Source: a bacterium (lineage in GTDB: Bacteria; Patescibacteriota; Microgenomatia; Curtissbacterales; GWA2-41-24). Taken from it: a DNA stretch of 64,000 nt. The stretch spans positions 107 to 64,106 of the forward strand of contig JAKALT010000005.1 of the NCBI GenBank assembly GCA_021813125.1, in the 5' to 3' direction. The position numbers and the translations under genes were made by a program. Shown one piece after another: positions 1 to 64,000 of the stretch; the stretch's first letter is position 1, and every line of letters starts with the position of its first letter. The notes beneath the pieces are model-generated. The model searched no databases and had not been told where the DNA came from. It saw only the letters and a program-made list of their open reading frames with translations.

Positions 1-9206: not shown

Positions 9207-9413
9207 TTAAGGAATTAAATCCTTAAGAGGTACTTTGAGAGCTAAAGCTATTTTGTGTAATGTCTTTAAAGAGGGGTTTCTTAAACCGCTTTCAATTTCG
9301 CTGATTGAAGTCAGATCCATCTTAGATTTTTCAGCTAATTGTAATTGGGATAGCTCTACCTTTTTCCTCAATTTTCTAATTCTCTCACCAACATTTTTGT
9401 AAATAGTAGCCAT
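9207..9413 (-). CDS. XRE-family helix-turn-helix transcriptional regulator
   Basis: 68 aa; RIRKLRKKVELSQLQLAEKSKMDLTSISEIESG is a typical HTH_XRE motif; 68 bp upstream of the 995-aa gene on the same strand. Confidence 0.7.
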   Translation of the reverse strand: MATIYKNVGERIRKLRKKVELSQLQLAEKSKMDLTSISEIESGLRNPSLKTLHKIALALKVPLKDLIP

Positions 9414-9583
9414 ACCATAACTAGTATGGTTTTTATGCCAAATTTAGTCTTTGGCACGGATGCCAAATTTACTGCTTGTTCTGAAGCCGAAACTTATTTA
9501 TAATTTTGCTGTAATATTGATCCGATTAGCCAATTCTGAGGGGATATTTGTATTTGGATAGACAAATAACTAATATATAACCG

Positions 9584-9590
9584 AAAGGAG
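9584..9590 (+). promoter_or_regulatory. Shine-Dalgarno (aaaggagg) for the DUF4352-like gene
   Basis: aaaggaggtgaaattaATG; 9-nt spacing to the ATG at 9600. Confidence 0.6.
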
Positions 9591-9599
9591 GTGAAATTA

Positions 9600-10163
9600 A
9601 TGGGAGATGAACCAAAAAAGAAGAACTTCTTTTTGAAGCACAAGGTCTTGTCTGTTGTTTTAGGTATTATTGTAATTTTAGTTGTACTTGCTGCTGCTGG
9701 TGGTGGTAAAAATAGCAACCAGGCCACAAATACACAGACAGCAAGCGAGAGTAAAACACAAACTAAGGAATCAGGCGATGTTACTCCTAAAGTAGGAGAC
9801 GTTACTAAGTTAGGTGATAGAGAGTTTGTTGTAAATTCTGTTAAAAGGTCAGGCGCATTTGGTTATAACACTCCTAAATCAGGTAAGGAGTACGTAATAG
9901 TAAACGTAACCATACGAAATTTAGGTAACAATGAAGTTTCATATAACCCTTTTGACTTTAAGGTACAGGATGCAAATGGTGCGCAGGAAAGCGAAGCTAT
10001 TGTTGTTCTCGATGATAGCTTAAACTCAGGTACCCTTGCAGCTGGAGGCAAAGTAACAGGTTCGATGCCATTCGAAGTTCCCGTAGGTGATGACGCTAAA
10101 TTGATATTCCAGCCAAGTTTCTGGAGTAGTCAAAGAGTGGTTGTAGATTTGGGTAGTAAATAG
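9600..10163 (+). CDS. Membrane-anchored DUF4352-like protein
   Basis: N-terminal TM helix (VLSVVLGIIVILVVLAAAGGG) then a beta-rich domain with YVIVNVTIRNLGNNEVSYNPFDFKVQDANG typical of DUF4352; ATG at 9600 preferred over the GTG at 9591 because of the RBS. Confidence 0.5.
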   Translation: MGDEPKKKNFFLKHKVLSVVLGIIVILVVLAAAGGGKNSNQATNTQTASESKTQTKESGDVTPKVGDVTKLGDREFVVNSVKRSGAFGYNTPKSGKEYVIVNVTIRNLGNNEVSYNPFDFKVQDANGAQESEAIVVLDDSLNSGTLAAGGKVTGSMPFEVPVGDDAKLIFQPSFWSSQRVVVDLGSK

Positions 10164-10395
10164 GTTAAAGACAGTAACAACGATTACATTTGGCGTGATG
10201 GAAAAGGTGGAGTAGGTGGTGGTGGAGAAGTCGTAAGACTTCCTGACACACTCTATGGTTATCCATTCTTCGAACAGAATGATCTTAACCAAAGCGAACT
10301 CTACTTTGGAGATTGGTCAATGTATATCATTGGAGATCGTCAAACTATGGCCGTTACTACAACGACCGAGATAATTAATTCCCTTAAAGTATACG

Positions 10396-10452
10396 TTAGT
10401 TTACGATAACTGACGACTTGACACGATCTTTTATTTGTGGTTCTATAAAATC
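10396..10452 (+). promoter_or_regulatory. Promoter/operator module 1 (TTGACAcgat...tatttgtg...tataaaat), immediately upstream of the HNH-like gene
   Basis: TTGACA at 10418-10423, AT-rich -10-like tctataaaat ending 10 bp before the ATG at 10453; near-duplicate of the module at 11098..11151. Confidence 0.5.
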
Positions 10453-11022
10453 ATGAAATTTCAAAAAGGTCATACAACAAATAAAGGCAGAATTCCATGG
10501 AACGAAGGTACAAAAGGTCTTTCAAAGGGTGGGAGGACAAGAAAGGATGACAAGATTCGTTGTACAGGTTGCGACCGTTTTTTTGATAGAGCTCCGAGTA
10601 GAATCGTGAAATACAATTTCCATGACACTGATTGTTTCAAAAAATATAGAAAAAATAACAAAAGGCGCCCTTGGGACTATGATGTGTATATAAAAAATTC
10701 AGGTGAGAATAACCATAATTTTAAAGGTATCATGGCTTGTTGCTCCTCCTTGCATAAATGGGTTAGATATCACAAAGGGAAACCAGCATTTTGTGTAGAC
10801 TGTGGAGCGACTAAGAATAATAATGAGAGAGATCTAGAATGGTCAAACCAAAGTGGGTTATATTTAGCCGATTTAGATGATTTTGTTGGGAGATGCTATG
10901 TTTGTCATAAAGAACATGACAAAAAATTAGGCTTTCCTAGAAAGAAGTCTTTTGATAAAAAAGGACACAGAATAGGAATAACTATCTTTGTCCCTTATGA
11001 ATACCGACGCAGAACCTTCTAA
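10453..11022 (+). CDS. Phage-type HNH-like endonuclease (Cys-rich), tentative
   Basis: N-terminal KGHTTNKGRIPWNEG and C-terminal CYVCHKEHD resemble phage HNH homing endonucleases; many Cys/His pairs; start at ATG 10453, in frame with ORF-track 10435. Confidence 0.4.
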   Translation: MKFQKGHTTNKGRIPWNEGTKGLSKGGRTRKDDKIRCTGCDRFFDRAPSRIVKYNFHDTDCFKKYRKNNKRRPWDYDVYIKNSGENNHNFKGIMACCSSLHKWVRYHKGKPAFCVDCGATKNNNERDLEWSNQSGLYLADLDDFVGRCYVCHKEHDKKLGFPRKKSFDKKGHRIGITIFVPYEYRRRTF

Positions 11023-11097
11023 ATGAGGGTTTAACAGGTTTTTTACTTAAAATTATATTCTTTATCCTACAATAATTTTACGACAGTCTTACGAGGT

Positions 11098-11151
11098 CTA
11101 ACGACCCTCTACGAGTTGACACGATATCCTATTTGTGTTAAATTATTTAAT
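11098..11151 (+). promoter_or_regulatory. Promoter/operator module 2 (TTGACAcgat...tatttgtgttaaat)
   Basis: TTGACA at 11116-11121, TGTGtTAAAT extended -10-like, ATG at 11152; shares ttgacacgat and tatttgtg with module 1. Confidence 0.5.
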
Positions 11152-11466
11152 ATGAATAGGCAACTTGAAGACAAGTTAAGATTACTTAAAATTGATCTTT
11201 TAAATATTCTTCATATTTTAGCAGTAAGCGGTTCCATAGCCTTAGAATTGAATGAAATATCCGATTCTACTTCTACCTCTGAATCAGAGCTTAAAGGTAG
11301 TATCAGTACTTTAAGGAGAATGAAAATTGATGACGAAACCTTAATTGTACCTGCTGGAAGAGATGAAGATGGACGGCTTAGATGGAAGATTAATGAAAAA
11401 ATAATTAAAAAAAGCGATTTGGCTAAGTTTTTAGAGGAAGAAATATTAGGAAAAGACAGTAATTGA
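11152..11466 (+). CDS. Hypothetical small protein (104 aa)
   Basis: ORF starting MNRQLEDKLRLLKIDLL...; the ORF-track upstream extension begins with TTG inside the promoter module. Confidence 0.4.
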   Translation: MNRQLEDKLRLLKIDLLNILHILAVSGSIALELNEISDSTSTSESELKGSISTLRRMKIDDETLIVPAGRDEDGRLRWKINEKIIKKSDLAKFLEEEILGKDSN

Positions 11467-11562
11467 GAATTATTAGAAAAACTTATCATAGGTTACTTTT
11501 TAGTGATAGATAAGTAAATAATTTTAGGGTTGTTTTCTTATTAAATAGAAAACGCTAGATAA

Positions 11563-11602
11563 CCCAGCAAATGACATTTAAATGTCTGTGCTGGGTTTTT
11601 TA
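11563..11602 (+). terminator. Rho-independent terminator
   Basis: cccagcaaatgacatttaaatgtctgtgctggg followed by tttttt. Confidence 0.65.
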
Positions 11603-11613
11603 TTGGATTTTTT

Positions 11614-11790
11614 ATGAAAGGTGCTAAGAAACAATTTAGTGGCAACAGAAAGGTAATACCCCCTAGAATTGCGTTTGTTTATGATGAGTCTCTAGGTAAT
11701 GAAGAAATATTACAGGATATGTATAACAGAGTGTTTGAAATAGCCAAACAAAATATTTTAGCTAGGAGAAGGCATTCAAATATATTATAA
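11614..11790 (+). CDS. Hypothetical 58-aa ORF upstream of the serine recombinase
   Basis: atgaaaggtgctaag...; MKGAKKQFSGNRKVIPPRIAFVYDESLGNEEILQDMYNRVFEIAKQNILARRRHSNIL; not in the ORF track (under 60 aa). Confidence 0.25.
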   Translation: MKGAKKQFSGNRKVIPPRIAFVYDESLGNEEILQDMYNRVFEIAKQNILARRRHSNIL

Positions 11791-11844
11791 TAAAATAATA
11801 CTAGAGGTCTACATCTTTAGATTAAACTTCTAGTAAGGGCAAAG

Positions 11845-13491
11845 ATGTTATCTGATTCAATTACTAATGACTTGGTCATATCTTCACAACCTCTAATTCC
11901 CGCTTTATATTGTCGCGTTAGCACAGGTCGTCAGGAGAATGAAAAAACAATTGACAGTCAGATCGATGAAATTATTACTAAAGCTGTTGGTGACGGCACA
12001 GAGATCCGGTCCGATTTAAGGTTTGTTGATAATGGCTGGCCAGGAGAATTATTAGCGCGTCCAGCACTTGACCAGCTTAGGGATGCAGCAACACGAGGAG
12101 AATTCAATGCCTTATATGTTTATGATTTAGGCAGGTTATCGAGATCTTTTTTGGATCAACTAATTCTACTTAAGGAACTTCAAGATCTTGAGATCAAAAT
12201 CATCTCATTACACGACATTAATGCAGAAAATGATGAGCAGGTTTTTGCGAGAAATGTTATGGGTTTATTCCATGATTTCGAGCGGAAAAAAATTGCCGAA
12301 AGAATGAGGCGAGGGAAACTTTTTAAAGCTCGAAGTGGAACGCTGATTAATGGACAATCCTTATACGGGTTTAACTATATTAAAAAAACTGATACTGAAC
12401 CTGCGCGTTGTGAAATTAATAAAGAGGAGGCCAGAGTAATTAGAATGATTTTCGATTGGGTAGGGAAAGAAGGTGCATCAACTAGAGAAGTCATTAAAAG
12501 GCTTTATGATTTAGGAATTTCACCTAGAAAAGGTAAAACTACATTTTGGACCCATGGACCAATCGTAAGACTATTAAGGGAAGAATCTTATGTGTCTGGA
12601 TATATTTATTACAATAAAAGCGAGGCTGTTGTTGCTAAGAAGCCTCTTAAAAACATTAAATATAAAAAAATTAAAAGGGGTAGCCGTAGAATGCGGCCAA
12701 GGGAAGATTGGATACCTTTTCAGGTTCCTAAAATTATTGAAGATAGAAACCTTTTTGATAAAGTCCAAAGGTTAATAGAATATAACAAAAACTTTGCCTC
12801 TAAAAAAAGAAAATACGATTATTTGCTTTCGGGTATAGCTTTTTGTGAATGTGGTGCCAAAAGGGTAGGAGATGGAATCGATAAAGACAATTTTTATTAC
12901 CGATGCGCCGAAAGACTATATAGATTTCCTCTAGAGAAAAAGTGCCATTCAAAGGGTATTAATGCGGCAGTTTTGGATAAAGTATTTTGGAATGAACTAC
13001 TAAAGTTTATAAACAATCCATCATTGATTAGACAGGCTGCAGAAAATTGGCTTAGAGAATCTGGCGATAATGATAAGGATAGGTTAGAAAAGCAGGAGTT
13101 GACTGAATTTATAGCAAGGGTAGACGATGAGGAACAGCGTTATGCCAAAGCTTACGGCGCAGGAGCCTTGGATTTTGAAAAGTTCAAGGAATTGATGAGG
13201 GGCACGAAGAGGAAGAAGGATGGTTACCAGCAACAACTCGATAATCTGAATAATAAAATTGCTAATCAAGGGATAGACAGTATTCAATTAGATGAGGTTG
13301 TGGAAGAAGCAGGGAGGGTTTTTCAGTCTTTAGAGCTGCAAGACAAAAAACAAATTGTTCGGGATATAATAACTAAAGTCATCGTGAAAGGAGGGCTTGA
13401 GGTAGAAGTAAGGGGAAGAATCCCGCTTTTTCCCTCAAATATGGGATATGAACTTAAAGGTTGGAATAGTTGGGTTGCCAAATGTTGGTAA
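11845..13491 (+). CDS. Large serine recombinase (resolvase catalytic domain + recombinase domain + zinc-ribbon/coiled-coil)
   Basis: N-terminal ALYCRVSTGRQENEKTIDSQ (catalytic Ser), YVYDLGRLSRS, zinc-ribbon Cys cluster CECGAKR...YYRCAE...KKCHSKG, C-terminal coiled coil; its 3' end overlaps ychF by 44 bp. Confidence 0.85.
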   Translation: MLSDSITNDLVISSQPLIPALYCRVSTGRQENEKTIDSQIDEIITKAVGDGTEIRSDLRFVDNGWPGELLARPALDQLRDAATRGEFNALYVYDLGRLSRSFLDQLILLKELQDLEIKIISLHDINAENDEQVFARNVMGLFHDFERKKIAERMRRGKLFKARSGTLINGQSLYGFNYIKKTDTEPARCEINKEEARVIRMIFDWVGKEGASTREVIKRLYDLGISPRKGKTTFWTHGPIVRLLREESYVSGYIYYNKSEAVVAKKPLKNIKYKKIKRGSRRMRPREDWIPFQVPKIIEDRNLFDKVQRLIEYNKNFASKKRKYDYLLSGIAFCECGAKRVGDGIDKDNFYYRCAERLYRFPLEKKCHSKGINAAVLDKVFWNELLKFINNPSLIRQAAENWLRESGDNDKDRLEKQELTEFIARVDDEEQRYAKAYGAGALDFEKFKELMRGTKRKKDGYQQQLDNLNNKIANQGIDSIQLDEVVEEAGRVFQSLELQDKKQIVRDIITKVIVKGGLEVEVRGRIPLFPSNMGYELKGWNSWVAKCW

Positions 13492-14527
13492 ATCGACGCT
13501 TTTTAATGCACTCCTAAAGAAACAGGTTGCTACAGCTGCCAATTACCCGTTTACGACAATTGAGCCGAATGTCGGGGTAGTGGAAGTGCCGGATGAAAGG
13601 CTAGAAAAACTCAAAGAAGTTATAGATAAATCGGAAGGCTTAGCGCCGGGTTTTAAAATAATTCCGGCGGTTGTTCAGTTTGTGGACATTGCCGGACTTG
13701 TTAAGGGTGCCCACAAGGGTGAAGGATTGGGAAATAAATTTCTTTCGCATATCAGAGAGGTTGATGCGATTGTATTTGTAGTCAGGGATTTTAAAAGTGA
13801 AGATATTATAAATACCGGTGATAATCCAAAAAGTGACCTTGAGGTTTTAAAAGCGGAATTATTAATGAAAGATTTAGAAACTTTGGAAAAAAGGTTGGAT
13901 ACGCTGGAGCGTGAGTTAAAACCATTGAGGCCAAACGATTTGAAAAGACAAACTTTAAAAGTCATGGAAAATGCCAAGAAATTAATCGGTGAAGGCAAGT
14001 GGCTGGTAGACGAACTGGAAAGTGAAGAGCTTGCCAAGATTGACGAACTATCTCTGCTTTCGGCAAAAAAAATAGTAGTAGTTGTAAATTCGGATGAGAG
14101 TGATTTAGCAAAAACGGCGGAGATTCCGGGAGCTTTAAGGATTAGTGCAAAGCTTGAAGAAGAATTAGCGGCTCTTTCTCTAAATGAACAAGAGGATTAC
14201 TTGAAAGAGCTTGGGATTTACGAGAGCGGTTTGGCAAAACTTGCAAAGCGCGCTTATGAAGTTCTGGGTTTGGAGACATTTTTAACGGCGGGCTCAAAAG
14301 AAGTTAGGGCTTGGACTATTGGAAAGGGGAGTTTGGCACCTAAAGCTGCCGGGGTGATCCATACGGATTTTGAGCGGGGATTTATTGCCGCGGATGTTGT
14401 GCCGTTTGATAAGTTTGTTCAAGCCGGTGGCTGGAAAGGTTCAAGAGATAGCGGTTTTGTTAAAACTATCGGCAAAGCGGAAGTAATGCCGGAAGACATG
14501 GTAGTTGAGTTTAAGTTTAGCGTTTGA
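13448..14527 (+). CDS. ychF: Ribosome-binding ATPase YchF
   Basis: MNLKVGIVGLPNVGKSTLFNALL...; G4/TGS regions conserved; 359 aa. Confidence 0.95.
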   Translation: MNLKVGIVGLPNVGKSTLFNALLKKQVATAANYPFTTIEPNVGVVEVPDERLEKLKEVIDKSEGLAPGFKIIPAVVQFVDIAGLVKGAHKGEGLGNKFLSHIREVDAIVFVVRDFKSEDIINTGDNPKSDLEVLKAELLMKDLETLEKRLDTLERELKPLRPNDLKRQTLKVMENAKKLIGEGKWLVDELESEELAKIDELSLLSAKKIVVVVNSDESDLAKTAEIPGALRISAKLEEELAALSLNEQEDYLKELGIYESGLAKLAKRAYEVLGLETFLTAGSKEVRAWTIGKGSLAPKAAGVIHTDFERGFIAADVVPFDKFVQAGGWKGSRDSGFVKTIGKAEVMPEDMVVEFKFSV

Positions 14528-14551
14528 TAGAATTTCAAAACTTATATAATT

Positions 14552-15052
14552 ATGGCGAGTATGTACGAGCTTATGATAGTTGCCACAACGGGCGGTAGTG
14601 AATCGCTTATAAGCCGCGTGGAAAAGTTAGTAAAAGATGCAGAGGGGGCCAATATAAAAGTCGGCAAGCTTGGGAAAAAGCAGCTTGCATATCCGATTAA
14701 AAAACAAACAGAGGCGGAATATTTTCTTTTGGAATTTGAGGCAGAAGGCCCAAATCTTAAATCGATTACCGATAAATTAAGGCTTGAGCAAGAAGATTTG
14801 TTAAGGTATATGCTTTTGGGGAAGAAGGAGAAAAGGCTTTCAAAAAAGGGTAAAAAGGTTGAAGTTGCCCAAAAGGAAGAGTCGAAAAAAGAAACTGCTA
14901 AAGTTACGGTGGTAACAAAAAAGGTATCAGAGGTATCGAAAGTATCAAAAGTCACAAAAGTAAAAAAAGAATCAAAGGTTGTTGACGCGAAGGCAAAAAG
15001 TAAGGTAGCATCAGGGGCGAAAGTAAAATCGAAAGGTAAGAGTAAAAAGTAA
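14552..15052 (+). CDS. rpsF: 30S ribosomal protein S6 with Lys/Val/Ser-rich C-terminal extension
   Basis: YELMIVATTGGSESLISRVEKL...GKKQLAYPIKKQTEAEYFLLEFEAEGP; tail KVSEVSKVSKVTKVKKESKV. Confidence 0.9.
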   Translation: MASMYELMIVATTGGSESLISRVEKLVKDAEGANIKVGKLGKKQLAYPIKKQTEAEYFLLEFEAEGPNLKSITDKLRLEQEDLLRYMLLGKKEKRLSKKGKKVEVAQKEESKKETAKVTVVTKKVSEVSKVSKVTKVKKESKVVDAKAKSKVASGAKVKSKGKSKK

Positions 15053-15061
15053 TGTCATCAC

Positions 15062-15150
15062 GAGTATTCCTAAATATCAGCAGGTCGCTTTGGCACCTTA
15101 CGTCAAATAAATTTGACTCCAGTCATGCCAAGAGCGCTCCTCTGATATTG
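15062..15150 (+). repeat. Copy 1 of a small palindromic interspersed element (tatcagcaggtcgcYttggcacc...gtcatgccaaKRgcgctcctctgatat)
   Basis: Long imperfect inverted-repeat flanks enclosing a variable hairpin (gtcaaataaatttgac); related copies at 15732..15780 and 40541..40626. Confidence 0.75.
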
Positions 15151-15181
15151 CTCGAATCCCGACTAGCTTTGGAGGTGCTCT

Positions 15182-15715
15182 GTGTCTAGTCGAGCTTCTC
15201 TCAATAAAGTATTGCTAATCGGAAATTTAACCCGGGATCCGGAGTTAAGGTACACTCCCAGCGGTGCTGCGGTTTGCACTTTTGGAATTGCAACAAACCG
15301 CTATTATGTTGCTTCGGATGGACAGAAGAAGGAAGAAACGGAATTTATAAAAATTGTTTCGTGGAATAAACTAGCCGAGCTTTGTTCGCAGCTATTGGCA
15401 AAAGGAAGAAAGGTTTATGTAGAGGGAAGGTTGCAAACCAGAAGCTGGGAAACACCGGACGGCCAAAACCGCCAGACGACAGAAGTAGTTATAGACGACA
15501 TGAGGATTTTGGATTCCAAGCGGGATTTTGAAGGTGGGGAAGAGGAATTATCCGGCGGAGCACCTGCTGATGAGGCGGAATTTGCTGAAGCAACAGGGAA
15601 GGAAGAAGCTTCGGGGAAAGCGCCTAAAGGCAAGGAAGTGAAAAAAGAATCTGCTGCCCCCAAGAAAAAAGAAGAGGAAGAAGACAAAGTCGATTTAGAC
15701 GACCTTCCATTTTAA
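15182..15715 (+). CDS. ssb: Single-stranded DNA-binding protein (GTG start)
   Basis: NKVLLIGNLTRDPELRYTPSGAAVCTFGIATNR; acidic tail ending DDLPF. Confidence 0.95.
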   Translation: MSSRASLNKVLLIGNLTRDPELRYTPSGAAVCTFGIATNRYYVASDGQKKEETEFIKIVSWNKLAELCSQLLAKGRKVYVEGRLQTRSWETPDGQNRQTTEVVIDDMRILDSKRDFEGGEEELSGGAPADEAEFAEATGKEEASGKAPKGKEVKKESAAPKKKEEEEDKVDLDDLPF

Positions 15716-15731
15716 AGAATGCCTAAATTTG

Positions 15732-15780
15732 TATCAGCAGCTCAACTTGAAACTTCGTTTCAATGTTGCTCCTCTGATAT
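15732..15780 (+). repeat. Copy 2 (short variant) of the palindromic interspersed element
   Basis: tatcagcag-ctcaacttgaaacttcgtttcaatgttg-ctcctctgatat; same termini, different internal hairpin (ttgaaac/gtttcaa). Confidence 0.65.
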
Positions 15781-15814
15781 AGAATTTAGGCTTTAAGAAT
15801 AGTAATATAATAGG

Positions 15815-16042
15815 ATGCCAAAATTTATTAAAAGATTATCGAGAGCCAGAAGATGTCCTCTTTGCATTGAGGATATTGAAGTTGATTATAAGGATGTTTC
15901 TCTTCTCAGGAAGTATTTATCAGAGCGTGGTAAAATACTTGGAAGAGCTCGGACCGGGATTTGTGCCAAGCATCAGAGACAAGTAACCCGAAGTGTAAAA
16001 AGAGCCCGTTATATGGCACTTTTGCCATTTGTTCAAGCTTAA
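15815..16042 (+). CDS. rpsR: 30S ribosomal protein S18
   Basis: [61 protein letters not shown]. Confidence 0.95.
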
Positions 16043-16052
16043 GAATTTAAAG

Positions 16053-17354
16053 ATGCCTGAAAATTTGCCTGCTGAATCCAAGAACTCTTCGCAATTTGCA
16101 GAAAAGGAAGCTCCAACTATACCTACCCCGAAGTTAAAAAAACCTTCATTTGTAAATTTTGTCATGCAATTTGCCGTTGTTGCGGCAGTCTTTTTTGCGA
16201 TTGGCTTTTCACTTGGGCAAAAGCGAATCGAAGTAGAAAAGAGGTCTTTTGTTCCGACCATTAGTGTTTCAAACCAGCTTCCGCCTAAAAATCAAAATGT
16301 AGACTTTTCACTTTTCTGGAACGTTTTTGATACTTTACCCCAGAAATACTTCGATAAAAGTGCGGTCAACGGCCAAAAAATGCTTTATGGCGCAATTTCG
16401 GGAATGGTTGCATCCCTGGGGGACCCTTATACGGCGTTTTTAGATCCTGGACAAAATAAAGCGATTGAATCTGAGATTGCGGGTTCTTATGAGGGTGTCG
16501 GGATAGAAATTGGCTTTGATAAGGACAACAGAATGGTTGTTATCTCACCACTTAAAGATACACCGGCAGACAAGGCCGGAGTTTTACCGGGTGATGTTAT
16601 TTTGAAAATTGGGGACAAAGATACTTTTGGGATGACTTTGCCGCAAGCTGTTGAGTTGATTCGCGGCCAGGCAGGAACAAATGTGACGCTCACCTTCCTA
16701 AGGGCCAATGTCGAGAAGCCTATCGTACGGGACATTCAGCGGGCCAGCATCGATGTTAAAAGTGTTGATGTCACATACAAAGATGCCAAGATTGGTCAGG
16801 TAGCCGTGATTCGCGTTTCCAGGTTTGGTGACAAGACAGATAACGAATGGGATGCGGCAGTAAGTGAAGCACTCACAAAAAATGTTAAAGCCGTTATCGT
16901 CGATATGAGAAACAACCCCGGCGGACTGCTGACTTCTTCTGTGCATCTGGCAAGCGATTTTGTTCAGGGCACAATTGTTAAACAGGAATACTCGGACGGT
17001 TCCGTGACATCTTTGCCGAGTGACCATGCCGGACGGTTAATGAATATGCCGGTTGCGGTTCTGGTAAACGGCGGTTCCGCTTCAGCTGCTGAGATATTTT
17101 CGGGAGCTTTGCAGGATACCAAGCATGGTAAAATTGTCGGAGTTAAAACTTTCGGCAAGGGGACAGTTCAGGATGTTGTTGATTTACCGGGAGGCTCAGG
17201 ACTGCATGTGACGATAGCCAAGTGGCTTACGCCAAAAGGGCATTCAATCCATCATGTAGGTATAACTCCGGATGTTACTGTTGATTTGATCCAACAAGAT
17301 AGAGATTCCGGGAAAGACCCACAGCTTGAAAAGGCCCTTGAGATAATTAAATGA
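16053..17354 (+). CDS. ctp: Carboxyl-terminal processing protease (S41 family, PDZ domain)
   Basis: PDZ GDVILKIGD; S41 blocks VAVIRVSRF, IVDMRNNPGG, LVNGGSASAAEIFSGALQD; ATG 16053 chosen over the ORF-track 16029 to avoid overlap with the rpsR stop. Confidence 0.85.
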   Translation: MPENLPAESKNSSQFAEKEAPTIPTPKLKKPSFVNFVMQFAVVAAVFFAIGFSLGQKRIEVEKRSFVPTISVSNQLPPKNQNVDFSLFWNVFDTLPQKYFDKSAVNGQKMLYGAISGMVASLGDPYTAFLDPGQNKAIESEIAGSYEGVGIEIGFDKDNRMVVISPLKDTPADKAGVLPGDVILKIGDKDTFGMTLPQAVELIRGQAGTNVTLTFLRANVEKPIVRDIQRASIDVKSVDVTYKDAKIGQVAVIRVSRFGDKTDNEWDAAVSEALTKNVKAVIVDMRNNPGGLLTSSVHLASDFVQGTIVKQEYSDGSVTSLPSDHAGRLMNMPVAVLVNGGSASAAEIFSGALQDTKHGKIVGVKTFGKGTVQDVVDLPGGSGLHVTIAKWLTPKGHSIHHVGITPDVTVDLIQQDRDSGKDPQLEKALEIIK

Positions 17355-18505
17355 AGAACATAAATTTTCCTAAAACCCAGGTTAACTTAAAAGCCACAAA
17401 GGCGACCTTGCTTGTGCTGGCCGTTGCGGTTTGGATAATCAGTGTCATTGCCGTTGCAAGGTATTTAGGCAAGTTGCCGGGCGTCACGGAGCAGGGCCAA
17501 GAAAAGCAAACAACAAAGATTGTAAGTGAAGAATCGGATATTATAAGTGTCGTCAAAAAAGTTTCGCCTTCGGTTGTTTCGATTGCCGTAGGTAATCAGC
17601 AGACGTTGAATTTTTTTGGCATGCCTGTTGGCAGCCCAAATCAGGAATCAGGGATTGGAACGGGGTTTGTGGTTTCGGCAGACGGGCTCATTATGACCAA
17701 TAAACATGTTGTTTCGCAGGACAACCAGAAATATATTGCAATAATTAAAAACAATGACGGAACCGAAAAGAAATACGATATCACTCAAATAAACAGGGAT
17801 CCTTTTAACGATTTAGCAATAGTTAAAATAGATGCAACTGGTCTTACTCCGGTTGACATGGGAGATTCCGGTAATTTACAGGTTGGACAAACGGTTATTG
17901 CAATCGGTAATGCGCTGGGACAGTTTGAAAATACGGTGACAACAGGTGTTGTTTCGGGGCTAGGCAGGGGAGTTAGTCCGTTTGACCCGTCAACAGGAAT
18001 TTCCGAAAAACTTGATGATTTGATCCAGACCGATGCGGCAATTAACCCCGGTAACTCCGGAGGGCCGCTTGTTAATAGTTCTGGGCAGGTAATTGGGATT
18101 AACACGGCTGTTGCCTCTGCCCAAAATATCGGATTTGCGCTGAAGATTAATACGGCAAAGCAGCTGCTTTCCGATTTCAAAAGCAGCGGTGGCAAAATTT
18201 CCAGACCATTTTTGGGAATTCAGTATACACATATACAAAAGGATGTAGCACTTTTGAATGGTGTTCCACAGGGAGAGCTTGTAAGACAGGTTGTTCCCGG
18301 ATCTGCTGCGGATAAAGCAGGAATAGAAGTTGGAGATATAATTTCCGATTTTGATGGGCAAAAGCTGACAGACGAAAATACACTTACAAATATTATTCGC
18401 AGCAAAAAAGTTGGAGACCAGGTGAGACTGAAGGTTTACAGGGAAAATAAATCCCTGGATCTTACGATAACTTTGGGCGAAGCCCCGACCGGCGGATCTC
18501 AATAA
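17351..18505 (+). CDS. HtrA/DegP-family trypsin-like serine protease with PDZ domain
   Basis: GTGFVVSADGLIMTNKHVV (His), DLAIVKI (Asp), NPGNSGGPLVNSSGQVIGINTA (Ser); C-terminal PDZ; ATGA overlap with ctp. Confidence 0.85.
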   Translation: MKNINFPKTQVNLKATKATLLVLAVAVWIISVIAVARYLGKLPGVTEQGQEKQTTKIVSEESDIISVVKKVSPSVVSIAVGNQQTLNFFGMPVGSPNQESGIGTGFVVSADGLIMTNKHVVSQDNQKYIAIIKNNDGTEKKYDITQINRDPFNDLAIVKIDATGLTPVDMGDSGNLQVGQTVIAIGNALGQFENTVTTGVVSGLGRGVSPFDPSTGISEKLDDLIQTDAAINPGNSGGPLVNSSGQVIGINTAVASAQNIGFALKINTAKQLLSDFKSSGGKISRPFLGIQYTHIQKDVALLNGVPQGELVRQVVPGSAADKAGIEVGDIISDFDGQKLTDENTLTNIIRSKKVGDQVRLKVYRENKSLDLTITLGEAPTGGSQ

Positions 18506-18990
18506 GTGTGTGTAAGAAAAGTTAGAATTCCGCCGAAAAATTTTCCGATTGCAAAGTATACATTTGCCCAGATGAAAGCGGCAATTGCCGTATAAAACCA
18601 AAAGGTTTTGTAATCGATTTTAAAGGTGCCGGCTGCAATTGGGTTGATAATGCGAAGTCCGGGGACTAAACGGCCGATTGCAATTGCCGTGCCGCCGTGT
18701 TTTTTAAACCAACTTTCCACCTTCTTCAACTTTTCCGGGGTAAAGCGAATATATTTGCCGTATTTTTTAACGAGCGGATTTCCGATTTTTCGGGACACGG
18801 TAAATAGGATTGTTGAGCCAATAAGTGTTGCCAATACGACTGTTGGAACAATAATGAAATAATTCGATTTAGGAAGAGCCGCCGCCGCGGCAATGAAAAT
18901 GTCGCCAGGAATAGGAATTGGAACACCGGCTTCTTCTGCAAAAATTATAAAAAATAATCCTAAATAAGAATATTGTGATAGTATTTCCAT
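18499..18990 (-). CDS. DedA-family (VTT/SNARE-associated) membrane protein
   Basis: MEILSQYSYLGLFFIIFAEEAGVPIPIPGDIF...; start moved to the internal Met (18990) because the ORF-track start at 19119 would overlap the divergent HAD gene by ~100 bp. Confidence 0.65.
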   Translation of the reverse strand: MEILSQYSYLGLFFIIFAEEAGVPIPIPGDIFIAAAAALPKSNYFIIVPTVVLATLIGSTILFTVSRKIGNPLVKKYGKYIRFTPEKLKKVESWFKKHGGTAIAIGRLVPGLRIINPIAAGTFKIDYKTFWFYTAIAAFIWANVYFAIGKFFGGILTFLTHTY

Positions 18991-19011
18991 TAAAATAATA
19001 ATACACGAAAT

Positions 19012-19665
19012 ATGAAACTTTTTGTTTGGGATTTCCACGGAACGCTTGAGAAGGGAAACGAAAAAGCGGTTTTGGAGATAACGAATAAAATTCTTAGGGA
19101 CAGTGGCTACGACCGCCAAATGTCTGTAGATGAAAACTCAACTCTTTACGGTAAAAAATGGTATGAGTATTTTCAATATCTTTTGCCGAAGGAGAGTTTG
19201 GACAGGTGTCTGGATCTACAAAGAAAATGTGTGGAGTATGAAAATAAGCACCAGGATATTGTCAGAAATTTTATTAAACAAAATGATTATGCCAATGTGG
19301 TACTGTCAAAAATTAAAGATGCAGGTCACGACCAGATTTTAATTACCAATACTGCAAAAGTGGCCTTTATGATGTTTGTGCAAATTGTGGGGATAAGTGA
19401 GATTTTTCCAATCGGTAAGAAATCTTTTACTACAAATCTGCATCAAAAACATTCAACTTTAACTAAAAGGCAAGTTTTGGAAAATTATTTAAAAGGCAAA
19501 AATTTCAATAAAATTATTGTTGTAGGAGATAGGGGATCGGATGTTGAACTAGCCGGATTTGTGGGTGGAACTTCTTATTTATATGCGCACCCCGGAAAAG
19601 ATTTTTTTGAATGTCTCGCTGACTATAAAATCAGAGATTTAAGGAAAATTTTGGCAGAACTTTAA
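19012..19665 (+). CDS. HAD-superfamily hydrolase-like protein
   Basis: N-terminal motif I-like FVWDFHGTL and C-terminal VVGDRGSDVELA (motif IV-like). Confidence 0.45.
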   Translation: MKLFVWDFHGTLEKGNEKAVLEITNKILRDSGYDRQMSVDENSTLYGKKWYEYFQYLLPKESLDRCLDLQRKCVEYENKHQDIVRNFIKQNDYANVVLSKIKDAGHDQILITNTAKVAFMMFVQIVGISEIFPIGKKSFTTNLHQKHSTLTKRQVLENYLKGKNFNKIIVVGDRGSDVELAGFVGGTSYLYAHPGKDFFECLADYKIRDLRKILAEL

Positions 19666-19800
19666 TTAGTTTTAGGAGTTTTCTTTTAGAGTTTCTACGA
19701 TTTTTTCTAAATTACCATCCATAACGCCTGCTCTTCGATAAGGATAATGAGAAATAGGCCGAAGTAAGAATAGTGTTAAAAGGATAGCACATAATATTAG

Positions 19801-21252
19801 TTAGAATCCTCTTTGGTTAGGGGGCTTTAACTTAAAAATTTTAGTTTTATATCCGGAATATTCACCAATTATTTTTGAAGAAAGGGAGTTTTTTTCTAAA
19901 TATTGTTCTGTGTAATCAGGAAAAACAAACAAAGCGTTCAGGACAATGTAATCGGACGAATTTAGGATGCCTCTGTATTTATCAAGTTGTGTAGGGCCAG
20001 GCGGGAATTCGTAAAATTTTAAACCATTCTTGCCTCTTAATGCCAGATAAGGATCGGGAATTACGGACAAAAATACAGTGCTGTTTGGTTCAATGTTTTC
20101 CGAAATGTTTTTTGTGAAGCTGGCGAAGTTAAAATTACTGTTGTAGATAATCATTTTTGAAAAAATGATATTAAAGCTTATAAAGGCGATTATGAGGAGC
20201 AATGTGTAAATTCCTGTTTGTTTTATGATACCCGACTCTTCCTTTGCGTTTTTTAAAAGTGATATCAATATCAAGGCTAAAAAGGGTTGAAAGTAAAGAA
20301 AATACCATTGTTCTTTGCTGAAGATTACTGTGGTAGCAGAAATAATAAATCCTGCAAGAAGGAAGTAATTTTTTAAGCTGCGATTTTTATAGACATGGAG
20401 TGCAAAAATGAATAAAGCGATTAAACATAAAATGATTAAAATTTGCCATTGTCCGTCACCCCATCTATGTAATACCCAAGATTTTACAGCTGCTTTTTTA
20501 GCAAGATGCATTTGCATTTGCGCTATGAAAATATTTAATGTTTTTATAATTGTCAAAAACCATATTACAAAACCTAATGCTACAGGGAGCGAGAAAAATA
20601 ATATTGCATTAACTTTTTCCCGAAATTTTATACTGGAAAGTAAAATTGATAAAGCAATTATTGCCGGTGCAAGAAGCGCAATTACATGAGACAAGATAGC
20701 CAGTGAACAAAAAATGCCGCTACAGAGGTAGAGTTTTTTGTTTGTTGAGTTTAAGGCATTTAGAATGATTAAAAATGAGCATAGGATGAAAAAGAATGCA
20801 AGGATATCCATTCTTCCAATTCTTGATGACTGGTTGAAGTTGGGATCAATGGAAAGTAATAAGGTGGCCAAAGTTGCGTAATAATAGGTGTTGAAAATAT
20901 GTTTTGCGATCAAAAAGAAAACTGCAAGCGAAAAAATTCCTAGTAGTAACGACAGTGCCCTAACGGCAATTATTGAGGTTCCAAAAGTGTTAGTCCAGAT
21001 TGAGAGGAAATAGGAATACATTGGAGGTTGCCAAACTGCATATTGCGACATTCCTGGAATTGTATCCTTAAACAGAATGGTCGAAAAAGTACCTTTAGTA
21101 GAAAAGTTATTTGCAATATCCAAAAATATGCCTTCATCTGGCCAGGGCAGGGGGTCTTTAAGATATAAGAGGCTTGAGAATATTAAAAATGGGGTTATTG
21201 CCAATAGGAAAAGCAGTACAATCTTGATTTTCTCTTGCCATTTTTGAGCCAT
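19801..21252 (-). CDS. ArnT/PMT-like (GT-C fold) integral membrane glycosyltransferase
   Basis: 483 aa, ~12 predicted TM helices, GT83/GT39-like N-terminal region (GRMDILAFFFIL, ...). Confidence 0.5.
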   Translation of the reverse strand: MAQKWQEKIKIVLLFLLAITPFLIFSSLLYLKDPLPWPDEGIFLDIANNFSTKGTFSTILFKDTIPGMSQYAVWQPPMYSYFLSIWTNTFGTSIIAVRALSLLLGIFSLAVFFLIAKHIFNTYYYATLATLLLSIDPNFNQSSRIGRMDILAFFFILCSFLIILNALNSTNKKLYLCSGIFCSLAILSHVIALLAPAIIALSILLSSIKFREKVNAILFFSLPVALGFVIWFLTIIKTLNIFIAQMQMHLAKKAAVKSWVLHRWGDGQWQILIILCLIALFIFALHVYKNRSLKNYFLLAGFIISATTVIFSKEQWYFLYFQPFLALILISLLKNAKEESGIIKQTGIYTLLLIIAFISFNIIFSKMIIYNSNFNFASFTKNISENIEPNSTVFLSVIPDPYLALRGKNGLKFYEFPPGPTQLDKYRGILNSSDYIVLNALFVFPDYTEQYLEKNSLSSKIIGEYSGYKTKIFKLKPPNQRGF

Positions 21253-21367
21253 GTTTTATCTGACTAAGATAGAGTATCTTACGAATTGCTTAATCCGTCG
21301 CGTTTTCCAAATGAATATCAACTGATTTTACCAGTATTGATAAATTTAAGGAAATCTTATGCTGAAG

Positions 21368-22288
21368 TTATTGGCTCTTTGGTTCGGTTTTTAAAGTATC
21401 GAAGATTTTTTCTAAATTACCATCCATAACACCTGCGATGTTGCCCCAGGATTTGCCAATTCGGTGATCTGTTACCCTGTCTTGCGGAAAGTTGTAGGTG
21501 CGGATTTTTTCACTGCGGTCACCGGTTCCAAGTTGTGTTGATCTGGATGCTGAAAGTTCCTGGTGAGTACGTTCTTCTTCCAAAGCGAACAATCGGGCAC
21601 GCAAGATTTCCATGGCGATTTCGCGGTTTTGGGCTTGGGACCTTTCCGTTTGAGCTTTGACAACAATGCCTGTTGGGATGTGTTTAATACGGACTGCCGT
21701 TGACACTTTGTTGACGTTCTGGCCGCCGTGGCCACCAGACCGGAAAGCTTCAAATTCAATATCTGCAGGACTTATAACTACTTCTGTCTGGCCGACTTCT
21801 GCTAAGACTGCAACAGTTGCAGTTGAGGTGTGAATACGGCCGGAAGATTCTGTTTTTGGAACGCGCTGTACCCTATGGACACCGGATTCAAATTTCAGTT
21901 TATCCCAAACATTTTTACCGCTTACCTTGTAAACAACCTCTTTTATGTTTCCGATTCCGCCTTCGTTTTTGTCCAGTTCATCGACTCGCCAGTTTTGGGA
22001 AGCAGCGTATTTGGTGTACATGCGGGCAAGATCACCTGCAAAAAGCCCGGCTTCATCGCCGCCGGCTGCAGCCCGGATTTCCAAAATTACGGAGTTTGCA
22101 CCCGGTTGCCCTTCCACAACTTCCGGTTTCTGGTAAAGCGCATTTTCAAGCTGGTTTTTTTGCTCTGTCAGATTTTTAATTTCTTCAGCGGCCAGATCTG
22201 CCATAGAAGGATCTGAAGCAGCTAGGTTTTCTGCATCTTTGATTTTTAATTCCAGATCTTCGATTTGTTTTTTCAGATAATCGCTCAT
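21368..22288 (-). CDS. prfA: Peptide chain release factor 1
   Basis: GGQ motif SGGHGGQNVNKVSTAVRIKH; RVQRVPKTESSGRIHTS (P-x-T type tripeptide region, RF1-like). Confidence 0.8.
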   Translation of the reverse strand: MSDYLKKQIEDLELKIKDAENLAASDPSMADLAAEEIKNLTEQKNQLENALYQKPEVVEGQPGANSVILEIRAAAGGDEAGLFAGDLARMYTKYAASQNWRVDELDKNEGGIGNIKEVVYKVSGKNVWDKLKFESGVHRVQRVPKTESSGRIHTSTATVAVLAEVGQTEVVISPADIEFEAFRSGGHGGQNVNKVSTAVRIKHIPTGIVVKAQTERSQAQNREIAMEILRARLFALEEERTHQELSASRSTQLGTGDRSEKIRTYNFPQDRVTDHRIGKSWGNIAGVMDGNLEKIFDTLKTEPKSQ

Positions 22289-22345
22289 AAGTCTAAGGTA
22301 TCAAAAGTTATAAAAGCATCAAAGGGATCAAATGTGAATTGGTAG

Positions 22346-22657
22346 CTAAGAGGCGGCTTGCTTTTTGGCAAGCTCCAACATTTCTTTGAGGGATTCCGGC
22401 CTTTTTCTTTCTTCTTTTTCCTCTAATTTTTGAGTTTTTTGGGCAATATGAGCTTTTGCGCGTTCCTGGCTTTTTTGGAATTTTTCAACACGGCCAAGTG
22501 TGTCCACGTACTTCATTTCGCCGGTGAAAAATGGGTGGCATTTGTTGCAAATTTCAACCCTAATTTCGGGCATAGTTGAGCCGGTTGTAAAAGTGTTGCC
22601 GCAAATGCAGACGACTTTGGCGTCATCAAAGTATTGCGGATGGATATTGGTTTTCAT
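22346..22657 (-). CDS. rpmE: 50S ribosomal protein L31 with C-terminal extension
   Basis: [28 protein letters not shown]...KCHPFFTG. Confidence 0.9.
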
Positions 22658-22691
22658 AGTCCTGGTATTTTACCAAATAAGGTTTTTTAGT

Positions 22692-23597
22692 TCAATTGAC
22701 GTGTTTTTGGTGCAAAATATGATTCTTGCGATGATGTTCTGCCAGGAAAACTCCCACAACAATTAAAATTGCACCAAGGGAAAAAGATTGGGTGATTTTT
22801 TCTCCCAGAAGCAAAATGGAAGCTATGATGCCGGAGATTGGGTCTACGTAGAAGAAAAGTGCTGCTTCTCCCGCGGGAAGAAGGGATAGGCCTTTTTGCC
22901 AAAAGTAAGACGCCAGGGCAGAGGCCAAAAATACTCCATAGAGGATTCCAAATAGTCCTTCAATATTTACCGAATTAACCCAGGTAGGATTTTTAATGAA
23001 TTCAAAAGCCGAAAATGGCATAAAGACAACTGCTCCTATTGCAAACATAAAAAATGTCAGCTTTAAGGCGGAGTATTTTTTTAGCAGCTTTTTGGCGTAA
23101 ATTTCATAAGCAACAAAGGCAAACGTGGCGCCTATTAAAAGCAGGTTTCCTGTTGCTGCTTTTAAGTTGAGGGACAGAATTGGAGTTCCGACAATTACAA
23201 TTGTACCCAAAAAAGCCGTTATTGAGGCTAATACTAATCTTAATGTAAGCTTTTCTTTTAGATAAAGATGGGCGGCAAACAAGGTTATTATGGGGACTGC
23301 TGCCGTGATAATTGAGGCATTTATAGCCTCTGTTAGCTCGAGACCTTTGAAAAACAGAAATAAGTTAATGTTGGTTCCCAAAAGCGTTGCAACTACTAGC
23401 GTTTTTAAATCTTCTTTTTGGATTTTTAAATCTTTGACAACAAAGGGCAGAAATATGGCTGTAGCTAAAATTTGACGGATAAATGCAAGGGTAAATAGGG
23501 GAACCTGCGTTAAGGTCACTTTCATAATCGGGGCTGTTGCACCCCAAATTACGGTTGCAGTAACAAGAAGCAGGAAGGCAGGCTTAAGCTTCATCAA
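22692..23597 (-). CDS. EamA/DMT-family transporter
   Basis: 301 aa, 10 TM helices in two repeated halves. Confidence 0.6.
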   Translation of the reverse strand: MMKLKPAFLLLVTATVIWGATAPIMKVTLTQVPLFTLAFIRQILATAIFLPFVVKDLKIQKEDLKTLVVATLLGTNINLFLFFKGLELTEAINASIITAAVPIITLFAAHLYLKEKLTLRLVLASITAFLGTIVIVGTPILSLNLKAATGNLLLIGATFAFVAYEIYAKKLLKKYSALKLTFFMFAIGAVVFMPFSAFEFIKNPTWVNSVNIEGLFGILYGVFLASALASYFWQKGLSLLPAGEAALFFYVDPISGIIASILLLGEKITQSFSLGAILIVVGVFLAEHHRKNHILHQKHVN

Positions 23598-24495
23598 TTG
23601 CTTCGATTAGGCGGTCGATGCCAAAGGAAAAACCAACAGCAGGAATTTGGCGGCCGGCAAACATGCCGATTAGGTTGTCATAGCGGCCACCGGCACCAAT
23701 TGATAAAGAGGCTGGATTGTTATCTGGCTTGAGTTCGAAGATTGATCCAGTATAGTAGTCAAGACCTCTGGCGAGTGTGGGATCAAAGAAGAAATCTTTG
23801 TTTTGTTCAAGTCCGAGTTTTTCTAATGAACTAAATATTTCTTTTGTGTTTGAAGACATGGTGGTTTTATCTATGTTAGTTAAAGTTTCAATGTCAGATT
23901 GAGCAAAACCTTTTTGCTTCAATTCTTTTTTAAGTTCCTCCTTGCCGACCTTGTGGATTTTGTCGATTGCTCTTATTATGTCGATGTGTATGTTGGAAAA
24001 GACATTGCGGTCATTTATGGCCATTTGGGCCTTTGCAAGACCAAGGCTTCTTGCTGATTCAATTGCTGCCTTGATAATTTTTGCATCTTCTTCCAAACTG
24101 TCCGAGCCGACAGTGTCGAAATCGAATTGGGTGAATTCGCGGTATCTGCCATGTTGGGGGTTTTCGCCGCGGAAAACCTGGCCGATTTGATAACGGGAAA
24201 AAGTTGGGTTAAGCAGATTTTGGTTGTTGGCAACATATCGGGCGAGGGGAACAGTTAAATCATACCGAAGTGCAAGTTCACGATCTCCGCGATCTTTAAA
24301 TTTGTATATCAGCCTTTCTTCCTCACCATATTTTCCGGTGAGGGTTTGTGCAAATTCGATAGTTGGTGTTTCTAGGGGAACAAAGCCAGCATTTTCCAAA
24401 ACGTCCTCAATTTTTCGGATTAAATTGCGGCGTTTTTTGGCAAGATCGGGATTTATATCTCTAAATCCTTTTGGTGTCGGCGGCGCTTTTTGCAT
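23584..24495 (-). CDS. Histidyl-tRNA-synthetase-like class-II catalytic core, no anticodon-binding domain
   Basis: PKGFRDINPD, ALRYDLTVPLARY, FRGENPQHGRYREFTQFDFDTVG, GAGGRYDNLIGMF...GFSFGIDRL; ends right after motif 3 (303 aa). Confidence 0.8.
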   Translation of the reverse strand: MQKAPPTPKGFRDINPDLAKKRRNLIRKIEDVLENAGFVPLETPTIEFAQTLTGKYGEEERLIYKFKDRGDRELALRYDLTVPLARYVANNQNLLNPTFSRYQIGQVFRGENPQHGRYREFTQFDFDTVGSDSLEEDAKIIKAAIESARSLGLAKAQMAINDRNVFSNIHIDIIRAIDKIHKVGKEELKKELKQKGFAQSDIETLTNIDKTTMSSNTKEIFSSLEKLGLEQNKDFFFDPTLARGLDYYTGSIFELKPDNNPASLSIGAGGRYDNLIGMFAGRQIPAVGFSFGIDRLIEAIDEA

Positions 24496-24510
24496 AATAC
24501 AAACTTAATC

Positions 24511-25305
24511 TTACAATAATGGTTTTAGAATTTCTATTGCACCCAAAGCTGTTCGAATTGCACGATCAACACTTATCCGAGCTTTTTTAGTATTTAGGTG
24601 GGTTCCAGGAATTGAGAACCTAAATTGATTCTTGACAATTTGATCTAGTGGTTCCGGATTGTAGTTTACGGCAAGAACCGCACCGGAAAGTACGTTTCGC
24701 ATTGTTGATATCAAAAAAAGCGGTGCACATTCCATTTCTGAAGACAACAGGGGATAGTCCCATTTTTTCATTCTTGGGTTTAAATATAGTTGTCCCCATC
24801 TTTTAAAATTTGATGACTTGCCATAAAATGCATCGTGCGTTCTGTTAATTCCGACGTAATAAGGAAATTTTTGGTTTTTTGCACTTTGTTCAAGAGCCTG
24901 GATAACTTTATAGTTGGCGACTGCTGGAAATTCTGGAGGCATATATTCTTTTGTAGTCCCTTCCTCTCTTATTGAAGCTGTTGGAATAATTACTGATCCG
25001 ACTTTAATTTCTTTTTTTAAAGCGCCACCACATGTACCTACCCGAATTAAAATTTTAACGCCTAAATTTATGAGTTCTTCTGTGGCAATAGCAGTTGAGG
25101 GACTTCCGATTCCAGTAGATGTGACCGTGATTTTTATAGCACTGTAGTATCCAGTGTAAGTTACAAACTCACGGTTGCTGGCGACAAGTATTGATTTCTT
25201 AAGATATTTCTGAGCTATTAATTTTGCCCTCTCAGGGTCGCCTGGTAGCAGGACAATTTTTGAAATATCTTGTGGTGAGCATAAAATGTGAGGTTGTTTT
25301 ATCAT
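24511..25305 (-). CDS. Nucleoside phosphorylase (PNP/UDP family)
   Basis: VLLPGDPERAKLIA, TGIGSPSTAIATEELI, IRVGTCGG. Confidence 0.7.
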   Translation of the reverse strand: MIKQPHILCSPQDISKIVLLPGDPERAKLIAQKYLKKSILVASNREFVTYTGYYSAIKITVTSTGIGSPSTAIATEELINLGVKILIRVGTCGGALKKEIKVGSVIIPTASIREEGTTKEYMPPEFPAVANYKVIQALEQSAKNQKFPYYVGINRTHDAFYGKSSNFKRWGQLYLNPRMKKWDYPLLSSEMECAPLFLISTMRNVLSGAVLAVNYNPEPLDQIVKNQFRFSIPGTHLNTKKARISVDRAIRTALGAIEILKPLL

Positions 25306-26213
25306 TTTCCCTCCTGAATTATTTGCTCAATTAAATAGAAAGCCCCATCGGCAATTGTTTTGTTTTGTGGTGCTACAAGACCGTTTGTTTCTGCGATAAT
25401 TTTTTTGTAAGCATCTGTTGCATTGCCAACCGCACAATTAGTTACTATCCTACCAAGATTTTGCATCGAATCGTTTTCGGTATCACCAATCATGTAATAT
25501 CTCAAGTCTTGTGGGAAACTTTCTATAAACAATTGCACTGCTTTCCATTTTTGAATTTTTGGATTTTTTACCAGACAGCTGCCGATTTGAGGGTAACTTT
25601 TAACTATCATTTTTTGGCTAGGTGGTAGTATTTTTTCTACTTCTTGAACGAATAGTGCTTTTGTTTCCTCAGTCTTTTGAACATCAATCGATAATATTCC
25701 GTTGTTGTCGGATTGCCTTATATATATTCCAAGACTTTCTTCTCTCGCAGAGTTGATTAAATATATAGTTTTGTTTTTTTCATTAATATTTTTTGTTGTT
25801 TGTATGTAAGGTGTGGCGTTTAGCCGGTAAACAACAACGTTTGGTTTTTGATTTAGCTGATTTTCAATACTGTTTGTAAGGTTTTGAAAAAATTGTGCTC
25901 GGCTTTCTTCTGTATAGAGTTTTATATTTTGTTGTGGAAGGTATATGTATGCTCCGTTTTCGGCGATAACAGGTGAGTTTGCATCAAATTGTTCAGCATA
26001 CTGGGAAAGTGCGATGCTGCCCGTGTCAGAAACTAAAACAACCCAATATCCTGCTTGCTTTGCACTTTGGATTATTTCCAGTTTGCTTTTATTGGGTGGA
26101 GTAAAGTTGTTATTTTCATCAAGCCAGACTCCGTCGACATCAGAAAATATAATCCCTTTTTCGGGTTCGCCAATTATTTCCCGCAGGTTAACTGTCCGAA
26201 CTAGCTCTATCAT
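25302..26213 (-). CDS. HAD-IIB (Cof-like) phosphatase
   Basis: Motif I FSDVDGV, motif IV MIGDTENDSMQ. Confidence 0.55.
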   Translation of the reverse strand: MIELVRTVNLREIIGEPEKGIIFSDVDGVWLDENNNFTPPNKSKLEIIQSAKQAGYWVVLVSDTGSIALSQYAEQFDANSPVIAENGAYIYLPQQNIKLYTEESRAQFFQNLTNSIENQLNQKPNVVVYRLNATPYIQTTKNINEKNKTIYLINSAREESLGIYIRQSDNNGILSIDVQKTEETKALFVQEVEKILPPSQKMIVKSYPQIGSCLVKNPKIQKWKAVQLFIESFPQDLRYYMIGDTENDSMQNLGRIVTNCAVGNATDAYKKIIAETNGLVAPQNKTIADGAFYLIEQIIQEGK

Positions 26214-27091
26214 ACTTGCCTGAACCTTTCTAAAAACTCTTGTAGTTGTTTTGGATTTTTAAAATATTTTTCAGCGTAAGAAATTTTTGTTTCATCGTAT
26301 TTTGCGTCTGAACTTATAAGACAGGAAAGGCTGTTTATCGGAGGATTTTTTGCGTAATTTCCTTTTAGTGCGAGACTTGTTATCGATTGATTTATATCTT
26401 CGCTTAGGTACGCACCAAATACGCAAATCCAACTAGCAGTTACTATATTGGATTCGTAATCTATTAACTTAAGCTTGAAGGCAAGAGTGTCGATAGTTTG
26501 TCCAGATGCAATAACGTCATCAACAATTACGATGTTTTTTGGAAGTTGATCTGGGAGATTTCCGTAATCGATTTTCAGGTCAAATCTCCCAGGTTTTATT
26601 TTTATTCTAGTAGTGGGCAAATAAACAGCCTTAGAAATGTCAAGAAATTCTTCTGCACTTTTTATGTACTCACTTACAACGCGAGCTCCGTTTCCAGGGA
26701 AAATATATAGAGGGTTTTCTATTCGAAGATTTTTTATCAAGCTAACTAATGCTCCGGTTTGTTTTCTTGCATCGACAACCTGGACCGTGCTTTGGGAGAT
26801 TTCATTTAATGCCCTGACCTGATTGTTTAATTCCTCATTACTTCTTTGGCCTAGTGGATTTACATCTTGGATTATTATTGAACCATCAACTAAGCATGCC
26901 TGAGCAAAATTTATTTCAGTGTATGCTTCCGAAAAAGCACAGGACACTGACATACTTGGTACTAAATCTGAGAGATCTGGCCTTACTTTAAACAAGAGTC
27001 GGACATCTTGAGCGTCAAAATCTCTTTCTCCTTTGCCAAGAAATTTTTGCCTGTCTTTTGGCCAATATATTTGTGATAGATTTCTTTCCAT
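26210..27091 (-). CDS. Phosphoribosyltransferase-domain protein
   Basis: PRPP-binding motif NIVIVDDVIASGQT. Confidence 0.6.
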   Translation of the reverse strand: MERNLSQIYWPKDRQKFLGKGERDFDAQDVRLLFKVRPDLSDLVPSMSVSCAFSEAYTEINFAQACLVDGSIIIQDVNPLGQRSNEELNNQVRALNEISQSTVQVVDARKQTGALVSLIKNLRIENPLYIFPGNGARVVSEYIKSAEEFLDISKAVYLPTTRIKIKPGRFDLKIDYGNLPDQLPKNIVIVDDVIASGQTIDTLAFKLKLIDYESNIVTASWICVFGAYLSEDINQSITSLALKGNYAKNPPINSLSCLISSDAKYDETKISYAEKYFKNPKQLQEFLERFRQV

Positions 27092-27104
27092 GGTTTTTCT
27101 CCAT

Positions 27105-27128
27105 TAAAAAACCCGCCGATTTGGCGGG
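27105..27128 (-). terminator. Rho-independent terminator (minus strand) after the yerC-like gene
   Basis: Minus-strand reading cccgccaaatcggcggg + tttttt. Confidence 0.6.
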
Positions 27129-27212
27129 GTGAGTTTCTAAAATTTGCTAGGTTAAATCACTCCGCCTTAGGTGGGGAGTTGTGATGATTTATCTTGATTT
27201 CTTTTTTGTTTT

Positions 27213-27497
27213 TCATTTAGATAATCTTTTTATTATTAACTTATAGCCGCCCGTTCCGCTTGTAAGCCATTTACTGATTCTGGCAATAGTGGTAGATGAC
27301 ATACCTGTTTCTTTTTCTATTTTTTTATAATTTATTTTTTCCGCCAACATATTTGCTACCTTCCAGCGGTTGGCAAATTCTTTTATTTCTTCTTCTGTTA
27401 ATAGGTCCCTTATAAACCTTTTTGCTTCGTCTGGAGTTTGAAGAGCCAGAAAAGCCTTATATAACGATTTTGCTTCCTTAGAATCTTGAACTGACAT
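27213..27497 (-). CDS. TrpR-like YerC/YecD-family DNA-binding protein
   Basis: EIKEFANRWKVANMLAEKINYKKIEKETGMSSTTIARISKWL. Confidence 0.65.
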   Translation of the reverse strand: MSVQDSKEAKSLYKAFLALQTPDEAKRFIRDLLTEEEIKEFANRWKVANMLAEKINYKKIEKETGMSSTTIARISKWLTSGTGGYKLIIKRLSK

Positions 27498-27553
27498 ACT
27501 TTATTTTGCTAAAGCAAGACTATGGTAGCACTTTATCTTACTAAAGTCAAGTT

Positions 27554-28525
27554 TTAGGGAAGCAAATAGATTAGATCAGCTGTGTCGTTTCCTTTTTCGT
27601 CTTCGTAATAGATGACGATTGCGTTTCTGTCTTTTACTACCGCTTTTGAATCAGCCTTTTGGTCTTTGTCGATAAAACTAGAGTTTGTGTTGGTGGCAAT
27701 TTTTACGGTTTTTGACTGGCCGGTTTGCTGGGCGGAGAAATTGTTTTTTGAGAGAGTAGTCAAAATTTTGACAATTGCCCAATGTCTTTGGTTTTGAGGC
27801 TTGTCGTCTCTGGAAATATTAATGTTGTCTGCTTCCAGCTGTCCTTCGGTGATGTTTTTGCCTAAAGCAATCATATAATCACCAACTCTTATATCCTGAT
27901 CCTGGGATTGGCTGGCGACTCCCGGCAATTTAGGAATTGCAACTTTGGCGTTTTTAGCTTGTTTTACCGTTGCTTCACCTGTTTGTGTAGTAAGAGTGGT
28001 TGTATCTTTAAAAATGCTTTTGACTAAGCCTGCCAAGACTGTAGTATCTTCAGTTTTTGCCTGTGCAACGTAGTAAGTTAAATTGGTAGCTGCAATTTCT
28101 TTAAGATCCGTACCCAGGGTTGAGAGGCCGATTAAATTAAGTCCGTCATCCAGGTCAAGGTTTGCCTGGAATTTGCCGTTTGCATCTGATTTTAAGATGG
28201 TGTTGATGGAGTTTGAATAAAGCAAAATTATAGAATTTGGCAGTGTCTGGCCCTGCAGCTGAAATTTGTTAAGTGCCAGAACTTTATTTGTTTCGACCGT
28301 AATTTTTTGAGCTTGGGTTGCAGAAGGAGTTGCACTTTGATTTTGGGCTTGAGGCGTAAGCATCTGGTCATTTGCTGTAAGGCCTTTGGGCTGCCTTTGC
28401 CAAAGCCAGTATATAAGAGAGGGGATAGCAATAATCAAAACTATGGCCAGGATTACGGTTTTGGTCGGGAAACCTTTTGTTGGCATTTTCGGATTTAGCT
28501 TAGCATAAAGCAGGCAGCCTGACAA
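27554..28525 (-). CDS. Hypothetical membrane-anchored protein
   Basis: Single N-terminal TM helix, Gln/Thr-rich extracytoplasmic region; start could instead be the internal Met (MPTKGF). Confidence 0.4.
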   Translation of the reverse strand: MSGCLLYAKLNPKMPTKGFPTKTVILAIVLIIAIPSLIYWLWQRQPKGLTANDQMLTPQAQNQSATPSATQAQKITVETNKVLALNKFQLQGQTLPNSIILLYSNSINTILKSDANGKFQANLDLDDGLNLIGLSTLGTDLKEIAATNLTYYVAQAKTEDTTVLAGLVKSIFKDTTTLTTQTGEATVKQAKNAKVAIPKLPGVASQSQDQDIRVGDYMIALGKNITEGQLEADNINISRDDKPQNQRHWAIVKILTTLSKNNFSAQQTGQSKTVKIATNTNSSFIDKDQKADSKAVVKDRNAIVIYYEDEKGNDTADLIYLLP

Positions 28526-28565
28526 TTGCGAACTCGCATGAATTTTTTTTTTGTGATAATATCAA

Positions 28566-29240
28566 TTGCTAGCAGCAATTATGGTAGACATCTGGTTTCT
28601 TGGACAAGCTTGTATTAAGGTCAAAGGCAAGGGTGCCACACTTGTTTTTGATCCATATGACTCGAATTTTATTGGTTTAAAACCCTTAAAAACCGAAGCC
28701 GATATTGTTTGCGTGACTCATGGCCACGGTGACCATAACCACCTTGAAGCGGTTCGCGGAACAGACGGAAAAGAACCGTTTGTTATTAATGGTCCAGGCG
28801 AATATGAGATTTCCGGCATAAACGTTGTTGGCGTTGACAGTTTCCATGATGACGAGCAAGGGGCAAAGCGGGGCAAAAATACGATTTACCATGCAACCGT
28901 TGATGATGTAAACATTGTTCACTTGGGCGATTTGGGGCAAAAAAAATTAACGCAACCGCAGATTGAAGAACTTTCCGGATGCGACGTTTTGTTTATTCCC
29001 GTAGGTGGTGGCTATACAATTGAAGCAAAAGATGCACCGGACATAATTGCCCAGCTTGAACCTAAGATAGTTGTGCCAATACACTACAAACTGCCGGGAC
29101 TAAAAGTTGAATTGGCGGAAGTAGCGGATTTTTTGAAGGTAATGGGTAAAGAAAACGTAGAGCCCGTAGGTAAACTTTCAGTCTCCCGTGATAGGCTGCC
29201 AGAAGAAGTTGAAGTTGCTGTTTTAGCAGCGCAACAGTAA
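28566..29240 (+). CDS. MBL-fold metallo-hydrolase
   Basis: VCVTHGHGDHN (HxHxDH motif). Confidence 0.7.
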   Translation: MLAAIMVDIWFLGQACIKVKGKGATLVFDPYDSNFIGLKPLKTEADIVCVTHGHGDHNHLEAVRGTDGKEPFVINGPGEYEISGINVVGVDSFHDDEQGAKRGKNTIYHATVDDVNIVHLGDLGQKKLTQPQIEELSGCDVLFIPVGGGYTIEAKDAPDIIAQLEPKIVVPIHYKLPGLKVELAEVADFLKVMGKENVEPVGKLSVSRDRLPEEVEVAVLAAQQ

Positions 29241-29255
29241 ATTATCAAAGTTAAA

Positions 29256-30635
29256 ATGAAGCAGAAAGTTAACTCACTGCGTGTGCCTCCACAGGATTTA
29301 GAAGCCGAAAGATCGATTTTGGGCGCTGTGCTTTTAGATTCGGATTCCCTTGTTTCAATTGTTCAAATTTTAAAACCGGAGCATTTTTACAAAGAAGCAC
29401 ATGGCGATATTTTAGGGGCGATTTATGACCTTTATGAAAAGCGCGAGCCGATTGATTTAATAACTTTAACTGCCGAGCTTAAGAAAAAAGGGAAGTTTGA
29501 CAAGGTTGGCGGAGCGGCATATCTAACGGATCTTGCCTCTTTGGTACCAACAGCTGCCAATATCGCCAGGTATGCCCAAATTGTTCGTGACCACTTTGTG
29601 AAGCGTCAGCTTATCTCAACAAGCACAAAAATTTCCCAGGCAGCTTTTGACGATAAAGGCGATGTCAGGACACTTCTGGACGAAACGGAACAGGCTGTTT
29701 TTGCGCTTTCCCAAGAGCAGATGCGCCAGAACTTTTTGCCACTTAGGGATGCTTTAGCTGAGAGTTTTGACAGGTTAGATGAACTTCACAAAAAAGCAGG
29801 GGGATTGCGCGGAGTACCTACAGGTTTTTGGGATCTGGATTCGAAACTGGCCGGTTTGCAGGATTCAAATTTAATAATATTGGCATCGAGGCCAGGTCAG
29901 GGTAAAACAAGTTTAACCTTAAATATTGCAGCCAACGTGGCTGTTCGCGAAGGGCTTCCGGTAGGTATATTTTCTTTGGAAATGAGCAAGGAAGAGTTGG
30001 TGGACAGGTTGTTAGTTTCGCAATCCGAAGTAGATGCCTGGAAACTTAAGACTGGAAGGTTAGACGACAATGATTTTGACAGGTTGCAGGAGGCGATGGG
30101 GGTTCTGGCGGACGCACCGCTTTTTATCGACGACACGCCTGCTATAAACATTATGGAAATGAGAACCAAAGCGAGGCGTTTGCAGGTAGAACACGGACTT
30201 TCGCTTCTTATTGTCGACTACCTTCAGCTAATGCACGGAAGAAATTTGGAAAACCGGGTCCAAGAGGTTTCGGAAATTTCGCAGTCTCTCAAGAATTTGG
30301 CAAGGGAGCTTAAGATTCCTGTTTTAGCCTGTTCTCAGCTTTCGCGTGCAGTTGAACAAAGGGGAAGCCGAAAACCCCAACTTGCCGATCTTAGGGAATC
30401 CGGAGCTATTGAGCAGGACGCAGACGTTGTGATGTTTATTTGGAGACCGGATCCGGAAAATATTGAGCAGGTAAAACTGGATATCCAAAAACACAGGAAT
30501 GGTCCAACCGGCGAAATAGACATGACGTTTAAGGCGGACAGGGTTAAGTTTTACGGAACAGAAAAGCAAAGAATTGTAAGAGAGCCTAAAAAAGTTCAAG
30601 TCGAAGAAGCCGGGACTGCCGCTTTAATTGAGTAA
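29256..30635 (+). CDS. dnaB: Replicative DNA helicase DnaB
   Basis: PQDLEAERSILGAVLLD, Walker A ASRPGQGKTSLTLN, LIVDYLQLM, RecA-like C-terminal domain. Confidence 0.95.
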   Translation: MKQKVNSLRVPPQDLEAERSILGAVLLDSDSLVSIVQILKPEHFYKEAHGDILGAIYDLYEKREPIDLITLTAELKKKGKFDKVGGAAYLTDLASLVPTAANIARYAQIVRDHFVKRQLISTSTKISQAAFDDKGDVRTLLDETEQAVFALSQEQMRQNFLPLRDALAESFDRLDELHKKAGGLRGVPTGFWDLDSKLAGLQDSNLIILASRPGQGKTSLTLNIAANVAVREGLPVGIFSLEMSKEELVDRLLVSQSEVDAWKLKTGRLDDNDFDRLQEAMGVLADAPLFIDDTPAINIMEMRTKARRLQVEHGLSLLIVDYLQLMHGRNLENRVQEVSEISQSLKNLARELKIPVLACSQLSRAVEQRGSRKPQLADLRESGAIEQDADVVMFIWRPDPENIEQVKLDIQKHRNGPTGEIDMTFKADRVKFYGTEKQRIVREPKKVQVEEAGTAALIE

Positions 30636-30640
30636 TTCCG

Positions 30641-31507
30641 TTAATTTTGGAAGGTTACCGTACGGGGAGCTGATACCGAAGTGTTACCAGCTTCGTCGTA
30701 GGCCTTAGCTAAAAGCACATGGGCTCCGTTTTGGTATTTGGAGGTATTAAAGGAGAAGGGAAGTGTGAAGTCGGTTTTTTCGCCAATTACTTTTTCGTCC
30801 AGTAAAAATTCAACTTTTATAACTTTACCGCTTTGACTAACGTCTCCGAAAATAATTGCAAGTGTTGCACTTTTTAGGGAAAAATCTTTTGTTGCCGTAA
30901 ACTCGAAAATGTTGTCGCCCGTTTTTAGTTTCGAGGCTTCAAAATTGTATGTTTGCTTTTGGGTGTCGGATTCGGAAGTGTTGAAGCTCGGGCCGCAACT
31001 TTCCTTGGTTGCGCCGGTTAGTGCGATTTGGCACTGATCTTTGCTAGTGATGCCATTTGTTTCATAAAGAAGTTGAGCGGAGGTGGCTTTTTTAAGGTCA
31101 TCGGCAACGTTTATTGTTACAGTTTGCAATTGGGCGGGTGTGACTTTTAAGTCGGAAACCGAACCCTTATATGCCTTTTGGTTAATTGTGTTGTCCGCGA
31201 CAAATACGACAACATTTGATTGCCCTTTTAGGCTATCTCCGTTTTGGGGCTGAGTGATAGAAATTTGGGGATTTTCGGCATCGTTTACGTTTGCGTATTT
31301 AGATTTTTGGTTTTTGTTTAGAACGTAAGCTATCGAGGCTGCAGCCAAAAGAAGGATAAAAAAAACCAAAAAGATTTTTTTGGGAAATTTACGCTTGTCT
31401 TTTATGACAAAACGGATTTTATCTTCTTTGGTCATTTTCGGGAATGGGTTGGAAGCTGTGGCGCCCGGAATTTGGGGAACAGAATCGTTGGAGATTGAAT
31501 CTGGCAT
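30641..31507 (-). CDS. Hypothetical membrane-anchored extracytoplasmic protein
   Basis: N-terminal TM helix then a beta-rich region; no known motif. Confidence 0.4.
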   Translation of the reverse strand: MPDSISNDSVPQIPGATASNPFPKMTKEDKIRFVIKDKRKFPKKIFLVFFILLLAAASIAYVLNKNQKSKYANVNDAENPQISITQPQNGDSLKGQSNVVVFVADNTINQKAYKGSVSDLKVTPAQLQTVTINVADDLKKATSAQLLYETNGITSKDQCQIALTGATKESCGPSFNTSESDTQKQTYNFEASKLKTGDNIFEFTATKDFSLKSATLAIIFGDVSQSGKVIKVEFLLDEKVIGEKTDFTLPFSFNTSKYQNGAHVLLAKAYDEAGNTSVSAPRTVTFQN

Positions 31508-31544
31508 AGATCAATTAAAGCATAGAGCGGGTATTAAGTTAAGA

Positions 31545-32123
31545 CTATTTGGCAATTTCCAGAAGGCTTTCGAGGGCGATTGGAAGCTGGGTAGTGCCTG
31601 TTGAGCCCGAGAAATGGCCCATATTGTGTTCTACAATGATTTTGGAATTGAGTTTATCGTGGAAGTCATCCTGATTGTCCAGAGGAACGTATGGGTCGTT
31701 GTCGGAAAAGATGGCAACACTTTTAGTTAATATATTTTTCACTTTATCAAAGTCAAGCGAAGTTGTAAGCCAGGGATTTGCGATTTCTTTTGCCTCTTCG
31801 CCTTCCAATTTTGTTAATCTTTTGAAAAAACCGGCGACAAAGACGGCTCCGCCAACTTTTGTATCGGCAGGCAGGGTGTCGAGGTAACGGGCAATGGTAG
31901 AACAACCGATACTGTGGCCAACAAAATAAGTATTTTCGTCGGCGGTTCCAACTGTGTTGGCAAGAGCCGTGACCCAAGGTTCAATTTTTGGAATTTCCGG
32001 TTCGGGTAATTGGGGAACAGTGACTTGGAAGCCTTTTTGCTTAAGCTGGCTTTTTAACCACGGAAACCAACCCTCTTCGGGATAGCCGTCCCAACCATGA
32101 ACTATGATAACACGTTTTTGCAT
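31545..32123 (-). CDS. Alpha/beta hydrolase (RBBP9/YdeN-like serine hydrolase)
   Basis: RVIIVHGWDGYPEEGWFPWL, nucleophile elbow FVGHSIGCS; start at MQKRV (32123) because the longer ORF-track N-terminus overlaps the tRNA. Confidence 0.6.
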   Translation of the reverse strand: MQKRVIIVHGWDGYPEEGWFPWLKSQLKQKGFQVTVPQLPEPEIPKIEPWVTALANTVGTADENTYFVGHSIGCSTIARYLDTLPADTKVGGAVFVAGFFKRLTKLEGEEAKEIANPWLTTSLDFDKVKNILTKSVAIFSDNDPYVPLDNQDDFHDKLNSKIIVEHNMGHFSGSTGTTQLPIALESLLEIAK

Positions 32124-32128
32124 ATTAG

Positions 32129-32213
32129 TGGCCGGGGAGGGAGTCGAACCCTCACGGGCGTTAAGCCCATACGTTTTTGAGACGTAACTGTCTACCAGTT
32201 CCAGCACCCGGCC
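32129..32213 (-). tRNA. tRNA-Leu (anticodon CAA), long variable arm, CCA not encoded
   Basis: Minus-strand read: ggccggg tg ctggaactggtagacag t tacgt-CTCAAaa-acgta tgggcttaacgcccgt gagggTTCGActccctc cccggcc a. Confidence 0.8.
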
Positions 32214-32348
32214 AAATTTGCACTCATAAGTTTTGGTTTTAGCTATTGGCTAAAACGTTTTTGAAGTAAACTTCAAAAAAAGATACTTACGCGTCTGCCA
32301 GTTCCGCCACCGCGCCTAGACTGTTGCAAATAAAAGCTTGTCTATTAT

Positions 32349-32723
32349 ATGATTTTCGGAAGGTTAATTCTACAAAAAATGGCTAAGGAAATAATAGTTG
32401 GCATTAACGTAGCGCATCACGAGGCGTTCACGAGAGCTGTTGAAAATAATCCGCAAATTGATCATAGAAATTTTAACCCGCACTTGGCCATGCGTTGTAC
32501 GATAGCAGATGAATTGAATATGAATGGGTCTGCCCAAGTGAGTGCAGATGTTAATGGGGGGCCGCTTGATGTACGTGTAAATGGAAACAAAATTGATCAG
32601 GGTGGCGCAATAACAAGGCCAGTCTTGGAGTCTGTTATTGAGGTGTATTGCCCGGGACAAGGAGCTAGAATTGCATCGGCAATGCTCAATAAGGGCACAA
32701 TACTTTCACTCCGCAGACCTTGA
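32349..32723 (+). CDS. Hypothetical protein
   Basis: 124-aa ORF, alternative ATG at 32379; no recognisable motif. Confidence 0.35.
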   Translation: MIFGRLILQKMAKEIIVGINVAHHEAFTRAVENNPQIDHRNFNPHLAMRCTIADELNMNGSAQVSADVNGGPLDVRVNGNKIDQGGAITRPVLESVIEVYCPGQGARIASAMLNKGTILSLRRP

Positions 32724-32759
32724 TAGATTTAGCCGATTGAGCTATCATTTGTAGTTAAC

Positions 32760-33728
32760 GTGACAATCCAAGAAATTTACCAGTTAGCCCTTAAAATGGG
32801 AATGGAGGCCGATCCTCGTGGCAAGGAGGGAGTTCAAGCATATCTAAAGCGCCAGAAGCAGGAATATGACCAGCTCCCGAAAAGTAAACAAGAGCATTTT
32901 GATGTAGAGACCTTAACAAACCCTTATTCGGACACAAGAATTTTGTATGGTGACGGGAAAAAGAAGGTTAAAAAGGTAATGGCGGGTATTGATTCCAATG
33001 GCGCGGAAGTTCTTTTGTTCGACCGGCTAAACCAAAAAGGGATGGGCCTGGATCTTCTAATAGGTCATCACCCAACAGGTCATGCGCTGGCAAGTCTTCA
33101 TGAAGTTATGGACATTCAGGTAGACACTTTTGCCCAAAGCGGTGTTCCCGAAAATGTTGCTTATTCGCTATTTCGTGAAACAATGGGAATGGTCAAAAGG
33201 AAATTCGGCCCTCTAAACCATTCGCAAACGGTCGATGCTGCAAGGCTTTTAGATGTGCCGCTTCTGGCGCTTCATACTGTTTGGGACAATATAGGTGATG
33301 CGTTTATGCGTAAATATCTGCTCGGTAAGAGTTATGGAACTGTTGCCGATGTTTTGGATGCAATTTGTGAAATTCCGGAATTTAAAGAAGCTATAAAGGG
33401 TAAAGCCGGTCCGAGTATTGTTTCGGGATCCGACAAAGCTAGAACCGGAAAAGTAGTTGTTTCTTTTACCGGTGGGACTAACCCTTCAAAGGAGCTTTAC
33501 AAAGCGCTGGCGGAAGCAGGAGTAGGTACGTTAGTTGAAATGCATATTCCGGAAGATTCGGTGCAGGAGCTCAAAAAATCCCACATAAATGCGATTGATG
33601 TAGGGCACATGGCAGCCGATTCAATTGGAGCCAATATATTTTTGGACGAGTTGGAAAAGCAAGGAGTAGACGTAGTCCCTGCTTCGGGGCTTATTCGCGT
33701 AAAAAGATCAAAATCCAAAAAGAGTTAA
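32760..33728 (+). CDS. Nif3-family (YqfO/YbgI-like) dinuclear metal-centre protein, tentative (GTG start)
   Basis: KVMAGIDSNGAEVLLFDRLNQKGMGLDLLIGHHPTGH matches the Nif3 D...ADLLIxHHP block; C-terminal HMAADSIG. Confidence 0.45.
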   Translation: MTIQEIYQLALKMGMEADPRGKEGVQAYLKRQKQEYDQLPKSKQEHFDVETLTNPYSDTRILYGDGKKKVKKVMAGIDSNGAEVLLFDRLNQKGMGLDLLIGHHPTGHALASLHEVMDIQVDTFAQSGVPENVAYSLFRETMGMVKRKFGPLNHSQTVDAARLLDVPLLALHTVWDNIGDAFMRKYLLGKSYGTVADVLDAICEIPEFKEAIKGKAGPSIVSGSDKARTGKVVVSFTGGTNPSKELYKALAEAGVGTLVEMHIPEDSVQELKKSHINAIDVGHMAADSIGANIFLDELEKQGVDVVPASGLIRVKRSKSKKS

Positions 33729-33734
33729 CTTCTC

Positions 33735-34292
33735 ATGATTTCCGTTACAGAACTTAGGGCTGGCACCGTTTTTGAGGAACAGGGAAAATATTTTCTTGTA
33801 CTCACGTATGAACACATTAAGGTTGCGCGCGGTTCGGGAACCGTAAAAGTTAAAGTCCAGAATTTAGAAAGCGGTGCAAATATTGAAAAATCTTTCCAGA
33901 CAGGGGCCAGGGTTCAAGATACCGTTGTAGACCGCAGGAAAGTCCAATATTTATACACAGACGATAAAATTCATGTAATGGACATGGAAACTTATGAGCA
34001 GTTTGAACTGGACAGGAAACTGGCCGAAGATCTTTCTAAATATTTAAAAGAAGGTTTGGAAATTACGCTATTTTCAGTAGAAGGAAAGCCATTGTACTTG
34101 GAAATTCCCAAAATTGTTGATTATAAAGTGGCTCAAACCGGGGGATCTGCTCGGGGCAATACTGTAGGCGCAAGTTACAAGGATGCGGTTATGGAAAACG
34201 GTTTGGTTGTGAAAGTTCCGCTATTTATCAAAAACGGCGAAGTGATTCGGGTGGATACCAGGAGTGGTGATTACGTCGAGAGAGCAAAGTAA
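33735..34292 (+). CDS. efp: Elongation factor P
   Basis: MISVTELRAGTVFEEQGKYFLVLTYEHIKVARGSGTVKVKVQNLESG...; Arg at the position of the normally modified Lys (KVARGSG). Confidence 0.95.
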   Translation: MISVTELRAGTVFEEQGKYFLVLTYEHIKVARGSGTVKVKVQNLESGANIEKSFQTGARVQDTVVDRRKVQYLYTDDKIHVMDMETYEQFELDRKLAEDLSKYLKEGLEITLFSVEGKPLYLEIPKIVDYKVAQTGGSARGNTVGASYKDAVMENGLVVKVPLFIKNGEVIRVDTRSGDYVERAK

Positions 34293-35327
34293 TCAGGGAT
34301 TTGTTGCGTAAAGTGATTCAGCAAGTTTTATCAGGTCTTTTTTTGGATAACTACCCATTTGTTCACCCGCTGGTATGACTCTGATTTGAATTATTATTCC
34401 GTTGCGGTAAATTCTTAATTCCTTATCCAGGTTGTTCTGTTCGAGAATATTAATTGCTGGATAATCATTAATCTTCATTTCTTCCAATTGGATATTGTAT
34501 GATGGTCCTTCAAATTGCTGATATCTTTTTAATTCTGCAAGATCGTGACTAAAGAGCTCGGTGTCTGAAAAGTTTTTAACTGGTTTGAGTTCTCTTATAT
34601 CAAGTTCATCATCCTGATTATTTCTGAATCCTCTCTGATTGTCGAGCCACCAGCCTTCGTAACTTAACCAGCTGAAATCTATGCCGTTAACACTTCTGTA
34701 GGGTTTGAGAGTCTTATTATTTCTATTGTCATTGGTCATATTGAAAATCATTTTTTTGTTAGCAAACGTTCCGTAATTTGAATCGTATAGGGGCATACCA
34801 CTTTCTTTGATTATGACCTGTTCTCTTTTTGCCCCGGCTTTTTGGGCATTTCTTGTTGTAATACTTTTTACTGAGGCAATAGTTGGTATGAGTGCAGAAA
34901 TAATAACGACAAGAATGAGAGAAAATGCAACTGGGAGTTCTTGGAAAAAAACAGGAATTGATGCAGAGAAGGGAACTGTTATCACGAAGACAGCAATTAA
35001 AAAGAAACCTGCTGCGATGCATCCAAGTTCTTCGCAAGTGTAGCTGACATAAAGTGTAGCTAAAGTCAGAAGGATCAAAATTACAAAAAATATTGAGAGT
35101 ACTGTGAATTTAGCCCGCGATTGGTAGGCTGCTATTGATAGGAGATAACCTACAAATACAGCAATTATCATAGGCAGAATAAAAACCTGTAATGCTCCTT
35201 TCAGCATTGACGAATTAAAAAAATTTATTCCGATAATGCTATTTAGGATAAGGATCGTAGCAAAGGATAAGACACAACCTACAAAGTAGATAACTGTACT
35301 TTTTAAAATATTGCCGTTGTTTCCCAT
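34293..35327 (-). CDS. Hypothetical polytopic membrane protein with C-terminal soluble domain
   Basis: 344-aa ORF, ~6 TM helices; lies between efp and a displaced copy of the efp 3' end. Confidence 0.45.
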   Translation of the reverse strand: MGNNGNILKSTVIYFVGCVLSFATILILNSIIGINFFNSSMLKGALQVFILPMIIAVFVGYLLSIAAYQSRAKFTVLSIFFVILILLTLATLYVSYTCEELGCIAAGFFLIAVFVITVPFSASIPVFFQELPVAFSLILVVIISALIPTIASVKSITTRNAQKAGAKREQVIIKESGMPLYDSNYGTFANKKMIFNMTNDNRNNKTLKPYRSVNGIDFSWLSYEGWWLDNQRGFRNNQDDELDIRELKPVKNFSDTELFSHDLAELKRYQQFEGPSYNIQLEEMKINDYPAINILEQNNLDKELRIYRNGIIIQIRVIPAGEQMGSYPKKDLIKLAESLYATNP

Positions 35328-35420
35328 CTAGTCTGTCCTAATAAGAATATAGCACAAAAGGAATTAGAAATTTGCGGCGAAGGCTTGGGCGAGATGGCAA
35401 GGTCGCCGAGACGAAAACTA

Positions 35421-35467
35421 TCTGGGTTGATACCAGAAACGGGGATTATGTTGAGAGAGCGAAGTAA
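35421..35467 (+). pseudogene. Displaced/duplicated 3' fragment of efp (encodes ...IWVDTRNGDYVERAK*)
   Basis: tctgggttgataccagaaacggggattatgttgagagagcgaagtaa vs efp 34246..34292 attcgggtggataccaggagtggtgattacgtcgagagagcaaagtaa; same reading frame, same terminal 8 aa. Confidence 0.7.
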
Positions 35468-35502
35468 ACTCCAAGTTCCAAACTCCAAAACCCAATTTTA
35501 AT

Positions 35503-35982
35503 TTATCTGTAAGCGAGGACGGTTGTTATGTTACTTGGGCCACCAAGAGCAAAGAGAACTAAAAGTCCAACTATAACTACTTGTGTAACCAAGCCCCAAG
35601 GAAGCTGCATACGGGATTGCAGTTTGTGGCCGAGGTAATCCATCCAGGAAAATGGTGGAACCTTAAAATTAAACATCCAGCTTGGAGCTTCAAGCCAATC
35701 AGGAAGCTGAGCCGAGATTACCATTGTAAGTAGATAAACGGGTTTTTCAAATGCCAAACCCCTAAAAAGAATTGCAACCAGTGCAAAGCCTAAAAGAACG
35801 TCGAGCACTGCTTCTATTTTCAGCCTGAAAGCGGTTTTATTTCGGTGGTTTGTGCCGGCATCCCAATGGGGAACAAGATCTGCTAAAAAGTGAGACGCGA
35901 TAGCAAGTGGGATTCCGATTACGGGATTGGTGATTTTTGCGGCCAGACTTGCCCCAATTAATGCATGTGAAGTTGCCGTCAT
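35503..35982 (-). CDS. Membrane-bound metal-dependent hydrolase (DUF457/YdjM-like)
   Basis: MTATSHALIGASLAAKITNPVIGIPLAIASHFLADLVPHWD. Confidence 0.5.
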   Translation of the reverse strand: MTATSHALIGASLAAKITNPVIGIPLAIASHFLADLVPHWDAGTNHRNKTAFRLKIEAVLDVLLGFALVAILFRGLAFEKPVYLLTMVISAQLPDWLEAPSWMFNFKVPPFSWMDYLGHKLQSRMQLPWGLVTQVVIVGLLVLFALGGPSNITTVLAYR

Positions 35983-36116
35983 TTATGTTTTTTGGACTGC
36001 AGGCTAATAGCAGTAGTACAAGGATCAATATATCATATTTAAGGTATTGATCAAAGTATTGGAGTGCCAGGCAAAAGGGCAGGTCTTTTGTCTGGGAGGT
36101 AACGAGTTTTTATCCC

Positions 36117-36162
36117 AAGGTCAGGTCTTAGGCATAGTAAATCCTTGTAAGGCCTGACCTTT
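36117..36162 (+). repeat. REP-like palindromic element (AAGGTCAGGYC ... AAGGCCTGACCTT)
   Basis: aaggtcaggtc-ttaggcatagtaaatccttgt-aaggcctgacctt. Confidence 0.6.
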
Positions 36163-36225
36163 GTTGATAGATTCTGTTTAATTTGGGCCTGCCTTTGGCA
36201 TAGCCATCTTGGTCTTGATGAGAAG

Positions 36226-37158
36226 TTGGATGTTTTCTATAATATGATTCCTATGTTGCTCTTTCCCCCGAAGGTTTTGGAAATTTTACTAAACCCGATT
36301 GGCATTATTTTTGCGTTTATTTTTGGCGCATTTCTGTTTTGGAGATCTAGCCGTTATGAACTTGTTGACTCGCAGGATATTTTTGACGTGATCCTCCTTT
36401 TTTTGCTTGGAGCCTTGTTTTTGGGAAGGGTAGGGGATTTTTTAGTAAGGCCTGATCTTTACAAATGGTCCTTTGCAAGACTTTTCTTCTTTAATGTTTT
36501 CAGGGGCTTTGACTGGTACTTGGCTTTTTTAGGTGGGGCATCTGCCGTCTGGTTTTATATGAAAAACAGAAGAGAAAGTTTTTGGTTTGTTTTTGACCTG
36601 GCGGCGGCTCCAATTATTTTTTCCCTGAGTTTATATTTTACAGTTGTTTATGTTATTGCAATTTCCGCGAAAGGGTTAACAGCTAATTGGCAGGGGCTGA
36701 TTCTAGCCTTTTATTATTTTATTGTTTTTTGGGCTTTAAAGAGACTTGAAAAGAGGAAGAGGCATAGAGGGTTTTTTGCGTGCATGGCGATTTTTTCTAT
36801 TGCATGTTCCAGCTTGGCTTTTGGCATTTTTCCAACGTCAAGGATTTTTACAGGGTACGTAACATACCAATTTATCTGGGGCTTTTTAATGTTAATATAT
36901 GTAGTGCCCAGTTGGTATATTTTGGCCAAGCGAAAAATATCAAACGATTTCAAAAGTTTCTTTGCGGGGATTTTGCTTTCCGTATTTAAGACTAAGCGGG
37001 TAATTTTCAGCACAAGAGAAGCTGATGGTGTGGCGAAGGTAATTGTTCTTTCACCATTCACATTGGTAAAAGGTGCATGGTTTCTAGTAAAATTAGTAAG
37101 TCGTGAGGTGGCCGGAGGGCTTTTGGATTTTGTTCACGCATTAGGAATAGGAAGATGA
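36226..37158 (+). CDS. lgt: Prolipoprotein diacylglyceryl transferase-like membrane protein
   Basis: Polytopic; LLGALFLGRVGDFLV resembles the Lgt GxRxG signature; lspA follows two genes downstream. Confidence 0.5.
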   Translation: MDVFYNMIPMLLFPPKVLEILLNPIGIIFAFIFGAFLFWRSSRYELVDSQDIFDVILLFLLGALFLGRVGDFLVRPDLYKWSFARLFFFNVFRGFDWYLAFLGGASAVWFYMKNRRESFWFVFDLAAAPIIFSLSLYFTVVYVIAISAKGLTANWQGLILAFYYFIVFWALKRLEKRKRHRGFFACMAIFSIACSSLAFGIFPTSRIFTGYVTYQFIWGFLMLIYVVPSWYILAKRKISNDFKSFFAGILLSVFKTKRVIFSTREADGVAKVIVLSPFTLVKGAWFLVKLVSREVAGGLLDFVHALGIGR

Positions 37159-37505
37159 TTGATATATCAAAAATTAGAAGCAAGGTTGAAAAACAAAGGA
37201 ATATAATCCTCAAAAAACTTGGGAGAATTAAAGAGGAAGACCCGTTCGCTTCTGAGGACAGGTCTCTTATAGTCGAACCGGGGACAGATGCGGCAGTGCT
37301 TTCGGGGCACGAGCGGGCAGTTGTTTTGGAAGACAGGTTGAAATCAGACCTCAAAGAGATTGAATCGGCCCTGAAGAAGATTAAAAAAGGTACCTATGGT
37401 TTGTGCGAGAGGTGCGGTAAACCGATTGACGCCGGAAGGCTTGAAGTTAAACCGCAGGCAGTGTATTGCCTGAAGTGCGAGAGTGAAATTGAAACTAAAA
37501 AATAG
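37155..37505 (+). CDS. DksA/TraR-family C4 zinc-finger protein
   Basis: CERCGKPIDAGRLEVKPQAVYCLKCE. Confidence 0.6.
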   Translation: MIDISKIRSKVEKQRNIILKKLGRIKEEDPFASEDRSLIVEPGTDAAVLSGHERAVVLEDRLKSDLKEIESALKKIKKGTYGLCERCGKPIDAGRLEVKPQAVYCLKCESEIETKK

Positions 37506-37893
37506 ACTCCTCCTAGCCTTCGTAGTTTTTACTATTCTATTTTTGGATCAAGTGTCTAAGTTTTTTGCCGATAATTTTTTTCAAGTTGCCTGCAACAAGG
37601 GTGGCGCATTCGGTTTGGGGGGTAATTTTGGTTTTATTTCGGGATTAGTTCTGGGTATAGTTTTCTGGCTTATTCTGCAGGAGAAAAAAGCTTCGAATAT
37701 ACTGGGTTTGTCGCTAATTTTTGGCGGCGGTGTTTCTAATTTTCTCGACAGGGTTTTTATTGGCTGCGTCAGGGATTTTGTGGATTTGAAATTCTTTCCA
37801 AATTTTAATTTGGCGGATAGTGCGATTACAATTGGGGCGTTTTTGATATTTTTTAACCTGATTTTTCGAAGGCAGGATGCTGATGAATCTTAA
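37483..37893 (+). CDS. lspA: Lipoprotein signal peptidase II
   Basis: GGGVSNFLDRVFIGCVRDFVDLKFFPNFNLADSAITIGAFL. Confidence 0.8.
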   Translation: MKLKLKNRLLLAFVVFTILFLDQVSKFFADNFFQVACNKGGAFGLGGNFGFISGLVLGIVFWLILQEKKASNILGLSLIFGGGVSNFLDRVFIGCVRDFVDLKFFPNFNLADSAITIGAFLIFFNLIFRRQDADES

Positions 37894-38671
37894 TATTATT
37901 TTTGAAAATTCCGATATTTTGGTTTTAGACAAGCCATCGGGGCTTATTGTAAACAGGGCCGAAACGACAAAGGAAGAAACACTGCAGGATCAACTTGCAG
38001 AATACTTTCAGTTAAAATCCGGTGATTTTGGGATAGGGGAAAGAGCGGGAATAGTTCACAGGCTGGATCGGGAAACATCCGGCGTCTTGGTTATTGCAAA
38101 GACCCAAAAAGCGTTTATATATATGCAAAATGAATTCAAGGAAAGACGTGTTAAAAAAGAGTATGCAGCTTTGGTCCATGGCAGGCTGCGCGAAAAATCG
38201 GGAGTTATCAAAAGCAGGATAGCGAGAATCGGAAAATTTGGCAGATTTGGCAACTTAAAAGAGAGGGAAATTGGTGGCCGGGAATCGGAAACTGATTTTG
38301 AACTGGTGTCCAGCTACCAGTATCCGGATTTCAGTTTGGAAAAAATTGCCCAGGATTCGGGCTACAATAAAAGCAGATTAAGATATTTGGGGAAGAACGC
38401 TCTTGATTATAGTCTGCTTTCGGTTTTTCCAAAAACAGGCAGGACACACCAGATCCGCGTACATTTAAAATCGATTGGGCATCCGGTAGTTTCGGATTCA
38501 ATTTATGCTCCGTCGAAGCTTTTGAAATTTGATCTTTTGTGGTGCCCGCGACTTTTTTTGCATGCAAAAAGTATTTCTTTTTCCGACCCTAAATCAAAAA
38601 AGATTTTAAATTTTAAATCCGACTTGCCAAACGAGCTTAAAAATGCGATGCTTTTTCTAACGATAAGTTAA
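37877..38671 (+). CDS. RluA-family pseudouridine synthase
   Basis: GIVHRLDRETSGVLVIAKT (catalytic Asp), HQIRVHL. Confidence 0.85.
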   Translation: MLMNLNIIFENSDILVLDKPSGLIVNRAETTKEETLQDQLAEYFQLKSGDFGIGERAGIVHRLDRETSGVLVIAKTQKAFIYMQNEFKERRVKKEYAALVHGRLREKSGVIKSRIARIGKFGRFGNLKEREIGGRESETDFELVSSYQYPDFSLEKIAQDSGYNKSRLRYLGKNALDYSLLSVFPKTGRTHQIRVHLKSIGHPVVSDSIYAPSKLLKFDLLWCPRLFLHAKSISFSDPKSKKILNFKSDLPNELKNAMLFLTIS

Positions 38672-38695
38672 ATGGAAGCAAGGCCAGATTAAGAT

Positions 38696-38746
38696 TAAGG
38701 TCAGGCTCTTGCACTTTGACTATCACAGGGTTAAGGCCTGACCTTT
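38696..38746 (+). repeat. REP-like palindromic element
   Basis: ttaaggtcaggctc-ttgcactttgactatcacaggg-ttaaggcctgaccttt. Confidence 0.6.
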
Positions 38747-38777
38747 GCTAAGGCCGAAAAACGAACAAAAACTGCCT

Positions 38778-40478
38778 ATGCCACATTTGTTTTTTCAAAT
38801 CGCGTCTGTTTTGGTTTTGGCCACACTTTTGGGTATTTTGGCAAGAGTTTTTAAACAGCCGCTTATAATCGCCTATATTTTTACAGGGATTATTATTTCC
38901 TATGTTGGATTGTTTCGCGAGATAAGCCAAGGAGTTTTTGATTTACTTTCAAATTTTGGCATTGCTTTTCTTTTGTTTTTAATCGGAATTGATTTAAGAA
39001 TTGAGGATTTAAAGTTTGTTGGCCGGGCTGCAATTTATACGGGTTTAGGGCAGATACTTTTTACGACTTTGGTGGGTTTTGTTGTCGTCAGCGCTTTAGG
39101 TTTTTCGATGGTGCCAGCTTTTTATATTGCCTTTGCTATCACTTTTTCCTCGACTGTGATTATTGTTAAGCTTCTGGCCGAAAAAAACGATTTGCAATCT
39201 TTGCACGGCAAGATTGCTGTAGGTTTTTTACTGGTACAGGATTTTGTGGCAATTTTAACGTTGATGGTGCTTTCAGGTTTCGGCAAAGGCGGCCAGATTC
39301 CAGGAGCGGGGGAAATTCTTTTGATTTTTGCAAAAGGAGCAGTGCTAATTGCCGTAACATATATTGTTTCAAAGTATGCATTAAAGTCGATTTTTAGACT
39401 GGTTTCAACCTCTGTTGAGCTTTTGTTTGTTGCCGCTATTTCCTGGGCGTTTATAATGTCAGCGCTGGCGGAACAGGCAGGATTTTCGGTTGCAATAGGA
39501 GCGTTTTTGGCAGGCGTAGCAATTGCCGCATCCCCGTATAGGATTCAAATTTCCGGAAGAGTGAAGCCGCTTCGAGACTTTTTTGTAGTGGTGTTTTTTA
39601 TCCTTTTGGGATTGACCCTTTCCAAGGGAACATCCGGTCTTGTGCCGTCACATATCATTATCCTTACCTTATTTATATTGATTGGCAACCCGCTTATTGC
39701 GATGGCCATTATGATGACTTTGAAATTCCGAAACCGGACAGCCTTTTTGGCTTCGGTAACCGTCGCGCAGGTTTCTGAATTTTCCTTAATTTTGATGGCA
39801 ACAGGTGCAAGGCTTGGGCAGGTTACTTCTTCCGAAGTTGCGTTAGTTGCGGCGGTTGCAATTACAACGATTACTCTTTCATCCTATCTTATTTTATATG
39901 GGGATAGGATTTACAGATTTATTAGCGCGCCGATGGCCAGACTTTTTCCGGAAAAACAACATGATCCATATGTTGCAAATCGCGAAAATTTAAAAGACCA
40001 TGTGGTTTTGGTCGGGGGCGAACAAATGGGTTGGGATATACTAGATTTTTTGAAAGGCAAAATTTCCGACCGTGACCAGATAGTGGTTGTGGACTTCAAC
40101 CCAAAAATTTTCAATTCACTTAAGGCTTCCGGTTTTAATGCTGTTTTTGGTGATATTTCCGATCCTGAAGTTTTAGAGGAGTTGGAACTTGGACGCGCCA
40201 GACTTCTTATTATTACGGACCCGGATATTTCGGACAGCCATCAGATTATCGCCTTTGCAAGAGAAAAAAATTACAAGGGCCCGGTTATTGGAACCAGTTA
40301 CTGGATTCACGATGCCGTGAAACTTTATGAGATGGGTGCGGATTATGTGGTCGTGCCGGAAACGGTTGGCGGGAAACATATTGCCAGGATCCTTTCGGAG
40401 CATTGGGATAATTTATCCAAAATGAAAAAGGAAAAGAGCAAGCATTTTGAGGAACTTCTGGCGCATAAGATTTTCTAG
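38778..40478 (+). CDS. CPA2-family cation:proton antiporter (Kef-type) with C-terminal RCK/TrkA-N domain
   Basis: ~12 TM helices then VVLVGGEQMGWDILDFL...VVDFNP...GFNAVFGD (Rossmann NAD-binding); ATG at 38778 (the ORF-track 38745 is a TTG). Confidence 0.8.
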   Translation: MPHLFFQIASVLVLATLLGILARVFKQPLIIAYIFTGIIISYVGLFREISQGVFDLLSNFGIAFLLFLIGIDLRIEDLKFVGRAAIYTGLGQILFTTLVGFVVVSALGFSMVPAFYIAFAITFSSTVIIVKLLAEKNDLQSLHGKIAVGFLLVQDFVAILTLMVLSGFGKGGQIPGAGEILLIFAKGAVLIAVTYIVSKYALKSIFRLVSTSVELLFVAAISWAFIMSALAEQAGFSVAIGAFLAGVAIAASPYRIQISGRVKPLRDFFVVVFFILLGLTLSKGTSGLVPSHIIILTLFILIGNPLIAMAIMMTLKFRNRTAFLASVTVAQVSEFSLILMATGARLGQVTSSEVALVAAVAITTITLSSYLILYGDRIYRFISAPMARLFPEKQHDPYVANRENLKDHVVLVGGEQMGWDILDFLKGKISDRDQIVVVDFNPKIFNSLKASGFNAVFGDISDPEVLEELELGRARLLIITDPDISDSHQIIAFAREKNYKGPVIGTSYWIHDAVKLYEMGADYVVVPETVGGKHIARILSEHWDNLSKMKKEKSKHFEELLAHKIF

Positions 40479-40540
40479 TGTTTGTAGGTGTTGCAGGGGC
40501 CTGATAAAATGAAATAGAGGTAATTTATGGGATCTTTCGG

Positions 40541-40626
40541 TGAGTATTTTATATCAGCAGGTCGCCTTGGCACCTTTCACCCCGTCAGACGGGGTTTCAG
40601 TCATGCCAATGGCGCTCCTCTGATAT
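40541..40626 (+). repeat. Copy 3 of the palindromic interspersed element, inserted just after a short MGSFG ORF start
   Basis: gagtattttatatcagcaggtcgccttggcacc-tttcaccccgtcagacggggtttc-agtcatgccaatggcgctcctctgatat; same flanks as copy 1, internal hairpin replaced (ccccgtcagacgggg). Confidence 0.75.
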
Positions 40627-40684
40627 AAAAATAGGTTATTTAAAAAGCAGTAAAGAGTTTGTAACTAAAATAGGAGAATAACGT

Positions 40685-40822
40685 ATGGGGTCTTTCGGTG
40701 GTTTTTATAAAGGTGAGAAGAAAAAGCAGAAGAAAGAAGTTTTAGAGAAGAAAGCTTCGCATATTCCGAAAGTTAATGTAGTGCCGCAAGTTGAGATAAT
40801 CGGCAGCAAAAAAGGGAAGTAG
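40685..40822 (+). CDS. Small lysine-rich ORF (45 aa), MGSFGGFYKGEKKKQKKE...
   Basis: Preceded by ggagaataacgtATG; its first 16 nt (atggggtctttcggtg) are duplicated at 40527. Confidence 0.3.
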   Translation: MGSFGGFYKGEKKKQKKEVLEKKASHIPKVNVVPQVEIIGSKKGK

Positions 40823-40870
40823 TTTTTTGCTTTTTAAAAGCAGTCGGGCAGCAAAGTAAATATTTATTGC

Positions 40871-41860
40871 ATGACCCGACAAGCTCCATATAAACGGAAT
40901 GAACCCAGGAACAGAGGAACGCTGCTTTCTGTTTTGATCTGTTTGGTCCTTGCCCTTCTAATTTTTTCAGGACTACTTAAGACTTTTAAATTTCCGGGTC
41001 ACAACAGTTCTAAAAGCTACAGCTGGGATAAGCAGTCGTCTTTTGCAGTTGCGCTAGAAACCGAGCCCCCAAGCGTTTTGGTTTTTCAAAAAGATCCGTC
41101 AAGGATAATTTTTTTGACCGTTGACAAAAACTTATATTTTGAAAGAGGAAGTTTAAAATCTATAAAACAAATAAGTTCGGCAATGCAGGGAAGAGGCAAG
41201 GAGTTTTCGGATTCAATGTCGCTTGTTTTTGGAGTCCCAATTAAAAACTATGTAAAATTTTCCAAAGTGCAAGGAATGGATAATTTATCTGCTAAGCAAC
41301 TGTTTAAAAGTTTTGCATCATTGGGTACGCCTTTTGTGATTTTAACCGGCGGGAAGCCCTCGTATGTAAAGGACACAAATATTACTCGTTCAGATGCATT
41401 AAGCCTGTGGTGGCAAGCTAAAAGCTTAAGTATAAATGATATAAAATTGGCCGATCTTTCCGGTATGAATGAAGAAATACTAGCCGGCAATACAAAGGTG
41501 TTGGGGGCCGATACTTTATCAATAAACCGCGAAATAGGGAATTATCTAGACAACCCGAATATCGAGAAGGATGGTTATAAAATTATAATTGTTAACGAAT
41601 CACAAAACCCATACTCGGGTGTAGTTGCAGCCCGGTTTGTTTCGGTTGTTGGTGGAAATGTGATTTCGACTGAAGATGGGGCACAACGCCGCCAAAAATG
41701 CCAGATTGTTGTTGATAAACCTGGGGATTACACACCCTCTTATTTGGCAAATATGCTTGGCTGTGATATAAGTAATCTCGAAATTAAGGGTCCGAATGGC
41801 CACGATAAGGCAATAACAATTTACCTTGGCCAGGATTTTTCTGAAAGGTACTTTCAATGA
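40871..41860 (+). CDS. Membrane-anchored protein with LytR_C-like C-terminal domain, tentative
   Basis: N-terminal TM helix; C-terminal DGYKIIIVNESQNPYSGVVAARFVSVVGG resembles the LytR_C block. Confidence 0.3.
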   Translation: MTRQAPYKRNEPRNRGTLLSVLICLVLALLIFSGLLKTFKFPGHNSSKSYSWDKQSSFAVALETEPPSVLVFQKDPSRIIFLTVDKNLYFERGSLKSIKQISSAMQGRGKEFSDSMSLVFGVPIKNYVKFSKVQGMDNLSAKQLFKSFASLGTPFVILTGGKPSYVKDTNITRSDALSLWWQAKSLSINDIKLADLSGMNEEILAGNTKVLGADTLSINREIGNYLDNPNIEKDGYKIIIVNESQNPYSGVVAARFVSVVGGNVISTEDGAQRRQKCQIVVDKPGDYTPSYLANMLGCDISNLEIKGPNGHDKAITIYLGQDFSERYFQ

Positions 41861-42387
41861 TCTTTGTAATACTCGGCACAGTAGTTTTGGTAGCATCGTT
41901 TTTGATTGCCCTTGTTTCTCTTTTAAAAGAGCAGAATAAGGTTGGAGATACCGACGATGTTTCGGCAAAGCCACAAAAAAGCCCAAGTGTGGGTAAGAGT
42001 GGGGTTAAAGTGGGGCCAGTTGCGGTAAGTACTACCATAAGCGAGCCAAGCGTAGACGCATCAAAACCGGTGGTCGGCAGAGAACTTTTCCCCTGGGAAG
42101 AAGGGAAGTATAAGGCTGCAGGTCCAGGAGTAGAGGCGGACAGGGCCAAGGTAGAGGCTCTACGAAGTCAGCTTGCCGAACTTAAGAAGCAGGCCGGGGT
42201 GCAAAACATTGACCGCCGGCCGTTGCAGGAGGAGCCGGCAGTGCCCGGGCAAGTTGAACCTCGGGTGGAAGCTCCGCTTCAACAGGAAGTGCAAATTCCG
42301 GCGGAGCCTGAAGAGCAACTAATAGTTCAAAAACCGGTACAAAGGCTCACCGGTGAAGTTTCTATTTCAGATTTAAAGGGTCAATAG
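41857..42387 (+). CDS. Hypothetical membrane-anchored Pro/Glu/Gln-rich protein
   Basis: N-terminal TM helix; low-complexity remainder. Confidence 0.4.
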   Translation: MIFVILGTVVLVASFLIALVSLLKEQNKVGDTDDVSAKPQKSPSVGKSGVKVGPVAVSTTISEPSVDASKPVVGRELFPWEEGKYKAAGPGVEADRAKVEALRSQLAELKKQAGVQNIDRRPLQEEPAVPGQVEPRVEAPLQQEVQIPAEPEEQLIVQKPVQRLTGEVSISDLKGQ

Positions 42388-42389
42388 CC

Positions 42390-43124
42390 TCAGGCAAAGG
42401 CCAGGTGTTTTTCTTCGTTGTGGTTTTCAGCAAAAGAGGGCTGATTTGTGAATTTATTGGACCTTTCGATTTCCCGGATAAAAATAGTAAGGCTTTTAGT
42501 GGTTGCGTACTTGACGAAAACTTCGTATTTGTTCCCACCGGATATGAAGCCGATTAGCTTAAACGAAAGGTCGTCCGGGAGTGCACCAAGATAAGTTCCG
42601 TCTTCCCGTGCGATTGCAACCGAATGCTTTTTGGGAAGGATTGTTACCTTGTCTCCGCAATTAAGTCCCGCCAAAATGGAGGGGGAGGCCAGATTCAGAA
42701 GGTTTATAACCTTTGTTTTGCCGGGTTCAAAAACAAAGATAGCTGAAAGGTCACCGGTGGTACCATTGCCGTTTGTGAAGGTTGCGATTTGGCCATCACC
42801 CTTGAGTTTTGTGATTTTCTCCTGATTTTTCTTGGCAATTACGTTGTAGGGGTCCAGTTCCAAAACCTTTTGGTAGGTTTTATTGGCCTTTGTGACTTGA
42901 CCAAGACAGCATTGGGCCCGTGCCAGTCGGTTTAAGGCGGGAACGTTTTGGGGATCCAGTTTGACGATTTTATCGTTTATCTTTGCAGCCTCTTCCCAGT
43001 TTGATTTGAGGGCTTGCTCTATAGCCAGCTGGCTTAGCAGGTCGCAGTTAGTGACATTCTGCCACTTGCTTTGATCGATTGGAAGCATAGCAAGTAAATT
43101 AGAACATCCCTGCAAAGTAGTCAA
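42390..43124 (-). CDS. TPR-repeat protein
   Basis: N-terminal TPR-like helical repeats (ALNRLARAQCCLGQVTKANKTYQKVLELDPYNVIAKKN). Confidence 0.45.
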   Translation of the reverse strand: MTTLQGCSNLLAMLPIDQSKWQNVTNCDLLSQLAIEQALKSNWEEAAKINDKIVKLDPQNVPALNRLARAQCCLGQVTKANKTYQKVLELDPYNVIAKKNQEKITKLKGDGQIATFTNGNGTTGDLSAIFVFEPGKTKVINLLNLASPSILAGLNCGDKVTILPKKHSVAIAREDGTYLGALPDDLSFKLIGFISGGNKYEVFVKYATTKSLTIFIREIERSNKFTNQPSFAENHNEEKHLAFA

Positions 43125-43274
43125 TAAGTGAAAATAATGACACGTTTTTGAATAAATTGAGTACTCGCCTTGTTCAAAAATGTTTTTAGAAGTTGTTTTT
43201 TGGAAATTTGGGGAGTATATTATGTGGCTATGGCAAGCTGAGATAGGCTTAATCCTACCCCGACTCAGTTTAGT

Positions 43275-44108
43275 GTGGGCGTAACCTTTAGAGAACTTTA
43301 CGGAATGGCTGGACTAGTCAGACGCGAGGAATTAGTTGCACAGATTCGAAGAGAGATTGACAAGACTCAATCCAGAAATGCAATTTGGGCGGAGGAAAGG
43401 TTAAAAGAATTAAGGGTTGCAAGAAAGGAACCTCTTTTGGACGTAGTGGTTGCAAGCGAAAATGGTGATGTAGTCCATTCGCTTTCAACATATCGCTCCT
43501 ATGCCAATAACGCTCAATTAGCCCTAACAGTTGATGATCTGGCCGCGTTTACTAGGCAAAATGAAATGTTTGCGTATCCGATCACGCCAGAAAATGATAC
43601 CGTATTGTTATGGCATCAGCGCGATGATGAGCGGCTACAGCATGTTGTCAAGAACAGATTCGGCCCGGTCGATGTTGAAGATTACGCTGTTAACGGGAAT
43701 AAAACTTGCGTTAGGATTGCGAGAATTAGAGGCGGTTTAATGGGTAAGGGTAGATTTGCCGATGTGAATGTAATATACGGCAGGCTGGGGTTTTGGGCTA
43801 ACCGTAAGCTTGCAATGGGAATGAATGGGGCCAGGACTTTAATTGAAAGAGCCTATTTTAAACAGTCGGAATTACTTGTCCGGGATGCGTTTGTGTCGCC
43901 ACTGGATCGTGATGAGATTTCGAAAAGAGGTGGGGTGCCAATGGGTTCAAGGCAGCTTGGGGTTGATGTTGTCAGGGTTGACGCTTCTAAAACGCACAAC
44001 GATTTTATTGCTAACGCCTTAGAAGGAACGTTAGAGTTTCCATACCCTGTTGTTTTGGGATACTCTACCTTGCGGCAATGGAAGGGTGAAGTTCCCGGGC
44101 GCAGGTAA
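43275..44108 (+). CDS. Hypothetical protein (277 aa)
   Basis: No recognisable motif; composition looks more GC-rich than its neighbours (visual estimate only). Confidence 0.4.
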   Translation: MGVTFRELYGMAGLVRREELVAQIRREIDKTQSRNAIWAEERLKELRVARKEPLLDVVVASENGDVVHSLSTYRSYANNAQLALTVDDLAAFTRQNEMFAYPITPENDTVLLWHQRDDERLQHVVKNRFGPVDVEDYAVNGNKTCVRIARIRGGLMGKGRFADVNVIYGRLGFWANRKLAMGMNGARTLIERAYFKQSELLVRDAFVSPLDRDEISKRGGVPMGSRQLGVDVVRVDASKTHNDFIANALEGTLEFPYPVVLGYSTLRQWKGEVPGRR

Positions 44109-44202
44109 TTTTCAGTTTTAATCTGCTATATCTTCCTCTGCTGACGCAGAGCGACACATATAAGATTGTTCTAAAAACGAGACTGATATATAATTTTTTC
44201 CA

Positions 44203-44232
44203 ATGAGCGGACATAGTAAATGGTCAACGATA
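44203..44232 (+). pseudogene. Decayed duplicate of the yebC 5' end (atgagcggacatagtaaatggtcaacgata = MSGHSKWSTI)
   Basis: 22/30 nt identical to the yebC start at 44312 (atgtcaggtcatagtaagtggagcacaatt); ORF terminates after ~30 codons. Confidence 0.5.
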
Positions 44233-44311
44233 TCAGCCATGCAAATTTATTTAATTAATATAAAGGTTTATGGAAGCATCCTGATATTGTGCTCAACAAA
44301 AGGAGATTTAT

Positions 44312-45052
44312 ATGTCAGGTCATAGTAAGTGGAGCACAATTAAACGACAAAAGGGCGTGACGGATGCTAAGCGCAGCCAGGCTTTCACGAAAATGGCAAA
44401 CGCGATAACTATTGCCGTCCGTGAAGGCGGTGGTGATCCTGCTTCTAATTTTAAATTACGGCTGGCAATCGATTCTGCTAGGGCTGTTAATACGCCGAAT
44501 GTTAATATCCAGCGCGCAATTGATAGGGGTCTGGGAAAAGGTGGAGCAGCGGCGATAGAAACCGTGGTCTACGAAGGTTACGGGCCAAGTAAGGTGGCAA
44601 TTATTGTGGAGGCGGCAACAGATAACAAAAACCGCACAACACCGGAAATCCGCGGAACAATTGAAAAAAATGGTGGGGTATTTGCCTCACCGGGTGCAGT
44701 TTCCTGGATGTTTAGTGATGTCGGAATGATTACGGTTGTCAAGGATAATAAGTCACTCGACGATGTTTTTGAGGCAGCGGTAGAAGCTGGGGCGGACGAT
44801 GTTGAGGATAGCGGGGAATCGGTTGAGGTTTATACAAAACCACATGATGTTGAAAAGGTTAAGAATGCACTAGCGGAAAAAGGGTTTACAATCCAGGGAG
44901 CGGAACTATTTAAAAAACCTACAACAACAGTTTTAATTTCCGAAAAAGCGCAAGCGGAAAAAGTTTTGGCATTTGTAGAAAAGTTGGAGGATTTGGACGA
45001 TGTGCAAAAAGTCTACAGCAACTTCGATATTCCAGAGAATTTGCTTCAGTAA
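44312..45052 (+). CDS. yebC: YebC/PmpR-family DNA-binding regulator
   Basis: MSGHSKWSTIKRQKGVTDAKRSQAFTKMANAITIAVREGGGDPASNFKLRLAIDSARAVNTP. Confidence 0.9.
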   Translation: MSGHSKWSTIKRQKGVTDAKRSQAFTKMANAITIAVREGGGDPASNFKLRLAIDSARAVNTPNVNIQRAIDRGLGKGGAAAIETVVYEGYGPSKVAIIVEAATDNKNRTTPEIRGTIEKNGGVFASPGAVSWMFSDVGMITVVKDNKSLDDVFEAAVEAGADDVEDSGESVEVYTKPHDVEKVKNALAEKGFTIQGAELFKKPTTTVLISEKAQAEKVLAFVEKLEDLDDVQKVYSNFDIPENLLQ

Positions 45053-45090
45053 AACTTGAAACGTTAGAGTCGTTTGAATATATTAAAAAT

Positions 45091-45507
45091 ATGCCAGAAA
45101 CACAGGAAAGCGAAAGAAAAGTAAGAGTTATCCCATTCGGTGAATTAGATCCGCAGGAAGCTGCGCATTTTATAAATTGGGATCTTGAAAATGTTGAAAG
45201 TGAAACAAGAGGAGATCATACATCTGTTATGACCCGCGAAGATCAGGGTTATTATGCCGGAATGTCGCTTTGGAACAGTCCTGAAAAGAAAAGGGTTTCA
45301 TTTGACTCAGCGAACTTTGATAACAGTTTTCATATTAACAGCCCAGAAACGGTTGAATTTGATGATGAAAAAAGAAGTATTAAAATCATTGGTGAAGATG
45401 GTAAGTATCTTCTACTGACTCGGGGTTCAATTGAATTTATTGATAATAATGTAAGATATTCTATTGATTTCTCAAAAGCGGCAGTACCACCACCTAATTC
45501 ATATTAA
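45091..45507 (+). CDS. Hypothetical protein (138 aa)
   Basis: ORF only. Confidence 0.35.
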   Translation: MPETQESERKVRVIPFGELDPQEAAHFINWDLENVESETRGDHTSVMTREDQGYYAGMSLWNSPEKKRVSFDSANFDNSFHINSPETVEFDDEKRSIKIIGEDGKYLLLTRGSIEFIDNNVRYSIDFSKAAVPPPNSY

Positions 45508-45526
45508 ATTGGTAATTCCTTAATTG

Positions 45527-45572
45527 AATGAGATCTACAAATCCATCCTAAATTCCAAGCCCCATTTTTTGG
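45527..45572 (-). pseudogene. Displaced duplicate of the GNAT gene 3' end (minus strand encodes KKWGLEFRMDL*)
   Basis: 36-bp identity tacaaatccatcctaaattccaagccccattttttg with 45797..45832. Confidence 0.7.
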
Positions 45573-45576
45573 GAAC

Positions 45577-45783
45577 TTACTTTTTAGAATTAGGGAGAGA
45601 TTTTTGCAAATATTTATCTGCCAAGAACATTACAATCATTGCAACAATTACTGCAAACGAAAGTGCACCGTAAGATTGAGCTGGTTCTAATTTGGGGAGC
45701 AGAATACTAAATACCCACATCACTACTACCATGGTTATCCAACCGATAAGCAAATCAATGATAAGTCTCATTAAGTTCTTCAT
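45577..45783 (-). CDS. Small 2-TM membrane protein (68 aa) between the GNAT gene and its duplicated 3' end
   Basis: MKNLMRLIIDLLIGWITMVVVMWVFSILLPKLEPAQSYGALSFAVIVAMIVMFLADKYL... Confidence 0.45.
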   Translation of the reverse strand: MKNLMRLIIDLLIGWITMVVVMWVFSILLPKLEPAQSYGALSFAVIVAMIVMFLADKYLQKSLPNSKK

Positions 45784-45795
45784 AGTTTTAAATTA

Positions 45796-46224
45796 TTACA
45801 AATCCATCCTAAATTCCAAGCCCCATTTTTTGAAGCCTAATTTTTCGTAGAGCTTGTGTGCGTCGGTGCGGTCGGTCCCGGATGTGAAGAGGATTTTATA
45901 GCAGTTTCTGGCACGGGCAAGTTCGAAAATTTTATCAAACATTTTTGTGCCGATACCCTGGCCGCGGGTGGACTCATCGACCACCAAACCTTCCAATAAG
46001 GCATAAGGGCGACTCCTAATTGGTACTTCTATATAATATATGGCGGCTGTTGCTGCGACTTTTCCAGATTCATCCCTGGCTACCAAGACATCACAGGTAT
46101 CGTCGGCAAGCTGTTTTTCTAAAGCATCTCTTGCTCCGTCTGCAATTTTTTCGGTGCGGTAAATTTGGGTTTGAAGATTTAAGATTGCGTCGATGTCAGC
46201 AGGTGTTGCGATTGCTATTTCCAT
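45796..46224 (-). CDS. GNAT-family N-acetyltransferase
   Basis: LVVDESTRGQGIGTKMFDKIFELARARNCYKILFTS; start at MEIAIATP (46224) rather than the long ORF-track extension. Confidence 0.75.
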   Translation of the reverse strand: MEIAIATPADIDAILNLQTQIYRTEKIADGARDALEKQLADDTCDVLVARDESGKVAATAAIYYIEVPIRSRPYALLEGLVVDESTRGQGIGTKMFDKIFELARARNCYKILFTSGTDRTDAHKLYEKLGFKKWGLEFRMDL

Positions 46225-46280
46225 GAGGATATTGTAAATGATTTGCCCACAACAATCCAAGTTTATGATAAAATTTCCAG

Positions 46281-47516
46281 GTGAAGTTATACGAATTTGA
46301 AGGCCACAACCTTTTTTCAAAAGTAGGAATTGCGAGCCCTTTTTTTGTGGCTTGTTCCAATATGGATGAAGTGGAGCAGGCAAGAAAGCGTTTGAAATTC
46401 CCGATAGTTGCCAAGGTTCAGGTGCTTTCCGGCAAGCGCGGAAAAGGCGGGGGGATAAAGATTTGCACAAACGAAAAACAACTAAATGATTTTTGTCGTG
46501 GAATGTTTGGAGCAGAATTTAGTGGGGAAGGGGTACGATTTATATCTCTTGCCGAAAAAGCGCAAATCGAGGGCGAATATTATGCTTCCATAACTTATGA
46601 CACAACTTTGAAAATTCCATTTCTTTTGTTTTCCAAAAGCGGGGGAATGGATATAGAAGAGGTTAAAAAGAATTCACCGGAGGAAATTTTAAGGTTTGAC
46701 ATAAACCCTTTTTCGGGTCCAGACAAAACGAATCTTTCAAAAAAATTAAAAGACGAAACGCTGGCGGATTTCTTAATTAGGCTTTGGGATGCGTTTATAA
46801 GATACGATTGCCGGCTGGTTGAGGTTAATCCTGTCGCAAAGGTTGGAGACGATTATCTGGCTGTTGATGCCAAGATAATTTTGGATGATGCAGGCCTTGC
46901 AAGGCATCGAGATTTGGATGTATTGCAAAAGGGTTCTGCAGGCGCTATTCCGACGGAGCGGGAACTTGCGGCCCGAAAAATCGATGAAGAAGATTATCGC
47001 GGTAGTGCGGGTTCGACATTTATAGAATTCGGCGGGGATATTGCGGTTTTGGCGTCCGGCGGCGGCGCATCACTTCTGGTAATGGATGCCCTGTCTGAAG
47101 CAGGCGGAAAACCTTCTAACTACACCGAATATTCCGGAAATCCGCCGAGAGAAAAAGTAGAGAAGCTTACAAAAATCACATTGTCAAAAGAAGGTCTAAG
47201 CGGCTGTTTGGTTTGCGGGGCTGTTGCAAATTTTACGGATATTTATGAAACGCTGGCGGGTTTTGCCGATGGACTGGCGGAAGTAAAACCGAAACCTGAT
47301 TATCCGATTGTTATTCGTCGCGGTGGGCCAAGGCAAAAGGAAGCTTACGAAATGCTGGAGAAGTTAGCAAAAAAAGAAGGTTTTGATATTCATCTTTTTG
47401 GGCCGGAAACACCGATTTCGGTTGCATGCCGGGAAATGGTTAGGCTTTCTGAGAAATTCAAATCCAGTGAAAAAGGTCAGGCCTTTTTACAAGAAGTATC
47501 AAAGGTTAAGGCCTGA
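46281..47516 (+). CDS. sucC: Succinyl-CoA-synthetase beta-subunit-like ATP-grasp protein (could be citryl-CoA synthetase large subunit); GTG start
   Basis: KLYEFEGHNLFSKVGI...VAKVQVLSGKRGKGGGIKIC matches the SucC N-terminal ATP-grasp; C-terminal CoA-ligase domain; 3' end contains a REP-like element. Confidence 0.7.
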   Translation: MKLYEFEGHNLFSKVGIASPFFVACSNMDEVEQARKRLKFPIVAKVQVLSGKRGKGGGIKICTNEKQLNDFCRGMFGAEFSGEGVRFISLAEKAQIEGEYYASITYDTTLKIPFLLFSKSGGMDIEEVKKNSPEEILRFDINPFSGPDKTNLSKKLKDETLADFLIRLWDAFIRYDCRLVEVNPVAKVGDDYLAVDAKIILDDAGLARHRDLDVLQKGSAGAIPTERELAARKIDEEDYRGSAGSTFIEFGGDIAVLASGGGASLLVMDALSEAGGKPSNYTEYSGNPPREKVEKLTKITLSKEGLSGCLVCGAVANFTDIYETLAGFADGLAEVKPKPDYPIVIRRGGPRQKEAYEMLEKLAKKEGFDIHLFGPETPISVACREMVRLSEKFKSSEKGQAFLQEVSKVKA

Positions 47517-47520
47517 CCTT
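47471..47520 (+). repeat. REP-like palindromic element embedded in the last codons of the sucC-like gene
   Basis: aaaaggtcaggcc-tttttacaagaagtatcaaagg-ttaaggcctgacctt; encodes ...EKGQAFLQEVSKVKA*. Confidence 0.6.
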
Positions 47521-47532
47521 AACAAAAGAATT

Positions 47533-48426
47533 ATGGCTATCTTAGTTAATTCAGAAACTAAAGTTTTGATTCAAGGTATTACCGGAAAGTCGGGTTTGTC
47601 GGCGTGTGCTGATCTTTTAGACTACGGAATGCAAGTTGTCGGCGGTGTAACGCCGGGCAAAGGCGGACAAGTTGCAATGGGGCTGCCGGTTTTCAATTCG
47701 GTTCGCGAATTAGTTGCGGCACTTGGGCTGGTAGATTGTGCAATGGTCAATGTGCCGCCACTTTTAACTTTAGATGCGGCAATGGAAGCAATAGATGCGC
47801 AAATTCCCTTAATCCATATTTTTGCAGAAAGGGTTCCGGTACTGGATACTTCTAAAATATTATTTCGTGCAAAAGAAAAAGGTGTTCGGGTTTTGGGGCC
47901 GAATTCGGTTGGAGCGATTTCGCCGGGCGAAGGGAAGGTTGGCTCAATCGGCGGGCCGAATGCCAAGATAACTTTTAGTAAAGGCCCGGTTGGGGTCATT
48001 TCCAAGTCCGGCGGTATGTGTTCGGAGTTGGGTTCCATGATTACCAATGCCGGTTTTGGACAGTCGACAGTTGTGGGTATTGGCGGCGATTTGCTTGTCG
48101 GGACAACGTTTGTAGACGCTTTGGAAATGTTTGAAAGTGATACTCAAACAAAAGTTGTTGTGATGTTTGGGGAAGTAGGAGGTAATGCGGAAATTGAAGC
48201 GGCGAGATTAGTTGCGGTAAAGAAATTTACGAAACCTTTGATAATATTTCTGGCAGGGAAGTTTGCGGAAAAGTTGCCGAAAGACACGGCACTAGGGCAT
48301 GCAGGAGCAATTGTCGGACTTGATTCGACGATGGAGCAAAAAGTTGCATCAATCAAAAAATCCGGAGCAATACTGGCCGAAAATTTTGAAGATATTCCGG
48401 GAATCTTAAAGAAAGTGATTAAGTAG
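47533..48426 (+). CDS. sucD: Succinyl-CoA-synthetase alpha-subunit-like CoA-binding protein
   Basis: MAILVNSETKVLIQGITGKSG...VVGGVTPGKGG...GLPVFNSVREL...VLGPNSVGAISPGEGKVG. Confidence 0.85.
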   Translation: MAILVNSETKVLIQGITGKSGLSACADLLDYGMQVVGGVTPGKGGQVAMGLPVFNSVRELVAALGLVDCAMVNVPPLLTLDAAMEAIDAQIPLIHIFAERVPVLDTSKILFRAKEKGVRVLGPNSVGAISPGEGKVGSIGGPNAKITFSKGPVGVISKSGGMCSELGSMITNAGFGQSTVVGIGGDLLVGTTFVDALEMFESDTQTKVVVMFGEVGGNAEIEAARLVAVKKFTKPLIIFLAGKFAEKLPKDTALGHAGAIVGLDSTMEQKVASIKKSGAILAENFEDIPGILKKVIK

Positions 48427-48838
48427 TTGCAGATCGAATAAATTTCTTATAAATATCTGGAATATCCAAATTAAGTATTTCCTCAGGGGTTAACCATTTA
48501 AATGCAATATGCTCACTACTCAACTTAACGTTACTAGTAATGGCCATTGCACTAAATCCTATCATTACTGTAAAACAACCATCTTCTTCTTTAAATGAAG
48601 TTATATCTATTGGTCTGACATCAGTTACCTCAAGATCAGTTTCTTCTTTAATCTCTCTTTTTATTCCTTCAGTTGGATCTTCATACTTGTCTAGTCCTCC
48701 TCCGACCAAATCCCATCCCATAGGCCGGCTGTAATCTTCTTTAAGCCTTTGAAGGACTAAAATTTTCCCATTATTATTAAATGCCACAGCTTTTAGGGAT
48801 ATTGCGACTTTTGAGGAATGCCACTCCTTAATTTTCAT
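48419..48838 (-). CDS. NUDIX hydrolase
   Basis: Nudix box GGGLDKYEDPTEGIKREIKEETDL. Confidence 0.8.
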   Translation of the reverse strand: MKIKEWHSSKVAISLKAVAFNNNGKILVLQRLKEDYSRPMGWDLVGGGLDKYEDPTEGIKREIKEETDLEVTDVRPIDITSFKEEDGCFTVMIGFSAMAITSNVKLSSEHIAFKWLTPEEILNLDIPDIYKKFIRSATT

Positions 48839-48968
48839 AGAAAAAGTATATCAGAAGTTTATTGGCTTTGTTTGCGGAAATCGCCAACACTAATAGGGGT
48901 CAGACTCCTAAAATTTTTAAGGTTGGACAATATAAGTGCTTAAGATATAATAAATTAGCTAATTTGCT

Positions 48969-49703
48969 ATGGCAAAATATAAAACATCGATTTCCACCCA
49001 TCACAACGGCAAGCCGTATGTGTATGGATACGATTTGACCAAACTTGCCGAGTCACCTTCATTTACGCGCACAATTTATTTAATTTTAATGGGCAAAATG
49101 CCGGACAAAAATGCCGAGCGGATGCTGGATGCGATTTTTACCATTGCAATAGACCATGGAGTAGAGCCATCTTCTGTGGTTGCCGCCAGAAATGTTTATT
49201 CGGCCGGGTCACCTGTTCAGGCGGCTGTTGCTGCCGGAGTTTTGGCGTTTGGCGAATTCCATGGTGGAGCAATAGAGCAAACGATGGAGAATTTTAAAAA
49301 GTGGCAAAGCGTTGGTGCAGCCGAAATGGTTGCGGATTTTGCAAAGCGGGGAGAGAGGGTAAGCGGTTTTGGCCACAGGCTTTATACTGTTGACCCAAGG
49401 ACCCAAAAGCTTTTGGAAATTGCCAAAAAGCTCGGGTTCTACGGAAAATATGTAAAGTTTGCACTGGAGGTAGAAGCGGAGGTTTCCAAAGGAGCGAAGA
49501 AACTACCGCTCAACATTGACGGGATTTTCGGGGCACTGCTTCTTGAGATGGGATTTAATCCCAAAGTAGGAAAGGGAATATTTATAATTGCAAGAACTCC
49601 GGGAATCGTTGCCCATGTGGTTGAAGAAGCTTTGCGGGAAAAGCCGGTAAGACGTCTTGATGAGTCGGAAGTAGAATACGACGGACCGAGGGTTAGGGAG
49701 TAA
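48969..49703 (+). CDS. Short citrate-synthase-like protein (citryl-CoA-lyase-like)
   Basis: 244 aa with the citrate-synthase signature GFGHRLYTVDPR and helix block AIDHGVEPSSVVAARNVYSAGS. Confidence 0.6.
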   Translation: MAKYKTSISTHHNGKPYVYGYDLTKLAESPSFTRTIYLILMGKMPDKNAERMLDAIFTIAIDHGVEPSSVVAARNVYSAGSPVQAAVAAGVLAFGEFHGGAIEQTMENFKKWQSVGAAEMVADFAKRGERVSGFGHRLYTVDPRTQKLLEIAKKLGFYGKYVKFALEVEAEVSKGAKKLPLNIDGIFGALLLEMGFNPKVGKGIFIIARTPGIVAHVVEEALREKPVRRLDESEVEYDGPRVRE

Positions 49704-49706
49704 TTC

Positions 49707-50333
49707 ATGATAATTTTTGGTATAGATCCTGGAACTGCAACTACAGGCTATGGGGTTATTGATACCCTTGTCACAACTTCAAATAAACAATTTCAATTAA
49801 TCGAATACGGTTGTATTGTTACTCCCAAAGAGCAAGAGATGCCTATGAGGCTTTTGAGTATTCAGAACGATCTACATAGGCTATTAAAACAGCATAAACC
49901 CGATTGTGTATCTATTGAGCAATTATTCTTTGGAGTAAACTCCCGGACCGCAATGACGGTAGGGCAGGCAAGAGGTGTAGTGCTCTCGACGGTAGCATCC
50001 TATAGGATACCAATATTTGAATATCAAGGACTCCATGTAAAGCATACGATAACAGGGTCGGGGAAGTCTGATAAAAAAGAAATCCAGAAATATGTGATGA
50101 GGTATTTAGGAAAAAGGAAACTGGAAAAACCAAAGGTCGGGTATATAGATGATGCTGCAGATGCATTGGCGGTTGCGATTTGCCATTATATAAAGGTATC
50201 AAATGTATCAGATGTAGAAAACGTTTCGATAAATCGAAATACAAAAGTATCGAATGTATCAAAAGTTACAAAGGTGTCCAATATAAAAAAGGGGGCAAAA
50301 GTGTCAAAGGCAAAGAAAAAGGGCAGGCCTTAA
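49707..50333 (+). CDS. ruvC: Holliday-junction resolvase RuvC with Lys/Val/Ser-rich C-terminal tail
   Basis: MIIFGIDPGTATTGYGVID, IEQLFFGVN, DAADALAVAICH; tail KVSNVSDVENVSINRNTKVSNVSKVTKVSNIKKGAKVSKAKKKGRP. Confidence 0.9.
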   Translation: MIIFGIDPGTATTGYGVIDTLVTTSNKQFQLIEYGCIVTPKEQEMPMRLLSIQNDLHRLLKQHKPDCVSIEQLFFGVNSRTAMTVGQARGVVLSTVASYRIPIFEYQGLHVKHTITGSGKSDKKEIQKYVMRYLGKRKLEKPKVGYIDDAADALAVAICHYIKVSNVSDVENVSINRNTKVSNVSKVTKVSNIKKGAKVSKAKKKGRP

Positions 50334-50368
50334 CGTAAAGGTTTTGCTTGTCCAAAGGCCTGCCTTTA
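50320..50368 (+). repeat. Variant REP-like palindrome straddling the ruvC stop and the next gene's start
   Basis: aagggcaggcctt-aacgtaaaggttttgcttgtcc-aaaggcctgccttt. Confidence 0.5.
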
Positions 50369-51228
50369 TGCAGGCGTATATCAAATGGTGTAGGGAAGTG
50401 AAGCTAAATATATTTCCAAACCCGATTAAATCGGTTTCAAAGATAACAAAATACGAAATAACCAAGCGGCAAAGGTTTATTCTGATGTCGTTTTTTTTGA
50501 CCGCGATTTTAATTGCAGCCCAAACGGTTTCGGAATCTGTGCGCTACCAGGTAATGGTCTTTTTGGCATTTGCCACAACGCTTCTTGCGGTTTTTGCCCT
50601 TTGGGGTGAACTCTCCGGCTTAAAATATTTCCTGCTTCTATTGCTGCCTGTTTATTTCGTGACAGGTGCGACGCTTTTTTACTTTTTACTGCCTGTTCGA
50701 TGGATAACACGTTTACCGTTTGCTTTAGCATTTGGAATTTCGGTTTATCTTTTAATGCTGACTTCCAATATCTATAATGTGGCGGCAATACGAACGATTG
50801 CGCTACTTCGGGCAGCGCATGCGGTTGGACACCTTTTTTCGCTTGTCGCTACCTTTTTTTTGTTGAATGTTTTATTTTCGCTCCATCTTTCGATATTTTT
50901 GACAGTTGCGGGGGTCGTTGCGGTTTGCGGACCGATATATCTTGTTAACTTATGGTCGTTTGGGCTTGAGGATTATATTACCCAGAAGGTTTTTGGGCAC
51001 ACTGTTGTTTTTACCCTTGTGACGGCGCAAGTTGCTTCTGTTTTTGCTTTTTGGCCCTTGGCACCTATCAACGCTTCGCTTGTGGTAATTACAGCCATGT
51101 ATGTACTTTTGGGGCTAGGGCAGTTTGTGTTTCACGAAAAGTTAAAGCCCAGAATAGTTTGGGAACATTTGTCTGTAGCTCTCGTCGTGGCTGTGATTAT
51201 TATGATCTCTTCAAGGTGGGGTGGATAA
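50344..51228 (+). CDS. Hypothetical polytopic membrane protein
   Basis: 294 aa, ~8 TM helices. Confidence 0.45.
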   Translation: MLVQRPAFMQAYIKWCREVKLNIFPNPIKSVSKITKYEITKRQRFILMSFFLTAILIAAQTVSESVRYQVMVFLAFATTLLAVFALWGELSGLKYFLLLLLPVYFVTGATLFYFLLPVRWITRLPFALAFGISVYLLMLTSNIYNVAAIRTIALLRAAHAVGHLFSLVATFFLLNVLFSLHLSIFLTVAGVVAVCGPIYLVNLWSFGLEDYITQKVFGHTVVFTLVTAQVASVFAFWPLAPINASLVVITAMYVLLGLGQFVFHEKLKPRIVWEHLSVALVVAVIIMISSRWGG

Positions 51229-51232
51229 TATT

Positions 51233-51301
51233 AAGTGATAAGTGATAAGTGATAAGTGATAAGTGATAAGTGATAAGTGATAAGTGATAAGTGATAAGTG
51301 A
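51233..51301. repeat. Heptanucleotide microsatellite (GTGATAA)x~9.5
   Basis: ttaagtgataagtgataagtgataag...gtgagg; a degenerate partial copy (gataagtgataagtaaaaagtgataag) lies at 51691..51718. Confidence 0.9.
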
Positions 51302-52102
51302 GGCCTATAGTATCTATAAGGGAAGAGGTAAATTTTAGTCTTTTTTCTTCTAAAATGGAAAAACTCCCAGCCACAAATTAGCTTCAAATATTTTTCAAGA
51401 AAAAGTGGGGATAGAAGAGATGGGGAAGAGGAATGGGTGATATAGTGTGATATAGTTATAGTTTTGCGAAATCGTGAAAAAGGGTAACGTGAAAATTACA
51501 GAACTATGTAAATTCCCGCATTTAAACATAAATAAATATGTATGGATGCACTGGAAGGACAGAGGACTATAAGGCTTCTACTCTACGTAAGAAAGTCTTA
51601 CATTTCTCATTGGCATGCCGACAAGTTAATTGCTAAAAGGTTAAAAAGTGCCGTTTTAGGCTTTTTTGGGGAAGGGCCATTTTTGAAGCGATAAGTGATA
51701 AGTAAAAAGTGATAAGTTATTTTATTCTTTTATAATTTTCCTCCCTATATTCCCCATGGTGGGGGCCAATTTCCTATTAGCTACTGCGTCGCACAATGAT
51801 ACTTTTGCGACGCGAGGTGAAGCTGAGAGAGGGGGTCGAGTTTATCAACGTTTCGAATATTTGCTGAGTTTCTTATTTTTAACTTTTTGTAATTTCTCTG
51901 CTTTTTCATTTTTCCCCGTTTTTTCATCGCAGATCAATTTCGATCCACTTATCCCCTTTTGATTATAAATAGTTCTTTTTAGGGTTAGATTGATTAGAAT
52001 TGATCCACAAGCAGTAGCCCATTTATCATCTATGTTTATAAAAAGCCGTTTTAGGGGCTATCAGCGGCTCGGCGTGGCTAAAATGTGGCTAAATATAGGT
52101 AA

Positions 52103-52528
52103 TTAGGCAGCAATTTCAGCTATCGGCACGAAAGTTACAGCAGGTTTTTTATTAAGGTAATCTTTAAGGCTTGTAAATATACTTACAGTTGTTCGTCTGC
52201 GGTTTGGTAAATTGTTTTGGCAAAAAGCTACTGTTGATTCGATTAAAGTGTCATCAGTTATGGTGTCGGTATCAACTTTAATTTCTAAAAGCAATGTTGG
52301 CGTATGTCCGGCACCGAATTCGGTTTGGGCAAAAGCAGTTGTAAGATGCGTAAATTTGTGACGGCCTTCTGCGATTTTTATCGATGCATAATTTGGGCCT
52401 TTTAACATATAAACCAGGTCCAAGCGCTTTCTTTTTTTAGCCCTTGCTACTGCCTGATCAGCATTTTGCAAAACCGCCTTGTCTTCTTCGTCCACGTTTA
52501 AAAGTTGATCGCCAACTGTTTCTTTCAT
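52103..52528 (-). CDS. Hypothetical protein (141 aa)
   Basis: ORF only; no confident motif. Confidence 0.35.
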   Translation of the reverse strand: MKETVGDQLLNVDEEDKAVLQNADQAVARAKKRKRLDLVYMLKGPNYASIKIAEGRHKFTHLTTAFAQTEFGAGHTPTLLLEIKVDTDTITDDTLIESTVAFCQNNLPNRRRTTVSIFTSLKDYLNKKPAVTFVPIAEIAA

Positions 52529-52612
52529 AAGCTATGATTTTACCACAAAATAGGGACTATTACTATAGGTTAATGAAGATAGAGGGCTAGGAGATTGGCT
52601 CTTAGATGTTGC

Positions 52613-53332
52613 TCAGGATATTAGGGTTCCAATTTTTTCGCCTGAGACGGCTTTATGGATATTATCCTCTTTGTCTAAATTGAAAACGATTATTGGTATT
52701 TTGTGGTCCTTGCAAAGAGAAAGCGCGCTGTTGTCCAGAACCTGGATGTCGTCGCTTGATAAGGCTTGGGAAAAAGTTAAGTGGTCGAATTTTTTGGCTC
52801 CCTCGTGCTTTTTTGGGTCTTTCTCGTAAACGCCGTCAACTTTTGTTGCTTTCAGGATAACATCGCAGCTGGTTTCAAGGGCTCTTAGGGCTGCGGTTGT
52901 ATCGGTTGTAAAGTAGGGGTTGCCGGTGCCGCCCGCGAAAATGACAACTCTTCCCTTTTCCAGGTGGCGGATGGCGCGGCGTCTTATATAAGGTTCGCAG
53001 ACATCTTTTATTTCGATTGCCGAAAGAACCCGGGCCGGCTGACCCTCTTTTTCCAAAGCGGCTTGCAGGGCCAGAGAGTTCATGATGGTTGCCAGCATGC
53101 CGATGTAGTCGCCAACTGTTCTTTCCAGACCGTTTTCTTCTGCCGAAGTGCCGCGGAAAATGTTCCCGCCGCCGACAACTGCTGCGATCTGGGTACCGTC
53201 TTTTTGAGCCTTTATTATTTCTTTAGCAAGCCAGGTTGTGAATTTGGGGTCAATTCCGAATTCGCGGCTTCCCAGAAACATTTCTCCGGAAAGTTTTAGA
53301 AGGACGCGTTTGTATTTTGGCGTGTCTGCCAT
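52613..53332 (-). CDS. pyrH: UMP kinase
   Basis: YKRVLLKLSGEMF, AAVVGGGNIFRG, FAGGTGNPYFTTDTTAALRA. Confidence 0.9.
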   Translation of the reverse strand: MADTPKYKRVLLKLSGEMFLGSREFGIDPKFTTWLAKEIIKAQKDGTQIAAVVGGGNIFRGTSAEENGLERTVGDYIGMLATIMNSLALQAALEKEGQPARVLSAIEIKDVCEPYIRRRAIRHLEKGRVVIFAGGTGNPYFTTDTTAALRALETSCDVILKATKVDGVYEKDPKKHEGAKKFDHLTFSQALSSDDIQVLDNSALSLCKDHKIPIIVFNLDKEDNIHKAVSGEKIGTLIS

Positions 53333-53477
53333 TGAGTTTTATTATAACAGGTTTTACTCTGAAGAGTCAAATTACTATAAGATATATTTTAGGTTGATTA
53401 GCTTTTACGTCGCACAATTTTGATACTGACTTCCCTACTATTTGATTTCGAATTTGTAGACGTCGTACAATATAGTT

Positions 53478-54407
53478 ATGGATCTGCCTGCCCTGGTTGG
53501 CGAATTTTTAGAATATTGCGAAATTGAACGAAACCTTTCCCCTCTTACGATACGCGATTACCGGCATTATTTGGAATTTTTTTGTGAATGGTCTAAAGCT
53601 AACTCCCCTATTTTGAGACCTCAGGATTTAACTTTGGAGGTTGTACGCAAATATCGTGTTTATTTAGCCCATTACAACAGTCCAAACGGTAATTTACCCA
53701 TTAAAAAGGTAACGCAGAATTATTATGTTATTGCACTAAGATCTTTTCTGCGGTATTTGGTCAAAAAAGATTTGAAAGTAGTAACGCCTGACAAAATAGA
53801 GCTTCCAAAAACGGAATCGAGGTCCCTTAAGTTTTTGGACCGTGACCAGTTGGACAGGCTTTTGGGGCAACCGGATGTCTCAAAAGAACGAGGGTTGCGG
53901 GATAAAGCTTTAATGGAGATGTTGTTTTCGACAGGGCTTAGGGTTTCGGAGCTGTGCAGGCTTAACCGAGATCAGGTAAATTTGGAAAGGCGCGAGTTTG
54001 GGGTAATAGGTAAAGGGGGCAGGGCGCGGGTAGTTTTTCTTTCGGACAGAGCCTGTTTGTGGCTTGAGCGTTATCTTTCCAAAAGAAGCGATTCTTTTGG
54101 GCCGCTTTTTATCCGCTATTCGGGGAATATGGATCCGACTGTGAATGGAGAAAAAATGAGGCTAACTCCCCGGTCCGTGCAGCGGCTGGTTGATAAGTAT
54201 GTGCGGAAAGCTCGTTTGCCCGTCAAGGCTTCCCCGCATGTTTTGCGGCATTCGTTTGCAACAGACCTTTTGATGAACGGTGCCGATTTGAGATCGGTTC
54301 AGGAACTTTTGGGGCACAAAAACGTGGCTACAACGCAAATTTATACCCACGTTACCAACGCGCAGCTTAAGGACGTCCATAAGTCGTTTCATAGCGGGAA
54401 CAAATAA
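53478..54407 (+). CDS. XerC/XerD-family tyrosine site-specific recombinase
   Basis: RDKALMEMLFSTGLRVSELCRL, HVLRHSFATDLLMNGADLRSVQELLGHKNVATTQIYTHV (R-H-R-Y catalytic set). Confidence 0.9.
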   Translation: MDLPALVGEFLEYCEIERNLSPLTIRDYRHYLEFFCEWSKANSPILRPQDLTLEVVRKYRVYLAHYNSPNGNLPIKKVTQNYYVIALRSFLRYLVKKDLKVVTPDKIELPKTESRSLKFLDRDQLDRLLGQPDVSKERGLRDKALMEMLFSTGLRVSELCRLNRDQVNLERREFGVIGKGGRARVVFLSDRACLWLERYLSKRSDSFGPLFIRYSGNMDPTVNGEKMRLTPRSVQRLVDKYVRKARLPVKASPHVLRHSFATDLLMNGADLRSVQELLGHKNVATTQIYTHVTNAQLKDVHKSFHSGNK

Positions 54408-54416
54408 TGAATTATG

Positions 54417-54436
54417 CCTGCCTGCCGGCAGGCAGG
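54417..54436. repeat. Perfect 20-bp palindrome cctgcctgccggcaggcagg, 10 bp after the recombinase stop
   Basis: Self-complementary; flanked by three copies of aattatg. Confidence 0.6.
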
Positions 54437-54475
54437 AATTATGATTTATGAATTATGGATTGTGGTAGCCAAGGG

Positions 54476-54525
54476 TTAAGGTCAGGCCTTTGTCTCGATT
54501 CGCCCAAGTTAAGGCCTGACCTTTT
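54476..54525 (+). repeat. REP-like palindromic element
   Basis: ttaaggtcaggcc-tttgtctcgattcgcccaag-ttaaggcctgacctttt. Confidence 0.6.
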
Positions 54526-54555
54526 GCGGAGTCACAGTTTTACTTTTCTGGGTCT

Positions 54556-64000: not shown

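Follow-up and report, generated by a model that had tools for sequence, protein, structure and literature searches.

Among the described systems closest to the element reported here are MITEs with structured transcripts, such as Correia/NEMIS of Neisseria, ERIC/IRU, RUP and BOX (PMC2229807, PMC3184786), and the GTAG/CGTC-tagged palindromes REP/BIME with their RAYT (TnpA-REP) transposases (PMC3733652). Surrogate-gene-end elements, such as e14 and phage 21 in icd or the islands in tRNA genes, keep the target gene intact by supplying its end, and the two gene-end copies of icd/icdC differ mainly by synonymous changes (PMC13626634). IS1549/IS1634 are autonomous insertion sequences of 1.5-2 kb with direct repeats of very variable length, which are identical copies made at insertion (PMC2266710). 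Integron attC sites and the hairpin ends of IS200/IS605 elements and PATEs also invite comparison. How host sequence comes to be joined to a structured recombination site is, to our knowledge, still an open question for integron cassettes. Candidate Phyla Radiation bacteria have tiny genomes, and as far as we know their repeat families and mobile DNA are almost uncharted.

The DNA analyzed here, called the window, is a stretch of 64,000 nucleotides from contig JAKALT010000005.1 of a Curtissbacterales bacterium. On its + strand the pattern TATCAGCAG-N(25-55)-CTCCTCTGATA occurs at 15075-15147, 15732-15779 and 40552-40625 (0 matches in 100 shuffles), and GCTCCTCTGATAT is exact in all three copies, which bears out an earlier sequence-only reading that had recognized three copies with shared termini. 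Each of the three is a single long imperfect hairpin on either strand (z -5.6 to -7.5) and scores 54-55 bits (E about 1e-15) against a covariance model built from related copies. Copy 1, in the rpsF-ssb spacer, has 73 nt, exact termini and the long form with a nested inner hairpin (fold -33 kcal/mol, z -5.6; 54.1 bits). Copy 2, in the ssb-rpsR spacer, has the short form of 48 nt with the apex C-TTC-G (54.5 bits), and copy 3 is again of the long form, with 74 nt (54.9 bits). The two long copies have the subterminal arms GTCGCYTTGGCACC and GTCATGCCAAKRGCG in common, including a compensated Y/R position, and the central hairpins of the three copies are mutually unrelated in sequence, both as the same reading had described. 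The shared 'gagtatt' that it had counted as part of the element falls inside remnants of the first codons of the downstream genes. A 33-amino-acid ORF spanning copy 3 is already annotated by gene callers.

A fourth copy, divergent and AT-rich, lies upstream of yebC (44231-44286, + strand). The covariance model found it at 44229-44288 with a score of 13.6 bits and an E-value of 0.2, which is weak alone. Its feet TATCAG...CTGATA are those of copies 1-3, and its membership of the family is supported by an orthologous variant at locus L066 and by its context. No consistent reading frame runs across copies.

The search for additional copies, by termini and by covariance model, yielded, besides this fourth window copy, more than 116 loci with the same exact termini in dozens of MAGs of Ca. 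Curtissbacteria, Daviesbacteria and other Patescibacteria. These copies are 45-74 nt long, all have hairpin interiors, and single MAGs hold at least 8-10 of them (e.g. MFBU01, MFCA01, JACPEV01). Text searches found no published description of such elements, and the window copies are members of a large, so far undescribed family of non-coding, probably mobile DNA hairpins that is spread over Ca. Curtissbacteria, Daviesbacteria and related Patescibacteria.

The foot of the hairpin, with (T)TA before TATCAGCAGGTCGCC on the left and TA after GGCGCTCCTCTGATA on the right, appears near-invariant, an invariance inflated by the ascertainment of loci through their exact termini. Beyond the search pattern, GTCGCC and GGCG are conserved at 76-99%. 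TATCAGCAGGTCGCC matches the reverse complement of GGCGCTCCTCTGATA as an imperfect inverted repeat of about 15 nt with a conserved asymmetry. Its extrahelical features are a bulged C after TATCAG, an asymmetric internal loop (T / CT) and, ahead of GGCG, a bulged base. Immediately outside, positions -2 and -1 are T (73%) and A (93%) and positions +1 and +2 are T (98%) and A (74%), a pattern in which a TA target duplication is inseparable from an extended palindrome. The apex is hypervariable yet always self-complementary, ranging from 3-nt loops to nested hairpins, and downstream of the hairpin there is usually a second short hairpin or a spacer of 20-90 nt, often with a Shine-Dalgarno sequence. 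Over the family, pairing holds in 93% of cells, and 9 of 22 pairs have changed on both sides, a level reached in 0 of 500 shuffles; shifted registers collapse. The covariation preserving structure that had been proposed from the window copies is thus confirmed family-wide, but since the element is a DNA palindrome, covariation by itself is no proof of RNA function. The two strands are not equivalent: of 117 interiors, 54 contain CTTCG and none contains its complement CGAAG. On the complementary strand CTTCG gives a C-GAA-G triloop, which is unusually stable in single-stranded DNA.

In most relatives the ssb-rpsR spacer has only 8-20 nt. An element occupies it in L150, L019, L141 and L138, and L128 and L147 have a mini or relic copy there; the rpsF-ssb spacer is likewise empty in most relatives and filled in some. 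Between L019 and L150 the flanks are identical at 29/30 and 20/20 positions and enclose unrelated interiors of 54 and 45 nt, and the same pattern of swapped interiors is seen between L042 and L086. Empty orthologous spacers and differing interiors between near-identical flanks indicate that the hairpin is an insertion element. Of the two natures first suggested for it, mobile element or structured RNA, the mobile one has gained support from distribution, presence/absence and interior swaps. The other, in the form of an RNase III or attenuator site of the rpsF operon, is not supported, given that most related operons are without the element, its neighbor genes are many and unrelated, and about 30% of copies in co-directional contexts are antisense.

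Copies are intergenic and often lie 13-60 nt upstream of start codons. They lie preferentially on the G-rich strand (82 versus 38 copies; 42 versus 11 at an absolute skew > 0.1), a bias confounded with gene orientation and gene-strand composition. Near-identical contigs and strains from several samples all keep the same spacing, with no empty or excised allele among them. The immediate neighborhood of the copies contained no transposase or recombinase gene, and the flanking DNA, about 900 kb in all, contained no protein family present in several copies; when 719 ORFs from around the elements were clustered all against all, only orthologous housekeeping genes grouped together. Nor was there a full-size element bounded by the same repeats, the left flank being without a distant repeat within 8 kb, or an autonomous insertion sequence with the same ends, as judged by the absence of long-range pairs of ends and of a multi-copy ORF family from about 900 kb around copies. 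The window encodes a large serine recombinase at 11845-13491, with no element-like sites around the gene.

The most unusual feature of the element, and a new finding, is the duplication of gene ends at its flanks. In front of each of the four window copies stands a short second version of the neighboring gene's end, and the intact end lies 3' of the hairpin and of a spacer of 20-90 nt with its own Shine-Dalgarno sequence (all coordinates on the + strand). At copy 1, an ssb start remnant of ATG plus seven codons (15052-15076) overlaps with the stop codon of rpsF (TAATG) and runs directly up to the left foot. It reads MSSRVFLN, compared with MSSRASLN in the real ssb, and with two replacements in seven codons it could simply be decaying. 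The spacer after copy 1 (15148-15181) holds half of a second module (TTGCTCGAA) and the Shine-Dalgarno GGAGG (15171-15175) and has related spacers in L143 and L137. Behind it, at 15182, lies the GTG with which the functional ssb starts. L143/L144, L136 and L137 have the remnant in this arrangement too, at an identical codon, the L143 orthologue being a simple 8-codon duplication. At copy 2, the rpsR start remnant ATGCCTAAATTTGTA (MPKFV; 15719-15733) lies 3 nt past the ssb stop and abuts the left foot; the spacer (15780-15814) precedes the real rpsR start, ATGCCAAAATTTATT at 15815, and the remnant arrangement is also found in L128.

At copy 3, the remnant (40508-40553) comprises the ribosome-binding region and first codons of a 45-amino-acid ORF (ATG 40527, MGSFG..) and again abuts the left foot. 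Its nucleotide alignment score is 18, compared with a control 99th percentile of 11.5, and the arrangement is orthologous in L066. The spacer (40626-40684) ends in the duplicated ribosome-binding region, and the functional start is at 40685 (ORF 40685-40822). At copy 4, the yebC start remnant (44203-44230, MSGHSKWST) agrees with the real start in 9/9 residues but in only 68% of nucleotides, and its identity to the yebC starts of L063 and L084, which are present there in single copy, is 93% and 89%, respectively. The yebC starts fall into two types, and the positions of these are swapped between the window and L066. The spacer here (44287-44314) has the Shine-Dalgarno AAGGAG and reaches the functional yebC start, ATG 44312 (gene 44312-45052). 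Translation of remnant, hairpin and gene as one protein was considered and rejected, with frame shifts or stops in 4/4 window cases.

In the family as a whole, a gene-end duplicate of any repeat type flanks about 15-20% of copies. In 23 of 114 copies a repeat of the left flank is found downstream with a score at or above the 95th percentile of the control (about 6 expected), and protein-level duplicates reach the 99th percentile in 17 of 109 (about 1 expected). In every case the left foot is where the left copy of the duplicate stops. The repeats measure between 10 and about 100 nt, and short ones are perfect (18 nt in L018, 12 nt in L104). A strict screen for intact 5' remnants retained only 4 of 111 copies, two of them in the window, whose lineage is unusually rich in such remnants.

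The divergence between the two copies is of the coding type. In 16 coding pairs with 150 codons there are 19 amino-acid differences (131/150 residues identical), and differences at codon positions 1, 2 and 3 number 33, 13 and 86. The corresponding pS is 0.80 and pN 0.14, the latter biased downward by the selection of some pairs through protein similarity, although most were also found at the nucleotide level. Synonymous saturation together with protein conservation suggests that one copy of each diverged pair probably derives from a diverged relative. The pair at L137, with 90% identity, shows that duplication in situ or gene conversion takes place as well. At L087 the remnant is the 3' half of a tRNA-Ile gene, with a compensated T stem, and a coherent intact tRNA stands beside this foreign half. 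The joint is in the anticodon loop, and such joints have been described for some integrases targeting tRNA genes. The first 30 codons of ssb are a mosaic between the close relatives L150 and L019.

Compared with the systems named above, the hairpins resemble bacterial MITEs in being short, non-coding, multi-copy, intergenic and often co-transcribed with their neighbors, in their terminal inverted repeats, AT/TA-rich targets and long hairpin folds, and in their presence or absence between related genomes. They differ from MITEs in the combination of an apex hypervariable in sequence and length with a foot near-invariant across genera, and no partner insertion sequence with the same ends was found around the copies. 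Furthermore, MITEs have 2-bp target duplications, whereas the flanking repeats of 10-100 nt seen here are, when long, diverged gene-end copies. With REP/BIME they share the imperfect palindrome with a conserved bulge, high copy number, extragenic position, mosaics with further short modules and a presumed recognition in folded single-stranded form. However, GTAG/CGTC is absent, the ends are TATC.../...GATA on both strands, the length is 45-74 rather than 20-40 nt, and most copies lie upstream of genes, whereas REPs lie at 3' ends.

The likeness to integron attC sites extends to the order of parts: a conserved foot that pairs (R box) is followed by an asymmetric spacer left unpaired, by another paired box carrying extrahelical bases and by a terminal structure whose variation determines the length. 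In both, sequence is conserved far less than structure, both are strand-asymmetric, and the crossover, with short cargo attached, is at one foot in attC and would be so here. Yet the foot is TATCAG/CTGATA and not RYYYAAC/GTTRRRY, the copies are dispersed and not in arrays beside intI/attI, no integrase was identified, and the cargo, 20-150 nt of spacer and gene-end fragment, is not a whole ORF. IS200/IS605 ends and PATEs likewise have hairpins instead of long terminal inverted repeats, a conserved (T)TA 5' of the left end, a one-strand orientation bias and tandem related hairpins (A then B, with the same feet). However, the orientation bias of the present family is only 2-4:1 and confounded with gene orientation, and IS200/IS605 make no target duplication and carry no host flank; long flanking repeats are not expected there.

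As in the surrogate-gene-end elements, the gene is kept intact by a supplied end and the displaced resident end persists as a pseudogene fragment on the other side. The repeats are of the kind known from e14 in icd, namely direct repeats of the target gene end with mainly synonymous differences (the 16 pairs) and the tRNA half with its compensated stem. Unlike in those elements, only 80-170 nt, with no integrase or cargo genes, lie between the two gene-end copies, dozens of different genes are targeted, and 5' ends are replaced as often as 3' ends.

Distribution of the family, presence/absence, interior swapping, conserved structure, strand asymmetry, flanking duplications and coding-type divergence were all observed directly, and in our best reading, which we hold to be likely, they reflect a mobile hairpin cassette of the MITE/REP/attC kind that is able to bring a replacement gene end. 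The foot would be the cut-and-join site of a putative trans-acting recombinase or transposase, which might recognize it either in folded single-stranded form or as a terminal inverted repeat. The joint would be made at the TA beside the left foot, in AT-rich DNA located at an end of a gene or slightly inside it. The mobile unit may consist of the hairpin and spacer and, in a fraction of events, also of a copy of the donor's adjoining host sequence. On entering the orthologous site of another species, such a unit would supply a substitute, be it a gene start (equipped with a ribosome-binding site of its own), a gene end or one half of a tRNA, and the other copy would stay as a short dead remnant abutting the left foot while the gene remains intact. 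The enzyme, the intermediate (circle or single-stranded fragment) and the choice of the incoming copy at each site are inferred only.

A more specific version, which we offer tentatively and consider possible but not probable, regards the hairpin as the recombination site of an unrecognized miniature cassette system in the Candidate Phyla Radiation, that is, an attC-like folded-DNA site with a few dozen bases of cargo. This cargo would be the ribosome-binding site together with the opening or closing codons of a host gene, or else one half of a tRNA. Such a cassette would travel from species to species and seek out the orthologous gene, exchanging ends without inactivating essential genes such as ssb, rpsR, fusA, rpoC and yebC. 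If true, this version would show how a structured recombination site gets attached to host sequence.

The family is abundant, crosses genus boundaries and is found directly in front of the core genes ssb, rpsR, yebC and fusA. If the gene-end copies are truly imported, the element is a marker, and perhaps an agent, of frequent swaps of short gene segments from one species to another that leave essential genes undisrupted, and the reading of recombination, operon structure and start-codon annotation in these genomes would be affected. The attC-like architecture is a testable lead to a new folded-DNA recombination system.

Among the rival explanations, the one that survives best does without a dedicated enzyme. 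The palindromes would be passive hot spots of homology-facilitated illegitimate recombination: foreign ssDNA taken up by competence-dependent bacteria would be trimmed back to the stable hairpin and joined by one homologous crossover in the neighboring gene and one microhomology (TA/ATA) joint at the hairpin foot. The joints do show A/T microhomology to the left foot, 2-4 nt long, close relatives have mosaic ssb 5' ends even where the element is absent, and either copy can look foreign (yebC in the window versus L066; the intact tRNA with its foreign half in L087), all of which agrees with this route, as does the failure to find a transposase around the copies. We nevertheless regard it as unlikely, because it does not explain the origin and cross-genus spread of hundreds of copies with near-identical 30-nt feet and conserved bulges, the exchange of interiors between identical flanks, or the short perfect direct repeats around composites of a hairpin and a second hairpin.

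It is rather improbable that the hairpins are cis-acting RNA structures in mRNAs, serving transcript stabilization, as RNase III sites or in a translation relay. The folds are stable, all copies in the rpsF-ssb-rpsR operon are sense (the two in the window and those of L019, L128, L138, L141, L143/L144 and L150), and co-directional contexts are 47 sense to 21 antisense overall; the 2-4:1 orientation bias would suit selection on the transcript. Against this stand the antisense fraction of about 30%, 9 copies between convergent genes, and the compact spacers without element in most related operons. The relay form, in which an upstream ORF from the remnant start would be translated into the hairpin, open it and couple to the real start downstream, we consider improbable as well. 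The cis-RNA readings also have on their side the remnant ORF of copy 1, which stops inside the real ssb start region (15187-15189), good Shine-Dalgarno sequences in spacers and an invariant CUCCUC that resembles an anti-Shine-Dalgarno sequence, but any cis-RNA function leaves the amino-acid-level conservation of the remnants unexplained. The G needed for a C(UUCG)G tetraloop follows only 6 of 58 CTTCG motifs, and the sense strand is not favored by G-U pairs (13 on the + versus 64 on the - strand, a count dominated by one recurring subfamily feature).

Searches for known RNA signals agree with this judgment. Rfam gave 0 matches over the whole window at the gathering threshold, and at E <= 10 over 14400-16100 only chance hairpin matches, e.g. 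mir-359 with 23 bits against a gathering score of 68, so that the ribosomal-protein leader once envisaged as a possible known family did not appear. Terminator and promoter scans of the window showed nothing above shuffled expectation at the four element sites. An intrinsic terminator has a GC-rich stem and a T tract, whereas the 3' flank of the element is TA(T/A) with no T run. An outward extended -10 box (TGATATAAT) was also considered and is unsupported, with positions +3/+4 not conserved.

Ordinary transposition with long, variable target duplications made in situ, followed by replacement of the functional copy by a diverged allele through recombination, is likewise a poor candidate. There is a precedent in IS1549/IS1634, with repeats of 8-514 bp (PMC2266710), and direct repeats of 10-100 nt do flank the hairpin and second module, perfect in L018, L104 and L062 and at 90% identity in L137. 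Long pairs are, however, synonymously saturated and their remnants mostly intact and protein-conserved, a second independent event would be needed at nearly every old site, and the flanking DNA revealed neither an IS1634-like transposase nor a full-length partner sharing these ends. Finally, that metagenome assembly concatenated strain variants at the repeat is extremely improbable, since, although all sequences are MAG or metagenome contigs and some break at this multi-copy element (L123 and L126 end 84 nt before the gene), the same arrangement is found in independent assemblies and samples and recurs at orthologous sites of different species, the two copies differ by 25-40%, far above strain variation, and an artifact would still require a hairpin inside an essential gene of one strain.

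Dispersed copies stand singly or with one companion hairpin, and a tandem array of hairpin and flank units was seen in L070 only. Among viral contigs there was one uninformative match, on a 2-kb contig.

The pattern TATCAGCAG-N(25-55)-CTCCTCTGATA matched the forward strand of the window at 15075-15147 in the rpsF-ssb spacer (copy 1), at 15732-15779 in the ssb-rpsR spacer (copy 2) and at 40552-40625 before an ORF of 45 aa (copy 3), with no further match in the window and 0 matches in 100 shuffles. All three copies carry the 13-mer GCTCCTCTGATAT without a mismatch, and each forms one long imperfect hairpin (z-scores -5.6 to -7.5, on either strand), confirming the three copies described in the sequence-only reading. 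The two long copies have subterminal arms in common, with one compensated position (CGCT/AGCG versus CGCC/GGCG), and the central hairpins of the three are mutually unrelated. With a covariance model built from related copies, copies 1-3 scored 54-55 bits. A fourth, AT-rich hairpin before yebC, with the feet TATCAG...CTGATA (44229-44288), scored 13.6 bits (E 0.2), which is insufficient by itself; it would not stand alone, and is backed by an orthologous counterpart in L066 (L-numbers denote compared loci from other genomes or metagenome contigs) and by a context like that of the other copies.

The feature most worth following up was missed in the sequence-only reading, namely duplications of gene ends flanking the element. 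In each window copy, the start codon and a few codons of the downstream gene are repeated before the hairpin: MSSRVFLN at 15052 versus the real start MSSRASLN at 15182 for ssb, MPKFV at 15719 versus MPKFI at 15815 for rpsR, MGSFG at 40527 and again at 40685 for the 45-aa ORF, and MSGHSKWST at 44203, with identical residues at 44312, for yebC. All four remnants stop exactly at the left foot of the hairpin, and the intact genes stand after hairpin and spacer, the latter with its own Shine-Dalgarno sequence. Public gene calls include a 33-aa ORF at 40527-40628 (L121, L122), running from the remnant start through copy 3; the elements thus give rise to spurious small-protein annotations.

Further copies were sought beyond the window. 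Scanning species-representative genomes for both exact termini gave more than 116 loci among the matches listed, with about three chance matches lacking a hairpin (L017, L082, L088). Among these matches, carriers were nearly all MAGs of Ca. Curtissbacteria, Daviesbacteria and other Patescibacteria, single MAGs contributed at least 8-10 copies, and several TPA MAGs titled 'uncultured Gammaproteobacteria' likewise carry both termini. Elements span 45 to 74 nt. As the search demanded exact termini, part of the invariance of these 21 bases follows from the search itself; outside the search pattern, GTCGCC (76-99%), GGCG (80-83%), A at -1 (93%) and T at +1 (98%) are conserved, and in an independent rpsR-locus sample the element matched with at most one terminal mismatch. 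Rfam, ribosomal-protein leaders included, held nothing comparable, and text searches found no account of such repeats in these phyla. The hairpins are certainly a new repeat family, and may represent a novel kind of miniature cassette.

Flanking repeats are found across the family. When the 48 nt left of the element were sought within 250 nt to its right, 23 of 114 copies reached at least the control 95th percentile (about 6 expected), and at the protein level 17 of 109 reached at least the 99th (about 1 expected). The right-hand copy starts after the hairpin and a second module; in some copies this module is another hairpin with identical feet (TATCAGATTCGCCGAAGGCGAAGGCTGATA, for example), in others the motif TTTTCTCGCnnnGCTCGAAA. 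Repeats measure 10 to ~100 nt. The short repeats have few or no mismatches (18 nt in L018, 12 nt in L104, 10 nt in L062; 16 nt with 2 mismatches in L036), and long ones are gene ends: N-termini of a response regulator (L080), Fpg (L072), EF-G (L015), YebC (L100, L066, window) and SSB (window, L143/L144, L136, L137), and C-termini in L103 (same strand) and of RpoC in L111 (opposite strand). The L087 repeat consists of the 3' half of tRNA-Ile(UAU), beginning in the anticodon loop, and the T stems of remnant and intact tRNA differ by compensated changes. No repeat partner was found at distances above a few hundred bases, which leaves no large segment between the repeats. A strict screen for intact 5' remnants retained 4 of 111 copies versus 0.05 expected; two of the four lie in the window, whose lineage is unusually rich in them. 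The sole array-like arrangement observed, in L070 (MFCA01000029.1, ~3400-3900, minus strand), is a tandem array of at least two units with ~90% identity, each made of host flank (46 nt), hairpin, second hairpin and spacer.

The divergence of the paired copies was analyzed in 16 pairs, with 150 codons counted after the start. Residues were identical in 131 of the 150, and nucleotide differences at codon positions 1/2/3 numbered 33/13/86, many of the changes at positions 1 and 2 being TCN/AGY serine switches; pS was 0.80 (saturated) and pN 0.14. Neutral decay would place about half as many changes at position 2 as at position 3, and neutral decay of the remnant over the time of synonymous saturation was rejected (13 versus 86, p ~4e-6). 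A start or stop codon is retained in most remnants. We infer from these sequences that one copy per pair derives from a diverged relative, where it was functional; the alternative to such import is that the functional role passes back and forth between the two copies.

Three observations at individual loci fit such an import. First, two types of yebC start exist. With the single-copy starts of L063 and L084 the window remnant shares 93% and 89% identity, and with the functional copy of L066 82%; the functional window start is 86% identical to the L066 remnant and 68% to its own remnant; the introduced type is thus functional in the window and a remnant in L066. In L087, the acceptor halves of the intact tRNA match and the remnant would not pair with the intact tRNA, so that there the remnant is the foreign piece. 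In L150 versus L019, ssb codons 1-30 are 73-77% identical, compared with 88-93% for the rest of the gene, with switched serine codons (AGT TCT versus TCT AGT); the rpsF-ssb spacer lacks the element in both. Such a mosaic ssb 5' end is the pattern that exchange of 5' ends would leave. Not every duplication is an import: the L137 pair is 90% identical, hence some pairs arise by recent duplication in situ or by gene conversion, and the ssb remnant of the window has replacements at two of seven codons, which may reflect plain decay.

Eighty rpsR-anchored metagenome loci showed the element to be an insertion. The ssb-rpsR spacing is 8-20 nt in most relatives (L127, L129, L137, L140, L152 and others); full copies of differing subtypes occupy it in L150, L019, L141 and L138, a 24-nt mini-copy in L128 and only a right-end relic in L147. 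The close relatives L019 and L150 (rpsR 90-98% nucleotide identity) have flanks identical at 29/30 and 20/20 positions and unrelated interiors (54 and 45 nt), a pattern repeated in L042 versus L086, so either the site was re-used or the interior was exchanged with the feet kept constant. Together with the family-wide spread, these filled and empty orthologous spacers support the mobile miniature element suggested in the sequence-only reading. A minimal 37-nt family member (TATCAGCAGGTCCCCGCAGCGCGTGGCTCCTCTGATA) lies in the ychF-rpsF spacer of L143 (1202-1242); the window spacer has none, another presence/absence difference.

The structure-preserving compensatory change noticed in the window held at family scale. 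In 30 distinct copies of 52-54 nt, a single 22-pair helix is 93% paired; nine of its pairs vary on both sides (GC, CG, AU and UA at one position, for example), and the outer 11 do not vary. The observed covariation was reached by 0 of 500 shuffles, and shifted registers dropped to 28-52% paired. Certain irregularities are conserved: the C that follows TATCAG is bulged, a T faces CT, and GGCG is preceded by a bulged base. Each 74-nt form is a 54-nt form with an extra small hairpin (often TCGAGTCnnACTCGA) inside the loop, bounded by a 5-nt loop repeat (TTTCA...TTTCAG or CTTCG...CTTCGG). Since the element is a DNA palindrome, compensatory change is no proof of RNA function. The two strands are nevertheless not equivalent: of 117 distinct interiors, 54 contain CTTCG, in a wide range of stem contexts, and none its complement CGAAG. 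The G required by the C(UUCG)G RNA tetraloop follows only 6 of 58 CTTCG motifs. On the complementary strand the motif is a C-GAA-G triloop, d(GCGAAGC), which is unusually stable in single-stranded DNA. The strand bias and the triloop are a hint, not proof, of selection acting on a folded DNA strand.

We propose that the element is a mobile hairpin of DNA and that its irregular, near-invariant foot would be the recognition and joining site of a putative trans-acting recombinase or transposase. The joint would lie at the TA beside the left foot; junctions have 2-4 A/T bases in common with the target. Hairpin and spacer would form the mobile unit, at times with the donor's adjoining host sequence. 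A small circle or single strand bearing hairpin, spacer and host flank may be the intermediate, and its recombination at or within the homologous host segment could yield every observed arrangement (a left copy that abuts the foot, a right copy beyond the spacer, a foreign origin of either copy, repeats of variable length, intact genes). The DNA flanking the copies and the near-identical contigs showed neither an enzyme nor a circle or empty allele.

The element behaves as MITEs and REPs do, yet it lacks features that define each: the search found no partner IS, a fixed short target duplication is not demonstrable here, and the GTAG or CGTC tag of REPs (PMC3733652) is missing. Architecturally it is closest to integron attC sites, in which a paired foot is likewise followed by an asymmetric unpaired spacer, a second box carrying extrahelical bases and a terminal structure that varies, and in which the strands are also asymmetric, although the consensus differs, copies do not form arrays and no integrase was identified here. 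The flanking repeats resemble the icd/icdC pair around prophage e14 (PMC13626634) and those of islands in tRNA genes, but only 80-170 nt, gene-free, separate them here, and dozens of different genes are hit.

Passive palindrome hot spots, where hairpin-protected imported single-stranded DNA is joined illegitimately and its other end homologously, would account for the junctions but not for the spread and constancy of the feet, and are an unlikely explanation. Somewhat less probable are long variable target duplications like those of IS1549/IS1634, whose direct repeats vary from 8 to 514 bp (PMC2266710), with later allelic replacement.

We are equally doubtful of a cis-acting RNA role (processing, stabilisation or translational relay via the remnant ORF) as the primary explanation. 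In rpsF operons every copy has the sense orientation, and in copy 1 the remnant ORF terminates in the ssb start region; against this, the element is absent from most related operons, ~30% of copies are antisense, and the protein-level conservation of remnants is left unexplained. The first two of these objections also leave the operon-specific structured RNA of the earlier reading unsupported. By crude ORF calls, copies are intergenic, often 13-60 nt upstream of a start codon, with 47 sense and 21 antisense in co-directional gene pairs, 22 between divergent and 9 between convergent genes. The element's plus strand coincides with the G-rich one in 82 of 120 cases and, at |skew| > 0.1, in 42 of 53, a bias inseparable from gene orientation; window skew is positive throughout, and all four copies are on plus. 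Promoter and terminator scans at the elements found nothing. An assembly artefact is very unlikely, as the arrangements recur in independent assemblies and different species.

Besides the mobile hairpins, the window holds a second, unrelated palindromic family, (TT)AAGGTCAGGCC...GGCCTGACCTT(TT), with three intergenic copies (36117-36161, 38697-38745, 54473-54521); its motif is also in the L008 flank. A small hairpin module, TATCTTCCTCTGCTGACGCAGAGCGACACATATAAGAT (44128-44170), just upstream of the yebC remnant, is related to modules flanking elements in L099, L107 and L110 (..GTCGCTCTGAGTTAGCAGAGGAAGACA..), so the family forms mosaics of several hairpin types. Runs of (T)TGACAATTGACAA / CAATTTAACAATTT, often beside hairpin elements, occur in intergenic leaders upstream of ssb, fusA and others in related genomes (L137, L141, L146, L148, L067, L005, L078, L111), and may be promoter-like (TTGACA) repeats. 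Isolated inverted repeats at 54404-54449 (ATAATGAATTATGCCTGCCTGCC/GGCAGGCAGGAATTATGATTTAT without spacer) and 60019-60077 (a 26-nt pair 7 nt apart) are both unrelated to the element family. A large serine recombinase of 548 aa (11845-13491; Resolvase, Recombinase and Zn ribbon) overlaps the ychF start by 44 nt with its 3' end. Upstream of it (1-11800), a TIR-domain protein (5117-6154), a 995-aa HEAT-repeat protein and a DUF4352 protein are encoded at lower GC (0.35-0.36), and this region may represent an integrated element or a defence island next to the ychF-rpsF operon.

Follow-up and report, generated by a model that had tools for sequence, protein, structure and literature searches.

A glycosyltransferase gene at the prfA end of an uncultivated Curtissbacterium, probably acquired by recombination with a related species

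In the window (the whole 64,000-nt stretch of contig JAKALT010000005.1 analyzed here, from a member of the Curtissbacterales), the 3' end of prfA occurs twice, on either side of a glycosyltransferase (GT) gene (Table 1). The resident copy is the true end of the 306-residue release factor 1 (RF1), which shares 88% amino acid identity with L064/L085 and 82-85% with the L084 clade. The GT matches the Pfam profiles PMT_2 (3e-13, 50.7 bits, cut-off 26.1) and PMT (1.5e-9, 38.2 bits, cut-off 22.7); both scores exceed the Pfam curated thresholds and place it in the GT-C fold family, the 'ArnT-like' specificity being putative. Only two homologues were found at E<1e-30 among 5.8e9 proteins, in L084 (74-75% amino acid identity) and L064 (58%). 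Between the GT stop codon and the second prfA end lies the beginning of a VTT/DedA-family gene, recovered independently by the repeat search. It reads ..HYSYFGLFLIILIEE against MLSFFEHYSYFGLFLIIFIEEAGVP in the L084 VTT gene, with a Smith-Waterman score of 77.5 as compared with 18.7 +/- 3.3 for shuffles (0/300 reach it). The detached prfA end faces a HAD-family hydrolase gene (best homologue in L064, 67%), with 6 nt between the two stop codons, and beyond it lies an intact VTT gene. The prfA-proximal part of the spacer between prfA and the GT gene (approximately 21312-21367) probably derives from the 3' end of a HAD gene (LRKSYAEV vs. LRKILAEL, p about 0.02). Evidence from the Smith-Waterman extension of 21312-21436 against 19608-19731 is weak (flank-only score 30.5 vs. 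20.6 +/- 3.3 in shuffles, 9/500 of which reach it).

Table 1. Features of the prfA locus. Designations such as imported, native, donor and recipient follow the interpretation preferred in the text.
Feature	Coordinates	Strand	Basis or comparison
Intact VTT/DedA-family gene, 163 aa, recipient backbone	18499..18990	-	Pfam VTT_dom
HAD-family hydrolase, recipient backbone, convergent with the original prfA end	19012..19665	+	Pfam HAD_2/Hydrolase
Displaced native prfA 3' end (AGVMDGNLEKIVETLKENS, stop), detached from any gene	19672..19731	-	Collinear with the L064 prfA end
9-nt microhomology GCAGGCGTT (Ala-Gly-Val)	19723..19731	-	Donor VTT codons 22-24 / recipient prfA codons 285-287
Inserted block in full, 1,672 nt, from the imported prfA tail through the spacer and the GT gene to the VTT 5' remnant	19732..21403	-	L064/L084 alignments
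VTT/DedA remnant, first ~21 codons, L084 type, one stop and one 1-nt deletion	19732..19790	-	Distal end of the block
GT-C fold membrane glycosyltransferase, PMT_2/PMT, 483 aa, cargo of the block	19801..21252	-	Pfam
Imported intergenic spacer	21253..21367	-	Collinear with L084, roughly 83% identical (mismatch count in alignment)
Imported prfA tail (FDTLKTEPKSQ, stop), L084 type	21368..21403	-	Collinear alignment with the prfA end of L084
prfA, peptide chain release factor 1, 306 aa, body of L064-like backbone type	21368..22288	-	Pfam PCRF 1.7e-50, RF-1 3.7e-40
Resident 33-nt core copy, codons 285-295 (AGVMDGNLEKI)	21404..21436	-	32/33 vs. 19699-19731, 75-84% vs. any relative

The initial annotation of this DNA had claimed that the prfA 3' end is duplicated 1.7 kb away. 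The repeat search bears this out, with a 48-nt direct repeat (19684-19731 and 21389-21436; 43/48 nt, 90%) at a spacing of 1705. Its core, GATTTTTTCTAAATTACCATCCATAACRCCTGC, occurs exactly twice (19699-19731 and 21404-21436; 32/33 identical), and 100 dinucleotide-preserving shuffles gave 0 matches, so that none is expected by chance. The original coordinates were about 2 nt off and the original count of 32/34 should read 32/33; the minus-strand translations of the two copies (AGVMDGNLEKIVETLKENS and AGVMDGNLEKIFDTLKTEPKSQ, each followed by a stop) and the placement of the 483-aa GT-C gene between prfA and the displaced fragment hold, the latter with Pfam PMT_2/PMT matches. Restriction of the match to a low-complexity run, named at the time as a possible refutation, does not apply, the repeat being not of low complexity. 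Identity between the two copies falls from 32/33 in the core to 14/27 right after it (Fisher p=4e-5), which matches the expectation for a recombination joint. The homologous joint would lie within the resident core or at its 3' edge, its exact position being estimated from the comparison. Two further collinear repeats had been overlooked: 19732-19776 vs. 18932-18976 (71%), pairing the VTT 5' remnant with the intact VTT gene, and 19637-19662 vs. 21344-21369 (26 nt, 77%), pairing in register the HAD 3' end with the remnant after prfA. A separate 131-nt repeat family of the window (21-151, 1719-1849, and 4966-5096) does not read as an efp end.

An intact prfA abutting a convergent HAD gene is seen in L064/L085 and in L096/L097. 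The window segment 19731-19012 is collinear, without interruption, with the end of L064 prfA and the HAD gene next to it (70% over 723 nt). The tail DNA of the displaced fragment is 77% identical to the tail of the intact L096 prfA, which also abuts HAD, and 51% identical to the resident tail of the window. The downstream copy represents the displaced native prfA end; it abuts HAD exactly as the intact prfA does in L064/L085 and L096. Relative to L064, in which the gene order is prfA, HAD, GT, VTT, the window has a 1,672-nt insertion, and the two alignments overlap by 38 nt on L064 (8853-8890). In L091, prfA is followed by a decayed HAD and by VTT, GT being absent, and the spacer between the HAD and VTT starts resembles that of the window. 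A search for an insert-free strain of the window's species found none, the 90% clusters of its prfA, HAD, and VTT having one member each. Contexts of HAD homologues beyond L064 (e.g., P0006), considered as comparison loci, turned out to be unrelated loci.

The other arrangement is found in L084, another Curtissbacterium represented by a 2.5-kb contig, which, at only approximately 79% identity to the block, is a proxy for the true donor. Here the prfA end is followed by GT and VTT, without a displaced fragment. All 1,672 nt of the inserted block are collinear with this chromosomal prfA-GT-VTT locus, leaving no unexplained DNA; window 21506-19733 aligns with L084 1-1776 at 78.7% over 1,782 nt, the blastn alignment being unbroken to 19733. 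The DNA of the imported prfA tail is 74% identical to L084 and 50-59% to the others. The flanking genes show the opposite affinity, with amino acid identities to L085 of 84% (HisS), 88% (EamA), 90% (L31), 88% (prfA), 92% (HtrA), and 87% (CtpA) vs. 67-86% to the L084 clade. For GT, in a comparison of three sequences only, the relation is reversed (74-75% to L084, 58% to L085). The intact VTT of the window is 74% identical to L085 and 66.5% to L084, whose own VTT is 91% identical to L093. Judged by these sequence identities, the locus is a mosaic of two parents, its flanks being closest to L064/L085 and its block closest to L084.

The near junction is the 33-nt core of prfA. The switch from L064-like to L084-like sequence falls there, in a stretch where donor and recipient are homologous. 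The six bases that follow the resident core, TTCGAT, resemble L064 (TTCGAC) and not L084 (CTGGAA) or the displaced fragment (GTAGAA), which is predicted by no simple version of the recombination model. Several causes could explain why the two cores are nearly identical: a target duplication, a donor identical at this position, or later gene conversion. At the far junction, the VTT remnant is joined to prfA codon 285 at the 9-nt GCAGGCGTT, which encodes Ala-Gly-Val in both genes; this second joint links the non-homologous VTT and prfA sequences through a microhomology of a few bases. L084 VTT reads ..GAAGAAGCAGGCGTTCCC.. where the window reads ..GAAG-AGCAGGCGTTATGGATGG. The 9-mer has a single occurrence in the window, and the chance of at least 9 nt at a random joint is approximately 4e-5.

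A 1.7-kb chromosomal piece of a related bacterium, carrying the GT gene, was probably joined into the end of prfA by recombination. The anatomy of the locus, the sequences of both junctions, and the mosaic of two parents are shown directly; in which order the steps occurred, how the DNA entered the cell, and which enzymes acted are inferred. The ancestor would have had prfA running into the convergent HAD gene, followed by VTT/DedA, and the incoming DNA would stem from a related Curtissbacterium with the donor locus prfA, HAD remnant, GT, VTT, as in L084. Natural transformation is a plausible route of entry; natural competence is documented in other Patescibacteria (PMC10633639, PMC12455944). 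One joint would have formed by homologous recombination in the conserved 3' region of prfA, at the 33-nt core, and the other by illegitimate recombination at GCAGGCGTT, where codons 22-24 of the donor's VTT gene meet codons 285-287 of the recipient's prfA. The product would be the 1,672-nt insertion, in which prfA ends in the 11-residue tail of the donor and the GT-C glycosyltransferase is gained; the last 20 prfA codons of the recipient, preceded by the VTT remnant of about 60 nt, would have moved 1.7 kb downstream, where they are non-functional. The incoming DNA might have been linear, as in homology-facilitated illegitimate recombination (HFIR), which uses microhomologies of 3-10 bp (PMC6382021). 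Alternatively, it might have been a circle closed at the microhomology and inserted by a single crossover, as in duplications formed from deleted circles (PMC3240628).

Integrative elements and prophages insert at the 3' ends of tRNA, tmRNA, and protein genes, and their attP brings a replacement 3' end. A tyrosine or serine integrase island that targeted the prfA 3' end with a surrogate end in attP, and whose integrase and remaining DNA were later deleted or acted in trans, would account for the direct repeat at both insert ends (the 33-48-nt repeats as attL/attR), for the restored 3' end of the gene, and for the displacement of the native end. The recurrence of displaced prfA ends in seven other Curtissbacteria species, four of which share a small conserved insert, and a large serine recombinase gene in the window (11845-13491) point in the same direction. 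This origin is nevertheless highly improbable. The insert (19732-21403) contains no recombinase and no unaccounted DNA, only the GT gene and gene remnants collinear with the chromosome of a relative; its surrogate end is the donor genome's own prfA end and its far end is a fragment of a neighboring gene, unlike in integrative elements. At the distal joint, two unrelated genes share a microhomology in their coding sequences, and the left boundary varies (codon 285 in the window, ~258 in L012 and L019, ~266 in L005, L010, L016, and L020), whereas a conserved att boundary marks such elements. The serine recombinase, the only recombinase, lies 6 kb off, beyond the syntenic core genes S6, SSB, S18, CtpA, and HtrA, and such recombinases are not known to leave long direct repeats. 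The 33-nt repeats at both boundaries, although attL/attR-like, do not discriminate, as a homologous single crossover also makes them. The best explanation is that no integrase, att site, or transposase was involved. Of the initial annotation, the structure (a GT gene inserted in the prfA 3' end, with the downstream fragment displaced) agrees with L064/L085 and L096, but the integration footprint invoked as its cause finds no support, since there is neither an integrase nor element-specific DNA and the block is an L084-type locus. The possibility of atypical composition, raised along with it, proved uninformative: the GC content of the GT gene (0.341) is below the mean of the window's genes (0.414), while its GC3 (0.343; mean 0.380) is within 1 sd of them. 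Both homologues in other genomes have similarly low GC (0.34-0.35), so that the low GC is a property of the gene.

Tandem duplication-random loss within one lineage, a model for changes of gene order that is familiar above all from mitochondrial genomes, is another alternative. Here, the ancestor would have had the order prfA, HAD, GT, VTT, which L064 shows; the stretch between prfA codon 285 and VTT codon 21 would have been copied in tandem at the microhomology, after which the first copy lost HAD and the second lost GT. Such a duplication would yield exactly the one new junction that is seen, VTT 5' to prfA 3', the possible HAD remnant after the resident prfA tail fits it, and the net HAD/GT swap relative to L064 with partial gene remnants at the boundaries is shared with the model. 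However, the copies at the prfA locus trace to different lineages, which speaks against duplication in a single genome: identity is 77% between the fragment tail and L096 and 74% between the resident tail and L084, but only 51% between the two tails, and the VTT remnant is nearer to L084 VTT (Smith-Waterman 77.5) than to the window's own VTT (39; 71% identity). GT is likewise nearer to L084 than to the sister species L064, the opposite of all flanking genes; the HAD remnant also occurs in L084, outside the window/L064 clade, and no GT remnant lies between HAD and VTT. The model is therefore largely refuted and retains a small probability. An identical junction would also arise with reversed polarity, if an L084-type recipient (prfA, GT, VTT) had received the prfA fragment, HAD, and the genes downstream of them from a donor of L064/L096 type, with VTT/HtrA as the anchor; what the window has in addition to L084 is indeed the fragment and HAD, with VTT 5' repeats on both sides. 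Yet L064-like genes are found both upstream (HisS 84, EamA 88, L31 90%) and downstream (HtrA 92, CtpA 87%), against 67-86% for the L084 clade, so that the L084-like DNA is a short internal piece, which makes this polarity very unlikely. An assembly chimera of two co-occurring Curtissbacteria strains could be suspected as the data are short-read metagenome assemblies and the species of the window and of L064 come from the same assembly set (ERZ272375xx). It is scarcely credible, given that the structure is found on contigs assembled separately for three samples (the whole arrangement on L001 and L002, only prfA and the GT start on L003) and that the shared sequences (33 nt and 9 nt) are far below the k=141 of the contig names; the VTT-remnant/prfA joint, with 9 nt in common, cannot come from k-mer overlap.

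Recombination between two related chromosomes, the preferred explanation, resembles several described systems. HFIR has been reported in Acinetobacter baylyi, Streptococcus pneumoniae, and Pseudomonas stutzeri, and, as summarized in PMC6382021, the process shares with the prfA locus a donor that is chromosomal DNA of a relative, one joint in sequence common to donor and recipient (prfA here), and the other at a short microhomology (9 nt here, within the 3-10 bp given above). The prfA case differs in being deduced from genome comparison in an uncultivated CPR bacterium, whereas the known systems are experimental, and in an illegitimate joint that returns into the anchor gene, with the result that the recipient, instead of losing DNA, carries a duplication of 33 nt. 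In the E. coli study of deleted circles (PMC3240628), most events duplicated part of the homologous segment, as at prfA. The C-terminal displacement of rhs (PMC2935791) and T6SS effector (PMC5361080) loci is similar in that the 5' body works on, a new 3' tip and cargo are added, and the old tip is orphaned downstream; arrays can arise when the process repeats itself, and eight Curtissbacteria species have displaced prfA tips. In contrast to those loci, prfA encodes a housekeeping RF1 and not a polymorphic toxin, the cargo is a glycosyltransferase and not an immunity gene, and the tip of 11-20 residues is probably functionally neutral, with no evident selection for tip diversity. The prfA locus thus adds one more case to a process already described, and its scar of gene transfer, although genuine, is a rather ordinary one.

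At base level, with both junctions and both parental arrangements at hand, the evidence argues that the cell-surface glycosyltransferase of this uncultivated CPR bacterium was acquired from a neighboring species, by homology-anchored and microhomology-closed recombination and not by a mobile element. A duplicated gene 3' end alone is no sign of an integrase; the same footprint arises where a conserved gene borders a variable region. The GT-C enzyme beside a DedA-family protein and a HAD phosphatase may belong to a small exchangeable module of lipid-linked glycosylation, judged by what these families generally do.

An orphan prfA end lies downstream of prfA in 8 of ~20 Curtissbacteria species and upstream in none, a recurrence that suggests a role for prfA in this lineage as the anchor at which a variable surface-related locus recombines. 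A broader reading, in which the interval between the prfA 3' end and the VTT/DedA 5' end is a lineage-wide hotspot that stacks alleles of other species by C-terminal displacement, the small insert is a miniature mobile cassette or structured RNA, and the window event is one instance of a directed process, appears doubtful. Among the displaced fragments of other species, only that of L012 is preceded by a significant VTT remnant, those of L005, L010, L013, L016, L019, and L020 giving nothing above the null. Rfam searches of window 18900-22400 and L016 8700-9300 gave no match at E<=1, tRNA/tmRNA scans of the window and of nine related loci detected no such gene close to the site, and promoter and terminator scans gave nothing above shuffle expectation. 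When a metagenome scan was made for the non-coding stretch conserved in L016/L020, the only hit was one more copy of L020. The small insert itself (~180-215 nt, in four species) consists of a surrogate RF1 tail and this non-coding stretch, which is 97-100% identical between genomes whose genes are only ~70% identical.

The 3′ end of prfA is present twice in the window with a GT-C glycosyltransferase (GT) gene between the copies, and this claim of the initial annotation is confirmed. With up to three mismatches allowed, the repeat core occurs at exactly two sites of the window and in none of 100 dinucleotide-preserving shuffles. The copy that lies upstream in minus-strand reading is the genuine prfA end (AGVMDGNLEKIFDTLKTEPKSQ*); the second reads AGVMDGNLEKIVETLKENS* and is part of no gene. 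The complete arrangement is found on two independently assembled contigs (L001 and L002), and a third (L003) spans prfA and the GT start only. The feature is a real recombination scar, in which a glycosyltransferase block was acquired from a related species and the C-terminal end of prfA was displaced. It constitutes a new example of an already known process.

Features of the window at the prfA locus and elsewhere
Feature	Position	Strand	Remarks
prfA (release factor 1, 306 aa)	21368-22288	-	Pfam PCRF 1.7e-50, RF-1 3.7e-40
GT, PMT_2/PMT (GT-C) glycosyltransferase, 483 aa	19801-21252		between both copies; Pfam
Direct repeat	19684-19731, 21389-21436		48 nt, 90% identity, spacing 1705 (repeat search)
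Repeat core	19699-19731, 21404-21436		32/33 identical
Imported block	19732-21403
Microhomology at distal joint	19723-19731		9 nt
VTT remnant and intact VTT	19732-19776, 18932-18976		71%; found independently by repeat search
Proposed HAD 3′ remnant	~21312-21367		26 nt in register at 77%
Large serine recombinase, 548 aa	11845-13491		Resolvase, Recombinase, Zn_ribbon_recom domains; overlaps ychF start
GNAT acetyltransferase gene	45796-46470	-
Repeat of GNAT gene end	45536-45584, 45797-45845		88% over 49 nt
Non-coding repeat, ~131 nt	21-151, 1719-1849, 4966-5096		71-89% identical
Adjacent large genes	54556-57696, 57740-60709
3′ ends of the large genes	57337-57695, 60350-60708		88-94% identical, ~335 nt
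TAAGTGA heptamer arrays	51218-51308, 51671-51719		downstream of ORF ending 51228

A scan of the prfA protein against species-representative genomes assigns the window to Candidatus Curtissbacteria (Microgenomates, CPR). About 80 loci keep the order HisS-like, EamA, L31, prfA, a variable interval, VTT/DedA, and, encoded by the opposite strand, HtrA and CtpA. The prfA-VTT interval varies by species; in most close relatives (L004, L093, L094) VTT directly follows prfA. Release factor 1 is short throughout the clade (300-316 aa), its PCRF profile match beginning at model position 43, so that the usual N-terminal part is apparently missing. In L018, VTT and HtrA are separated by a 6-kb insertion (9482-15289) with three large ORFs (514, 734, and 691 aa) missing from other Curtissbacteria loci.

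Comparison with relatives identifies the fragment as the displaced native prfA end. The closest species is L064, which was also met as L085 (prfA 88% identical in amino acids); its prfA runs into a convergent HAD-family hydrolase gene. The fragment and HAD of the window (19731-19012) align in one piece with the L064 prfA end and HAD (8853-9568), and the prfA body (22399-21399) forms a second alignment, with L064 7871-8890. These alignments overlap by 38 nt on L064; the window therefore represents the L064 arrangement plus a ~1.67-kb insertion with a short target duplication. In a second relative (L096/L097, prfA 81%) prfA likewise abuts HAD, and the fragment tail DNA matches its tail best (30/39, versus 20/39 between the two window tails). 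In L091 (prfA 85%), which has no GT, prfA is accompanied by a HAD pseudogene with an internal deletion and by VTT, and the spacer from HAD start to VTT start resembles that of the window. No insert-free strain of the species was found in the 90% clusters of prfA, HAD, and VTT.

The insert itself is a slice of a relative's chromosome. At E<1e-30, the GT has only two homologues among 5.8 billion proteins: P0002 (74-75% identity) and the L064 GT (58%). The contig of P0002, L084, is short and stands in for the actual donor; it has the order prfA end, GT, VTT, HtrA, without HAD or fragment. Window 21506 to 19733 aligns unbroken with L084 1-1776 (78.7% over 1,782 nt). The 60 nt from the GT stop to the fragment correspond to an L084-type VTT start (HYSYFGLFLIILIEE vs MLSFFEHYSYFGLFLIIFIEEAGVP), with a Smith-Waterman score of 77.5 against 18.7 ± 3.3 for shuffles (0/300 reach it); this remnant contains one stop codon and a single deletion of 1 nt. 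The initial annotation proposed atypical GT composition as a check; GC and GC3 are 0.341 and 0.343 (gene means 0.414 and 0.380), yet both homologues have equal GC, so the low GC reflects the protein and is no sign of foreign origin.

The distal joint can be placed by sequence comparison. The L084 VTT continues ..GAAGAAGCAGGCGTTCCC.. (E-E-A-G-V-P), prfA reads ..ATCGCAGGYGTTATGGAT.. (I-A-G-V-M-D), and the window has ..GAAG-AGCAGGCGTTATGGAT..; the joint therefore lies within the microhomology GCAGGCGTT (VTT codons 22-24, prfA codons 285-287). A random joint would show 9 nt or more with a probability of ~4e-5, and the window contains this 9-mer only once. The proximal joint is probably located at the core: identity between the window copies is 32/33 within it and 14/27 directly after (Fisher p=4e-5), with the resident tail and spacer following L084 (74% and 83%) and the fragment tail and downstream DNA following L096 and L085 (77%). 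The six bases 3′ of the resident core are like L064 and unlike L084, which a simple import of L084-type sequence would not predict. Each core shows just 75-84% identity to any relative; the near-identity of the two could stem from target duplication, a donor identical in the core stretch, or later gene conversion. The proposed HAD 3′ remnant that follows the resident tail has modest statistics (9/500 shuffles reach its score).

The simplest account would comprise four steps. DNA from a donor genome of L084 type would have entered a recipient with prfA, convergent HAD, and then VTT; one joint would have arisen at the prfA core by homologous recombination, and a second at the 9-nt microhomology. 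This matches homology-facilitated illegitimate recombination, in which a microhomology of 3-10 bp is used (PMC6382021), comparable to the 9-nt joint here. A circle closed at the microhomology and entering by a single crossover would fit equally well: in E. coli such entry duplicates the homologous segment (PMC3240628), resembling the short target duplication in the window, and rhs tips have been proposed to form by this route (PMC2935791). For Patescibacteria, natural competence and genes for recombination are reported (PMC10633639, PMC12455944); DNA uptake by the window's organism would be plausible.

Other origins fare less well. A decayed integrase island is contradicted by the insert, which encodes no recombinase and has all bases accounted for, leaving none for an element; its end is a gene remnant, the microhomology lies in coding sequence, boundaries differ in other species, and the serine recombinase sits beyond syntenic core genes. 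Tandem duplication with random loss would yield the same novel junction and explain the HAD/GT swap relative to L064, but is contradicted because the repeated parts derive from different lineages. The genes on both sides are closest to L085 (HisS 84, EamA 88, L31 90, prfA 88, HtrA 92, and CtpA 87% amino acid identity), compared with 67-86% to the L084 clade (L091, L093, L094). For GT this is reversed, and the L084 VTT is 91% identical to that of L093 and only 66.5% to that of the window; this makes the backbone L064/L096-like and the block the imported part. The L064-like genes both upstream and downstream also contradict the reverse polarity, with HAD and fragment inserted into an L084-type genome. 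An assembly chimera is unlikely given the independent contigs and shared sequence of just 9-33 nt.

A search of each locus with the tail of its own prfA found orphan ends of the gene 50-81 nt downstream of prfA in L005, L010, L013, L016, and L020, and farther downstream in L012 (1.1 kb) and L019 (0.5 kb); this search gave no comparable match upstream of prfA and none in more distant clades. The L005 orphan has the clade-typical IGKSWGNIAGVMDGNL and the resident tail differs in type, which indicates a displaced native end, as in the window. Before the L012 orphan come the spacer and start codon of a VTT gene of L010 type (score 62 vs null 25), and the cargo ahead of the orphan is common to L012 and L010. 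This junction of VTT 5′ with prfA 3′ is of the same type as the one in the window.

Two prfA-VTT interval alleles are stacked in L012 (8987-10860): the resident tail with 161-aa and 146-aa ORFs (common to L010), then VTT spacer and ATG, the orphan prfA end (codons ~258-300), a 206-aa ORF, and intact VTT. Four Curtissbacteria species share one arrangement (L016:8898-8992, L020:8901-8993, L010:3419-3503, L005:6968-7016), with a resident tail of one type (..INKSWH[DN]LE.I[ML]EGNL.., finishing ..DFASPT(NIAA)* in L010, L016, and L020), a conserved non-coding stretch without Rfam or tRNA match, and a species-specific native prfA fragment, still open and beginning at PQDRVTDHRI. The stretch contains an additional 36-nt GC-rich palindrome in L016 and L020, where it is 97-100% identical (genes ~70%).

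Elsewhere in the window, the last ~36 nt of the GNAT gene, together with bases flanking them, recur 261 nt downstream, a further 3′-end duplication, adjoining a 138-aa ORF of very low GC3 (0.237). In the sister species L085, no large serine recombinase is present in the visible stretch at the equivalent place. TAAGTGA arrays follow one ORF. The two adjacent large genes, with their similar 3′ ends, suggest a tandem pair of paralogues that recently underwent gene conversion. The ~131-nt repeats bracket gene pairs resembling a defence island: DUF3800, SWIM zinc finger, a 605-aa ORF (no Pfam match), and zeta toxin, with a TIR-domain protein encoded by the opposite strand.

Follow-up and report, generated by a model that had tools for sequence, protein, structure and literature searches.

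How does the 3' end of a housekeeping gene come to stand twice on a chromosome, once in its gene and once more beyond an unrelated membrane-protein gene? This question is raised by the efp locus of an uncultivated member of Candidatus Curtissbacteria (CPR/Patescibacteria) in the window, by which we mean the whole 64,000-nt stretch of DNA that was analyzed. The original prediction described a diverged recurrence of the last 47 nt of efp beyond a single gene on the opposite strand and read it as the attL/attR-like signature of an element that had integrated into the efp 3' end and supplied a replacement for it. Here, we report that the repeat is best read as a clear but ordinary scar, and that its reading as the att sites of a mobile element is not supported. 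We consider it probable that it is the recombination scar of a one-gene horizontal acquisition, by homology-facilitated illegitimate recombination (HFIR), from Curtissbacteria that bear the inserted gene. In the following, this gene is termed X, the native convergent neighbor of efp is termed Y, and remnants are marked with a prime. The features of the locus are listed here with the basis of each assignment in parentheses.

33735 to 34292, + strand: efp, elongation factor P, 185 amino acids (aa), intact (NCBIfam TIGR00038 equivalog; open reading frame list)
34246 to 34292, + strand: repeat copy 1, the last ~47 nt of efp, contiguous with X (alignment)
34293 to 35327, - strand: X, 344-aa open reading frame, regarded as the acquired cargo (open reading frame list; no family assignment)
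35328 to 35363, - strand: X upstream region, regarded as having arrived with X (collinear with the sequence upstream of X in loci L097 and L107)
35364 to 35417, - strand: Y' remnant, final ~54 nt of a putative foreign Y copy, ...AQAFAANF*, with a 1-nt deletion (alignment to Y of L097)
35418 to 35423, no strand: illegitimate joint of donor Y' (~54 nt from its stop) to recipient efp (~47 nt from its stop) (homology limits)
35424 to 35467, + strand: efp' remnant, regarded as the displaced native efp 3' end, VDTRNGDYVERAK* (36/44 nt match, frame, TAA)
35468 to 35502, no strand: native efp-Y spacer (aligns with indels to the 43-nt spacer of L179)
35503 to 35982, - strand: Y, 159-aa conserved membrane protein, native convergent efp neighbor (ortholog tail to tail with efp in 49/79 loci)

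The order along the + strand is efp, X, the X upstream region, the Y' stub (donor type), the efp' stub (recipient type), the native spacer, and Y. The resident efp matched TIGR00038 with 192.6 bits in an NCBIfam profile search (cut-off, 185.8), its C-terminal end reads ...IRVDTRSGDYVERAK*, and its stop codon directly touches the stop codon of X, with zero gap between the two genes. The predicted recurrence of the efp end was recovered in a repeat search as a pair of 44 nt (34249 to 34292 versus 35424 to 35467) with 82% identity (36/44), which amounts to 37/47 over the 47 nt originally proposed and declines to roughly chance level over longer spans. Translated in the common frame, the copies read VDTRSGDYVERAK and VDTRNGDYVERAK, and both are terminated by TAA; the efp' stub lies 1,175 nt downstream of the current efp end. 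This pair ranked first among the direct repeats of the surrounding 4 kb and lay far above shuffled chance. When the C-terminal 14 aa plus stop of each open reading frame were compared with all six reading frames across the window, a score of 61 was obtained for the efp stub, exceeded only by that of a tandem paralog pair. The remaining genes reached at most 40 and mostly 27 to 34, and the best score in shuffled 1-kb sequences was never above 22.

The two copies might have arisen on the spot, if the efp end was duplicated in tandem, the copies diverged, and X was inserted afterwards, or they might have been brought together artificially, as a chimera assembled from two strains. A direct repeat by itself is compatible with a local duplication. 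However, seven of the eight differences between the copies fall on third codon positions (read from the sequence; binomial P of ~0.003 by our own calculation), there is a single amino acid change (S/N), and frame and stop were kept, so that an unselected copy would have to differ almost only synonymously. Unselected drift in place would not give such differences, which argues that each copy evolved in a lineage of its own as the end of a functional efp. The copies also match each other at 36/44 positions, and the efp ends of other Curtissbacteria species match either copy at 28 to 38/44. Mutual identity is thus no higher than identity between species, which again points to two lineages of origin. 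In-place duplication, moreover, accounts neither for the Y' stub nor for the collinearity with L097, both described below. An assembly artifact or two-strain chimera is ruled out because at least four independent assemblies, made from different samples and with different assemblers, agree base for base over the locus (ENA ERZ27237563, ENA ERZ27237541, NCBI GCA_027346405.1, and Logan SRR13300764). Taken together, in-place duplication or chimerism is hardly credible, and the copies appear to be ends that were selected in two lineages and later brought together.

Which of the two ends is native was assessed in a comparison set of 79 loci holding both efp and Y. An empty site, with efp and Y tail to tail, fewer than 60 nt between the stop codons, and no X, was present in 49 of them, including L179, so that the arrangement in the window is not common to all relatives. 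The nearest relatives by the flanking genes on both sides (L177, L179, L104, L099, and L014) all lack X and share 82 to 89% identity in EF-P and 81 to 87% in Y with the window; L177 carries a different, 127-aa gene between efp and Y, without a stub. EF-P of L179 is 88% identical to that of the window. Y of the window is 87% identical to its counterpart in L179 and 85% identical to that in L099; its only Pfam match is a sub-threshold one to YdjM (E = 0.04). The spacer and the Y C terminus of L179 match the context of the efp' remnant, with Y ending GNITTVLAYR* in L179 and SNITTVLAYR* in the window. The identities of 28 to 38/44 between relatives and the efp ends do not discriminate a native from a foreign end by sequence alone, and the native end was therefore assigned from context, namely, from the empty site of L179 and the relationships of the flanks. 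Thus, that part of the original prediction which has the inserted DNA supplying a replacement efp 3' end is borne out: the old end remains beside its original neighbor.

The inserted gene itself offers few clues to its function. X is composed of about five N-terminal transmembrane helices and a C-terminal alpha/beta domain and matched no Pfam or NCBIfam family, including the toxin and immunity families of these collections. The AlphaFold model is of medium quality (pLDDT of 63; 70 to 90 in the C-terminal domain), and the fold match to TiME/DcrB/PsbP-like structures is weak (E = 2e-3, TM of 0.27 to 0.42). A search of 5.8 billion proteins retrieved only 5 relatives, to which L107 was added from metagenome contigs, and none was found in viral contigs. 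The GC content of X is 35.9%, compared to a gene mean of 41.3 ± 4.2%, which fits an accessory origin. Scans for promoters and terminators around X gave nothing above shuffled expectation.

X relatives with enough sequence context were available for comparison in L094, L096, L097, and L107. In all four loci, the X homolog (43 to 58% identity) lies between efp and Y in equal orientation, and the zero gap between the efp and X stop codons is kept in every case. X thus has the same flanks elsewhere. The genomes bearing it are more distant from the window than the X-less relatives, with 73 to 79% identity in EF-P and 71 to 78% in Y. No efp stub was found in the 43 to 81 nt separating X from Y in L094, L096, and L097. 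A block upstream of X, TAATAA.AAT.TAGCACAA, is common to the window, L097, and L107. The closest X in the databases is 58% identical, and the donor lineage is absent from them.

At its far side, the insert continues beyond X into the remains of another gene. The sequence from 35318 to 35417 is collinear with L097 from the start codon of X across its upstream region and on into the 3' end of Y, and 35364 to 35417 aligned to this Y 3' end with a local score of 58, compared to 16.3 ± 2.8 for the null (maximum of 31 in 1,000 shuffles). The Y C terminus ending in AANF* or AAGF* is a type found in the X-bearing lineages and L016 and differs from that of the window's own Y (...TTVLAYR*). Homology to Y stops at 35417, and efp homology is evident from 35424 onward and may start as early as 35419 to 35421. 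At the joint, 3' ends of two different genes meet from opposite strands (Y' on the - strand and efp' on the + strand), so that the joint is an illegitimate one, and the Y' remnant probably marks its donor side. Since the Y' stub lies beside efp', the incoming DNA was probably the same locus of another Curtissbacteria chromosome and not an element bounded by ends of its own.

Taken by itself, the structure is symmetrical, with one illegitimate joint between two haplotypes, and could also be read in reverse. X would then be ancestral, and X-less DNA would have come in at the Y end of the locus, which would make the complete Y and efp' foreign and Y' native. The efp remnant of L117, with codons rich in GC and an end in ERVK*, does not resemble the efp of that genome, which indicates that a stub may be foreign in some events. 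However, the genes on both sides of the insert (those encoding a NIF3-like protein, EF-P, Y, LGT, a DksA-like protein, and an Na/H exchanger) all have their closest counterparts in X-less genomes, the five nearest relatives all lack X, the Y' type is that of the distant X-bearing lineages, and the reverse direction requires many losses of X. We regard it as highly unlikely. The combination of flanks of the X-less type, a Y' of the X-bearing type, an efp' in its native context, and a donor-type boundary between efp and X instead indicates that an X-less genome received an X-bearing segment.

Could a site-specific recombinase have placed this segment, as the original prediction implied? X would then be the relic of an integrative element whose attP carried an efp 3' end, with the repeats as attL and attR and an integrase that was lost or acted in trans. 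Direct repeats of a gene 3' end around an insert are the classic att picture, and relatives with an empty site are known, although the latter does not discriminate between models. Elsewhere, the window encodes a serine recombinase (11845 to 13491) and possibly an Xer-like protein (putative; open reading frame 53478 to 54407). Neither in nor beside the insert was a recombinase or integrase gene found, however: X is its only open reading frame, and its neighbors are efp and Y. The longest perfect run between the efp copies is only 8 to 9 nt, and mismatches are evenly distributed, leaving neither a conserved core nor a switch point. The insert terminates in a chromosomal Y stub, not in element DNA; X stands free of repeats in L094, L096, and L097; and X has no viral or element relatives. 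The junctions also differ between events. In L107, the joint lies at about position -66 of efp, and a 40-nt X upstream region is joined straight to the efp' stub with no Y' in between; in the window, it lies at -47, with the Y' stub adjoining X. Site-specific integration is accordingly improbable to our minds, and the attL/attR interpretation of the repeat was not upheld. A transposon or insertion sequence with target-site duplication was also considered and rejected: no transposase is present at the insert, the best inverted repeat of the locus (26 nt, 77%) lies within X, and the putative duplication of 44 to 47 nt is only 82% identical.

Scars and inserts at this site are not confined to the window. 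Besides X, the efp/Y junction harbors the 127-aa gene of L177, a 149-aa open reading frame in L016, a 300-aa open reading frame in L019, and inserts of 170 to 1,350 nt in several metagenome lineages; across Curtissbacteria, at least 10 different inserts occupy it. The junction is an insertion hotspot and recurrent entry point. In Daviesbacteria-like outgroups, it holds a gene of ~295 aa, which we take to be putatively galU-like from its sequence motifs. Stubs of efp occur in four independent haplotypes, as follows.

Window: 47 nt
L107: ~66 nt, NG*VIRVDTRSGDYVERAK*, with nearly all differences from the resident efp at third codon positions
L117/122/123: 63 nt, ERVK* type, codons rich in GC, insert of only ~105 nt
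L116/118/119: 27 nt

In L107, there is also a relic Y' stub; a second insert of 570 nt, which supplied a new Y end, displaced it, so that the stubs of this locus are nested. The original prediction had further seen the same pattern at prfA and at the GNAT gene of the window. A footprint is indeed present at prfA, formed by three features.

21368 to 22288, - strand: prfA
19801 to 21252, - strand: PMT-family glycosyltransferase gene, after prfA
19672 to 19737: prfA stub, AGVMDGNLEKIVETLKENS*, tail to tail with a HAD hydrolase gene

The prfA stub has thus kept its tail-to-tail position with the HAD hydrolase gene, beyond the PMT gene. In L174 and L176, the VTT-domain gene directly follows prfA, and in L172, prfA is convergent with the HAD gene, which is followed by the PMT gene. 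No HAD gene remnant was found beside the prfA stub. At GNAT, the repeat is a 36-nt perfect intergenic repeat and not a duplicated gene end. A PMT-like 3' stub at 27104 to 27148 (protein score of 40) was discarded, as its nucleotide score of 24 compares to a null of 20.6 ± 3.5 and it overlaps a terminator-like hairpin. Rfam families had no match anywhere in the window. The left end of the window carries a triple repeat at which every assembly breaks. We count the scars at L107, L117/122/123, L116/118/119, and prfA as support for the acquisition proposed here, since they are of the same kind and recurred independently.

The repeat at prfA bears on another route to the same product. A circle of 1,175 nt, composed of an efp end, X, and the Y' stub, might have entered in a Campbell-type event by a single crossover within the short efp homology, in which case both efp copies would be hybrids. 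Such an event yields exactly the observed product and accounts for the shortness of the repeat, and the prfA repeat is identical at 32/33 positions in its initial 33 nt but diverged in its tail, which resembles a crossover inside the repeat. Against this, the efp homology comprises 44 to 47 nt at ~80% identity with perfect runs of no more than 8 to 9 nt, and this is far below the usual requirement of RecA-type recombination. No switch point is seen among the differences between the copies, which are distributed evenly, and formation of the circle needs an additional illegitimate step. This route seems unlikely.

The reading that we favor, acquisition of X from a relative through one homologous and one illegitimate end, can be laid out step by step. 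In the ancestor, efp and Y would have stood tail to tail, as they still do in most relatives. The incoming DNA would have been a chromosome piece from a more distant Curtissbacteria lineage with X between efp and Y. This piece would have started at some point in or before efp, taken in the efp stop codon, X, and the X upstream region, and broken off after the last ~54 nt of the donor Y. On one side, a homologous crossover in or upstream of efp may be inferred: the boundary between efp and X is of the donor type, given the zero gap in all X-bearing loci, and this places the anchor within or upstream of the gene. Nucleotide identity of efp between the window and its relatives (L014 to L019, L094 to L097, L099, L104, L177, and L179) varied from 66 to 79% in sliding windows without a switch; with overall efp nucleotide identities of 74 to 79%, these references are too diverged to show a mosaic boundary, and the closest proxies for donor and recipient are likewise too diverged to reveal microhomology at the joint. 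The other end is visible at the joint, where it was joined illegitimately to the recipient efp ~47 nt before its stop codon. The product would be an intact efp with a donor 3' end, followed by X, the donor Y' stub, and the displaced efp end of the recipient on its native spacer and Y, with the Y' and efp' stubs as nonfunctional leftovers. Entry by transformation and HFIR is suggested by the shape of the product and by what is known of CPR bacteria.

To our knowledge, neither transformation nor HFIR has been demonstrated in Curtissbacteria, and in HFIR experiments, recipient DNA is usually lost and not retained as a duplicate. Several published observations nevertheless bear on such an entry. 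CPR bacteria have conserved competence (com) genes, and Saccharibacteria were shown to undergo natural transformation (PMC10633639), which by analogy makes transformation a plausible uptake route in CPR. Detected gene transfers into Patescibacteria came mostly from other Patescibacteria (PMC12455944). HFIR, by definition, has one homologous and one illegitimate end (PMC3240628). It is known from transformation of Acinetobacter baylyi, Streptococcus pneumoniae, and Pseudomonas stutzeri and also from conjugation in E. coli (PMC3240628). The locus resembles these cases in its one illegitimate joint, combined with a presumed homologous anchor in a conserved gene, in the new junction of unrelated sequences, and in the lack of a recombinase gene. 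It differs from them in that HFIR is known from laboratory crosses, whereas here it is proposed from a product that arose naturally in a CPR bacterium not in culture, in that the recipient sequence was kept as a duplicate and not deleted, and in that the anchor crossover is not visible.

Displaced 3' ends in Vibrio cholerae type VI secretion (T6SS) loci and in Rhs loci have likewise been attributed to HFIR (PMC5361080, with the studies of Rhs C-terminal displacement cited there). In these systems, an incoming module provides a new 3' end while the old end is left downstream as an orphan stub, and repeated events build arrays, as is the case in L107. The ends described there for Rhs/CDI and T6SS systems are variable toxins with selected immunity cargo, whereas in Curtissbacteria, the displaced and current ends of a housekeeping gene (efp, prfA) specify one conserved peptide, the stubs serve no purpose, and the gene brought in codes for an unrelated membrane protein. 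Phage and ICE elements bounded by attL and attR target the 3' end of tRNA or protein genes and restore it from attP. With them, the locus shares an insert flanked on either side by a direct repeat of a gene 3' end and a gene kept intact by the incoming copy. It is set apart from them by the absence of an integrase and of a conserved core, by event-specific junctions, and by an insert that ends in the donor's neighbor gene.

A further observation runs counter to HFIR. The six stubs (four of efp, one of Y, and one of prfA) all measure ~27 to 66 nt, which is not obviously expected of random joints and hints at some positional preference, a point in favor of site-specific integration. There are two plain readings of this narrow range, namely, survivorship, as long direct repeats would delete the insert, and later trimming by deletion. 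A third, which we hold to be doubtful, is that CPR bacteria may routinely slot single genes independently of a recombinase into the last 30 to 70 nt of conserved genes at convergent junctions. The incoming DNA would in that case always supply the fresh gene end. The range of 27 to 66 nt is tighter than random joints suggest.

The scar described here is a well-resolved natural case of a known class of recombination product and not a new kind of system, and no earlier description was found for this lineage. With the mechanism class already known, it adds to method and to natural history more than to concept. The locus provides a readable natural record of how an uncultivated CPR bacterium with a small genome gained an accessory membrane-protein gene. 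The source of X would be a member of its own class-level group with the gene at the same chromosomal address, and the recombination would have been anchored in a housekeeping gene, with no mobile element taking part. Paired stubs, as found here, give the direction of transfer. If displaced gene ends are common, a systematic scan for them could date and count transformation-type gains in CPR genomes. If the rule on stub length is real and not a matter of survivorship, it would point to an undescribed mechanism of, or constraint on, accessory gene gain in streamlined genomes.

The original prediction that the pattern seen at efp recurs at prfA was borne out, with the last ~66 nt of prfA repeated past a gene for a 483-aa PMT-family glycosyltransferase.

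Features of the prfA locus
19012-19665, plus strand, HAD gene
19672-19737, minus strand, prfA stub (displaced gene end)
19801-21252, minus strand, PMT_2 gene (the 483-aa glycosyltransferase)
21368-22288, minus strand, prfA

The prfA stub and the HAD gene are still arranged tail to tail, with the stub in the position occupied by prfA itself in the relative's locus L172, and both HAD and PMT are absent from the corresponding loci L174 and L176. Unlike the efp repeat, the prfA repeat is identical at 32 of its first 33 nt and diverged in its tail; this distribution of identity along the sequence suggests a crossover within the repeat or, alternatively, gene conversion afterwards.

The same pattern had also been claimed for a 'GNAT' gene, but here the repeat is intergenic and encodes no gene end. 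It is a perfect 36-nt direct repeat (45536-45571 and 45797-45832), beginning 29 nt past the stop codon of a 138-aa gene; this gene had no Pfam match, and the 'GNAT' label is therefore unconfirmed. One feature lies between the copies:
45577-45783, minus strand, 68-aa membrane ORF
The 36-nt repeat is an event of a different sort from the efp scar, and probably a much younger one.

Further repeats were found towards both ends of the window.

Repeats at the left end and tandem giant ORFs
21-151, repeat copy 1
1753-1836, repeat copy 2
4966-5096, repeat copy 3
54556-57696, giant ORF of 1046 aa
57740-60709, giant ORF of 989 aa

The three copies at the left end are 88-90% identical and encode a conserved ~45-aa peptide (...VPYLDFDFSF.(A/V)PKPRY.RIIT.RD.FG.I.(H/R)SK...). 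Copies 1 and 3 begin directly past a stop codon, and copy 2 continues into the next ORF (605 aa). Interspersed with these copies are genes encoding Zeta-toxin-like, TIR_2, and HEAT-like (995-aa) proteins; a large serine recombinase gene (11845-13491) is located further along, and all assemblies of this strain end immediately upstream of the triple repeat. The giant tandem ORFs have in common a 354-nt 3' end with 89% identity (57342-57695 versus 60355-60708), which reflects either paralogy with homogenization of the C-terminus or a further case of end replacement.

A block of three genes (24511-27091; PNP_UDP_1, Hydrolase_3, and a 293-aa ORF), flanked by the Trp-repressor-like gene and hisS, has a GC3 of 28-30%, compared to a gene mean of 38%. 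L172, L174, and L176 do not carry this block, and in these loci its two flanking genes lie side by side or almost so. The window contains a single tRNA gene:
32128-32213, minus strand, tRNA-Leu(CAA)
The start that mechanical calling gave to ORF 31545-32207 overlaps this tRNA gene; the true start of the ORF is probably the internal MQKRVIIVHGW.... An Rfam search of the entire 64 kb returned zero matches at the gathering threshold. A 527-nt region without an ORF (51229-51755) includes a tandem array with a 7-nt period at about 51232-51301, matching a second site at 51686-51720.

At the efp scar, a weak terminator-like hairpin (35421-35437, minus strand; 5-bp stem followed by a T-rich tail) exactly spans the illegitimate joint between the two stubs, downstream of Y, the convergent neighbor of efp, and on its strand. 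Since the terminator scan that includes this hairpin was overall not above shuffled expectation, it is probably due to chance.

Displaced gene ends also occur at efp/Y in relatives. L107 carries nested scars at about 2184-4015 (efp orientation, reverse complement), in the order efp, the membrane-protein gene X, 40 nt of the X upstream region, an efp' stub (~66 nt, interrupted by an in-frame stop), a 46-nt spacer, a Y' stub, a 570-nt insert containing a 75-aa ORF, and full-length Y. This insert is bounded by an imperfect direct repeat of ~55 nt (TGGGTGTTTACA...). In L117, L122, and L123, the 173 nt between efp and Y contain a 63-nt efp stub (KSGERIRVDTRIGQYVERVK*), only ~105 nt from the resident efp, hairpin included. 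The stub's codons are GC-rich and its ending, ERVK*, is the one typical for Daviesbacteria-like efp; the resident efp is AT-rich and ends with ...ERSKA*. No cargo gene was gained at this junction, and, judged by its sequence, the efp stub itself may be the foreign part.

Follow-up and report, generated by a model that had tools for sequence, protein, structure and literature searches.

A duplicated acetyltransferase gene tail marks the joint between single-gene modules in a Microgenomates genome

We analysed a direct repeat in a 64,000-nt stretch of DNA (the whole stretch is called the window below) from a population of Microgenomates (CPR). The genes around the repeat (positions in Table 1) run in the order TPR protein, 277-aa gene, yebC, an orphan ORF of 138 aa, an orphan copy of a gene tail (T2), a 68-aa gene (s68), a GNAT acetyltransferase gene and ATP-citrate-lyase-like genes. 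The repeat is an exact 36-nt direct repeat, TACAAATCCATCCTAAATTCCAAGCCCCATTTTTTG, with 36 of 36 positions identical and the two copies spaced 261 bp apart. One copy (T1) is the working end of the GNAT gene, its 36 nt stopping one base short of the end of the stop codon (TAA at 45796-45798). The other (T2) encodes the same 11 residues and then ends in TAG (45535-45537), as opposed to the TAA of T1, and the sequence that precedes it in the reading direction is unrelated to GNAT. This duplication of the GNAT 3′ end, reported in the original prediction with the first copy one base too high and the second placed correctly, is real; none of 100 dinucleotide-preserving shuffles gave a match, even with up to three mismatches allowed. 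The insert between the repeats is 225 bp long and holds a single small ORF, s68, which sits 5 nt from T2 and 12 nt from the GNAT stop; T2 separates the s68 module from the 138-aa module. The GC content is 33% for the insert and 36% for the 138-aa region, compared with 45% for GNAT and yebC and 40.7% for the whole window. The 138-aa ORF is itself AT-rich (36% GC, GC3 of 24%), has no Pfam or NCBIfam match, and found only itself among 5.8 billion proteins. No inverted repeats bound the insert, and no Rfam family was found anywhere in the window.

Table 1. Positions in the window of the genes, repeat copies and gene fragments discussed in the text
Feature	Position	Strand	Remarks
Large serine recombinase	11845-13491		32 kb from insert, beside a defence-like island
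SSB	15182-15715		
Orphan release-factor 3′ end (AGVMDGNLEKIVETLKENS, then stop)	19672-19731	-	beyond the PMT-family glycosyltransferase gene; Pfam PCRF/RF-1, PMT_2
PMT-family glycosyltransferase gene	19801-21252		Pfam PMT_2
Release-factor gene	21368-22288	-	
Native yebC promoter-proximal region and first 30 nt of native yebC	44186-44232	+	match to L105; also by tblastx
yebC remnant	44203-44232		encodes MSGHSKWSTI; 109 nt upstream of yebC
Region upstream of present yebC	44233-44311		79 nt
Candidate imported block	44233-45571		
yebC (TACO1/YebC family)	44312-45052	+	Pfam
138-aa orphan ORF	45091-45507	+	convergent to GNAT; ends 28 nt before T2
T2, orphan GNAT tail copy	45536-45571	-	36/36 identical to T1
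s68, 68 aa	45577-45783	-	ortholog P0108; dN/dS 0.07
GNAT acetyltransferase gene, 142 aa	45796-46224	-	Pfam Acetyltransf_1, E=2.8e-18; 105 homologs in Microgenomates
T1, working GNAT tail	45797-45832	-	encodes KKWGLEFRMDL
RuvC	49707-50333		
XerC/XerD-type recombinase	53478-54407		8 kb from insert

The arrangement is the same base for base, 1 SNP apart, in five separate assemblies or samples (L001-L004 and GCA_027346405.1), all of one Microgenomates population, and the repeat is therefore not an assembly artefact. An allele without the insert, for which the original prediction had proposed to look, was seen in none of the contigs of these five assemblies. We considered as a candidate for an s68-less allele a contig (L005) that ends exactly at the edge of T1; it is of the same strain (1 SNP in 1,523 nt), and the simplest explanation of its end is that the assembly broke at the repeat. 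A tandem duplication of the 261-bp unit was ruled out, as the shared block is only 36-49 nt. Nor is s68, or the insert as a whole, a repeated or MITE-like element, as no second copy was found in the window or in any fetched locus.

We analysed the relatives of s68, described in the original prediction as a two-transmembrane protein. A word-indexed search of 5.8 billion proteins returned matches from its own population only, and the Pfam and NCBIfam families gave no hit above threshold. When 1.84 billion representatives were searched exhaustively with phmmer, a single ortholog (P0108, 78% identity) was recovered. P0108, in lineage L111, lies directly after a GNAT gene about 85% identical to that of the window, with the yebC stop codon 12 nt beyond it. 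The second tail and the 138-aa gene are both absent from L111. The homology between the window and L111 spans GNAT, T1, a short spacer and s68, and ends at the s68 stop codon. Between the two lineages, dN/dS and dS were 0.07 and 1.5 for s68, 0.12 and 0.78 for GNAT, and 0.15 and 1.07 for the 3′ part of yebC. The ortholog and the low dN/dS rule out a spurious ORF, and s68 is a real, conserved gene under purifying selection. Because its divergence from the L111 ortholog is at least that of GNAT and yebC, s68 is, as judged from substitution rates, an old resident that has neighboured GNAT since the lineages separated, and not a recently delivered cargo as had been proposed. T2, with no coding role in the window and no changes in its 36 positions, would then be much younger than the pairing of s68 with GNAT, or has been kept identical by gene conversion.

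We compared the GNAT-to-yebC interval in lineages whose GNAT is 80-91% identical to that of the window. Homologs of this GNAT occur in Gottesmanbacteria, Woykebacteria, Curtissbacteria and Woesebacteria (all Microgenomates); in a GNAT-profile search of genome contigs the matches listed were mostly distant GNATs, with L012 a useful exception. Among lineages, nucleotide identity was 80-86% for GNAT and 79-86% for yebC. With G for GNAT, T for its tail, Y for yebC and T2 for an orphan tail, and with modules designated X, M (a class I methyltransferase), S (94-103 aa), P (about 250 aa, on the GNAT strand) and s68, the interval reads G-T-[X]-Y in L008, G-T-[M]-Y in L110, G-T-[S]-Y in L105 and L106, G-T-[P]-Y in L108 and L109, and G-T-[s68]-Y in L111. 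Two modules follow one another in L009 and likewise in L010-L012 and L099 (G-T-[X]-T2-[M]-Y), in L007 (G-T-[P,S]-T2-[X remnant]-Y), in L006 (G-T-[S]-T2′-[X]) and in the window (G-T-[s68]-T2-[138 aa]-Y). The interval is thus a modular variable slot that holds different single-gene modules in different lineages. Each of X, M, S, P and s68 is found singly in some lineage, the 138-aa ORF being the only tandem module without a single-module counterpart elsewhere. Alleles with a single tail, the empty sites that the original prediction had called for, are present in L008, L105, L106, L108, L110, L111 and L104. In all four two-module lineages (the window, L009, L007 and L006) an orphan GNAT tail lies between the modules. 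The duplicated block always ends on its right at the GNAT stop, the point where homology between lineages ends, and its left edge varies: -36 for the window, -39 for L009 and about -46 for L007, whose repeat measures about 44-46 nt. The modules are of mixed orientation. A YebC 3′ fragment beside T2, sought in the two-module lineages because it might settle the direction of the events, was not found, a result uninformative on direction.

The tail itself is strongly conserved. Tails of other lineages typically differ from that of the window at 0-5 of 36 positions, usually at a few synonymous sites, L009 alone being identical; there the identity extends over 39 of 39 nt, though the two GNAT genes are only 80% identical. 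Part of this sequence is dual-coding. On the strand opposite T1 one frame reads T-N-P-S-stop (of three reverse frames, no other has a stop in the tail), and in L008, L009 (both tails), L110, L006, L007 (T2) and L104 the last 17 nt of a convergent gene lie within the tail. The overlapping genes finish in (T/K/A)NPS-stop on the reverse strand (TT ACA AAT CCA TCC TAA) and belong to four unrelated families: X, M, S and a 202-aa protein of L104. Where no convergent gene ends in the tail (T1 of L007, L108, L105), the stop-forming codon varies, TTTAGG being changed to TTTCGG or TTTCGA. The dual coding of part of the tail accounts for its near-invariance, and the identity of T1 and T2 is therefore a weak clock; it does not make this duplication the most recent one, as had been concluded from it. 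A further consequence is that an insertion parting GNAT from its convergent neighbour survives only if at least 17 nt are duplicated.

A second scar lies upstream of yebC. The 30-nt remnant upstream of yebC, ATGAGCGGACATAGTAAATGGTCAACGATA, matches the yebC start of L105, whose GNAT is among the closest to that of the window, at 29 of 33 positions, and the preceding TATAATTTTTTCCA is identical to L105 at 14 of 14. It matches the present yebC at only 21 of 33 positions, with all differences synonymous, and the 79 nt upstream of the present yebC differ from the sequence upstream of both the remnant and the L105 gene. The remnant is of native origin. At least the 5′ end of the present yebC and its 79-nt upstream region are foreign to this lineage. 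Over its full length the present yebC has a nucleotide identity of 0.79-0.82 to all relatives, compared with 0.81-0.86 among the relatives, an outlier status that the window GNAT does not share; it is possible, on these identities, that the whole gene was imported. Mosaic analysis of GNAT and yebC was suggestive only, the genes being too short. The sequence from the yebC 5′ scar to the far edge of T2 (Table 1) may represent one imported block.

A third scar was found elsewhere in the window, where the end of a release-factor gene lies beyond a glycosyltransferase gene and 7 nt from a convergent HAD gene. Over 48 nt this orphan is 90% identical to the end of the current release-factor gene (21389-21436), after which it has its own C-terminus (IVETLKENS, compared with IFDTLKTEPKSQ in the current gene) and its own stop. 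Because of this different C-terminus and separate stop codon, the fragment cannot have arisen by local duplication and is the end of a diverged release-factor gene. Scars resembling the GNAT repeat thus do occur elsewhere in the window, as had been predicted (19672-19731 and 44203-44232). The three (release-factor 3′ end, yebC 5′ end and GNAT 3′ end), however, have no sequence in common and include a 5′ end, which does not fit a common targeting of 3′ ends.

These comparisons bear on a purely local origin of the repeat, in which the GNAT end was duplicated by replication slippage or unequal exchange, with no gene transfer, and s68 merely happens to lie between the copies. The identity of T1 and T2 over 36 nt and the mere 261 bp between them agree with such an event. 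However, the rest of the 261-bp unit is not duplicated, so there was no tandem duplication, and the stop codons of the two copies differ. In L111 s68 is followed by yebC without the 138-aa gene, so one flank of T2 must have received new DNA. The C-terminus encoded by the parallel release-factor scar differs from that of the current gene, and the like scars in L009, L007 and L006 part modules that are found singly elsewhere. We therefore regard a local origin as very improbable.

We looked for a recombinase that could have targeted the GNAT 3′ end. None was found in any examined GNAT-yebC interval of any lineage. The XerC/XerD-type and the large serine recombinase (Table 1) are the only recombinases of the window, and neither is linked to the scars. 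No integron integrase is present, the XerC/D-like protein scoring 109 bits against a cutoff of 265. To our knowledge, large serine recombinases leave no direct repeats of 36 bp or otherwise long ones. The tail and its junctions showed no significant fold on either strand of either copy (z from -0.21 to +0.93), and the tail has no dyad symmetry, which rules it out as a terminator, hairpin, attC or dif site. We searched viral and metagenome collections for the tail with a degenerate 21-nt pattern. Among 2.9 million viral contigs the pattern hit only two sequences, both by chance; the hits among 241 million metagenome records were GNAT-linked tails, including a pair of the L009 type, and three chance matches. 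The two viral and three metagenome matches were not accompanied by a GNAT, YebC or module gene, so the tail was not recovered on phage or other mobile DNA, though its absence from these collections is not proof that a free form is absent.

The features of the known classes of element were distributed accordingly. A site-specific att element would have a linked integrase, a fixed crossover block and a free form in the viral or metagenome collections, and none of these was found. An integron would have intI with attI and an array, and attC-type hairpins, and neither intI with attI and an array nor such a hairpin at the tail was present. A DNA transposon is at odds with a duplication of 36 bp and with the lack of terminal inverted repeats and of a transposase. 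Present at the locus, on the other hand, are repeats longer than 30 bp that are single-copy in relatives without the insert, with no transposase, integrase or terminal inverted repeats, as described for long target duplication. The locus also has conserved GNAT and yebC flanks and a tail up to 39/39 identical, which could serve as homology anchors. The two joints were located at s68 stop plus 5 nt with GNAT -36, and at native yebC plus 30 nt with the foreign upstream region. Of the functions on which DNA uptake and RecA-type recombination would draw, RuvC and SSB alone were seen in the window (Table 1).

The original prediction held that single-gene modules are delivered by a dedicated mechanism of integration into gene 3′ ends. 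That the locus gains and loses single-gene modules with copies of gene ends at their borders stands; a dedicated mechanism of this kind does not, given the lack of a recombinase, of a dyad or fold, and of constant edges. In its fullest form this explanation invokes a site-specific recombinase that acts in trans, takes the GNAT 3′ end for its att site and inserts small integrase-less cassettes, each with a copy of that end. It would account for a repeat length of 36-48 bp, which is within the range of att identity blocks, for recurrent insertion at the same gene end in at least four lineages, for a right edge that is always exactly at the stop codon, and for several unrelated convergent genes that end in a copy of the tail, as if the tail had travelled along with them; the window also encodes an XerC/D-like and a large serine recombinase. 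It does not account for left edges that vary between events, for modules of mixed orientation that also occur singly and not between two tails, or for the genome's other scars, which are at unrelated sequences and include a 5′ end. Together with the missing recombinase in or beside any insert, the unstructured tail, its chance-only occurrence in viral contigs and its GNAT-bound occurrence (bar chance matches) in metagenome records, and the established products of large serine recombinases, these points make the explanation improbable. A related proposal is that the last 36-48 nt or so of GNAT are the true recombination site of a cassette system that has no integrase linked to it, with circular units of gene plus tail excised and re-inserted tail by tail. 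We give this little credence; if true, it would explain both why four convergent families share the T-N-P-S-stop frame and why the breakpoints lie at -36 to -48.

We consider it rather probable, taking the above together, that the repeat is the scar of homology-anchored illegitimate recombination between related genomes, which joined modules without a dedicated integrase or att site. Related genomes would exchange modules through homology in either GNAT or yebC, the conserved flank that serves as anchor, while the opposite end would be closed by an illegitimate (non-homologous) joint. Where this joint lands within GNAT, a few dozen bases short of its 3′ end, two tandem modules with an orphan tail between them would result. 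The length of the orphan would be limited from below by the last 17 nt, without which the convergent gene is truncated, and from above by the tail being too short for homologous recombination in GNAT, which would lead to a plain module swap; single modules are indeed found in many lineages. Orphan tails of 36-48 nt may thus reflect the range between the 17-nt overlap and the length needed for ordinary recombination. Why the breakpoints of three or four independent events should all cluster at -36 to -48 is accounted for here by argument, not by data.

In the window, homology-anchored recombination would probably have started from an L111-like ancestor (GNAT-s68-yebC) that took in the block at 44233-45571 from a diverged relative. 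The block would consist of the 79 nt upstream of yebC, yebC itself, the 138-aa ORF, 28 nt and 36 nt of the donor GNAT tail; the native yebC would have been lost to it except for the first 30 nt, which remain as the second scar. That this block is the newcomer is a lean, not a result. Two illegitimate joints are needed for such an import, and no donor with the 138-aa gene was found among 5.8 billion proteins. Barring gene conversion, the 36/36 match of T2 to T1 is more readily understood from a close source or a local duplication than from a donor with a yebC diverged by 20%.

The same scars can be read in the opposite direction. A fragment comprising the 3′ part of GNAT, T1 and s68 could have come from an L111-like relative by homology in GNAT, with an illegitimate joint 36 nt inside the resident GNAT; the resident T2 and the 138-aa gene would have been pushed downstream, and the yebC 5′ scar would be a separate event. 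The stop codons bear on this choice. GNAT ends in TAG in the closest relatives (L006, L105 and L111), as does T2 but not T1 (TAA); on this count T2 would be the native end and T1 with s68 the import. L111 itself has TAG, however, so that such a donor leaves the TAA of T1 unexplained. A donor-like GNAT-s68 order does exist in L111, identical T1 and T2 copies would be expected of a donor and a recipient closely related at GNAT, and the geometry matches the displacement seen at T6SS and Rhs loci. On the other side, a second independent event is needed for the yebC remnant that borders the same block, the illegitimate joint lies inside the homology anchor and not beyond it, and the divergence of s68 from L111 matches vertical co-descent with GNAT. 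We think the opposite direction possible but unlikely.

The homology-anchored reading makes the locus a new and unusually well-resolved example of an already known recombination scar. Insertion with long target duplication, credited to Nobusato et al. 2000 and Furuta, Abe and Kobayashi 2010 (PMC2853133), produces repeats longer than 30 bp, involves no mobility genes, has low-GC inserts and in some cases overlaps gene 3′ ends, as in a 46-bp repeat that overlaps 15 bp of HI0105 (PMC2853133). The locus resembles these cases in its direct repeats of more than 30 bp, its short insert without a mobility gene, the single copy in insert-less genomes, the varying repeat lengths and the lower GC of the insert. 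The published inserts, however, are restriction-modification genes, mostly in cultured, naturally competent Proteobacteria (PMC2853133). Here we find small genes in uncultured CPR, one slot used in at least four lineages, and a repeat that is partly dual-coding.

Homology-facilitated illegitimate recombination (HFIR) is said to have been shown experimentally by de Vries and Wackernagel in 2002, by Prudhomme et al. in 2002, and by Meier and Wackernagel in 2003. Sequential displacement of the HFIR type has been invoked for the orphan gene ends of T6SS effector-immunity arrays in Vibrio and for Rhs C-terminal displacement (PMC5361080), and those loci share with ours the one-sided homology anchor, the illegitimate far joint, the orphans shifted downstream, arrays built by repeated events and the lack of an integrase. 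The modules here, unlike those, do not consist of a toxin and its immunity protein, and any selection for keeping the orphans is therefore not obvious; the orphan is only 36-48 nt, and the process is known here from its scars only. The minimal mobile elements of Neisseria (Saunders and Snyder 2002) are reportedly strain-specific whole-gene cassettes at one site, moved by transformation and flanking homology. They resemble the slot in having different whole-gene cassettes between two conserved flanking genes, but are described as clean replacements without gene-end duplications. Integrase insertion at gene or tRNA 3′ ends, and integron arrays, likewise show a target 3′ end on both sides or a repeated site between cassettes; they differ from this locus, which has no integrase, variable edges, a structureless site, mixed orientation, and modules without a second site.

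As a caution for similar cases, an identical duplicate of a gene end proves neither that the enclosed gene is the newcomer nor that the event was recent. The overlapping ends of convergent genes constrain which insertions survive. The CPR have tiny genomes with few recognisable mobile elements and no cultures, and their gain of genes is poorly documented. The natural series of single modules, double modules and scars described here would illustrate how they may gain genes, namely by recombination between diverged relatives without the machinery of mobile elements.

The 3′ tail of the GNAT acetyltransferase gene, read on its reverse strand, supplies an ending ...NPS-stop that is common to four unrelated families of convergent genes: the single-gene modules X, S and the methyltransferase, and a 202-aa protein. 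The convergent gene and the GNAT tail overlap by 17 nt. We read these endings from the GNAT 3′ ends and the orphan tail copies of six homologous loci from related lineages (L008, L009, L110, L006, L007 and L104). Drift of the stop-forming codon (AGG to CGG or CGA) was limited to tails in which no gene ends.

A site resembling a promoter (TTGGAA and AATAAT 16 nt apart, plus a TG) lies partly in the GNAT tail and partly in the junction immediately upstream of s68, the 68-aa gene between the two tail copies. No Shine-Dalgarno sequence was found for s68; the gene may be leaderless or on one transcript with GNAT. In L005 (ERZ27237587), a k=141 contig from the window's own population, the terminus is the last base of the working tail (window 45797), and its partner contig, L117, terminates within s68. 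It is possible that this terminus reflects a minor allele at the locus. However, L005 differs from the window by 1 SNP in 1523 nt and is the same strain, so the assembly probably broke here at the repeat.

Two further gene-end fragments were analysed (see the table). The remnant upstream of yebC matches the relative L105 at 29 of 33 positions, whereas the start of the working yebC differs from it at synonymous sites, and the upstream region is also different. The orphan release-factor end carries its own, different C-terminus and its own stop, and a convergent HAD gene lies 7 nt from it.

Features described in the text (window positions unless a locus is named)
Feature	Position	Remarks
131-nt intergenic element	21-151, 1719-1849, 4966-5096	three direct copies
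Large serine recombinase gene	11845-13491	
Orphan release-factor 3′ end	19672-19731	past PMT-family glycosyltransferase gene (19801-21252); release-factor gene at 21368-22288
277-312-aa protein family	43275-44108; L110 6932-7870; L108 7054-7971; L105 1787-2110	
Native yebC promoter and first 30 nt of native yebC	44186-44232	MSGHSKWSTI; 109 nt upstream of working yebC
Promoter-like site	45792-45819 (-)	
ATP-citrate-lyase-like gene set	46281-49703	ATP-grasp_2 + Citrate_bind; CoA_binding + Ligase_CoA; short citrate-synthase C-terminal domain protein
TAAGTGA tandem heptamer repeats	51218-51308, 51671-51719	
Surface-protein gene repeat	57337-57696, 60350-60709	genes of 1046 aa (DUF4185 + dockerin) and 989 aa (Big_7)

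Other repeats occur in the window. The 131-nt copies are 71-89% identical; they match no Rfam family, and no structure is supported for them. They sit within a defence-like island of DUF3800, SWIM, zeta toxin, TIR and HEAT-repeat proteins, which adjoins the serine recombinase gene. Two large neighbouring genes for surface proteins have about 360 nt in common at their 3′ ends (88-94% identity); this repeat is a C-terminal region present in both genes and no orphan fragment. The heptamer repeats form two intergenic patches close together.

Between yebC and the TPR gene, some lineages carry a member of the 277-312-aa family, which has no Pfam or NCBIfam match and is missing from L008 and L009. 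This site seems to be a second variable slot, next to the one between GNAT and yebC. The ATP-citrate-lyase-like set, which adjoins GNAT, is kept in all relatives examined, and represents metabolic content unusual in a CPR genome.
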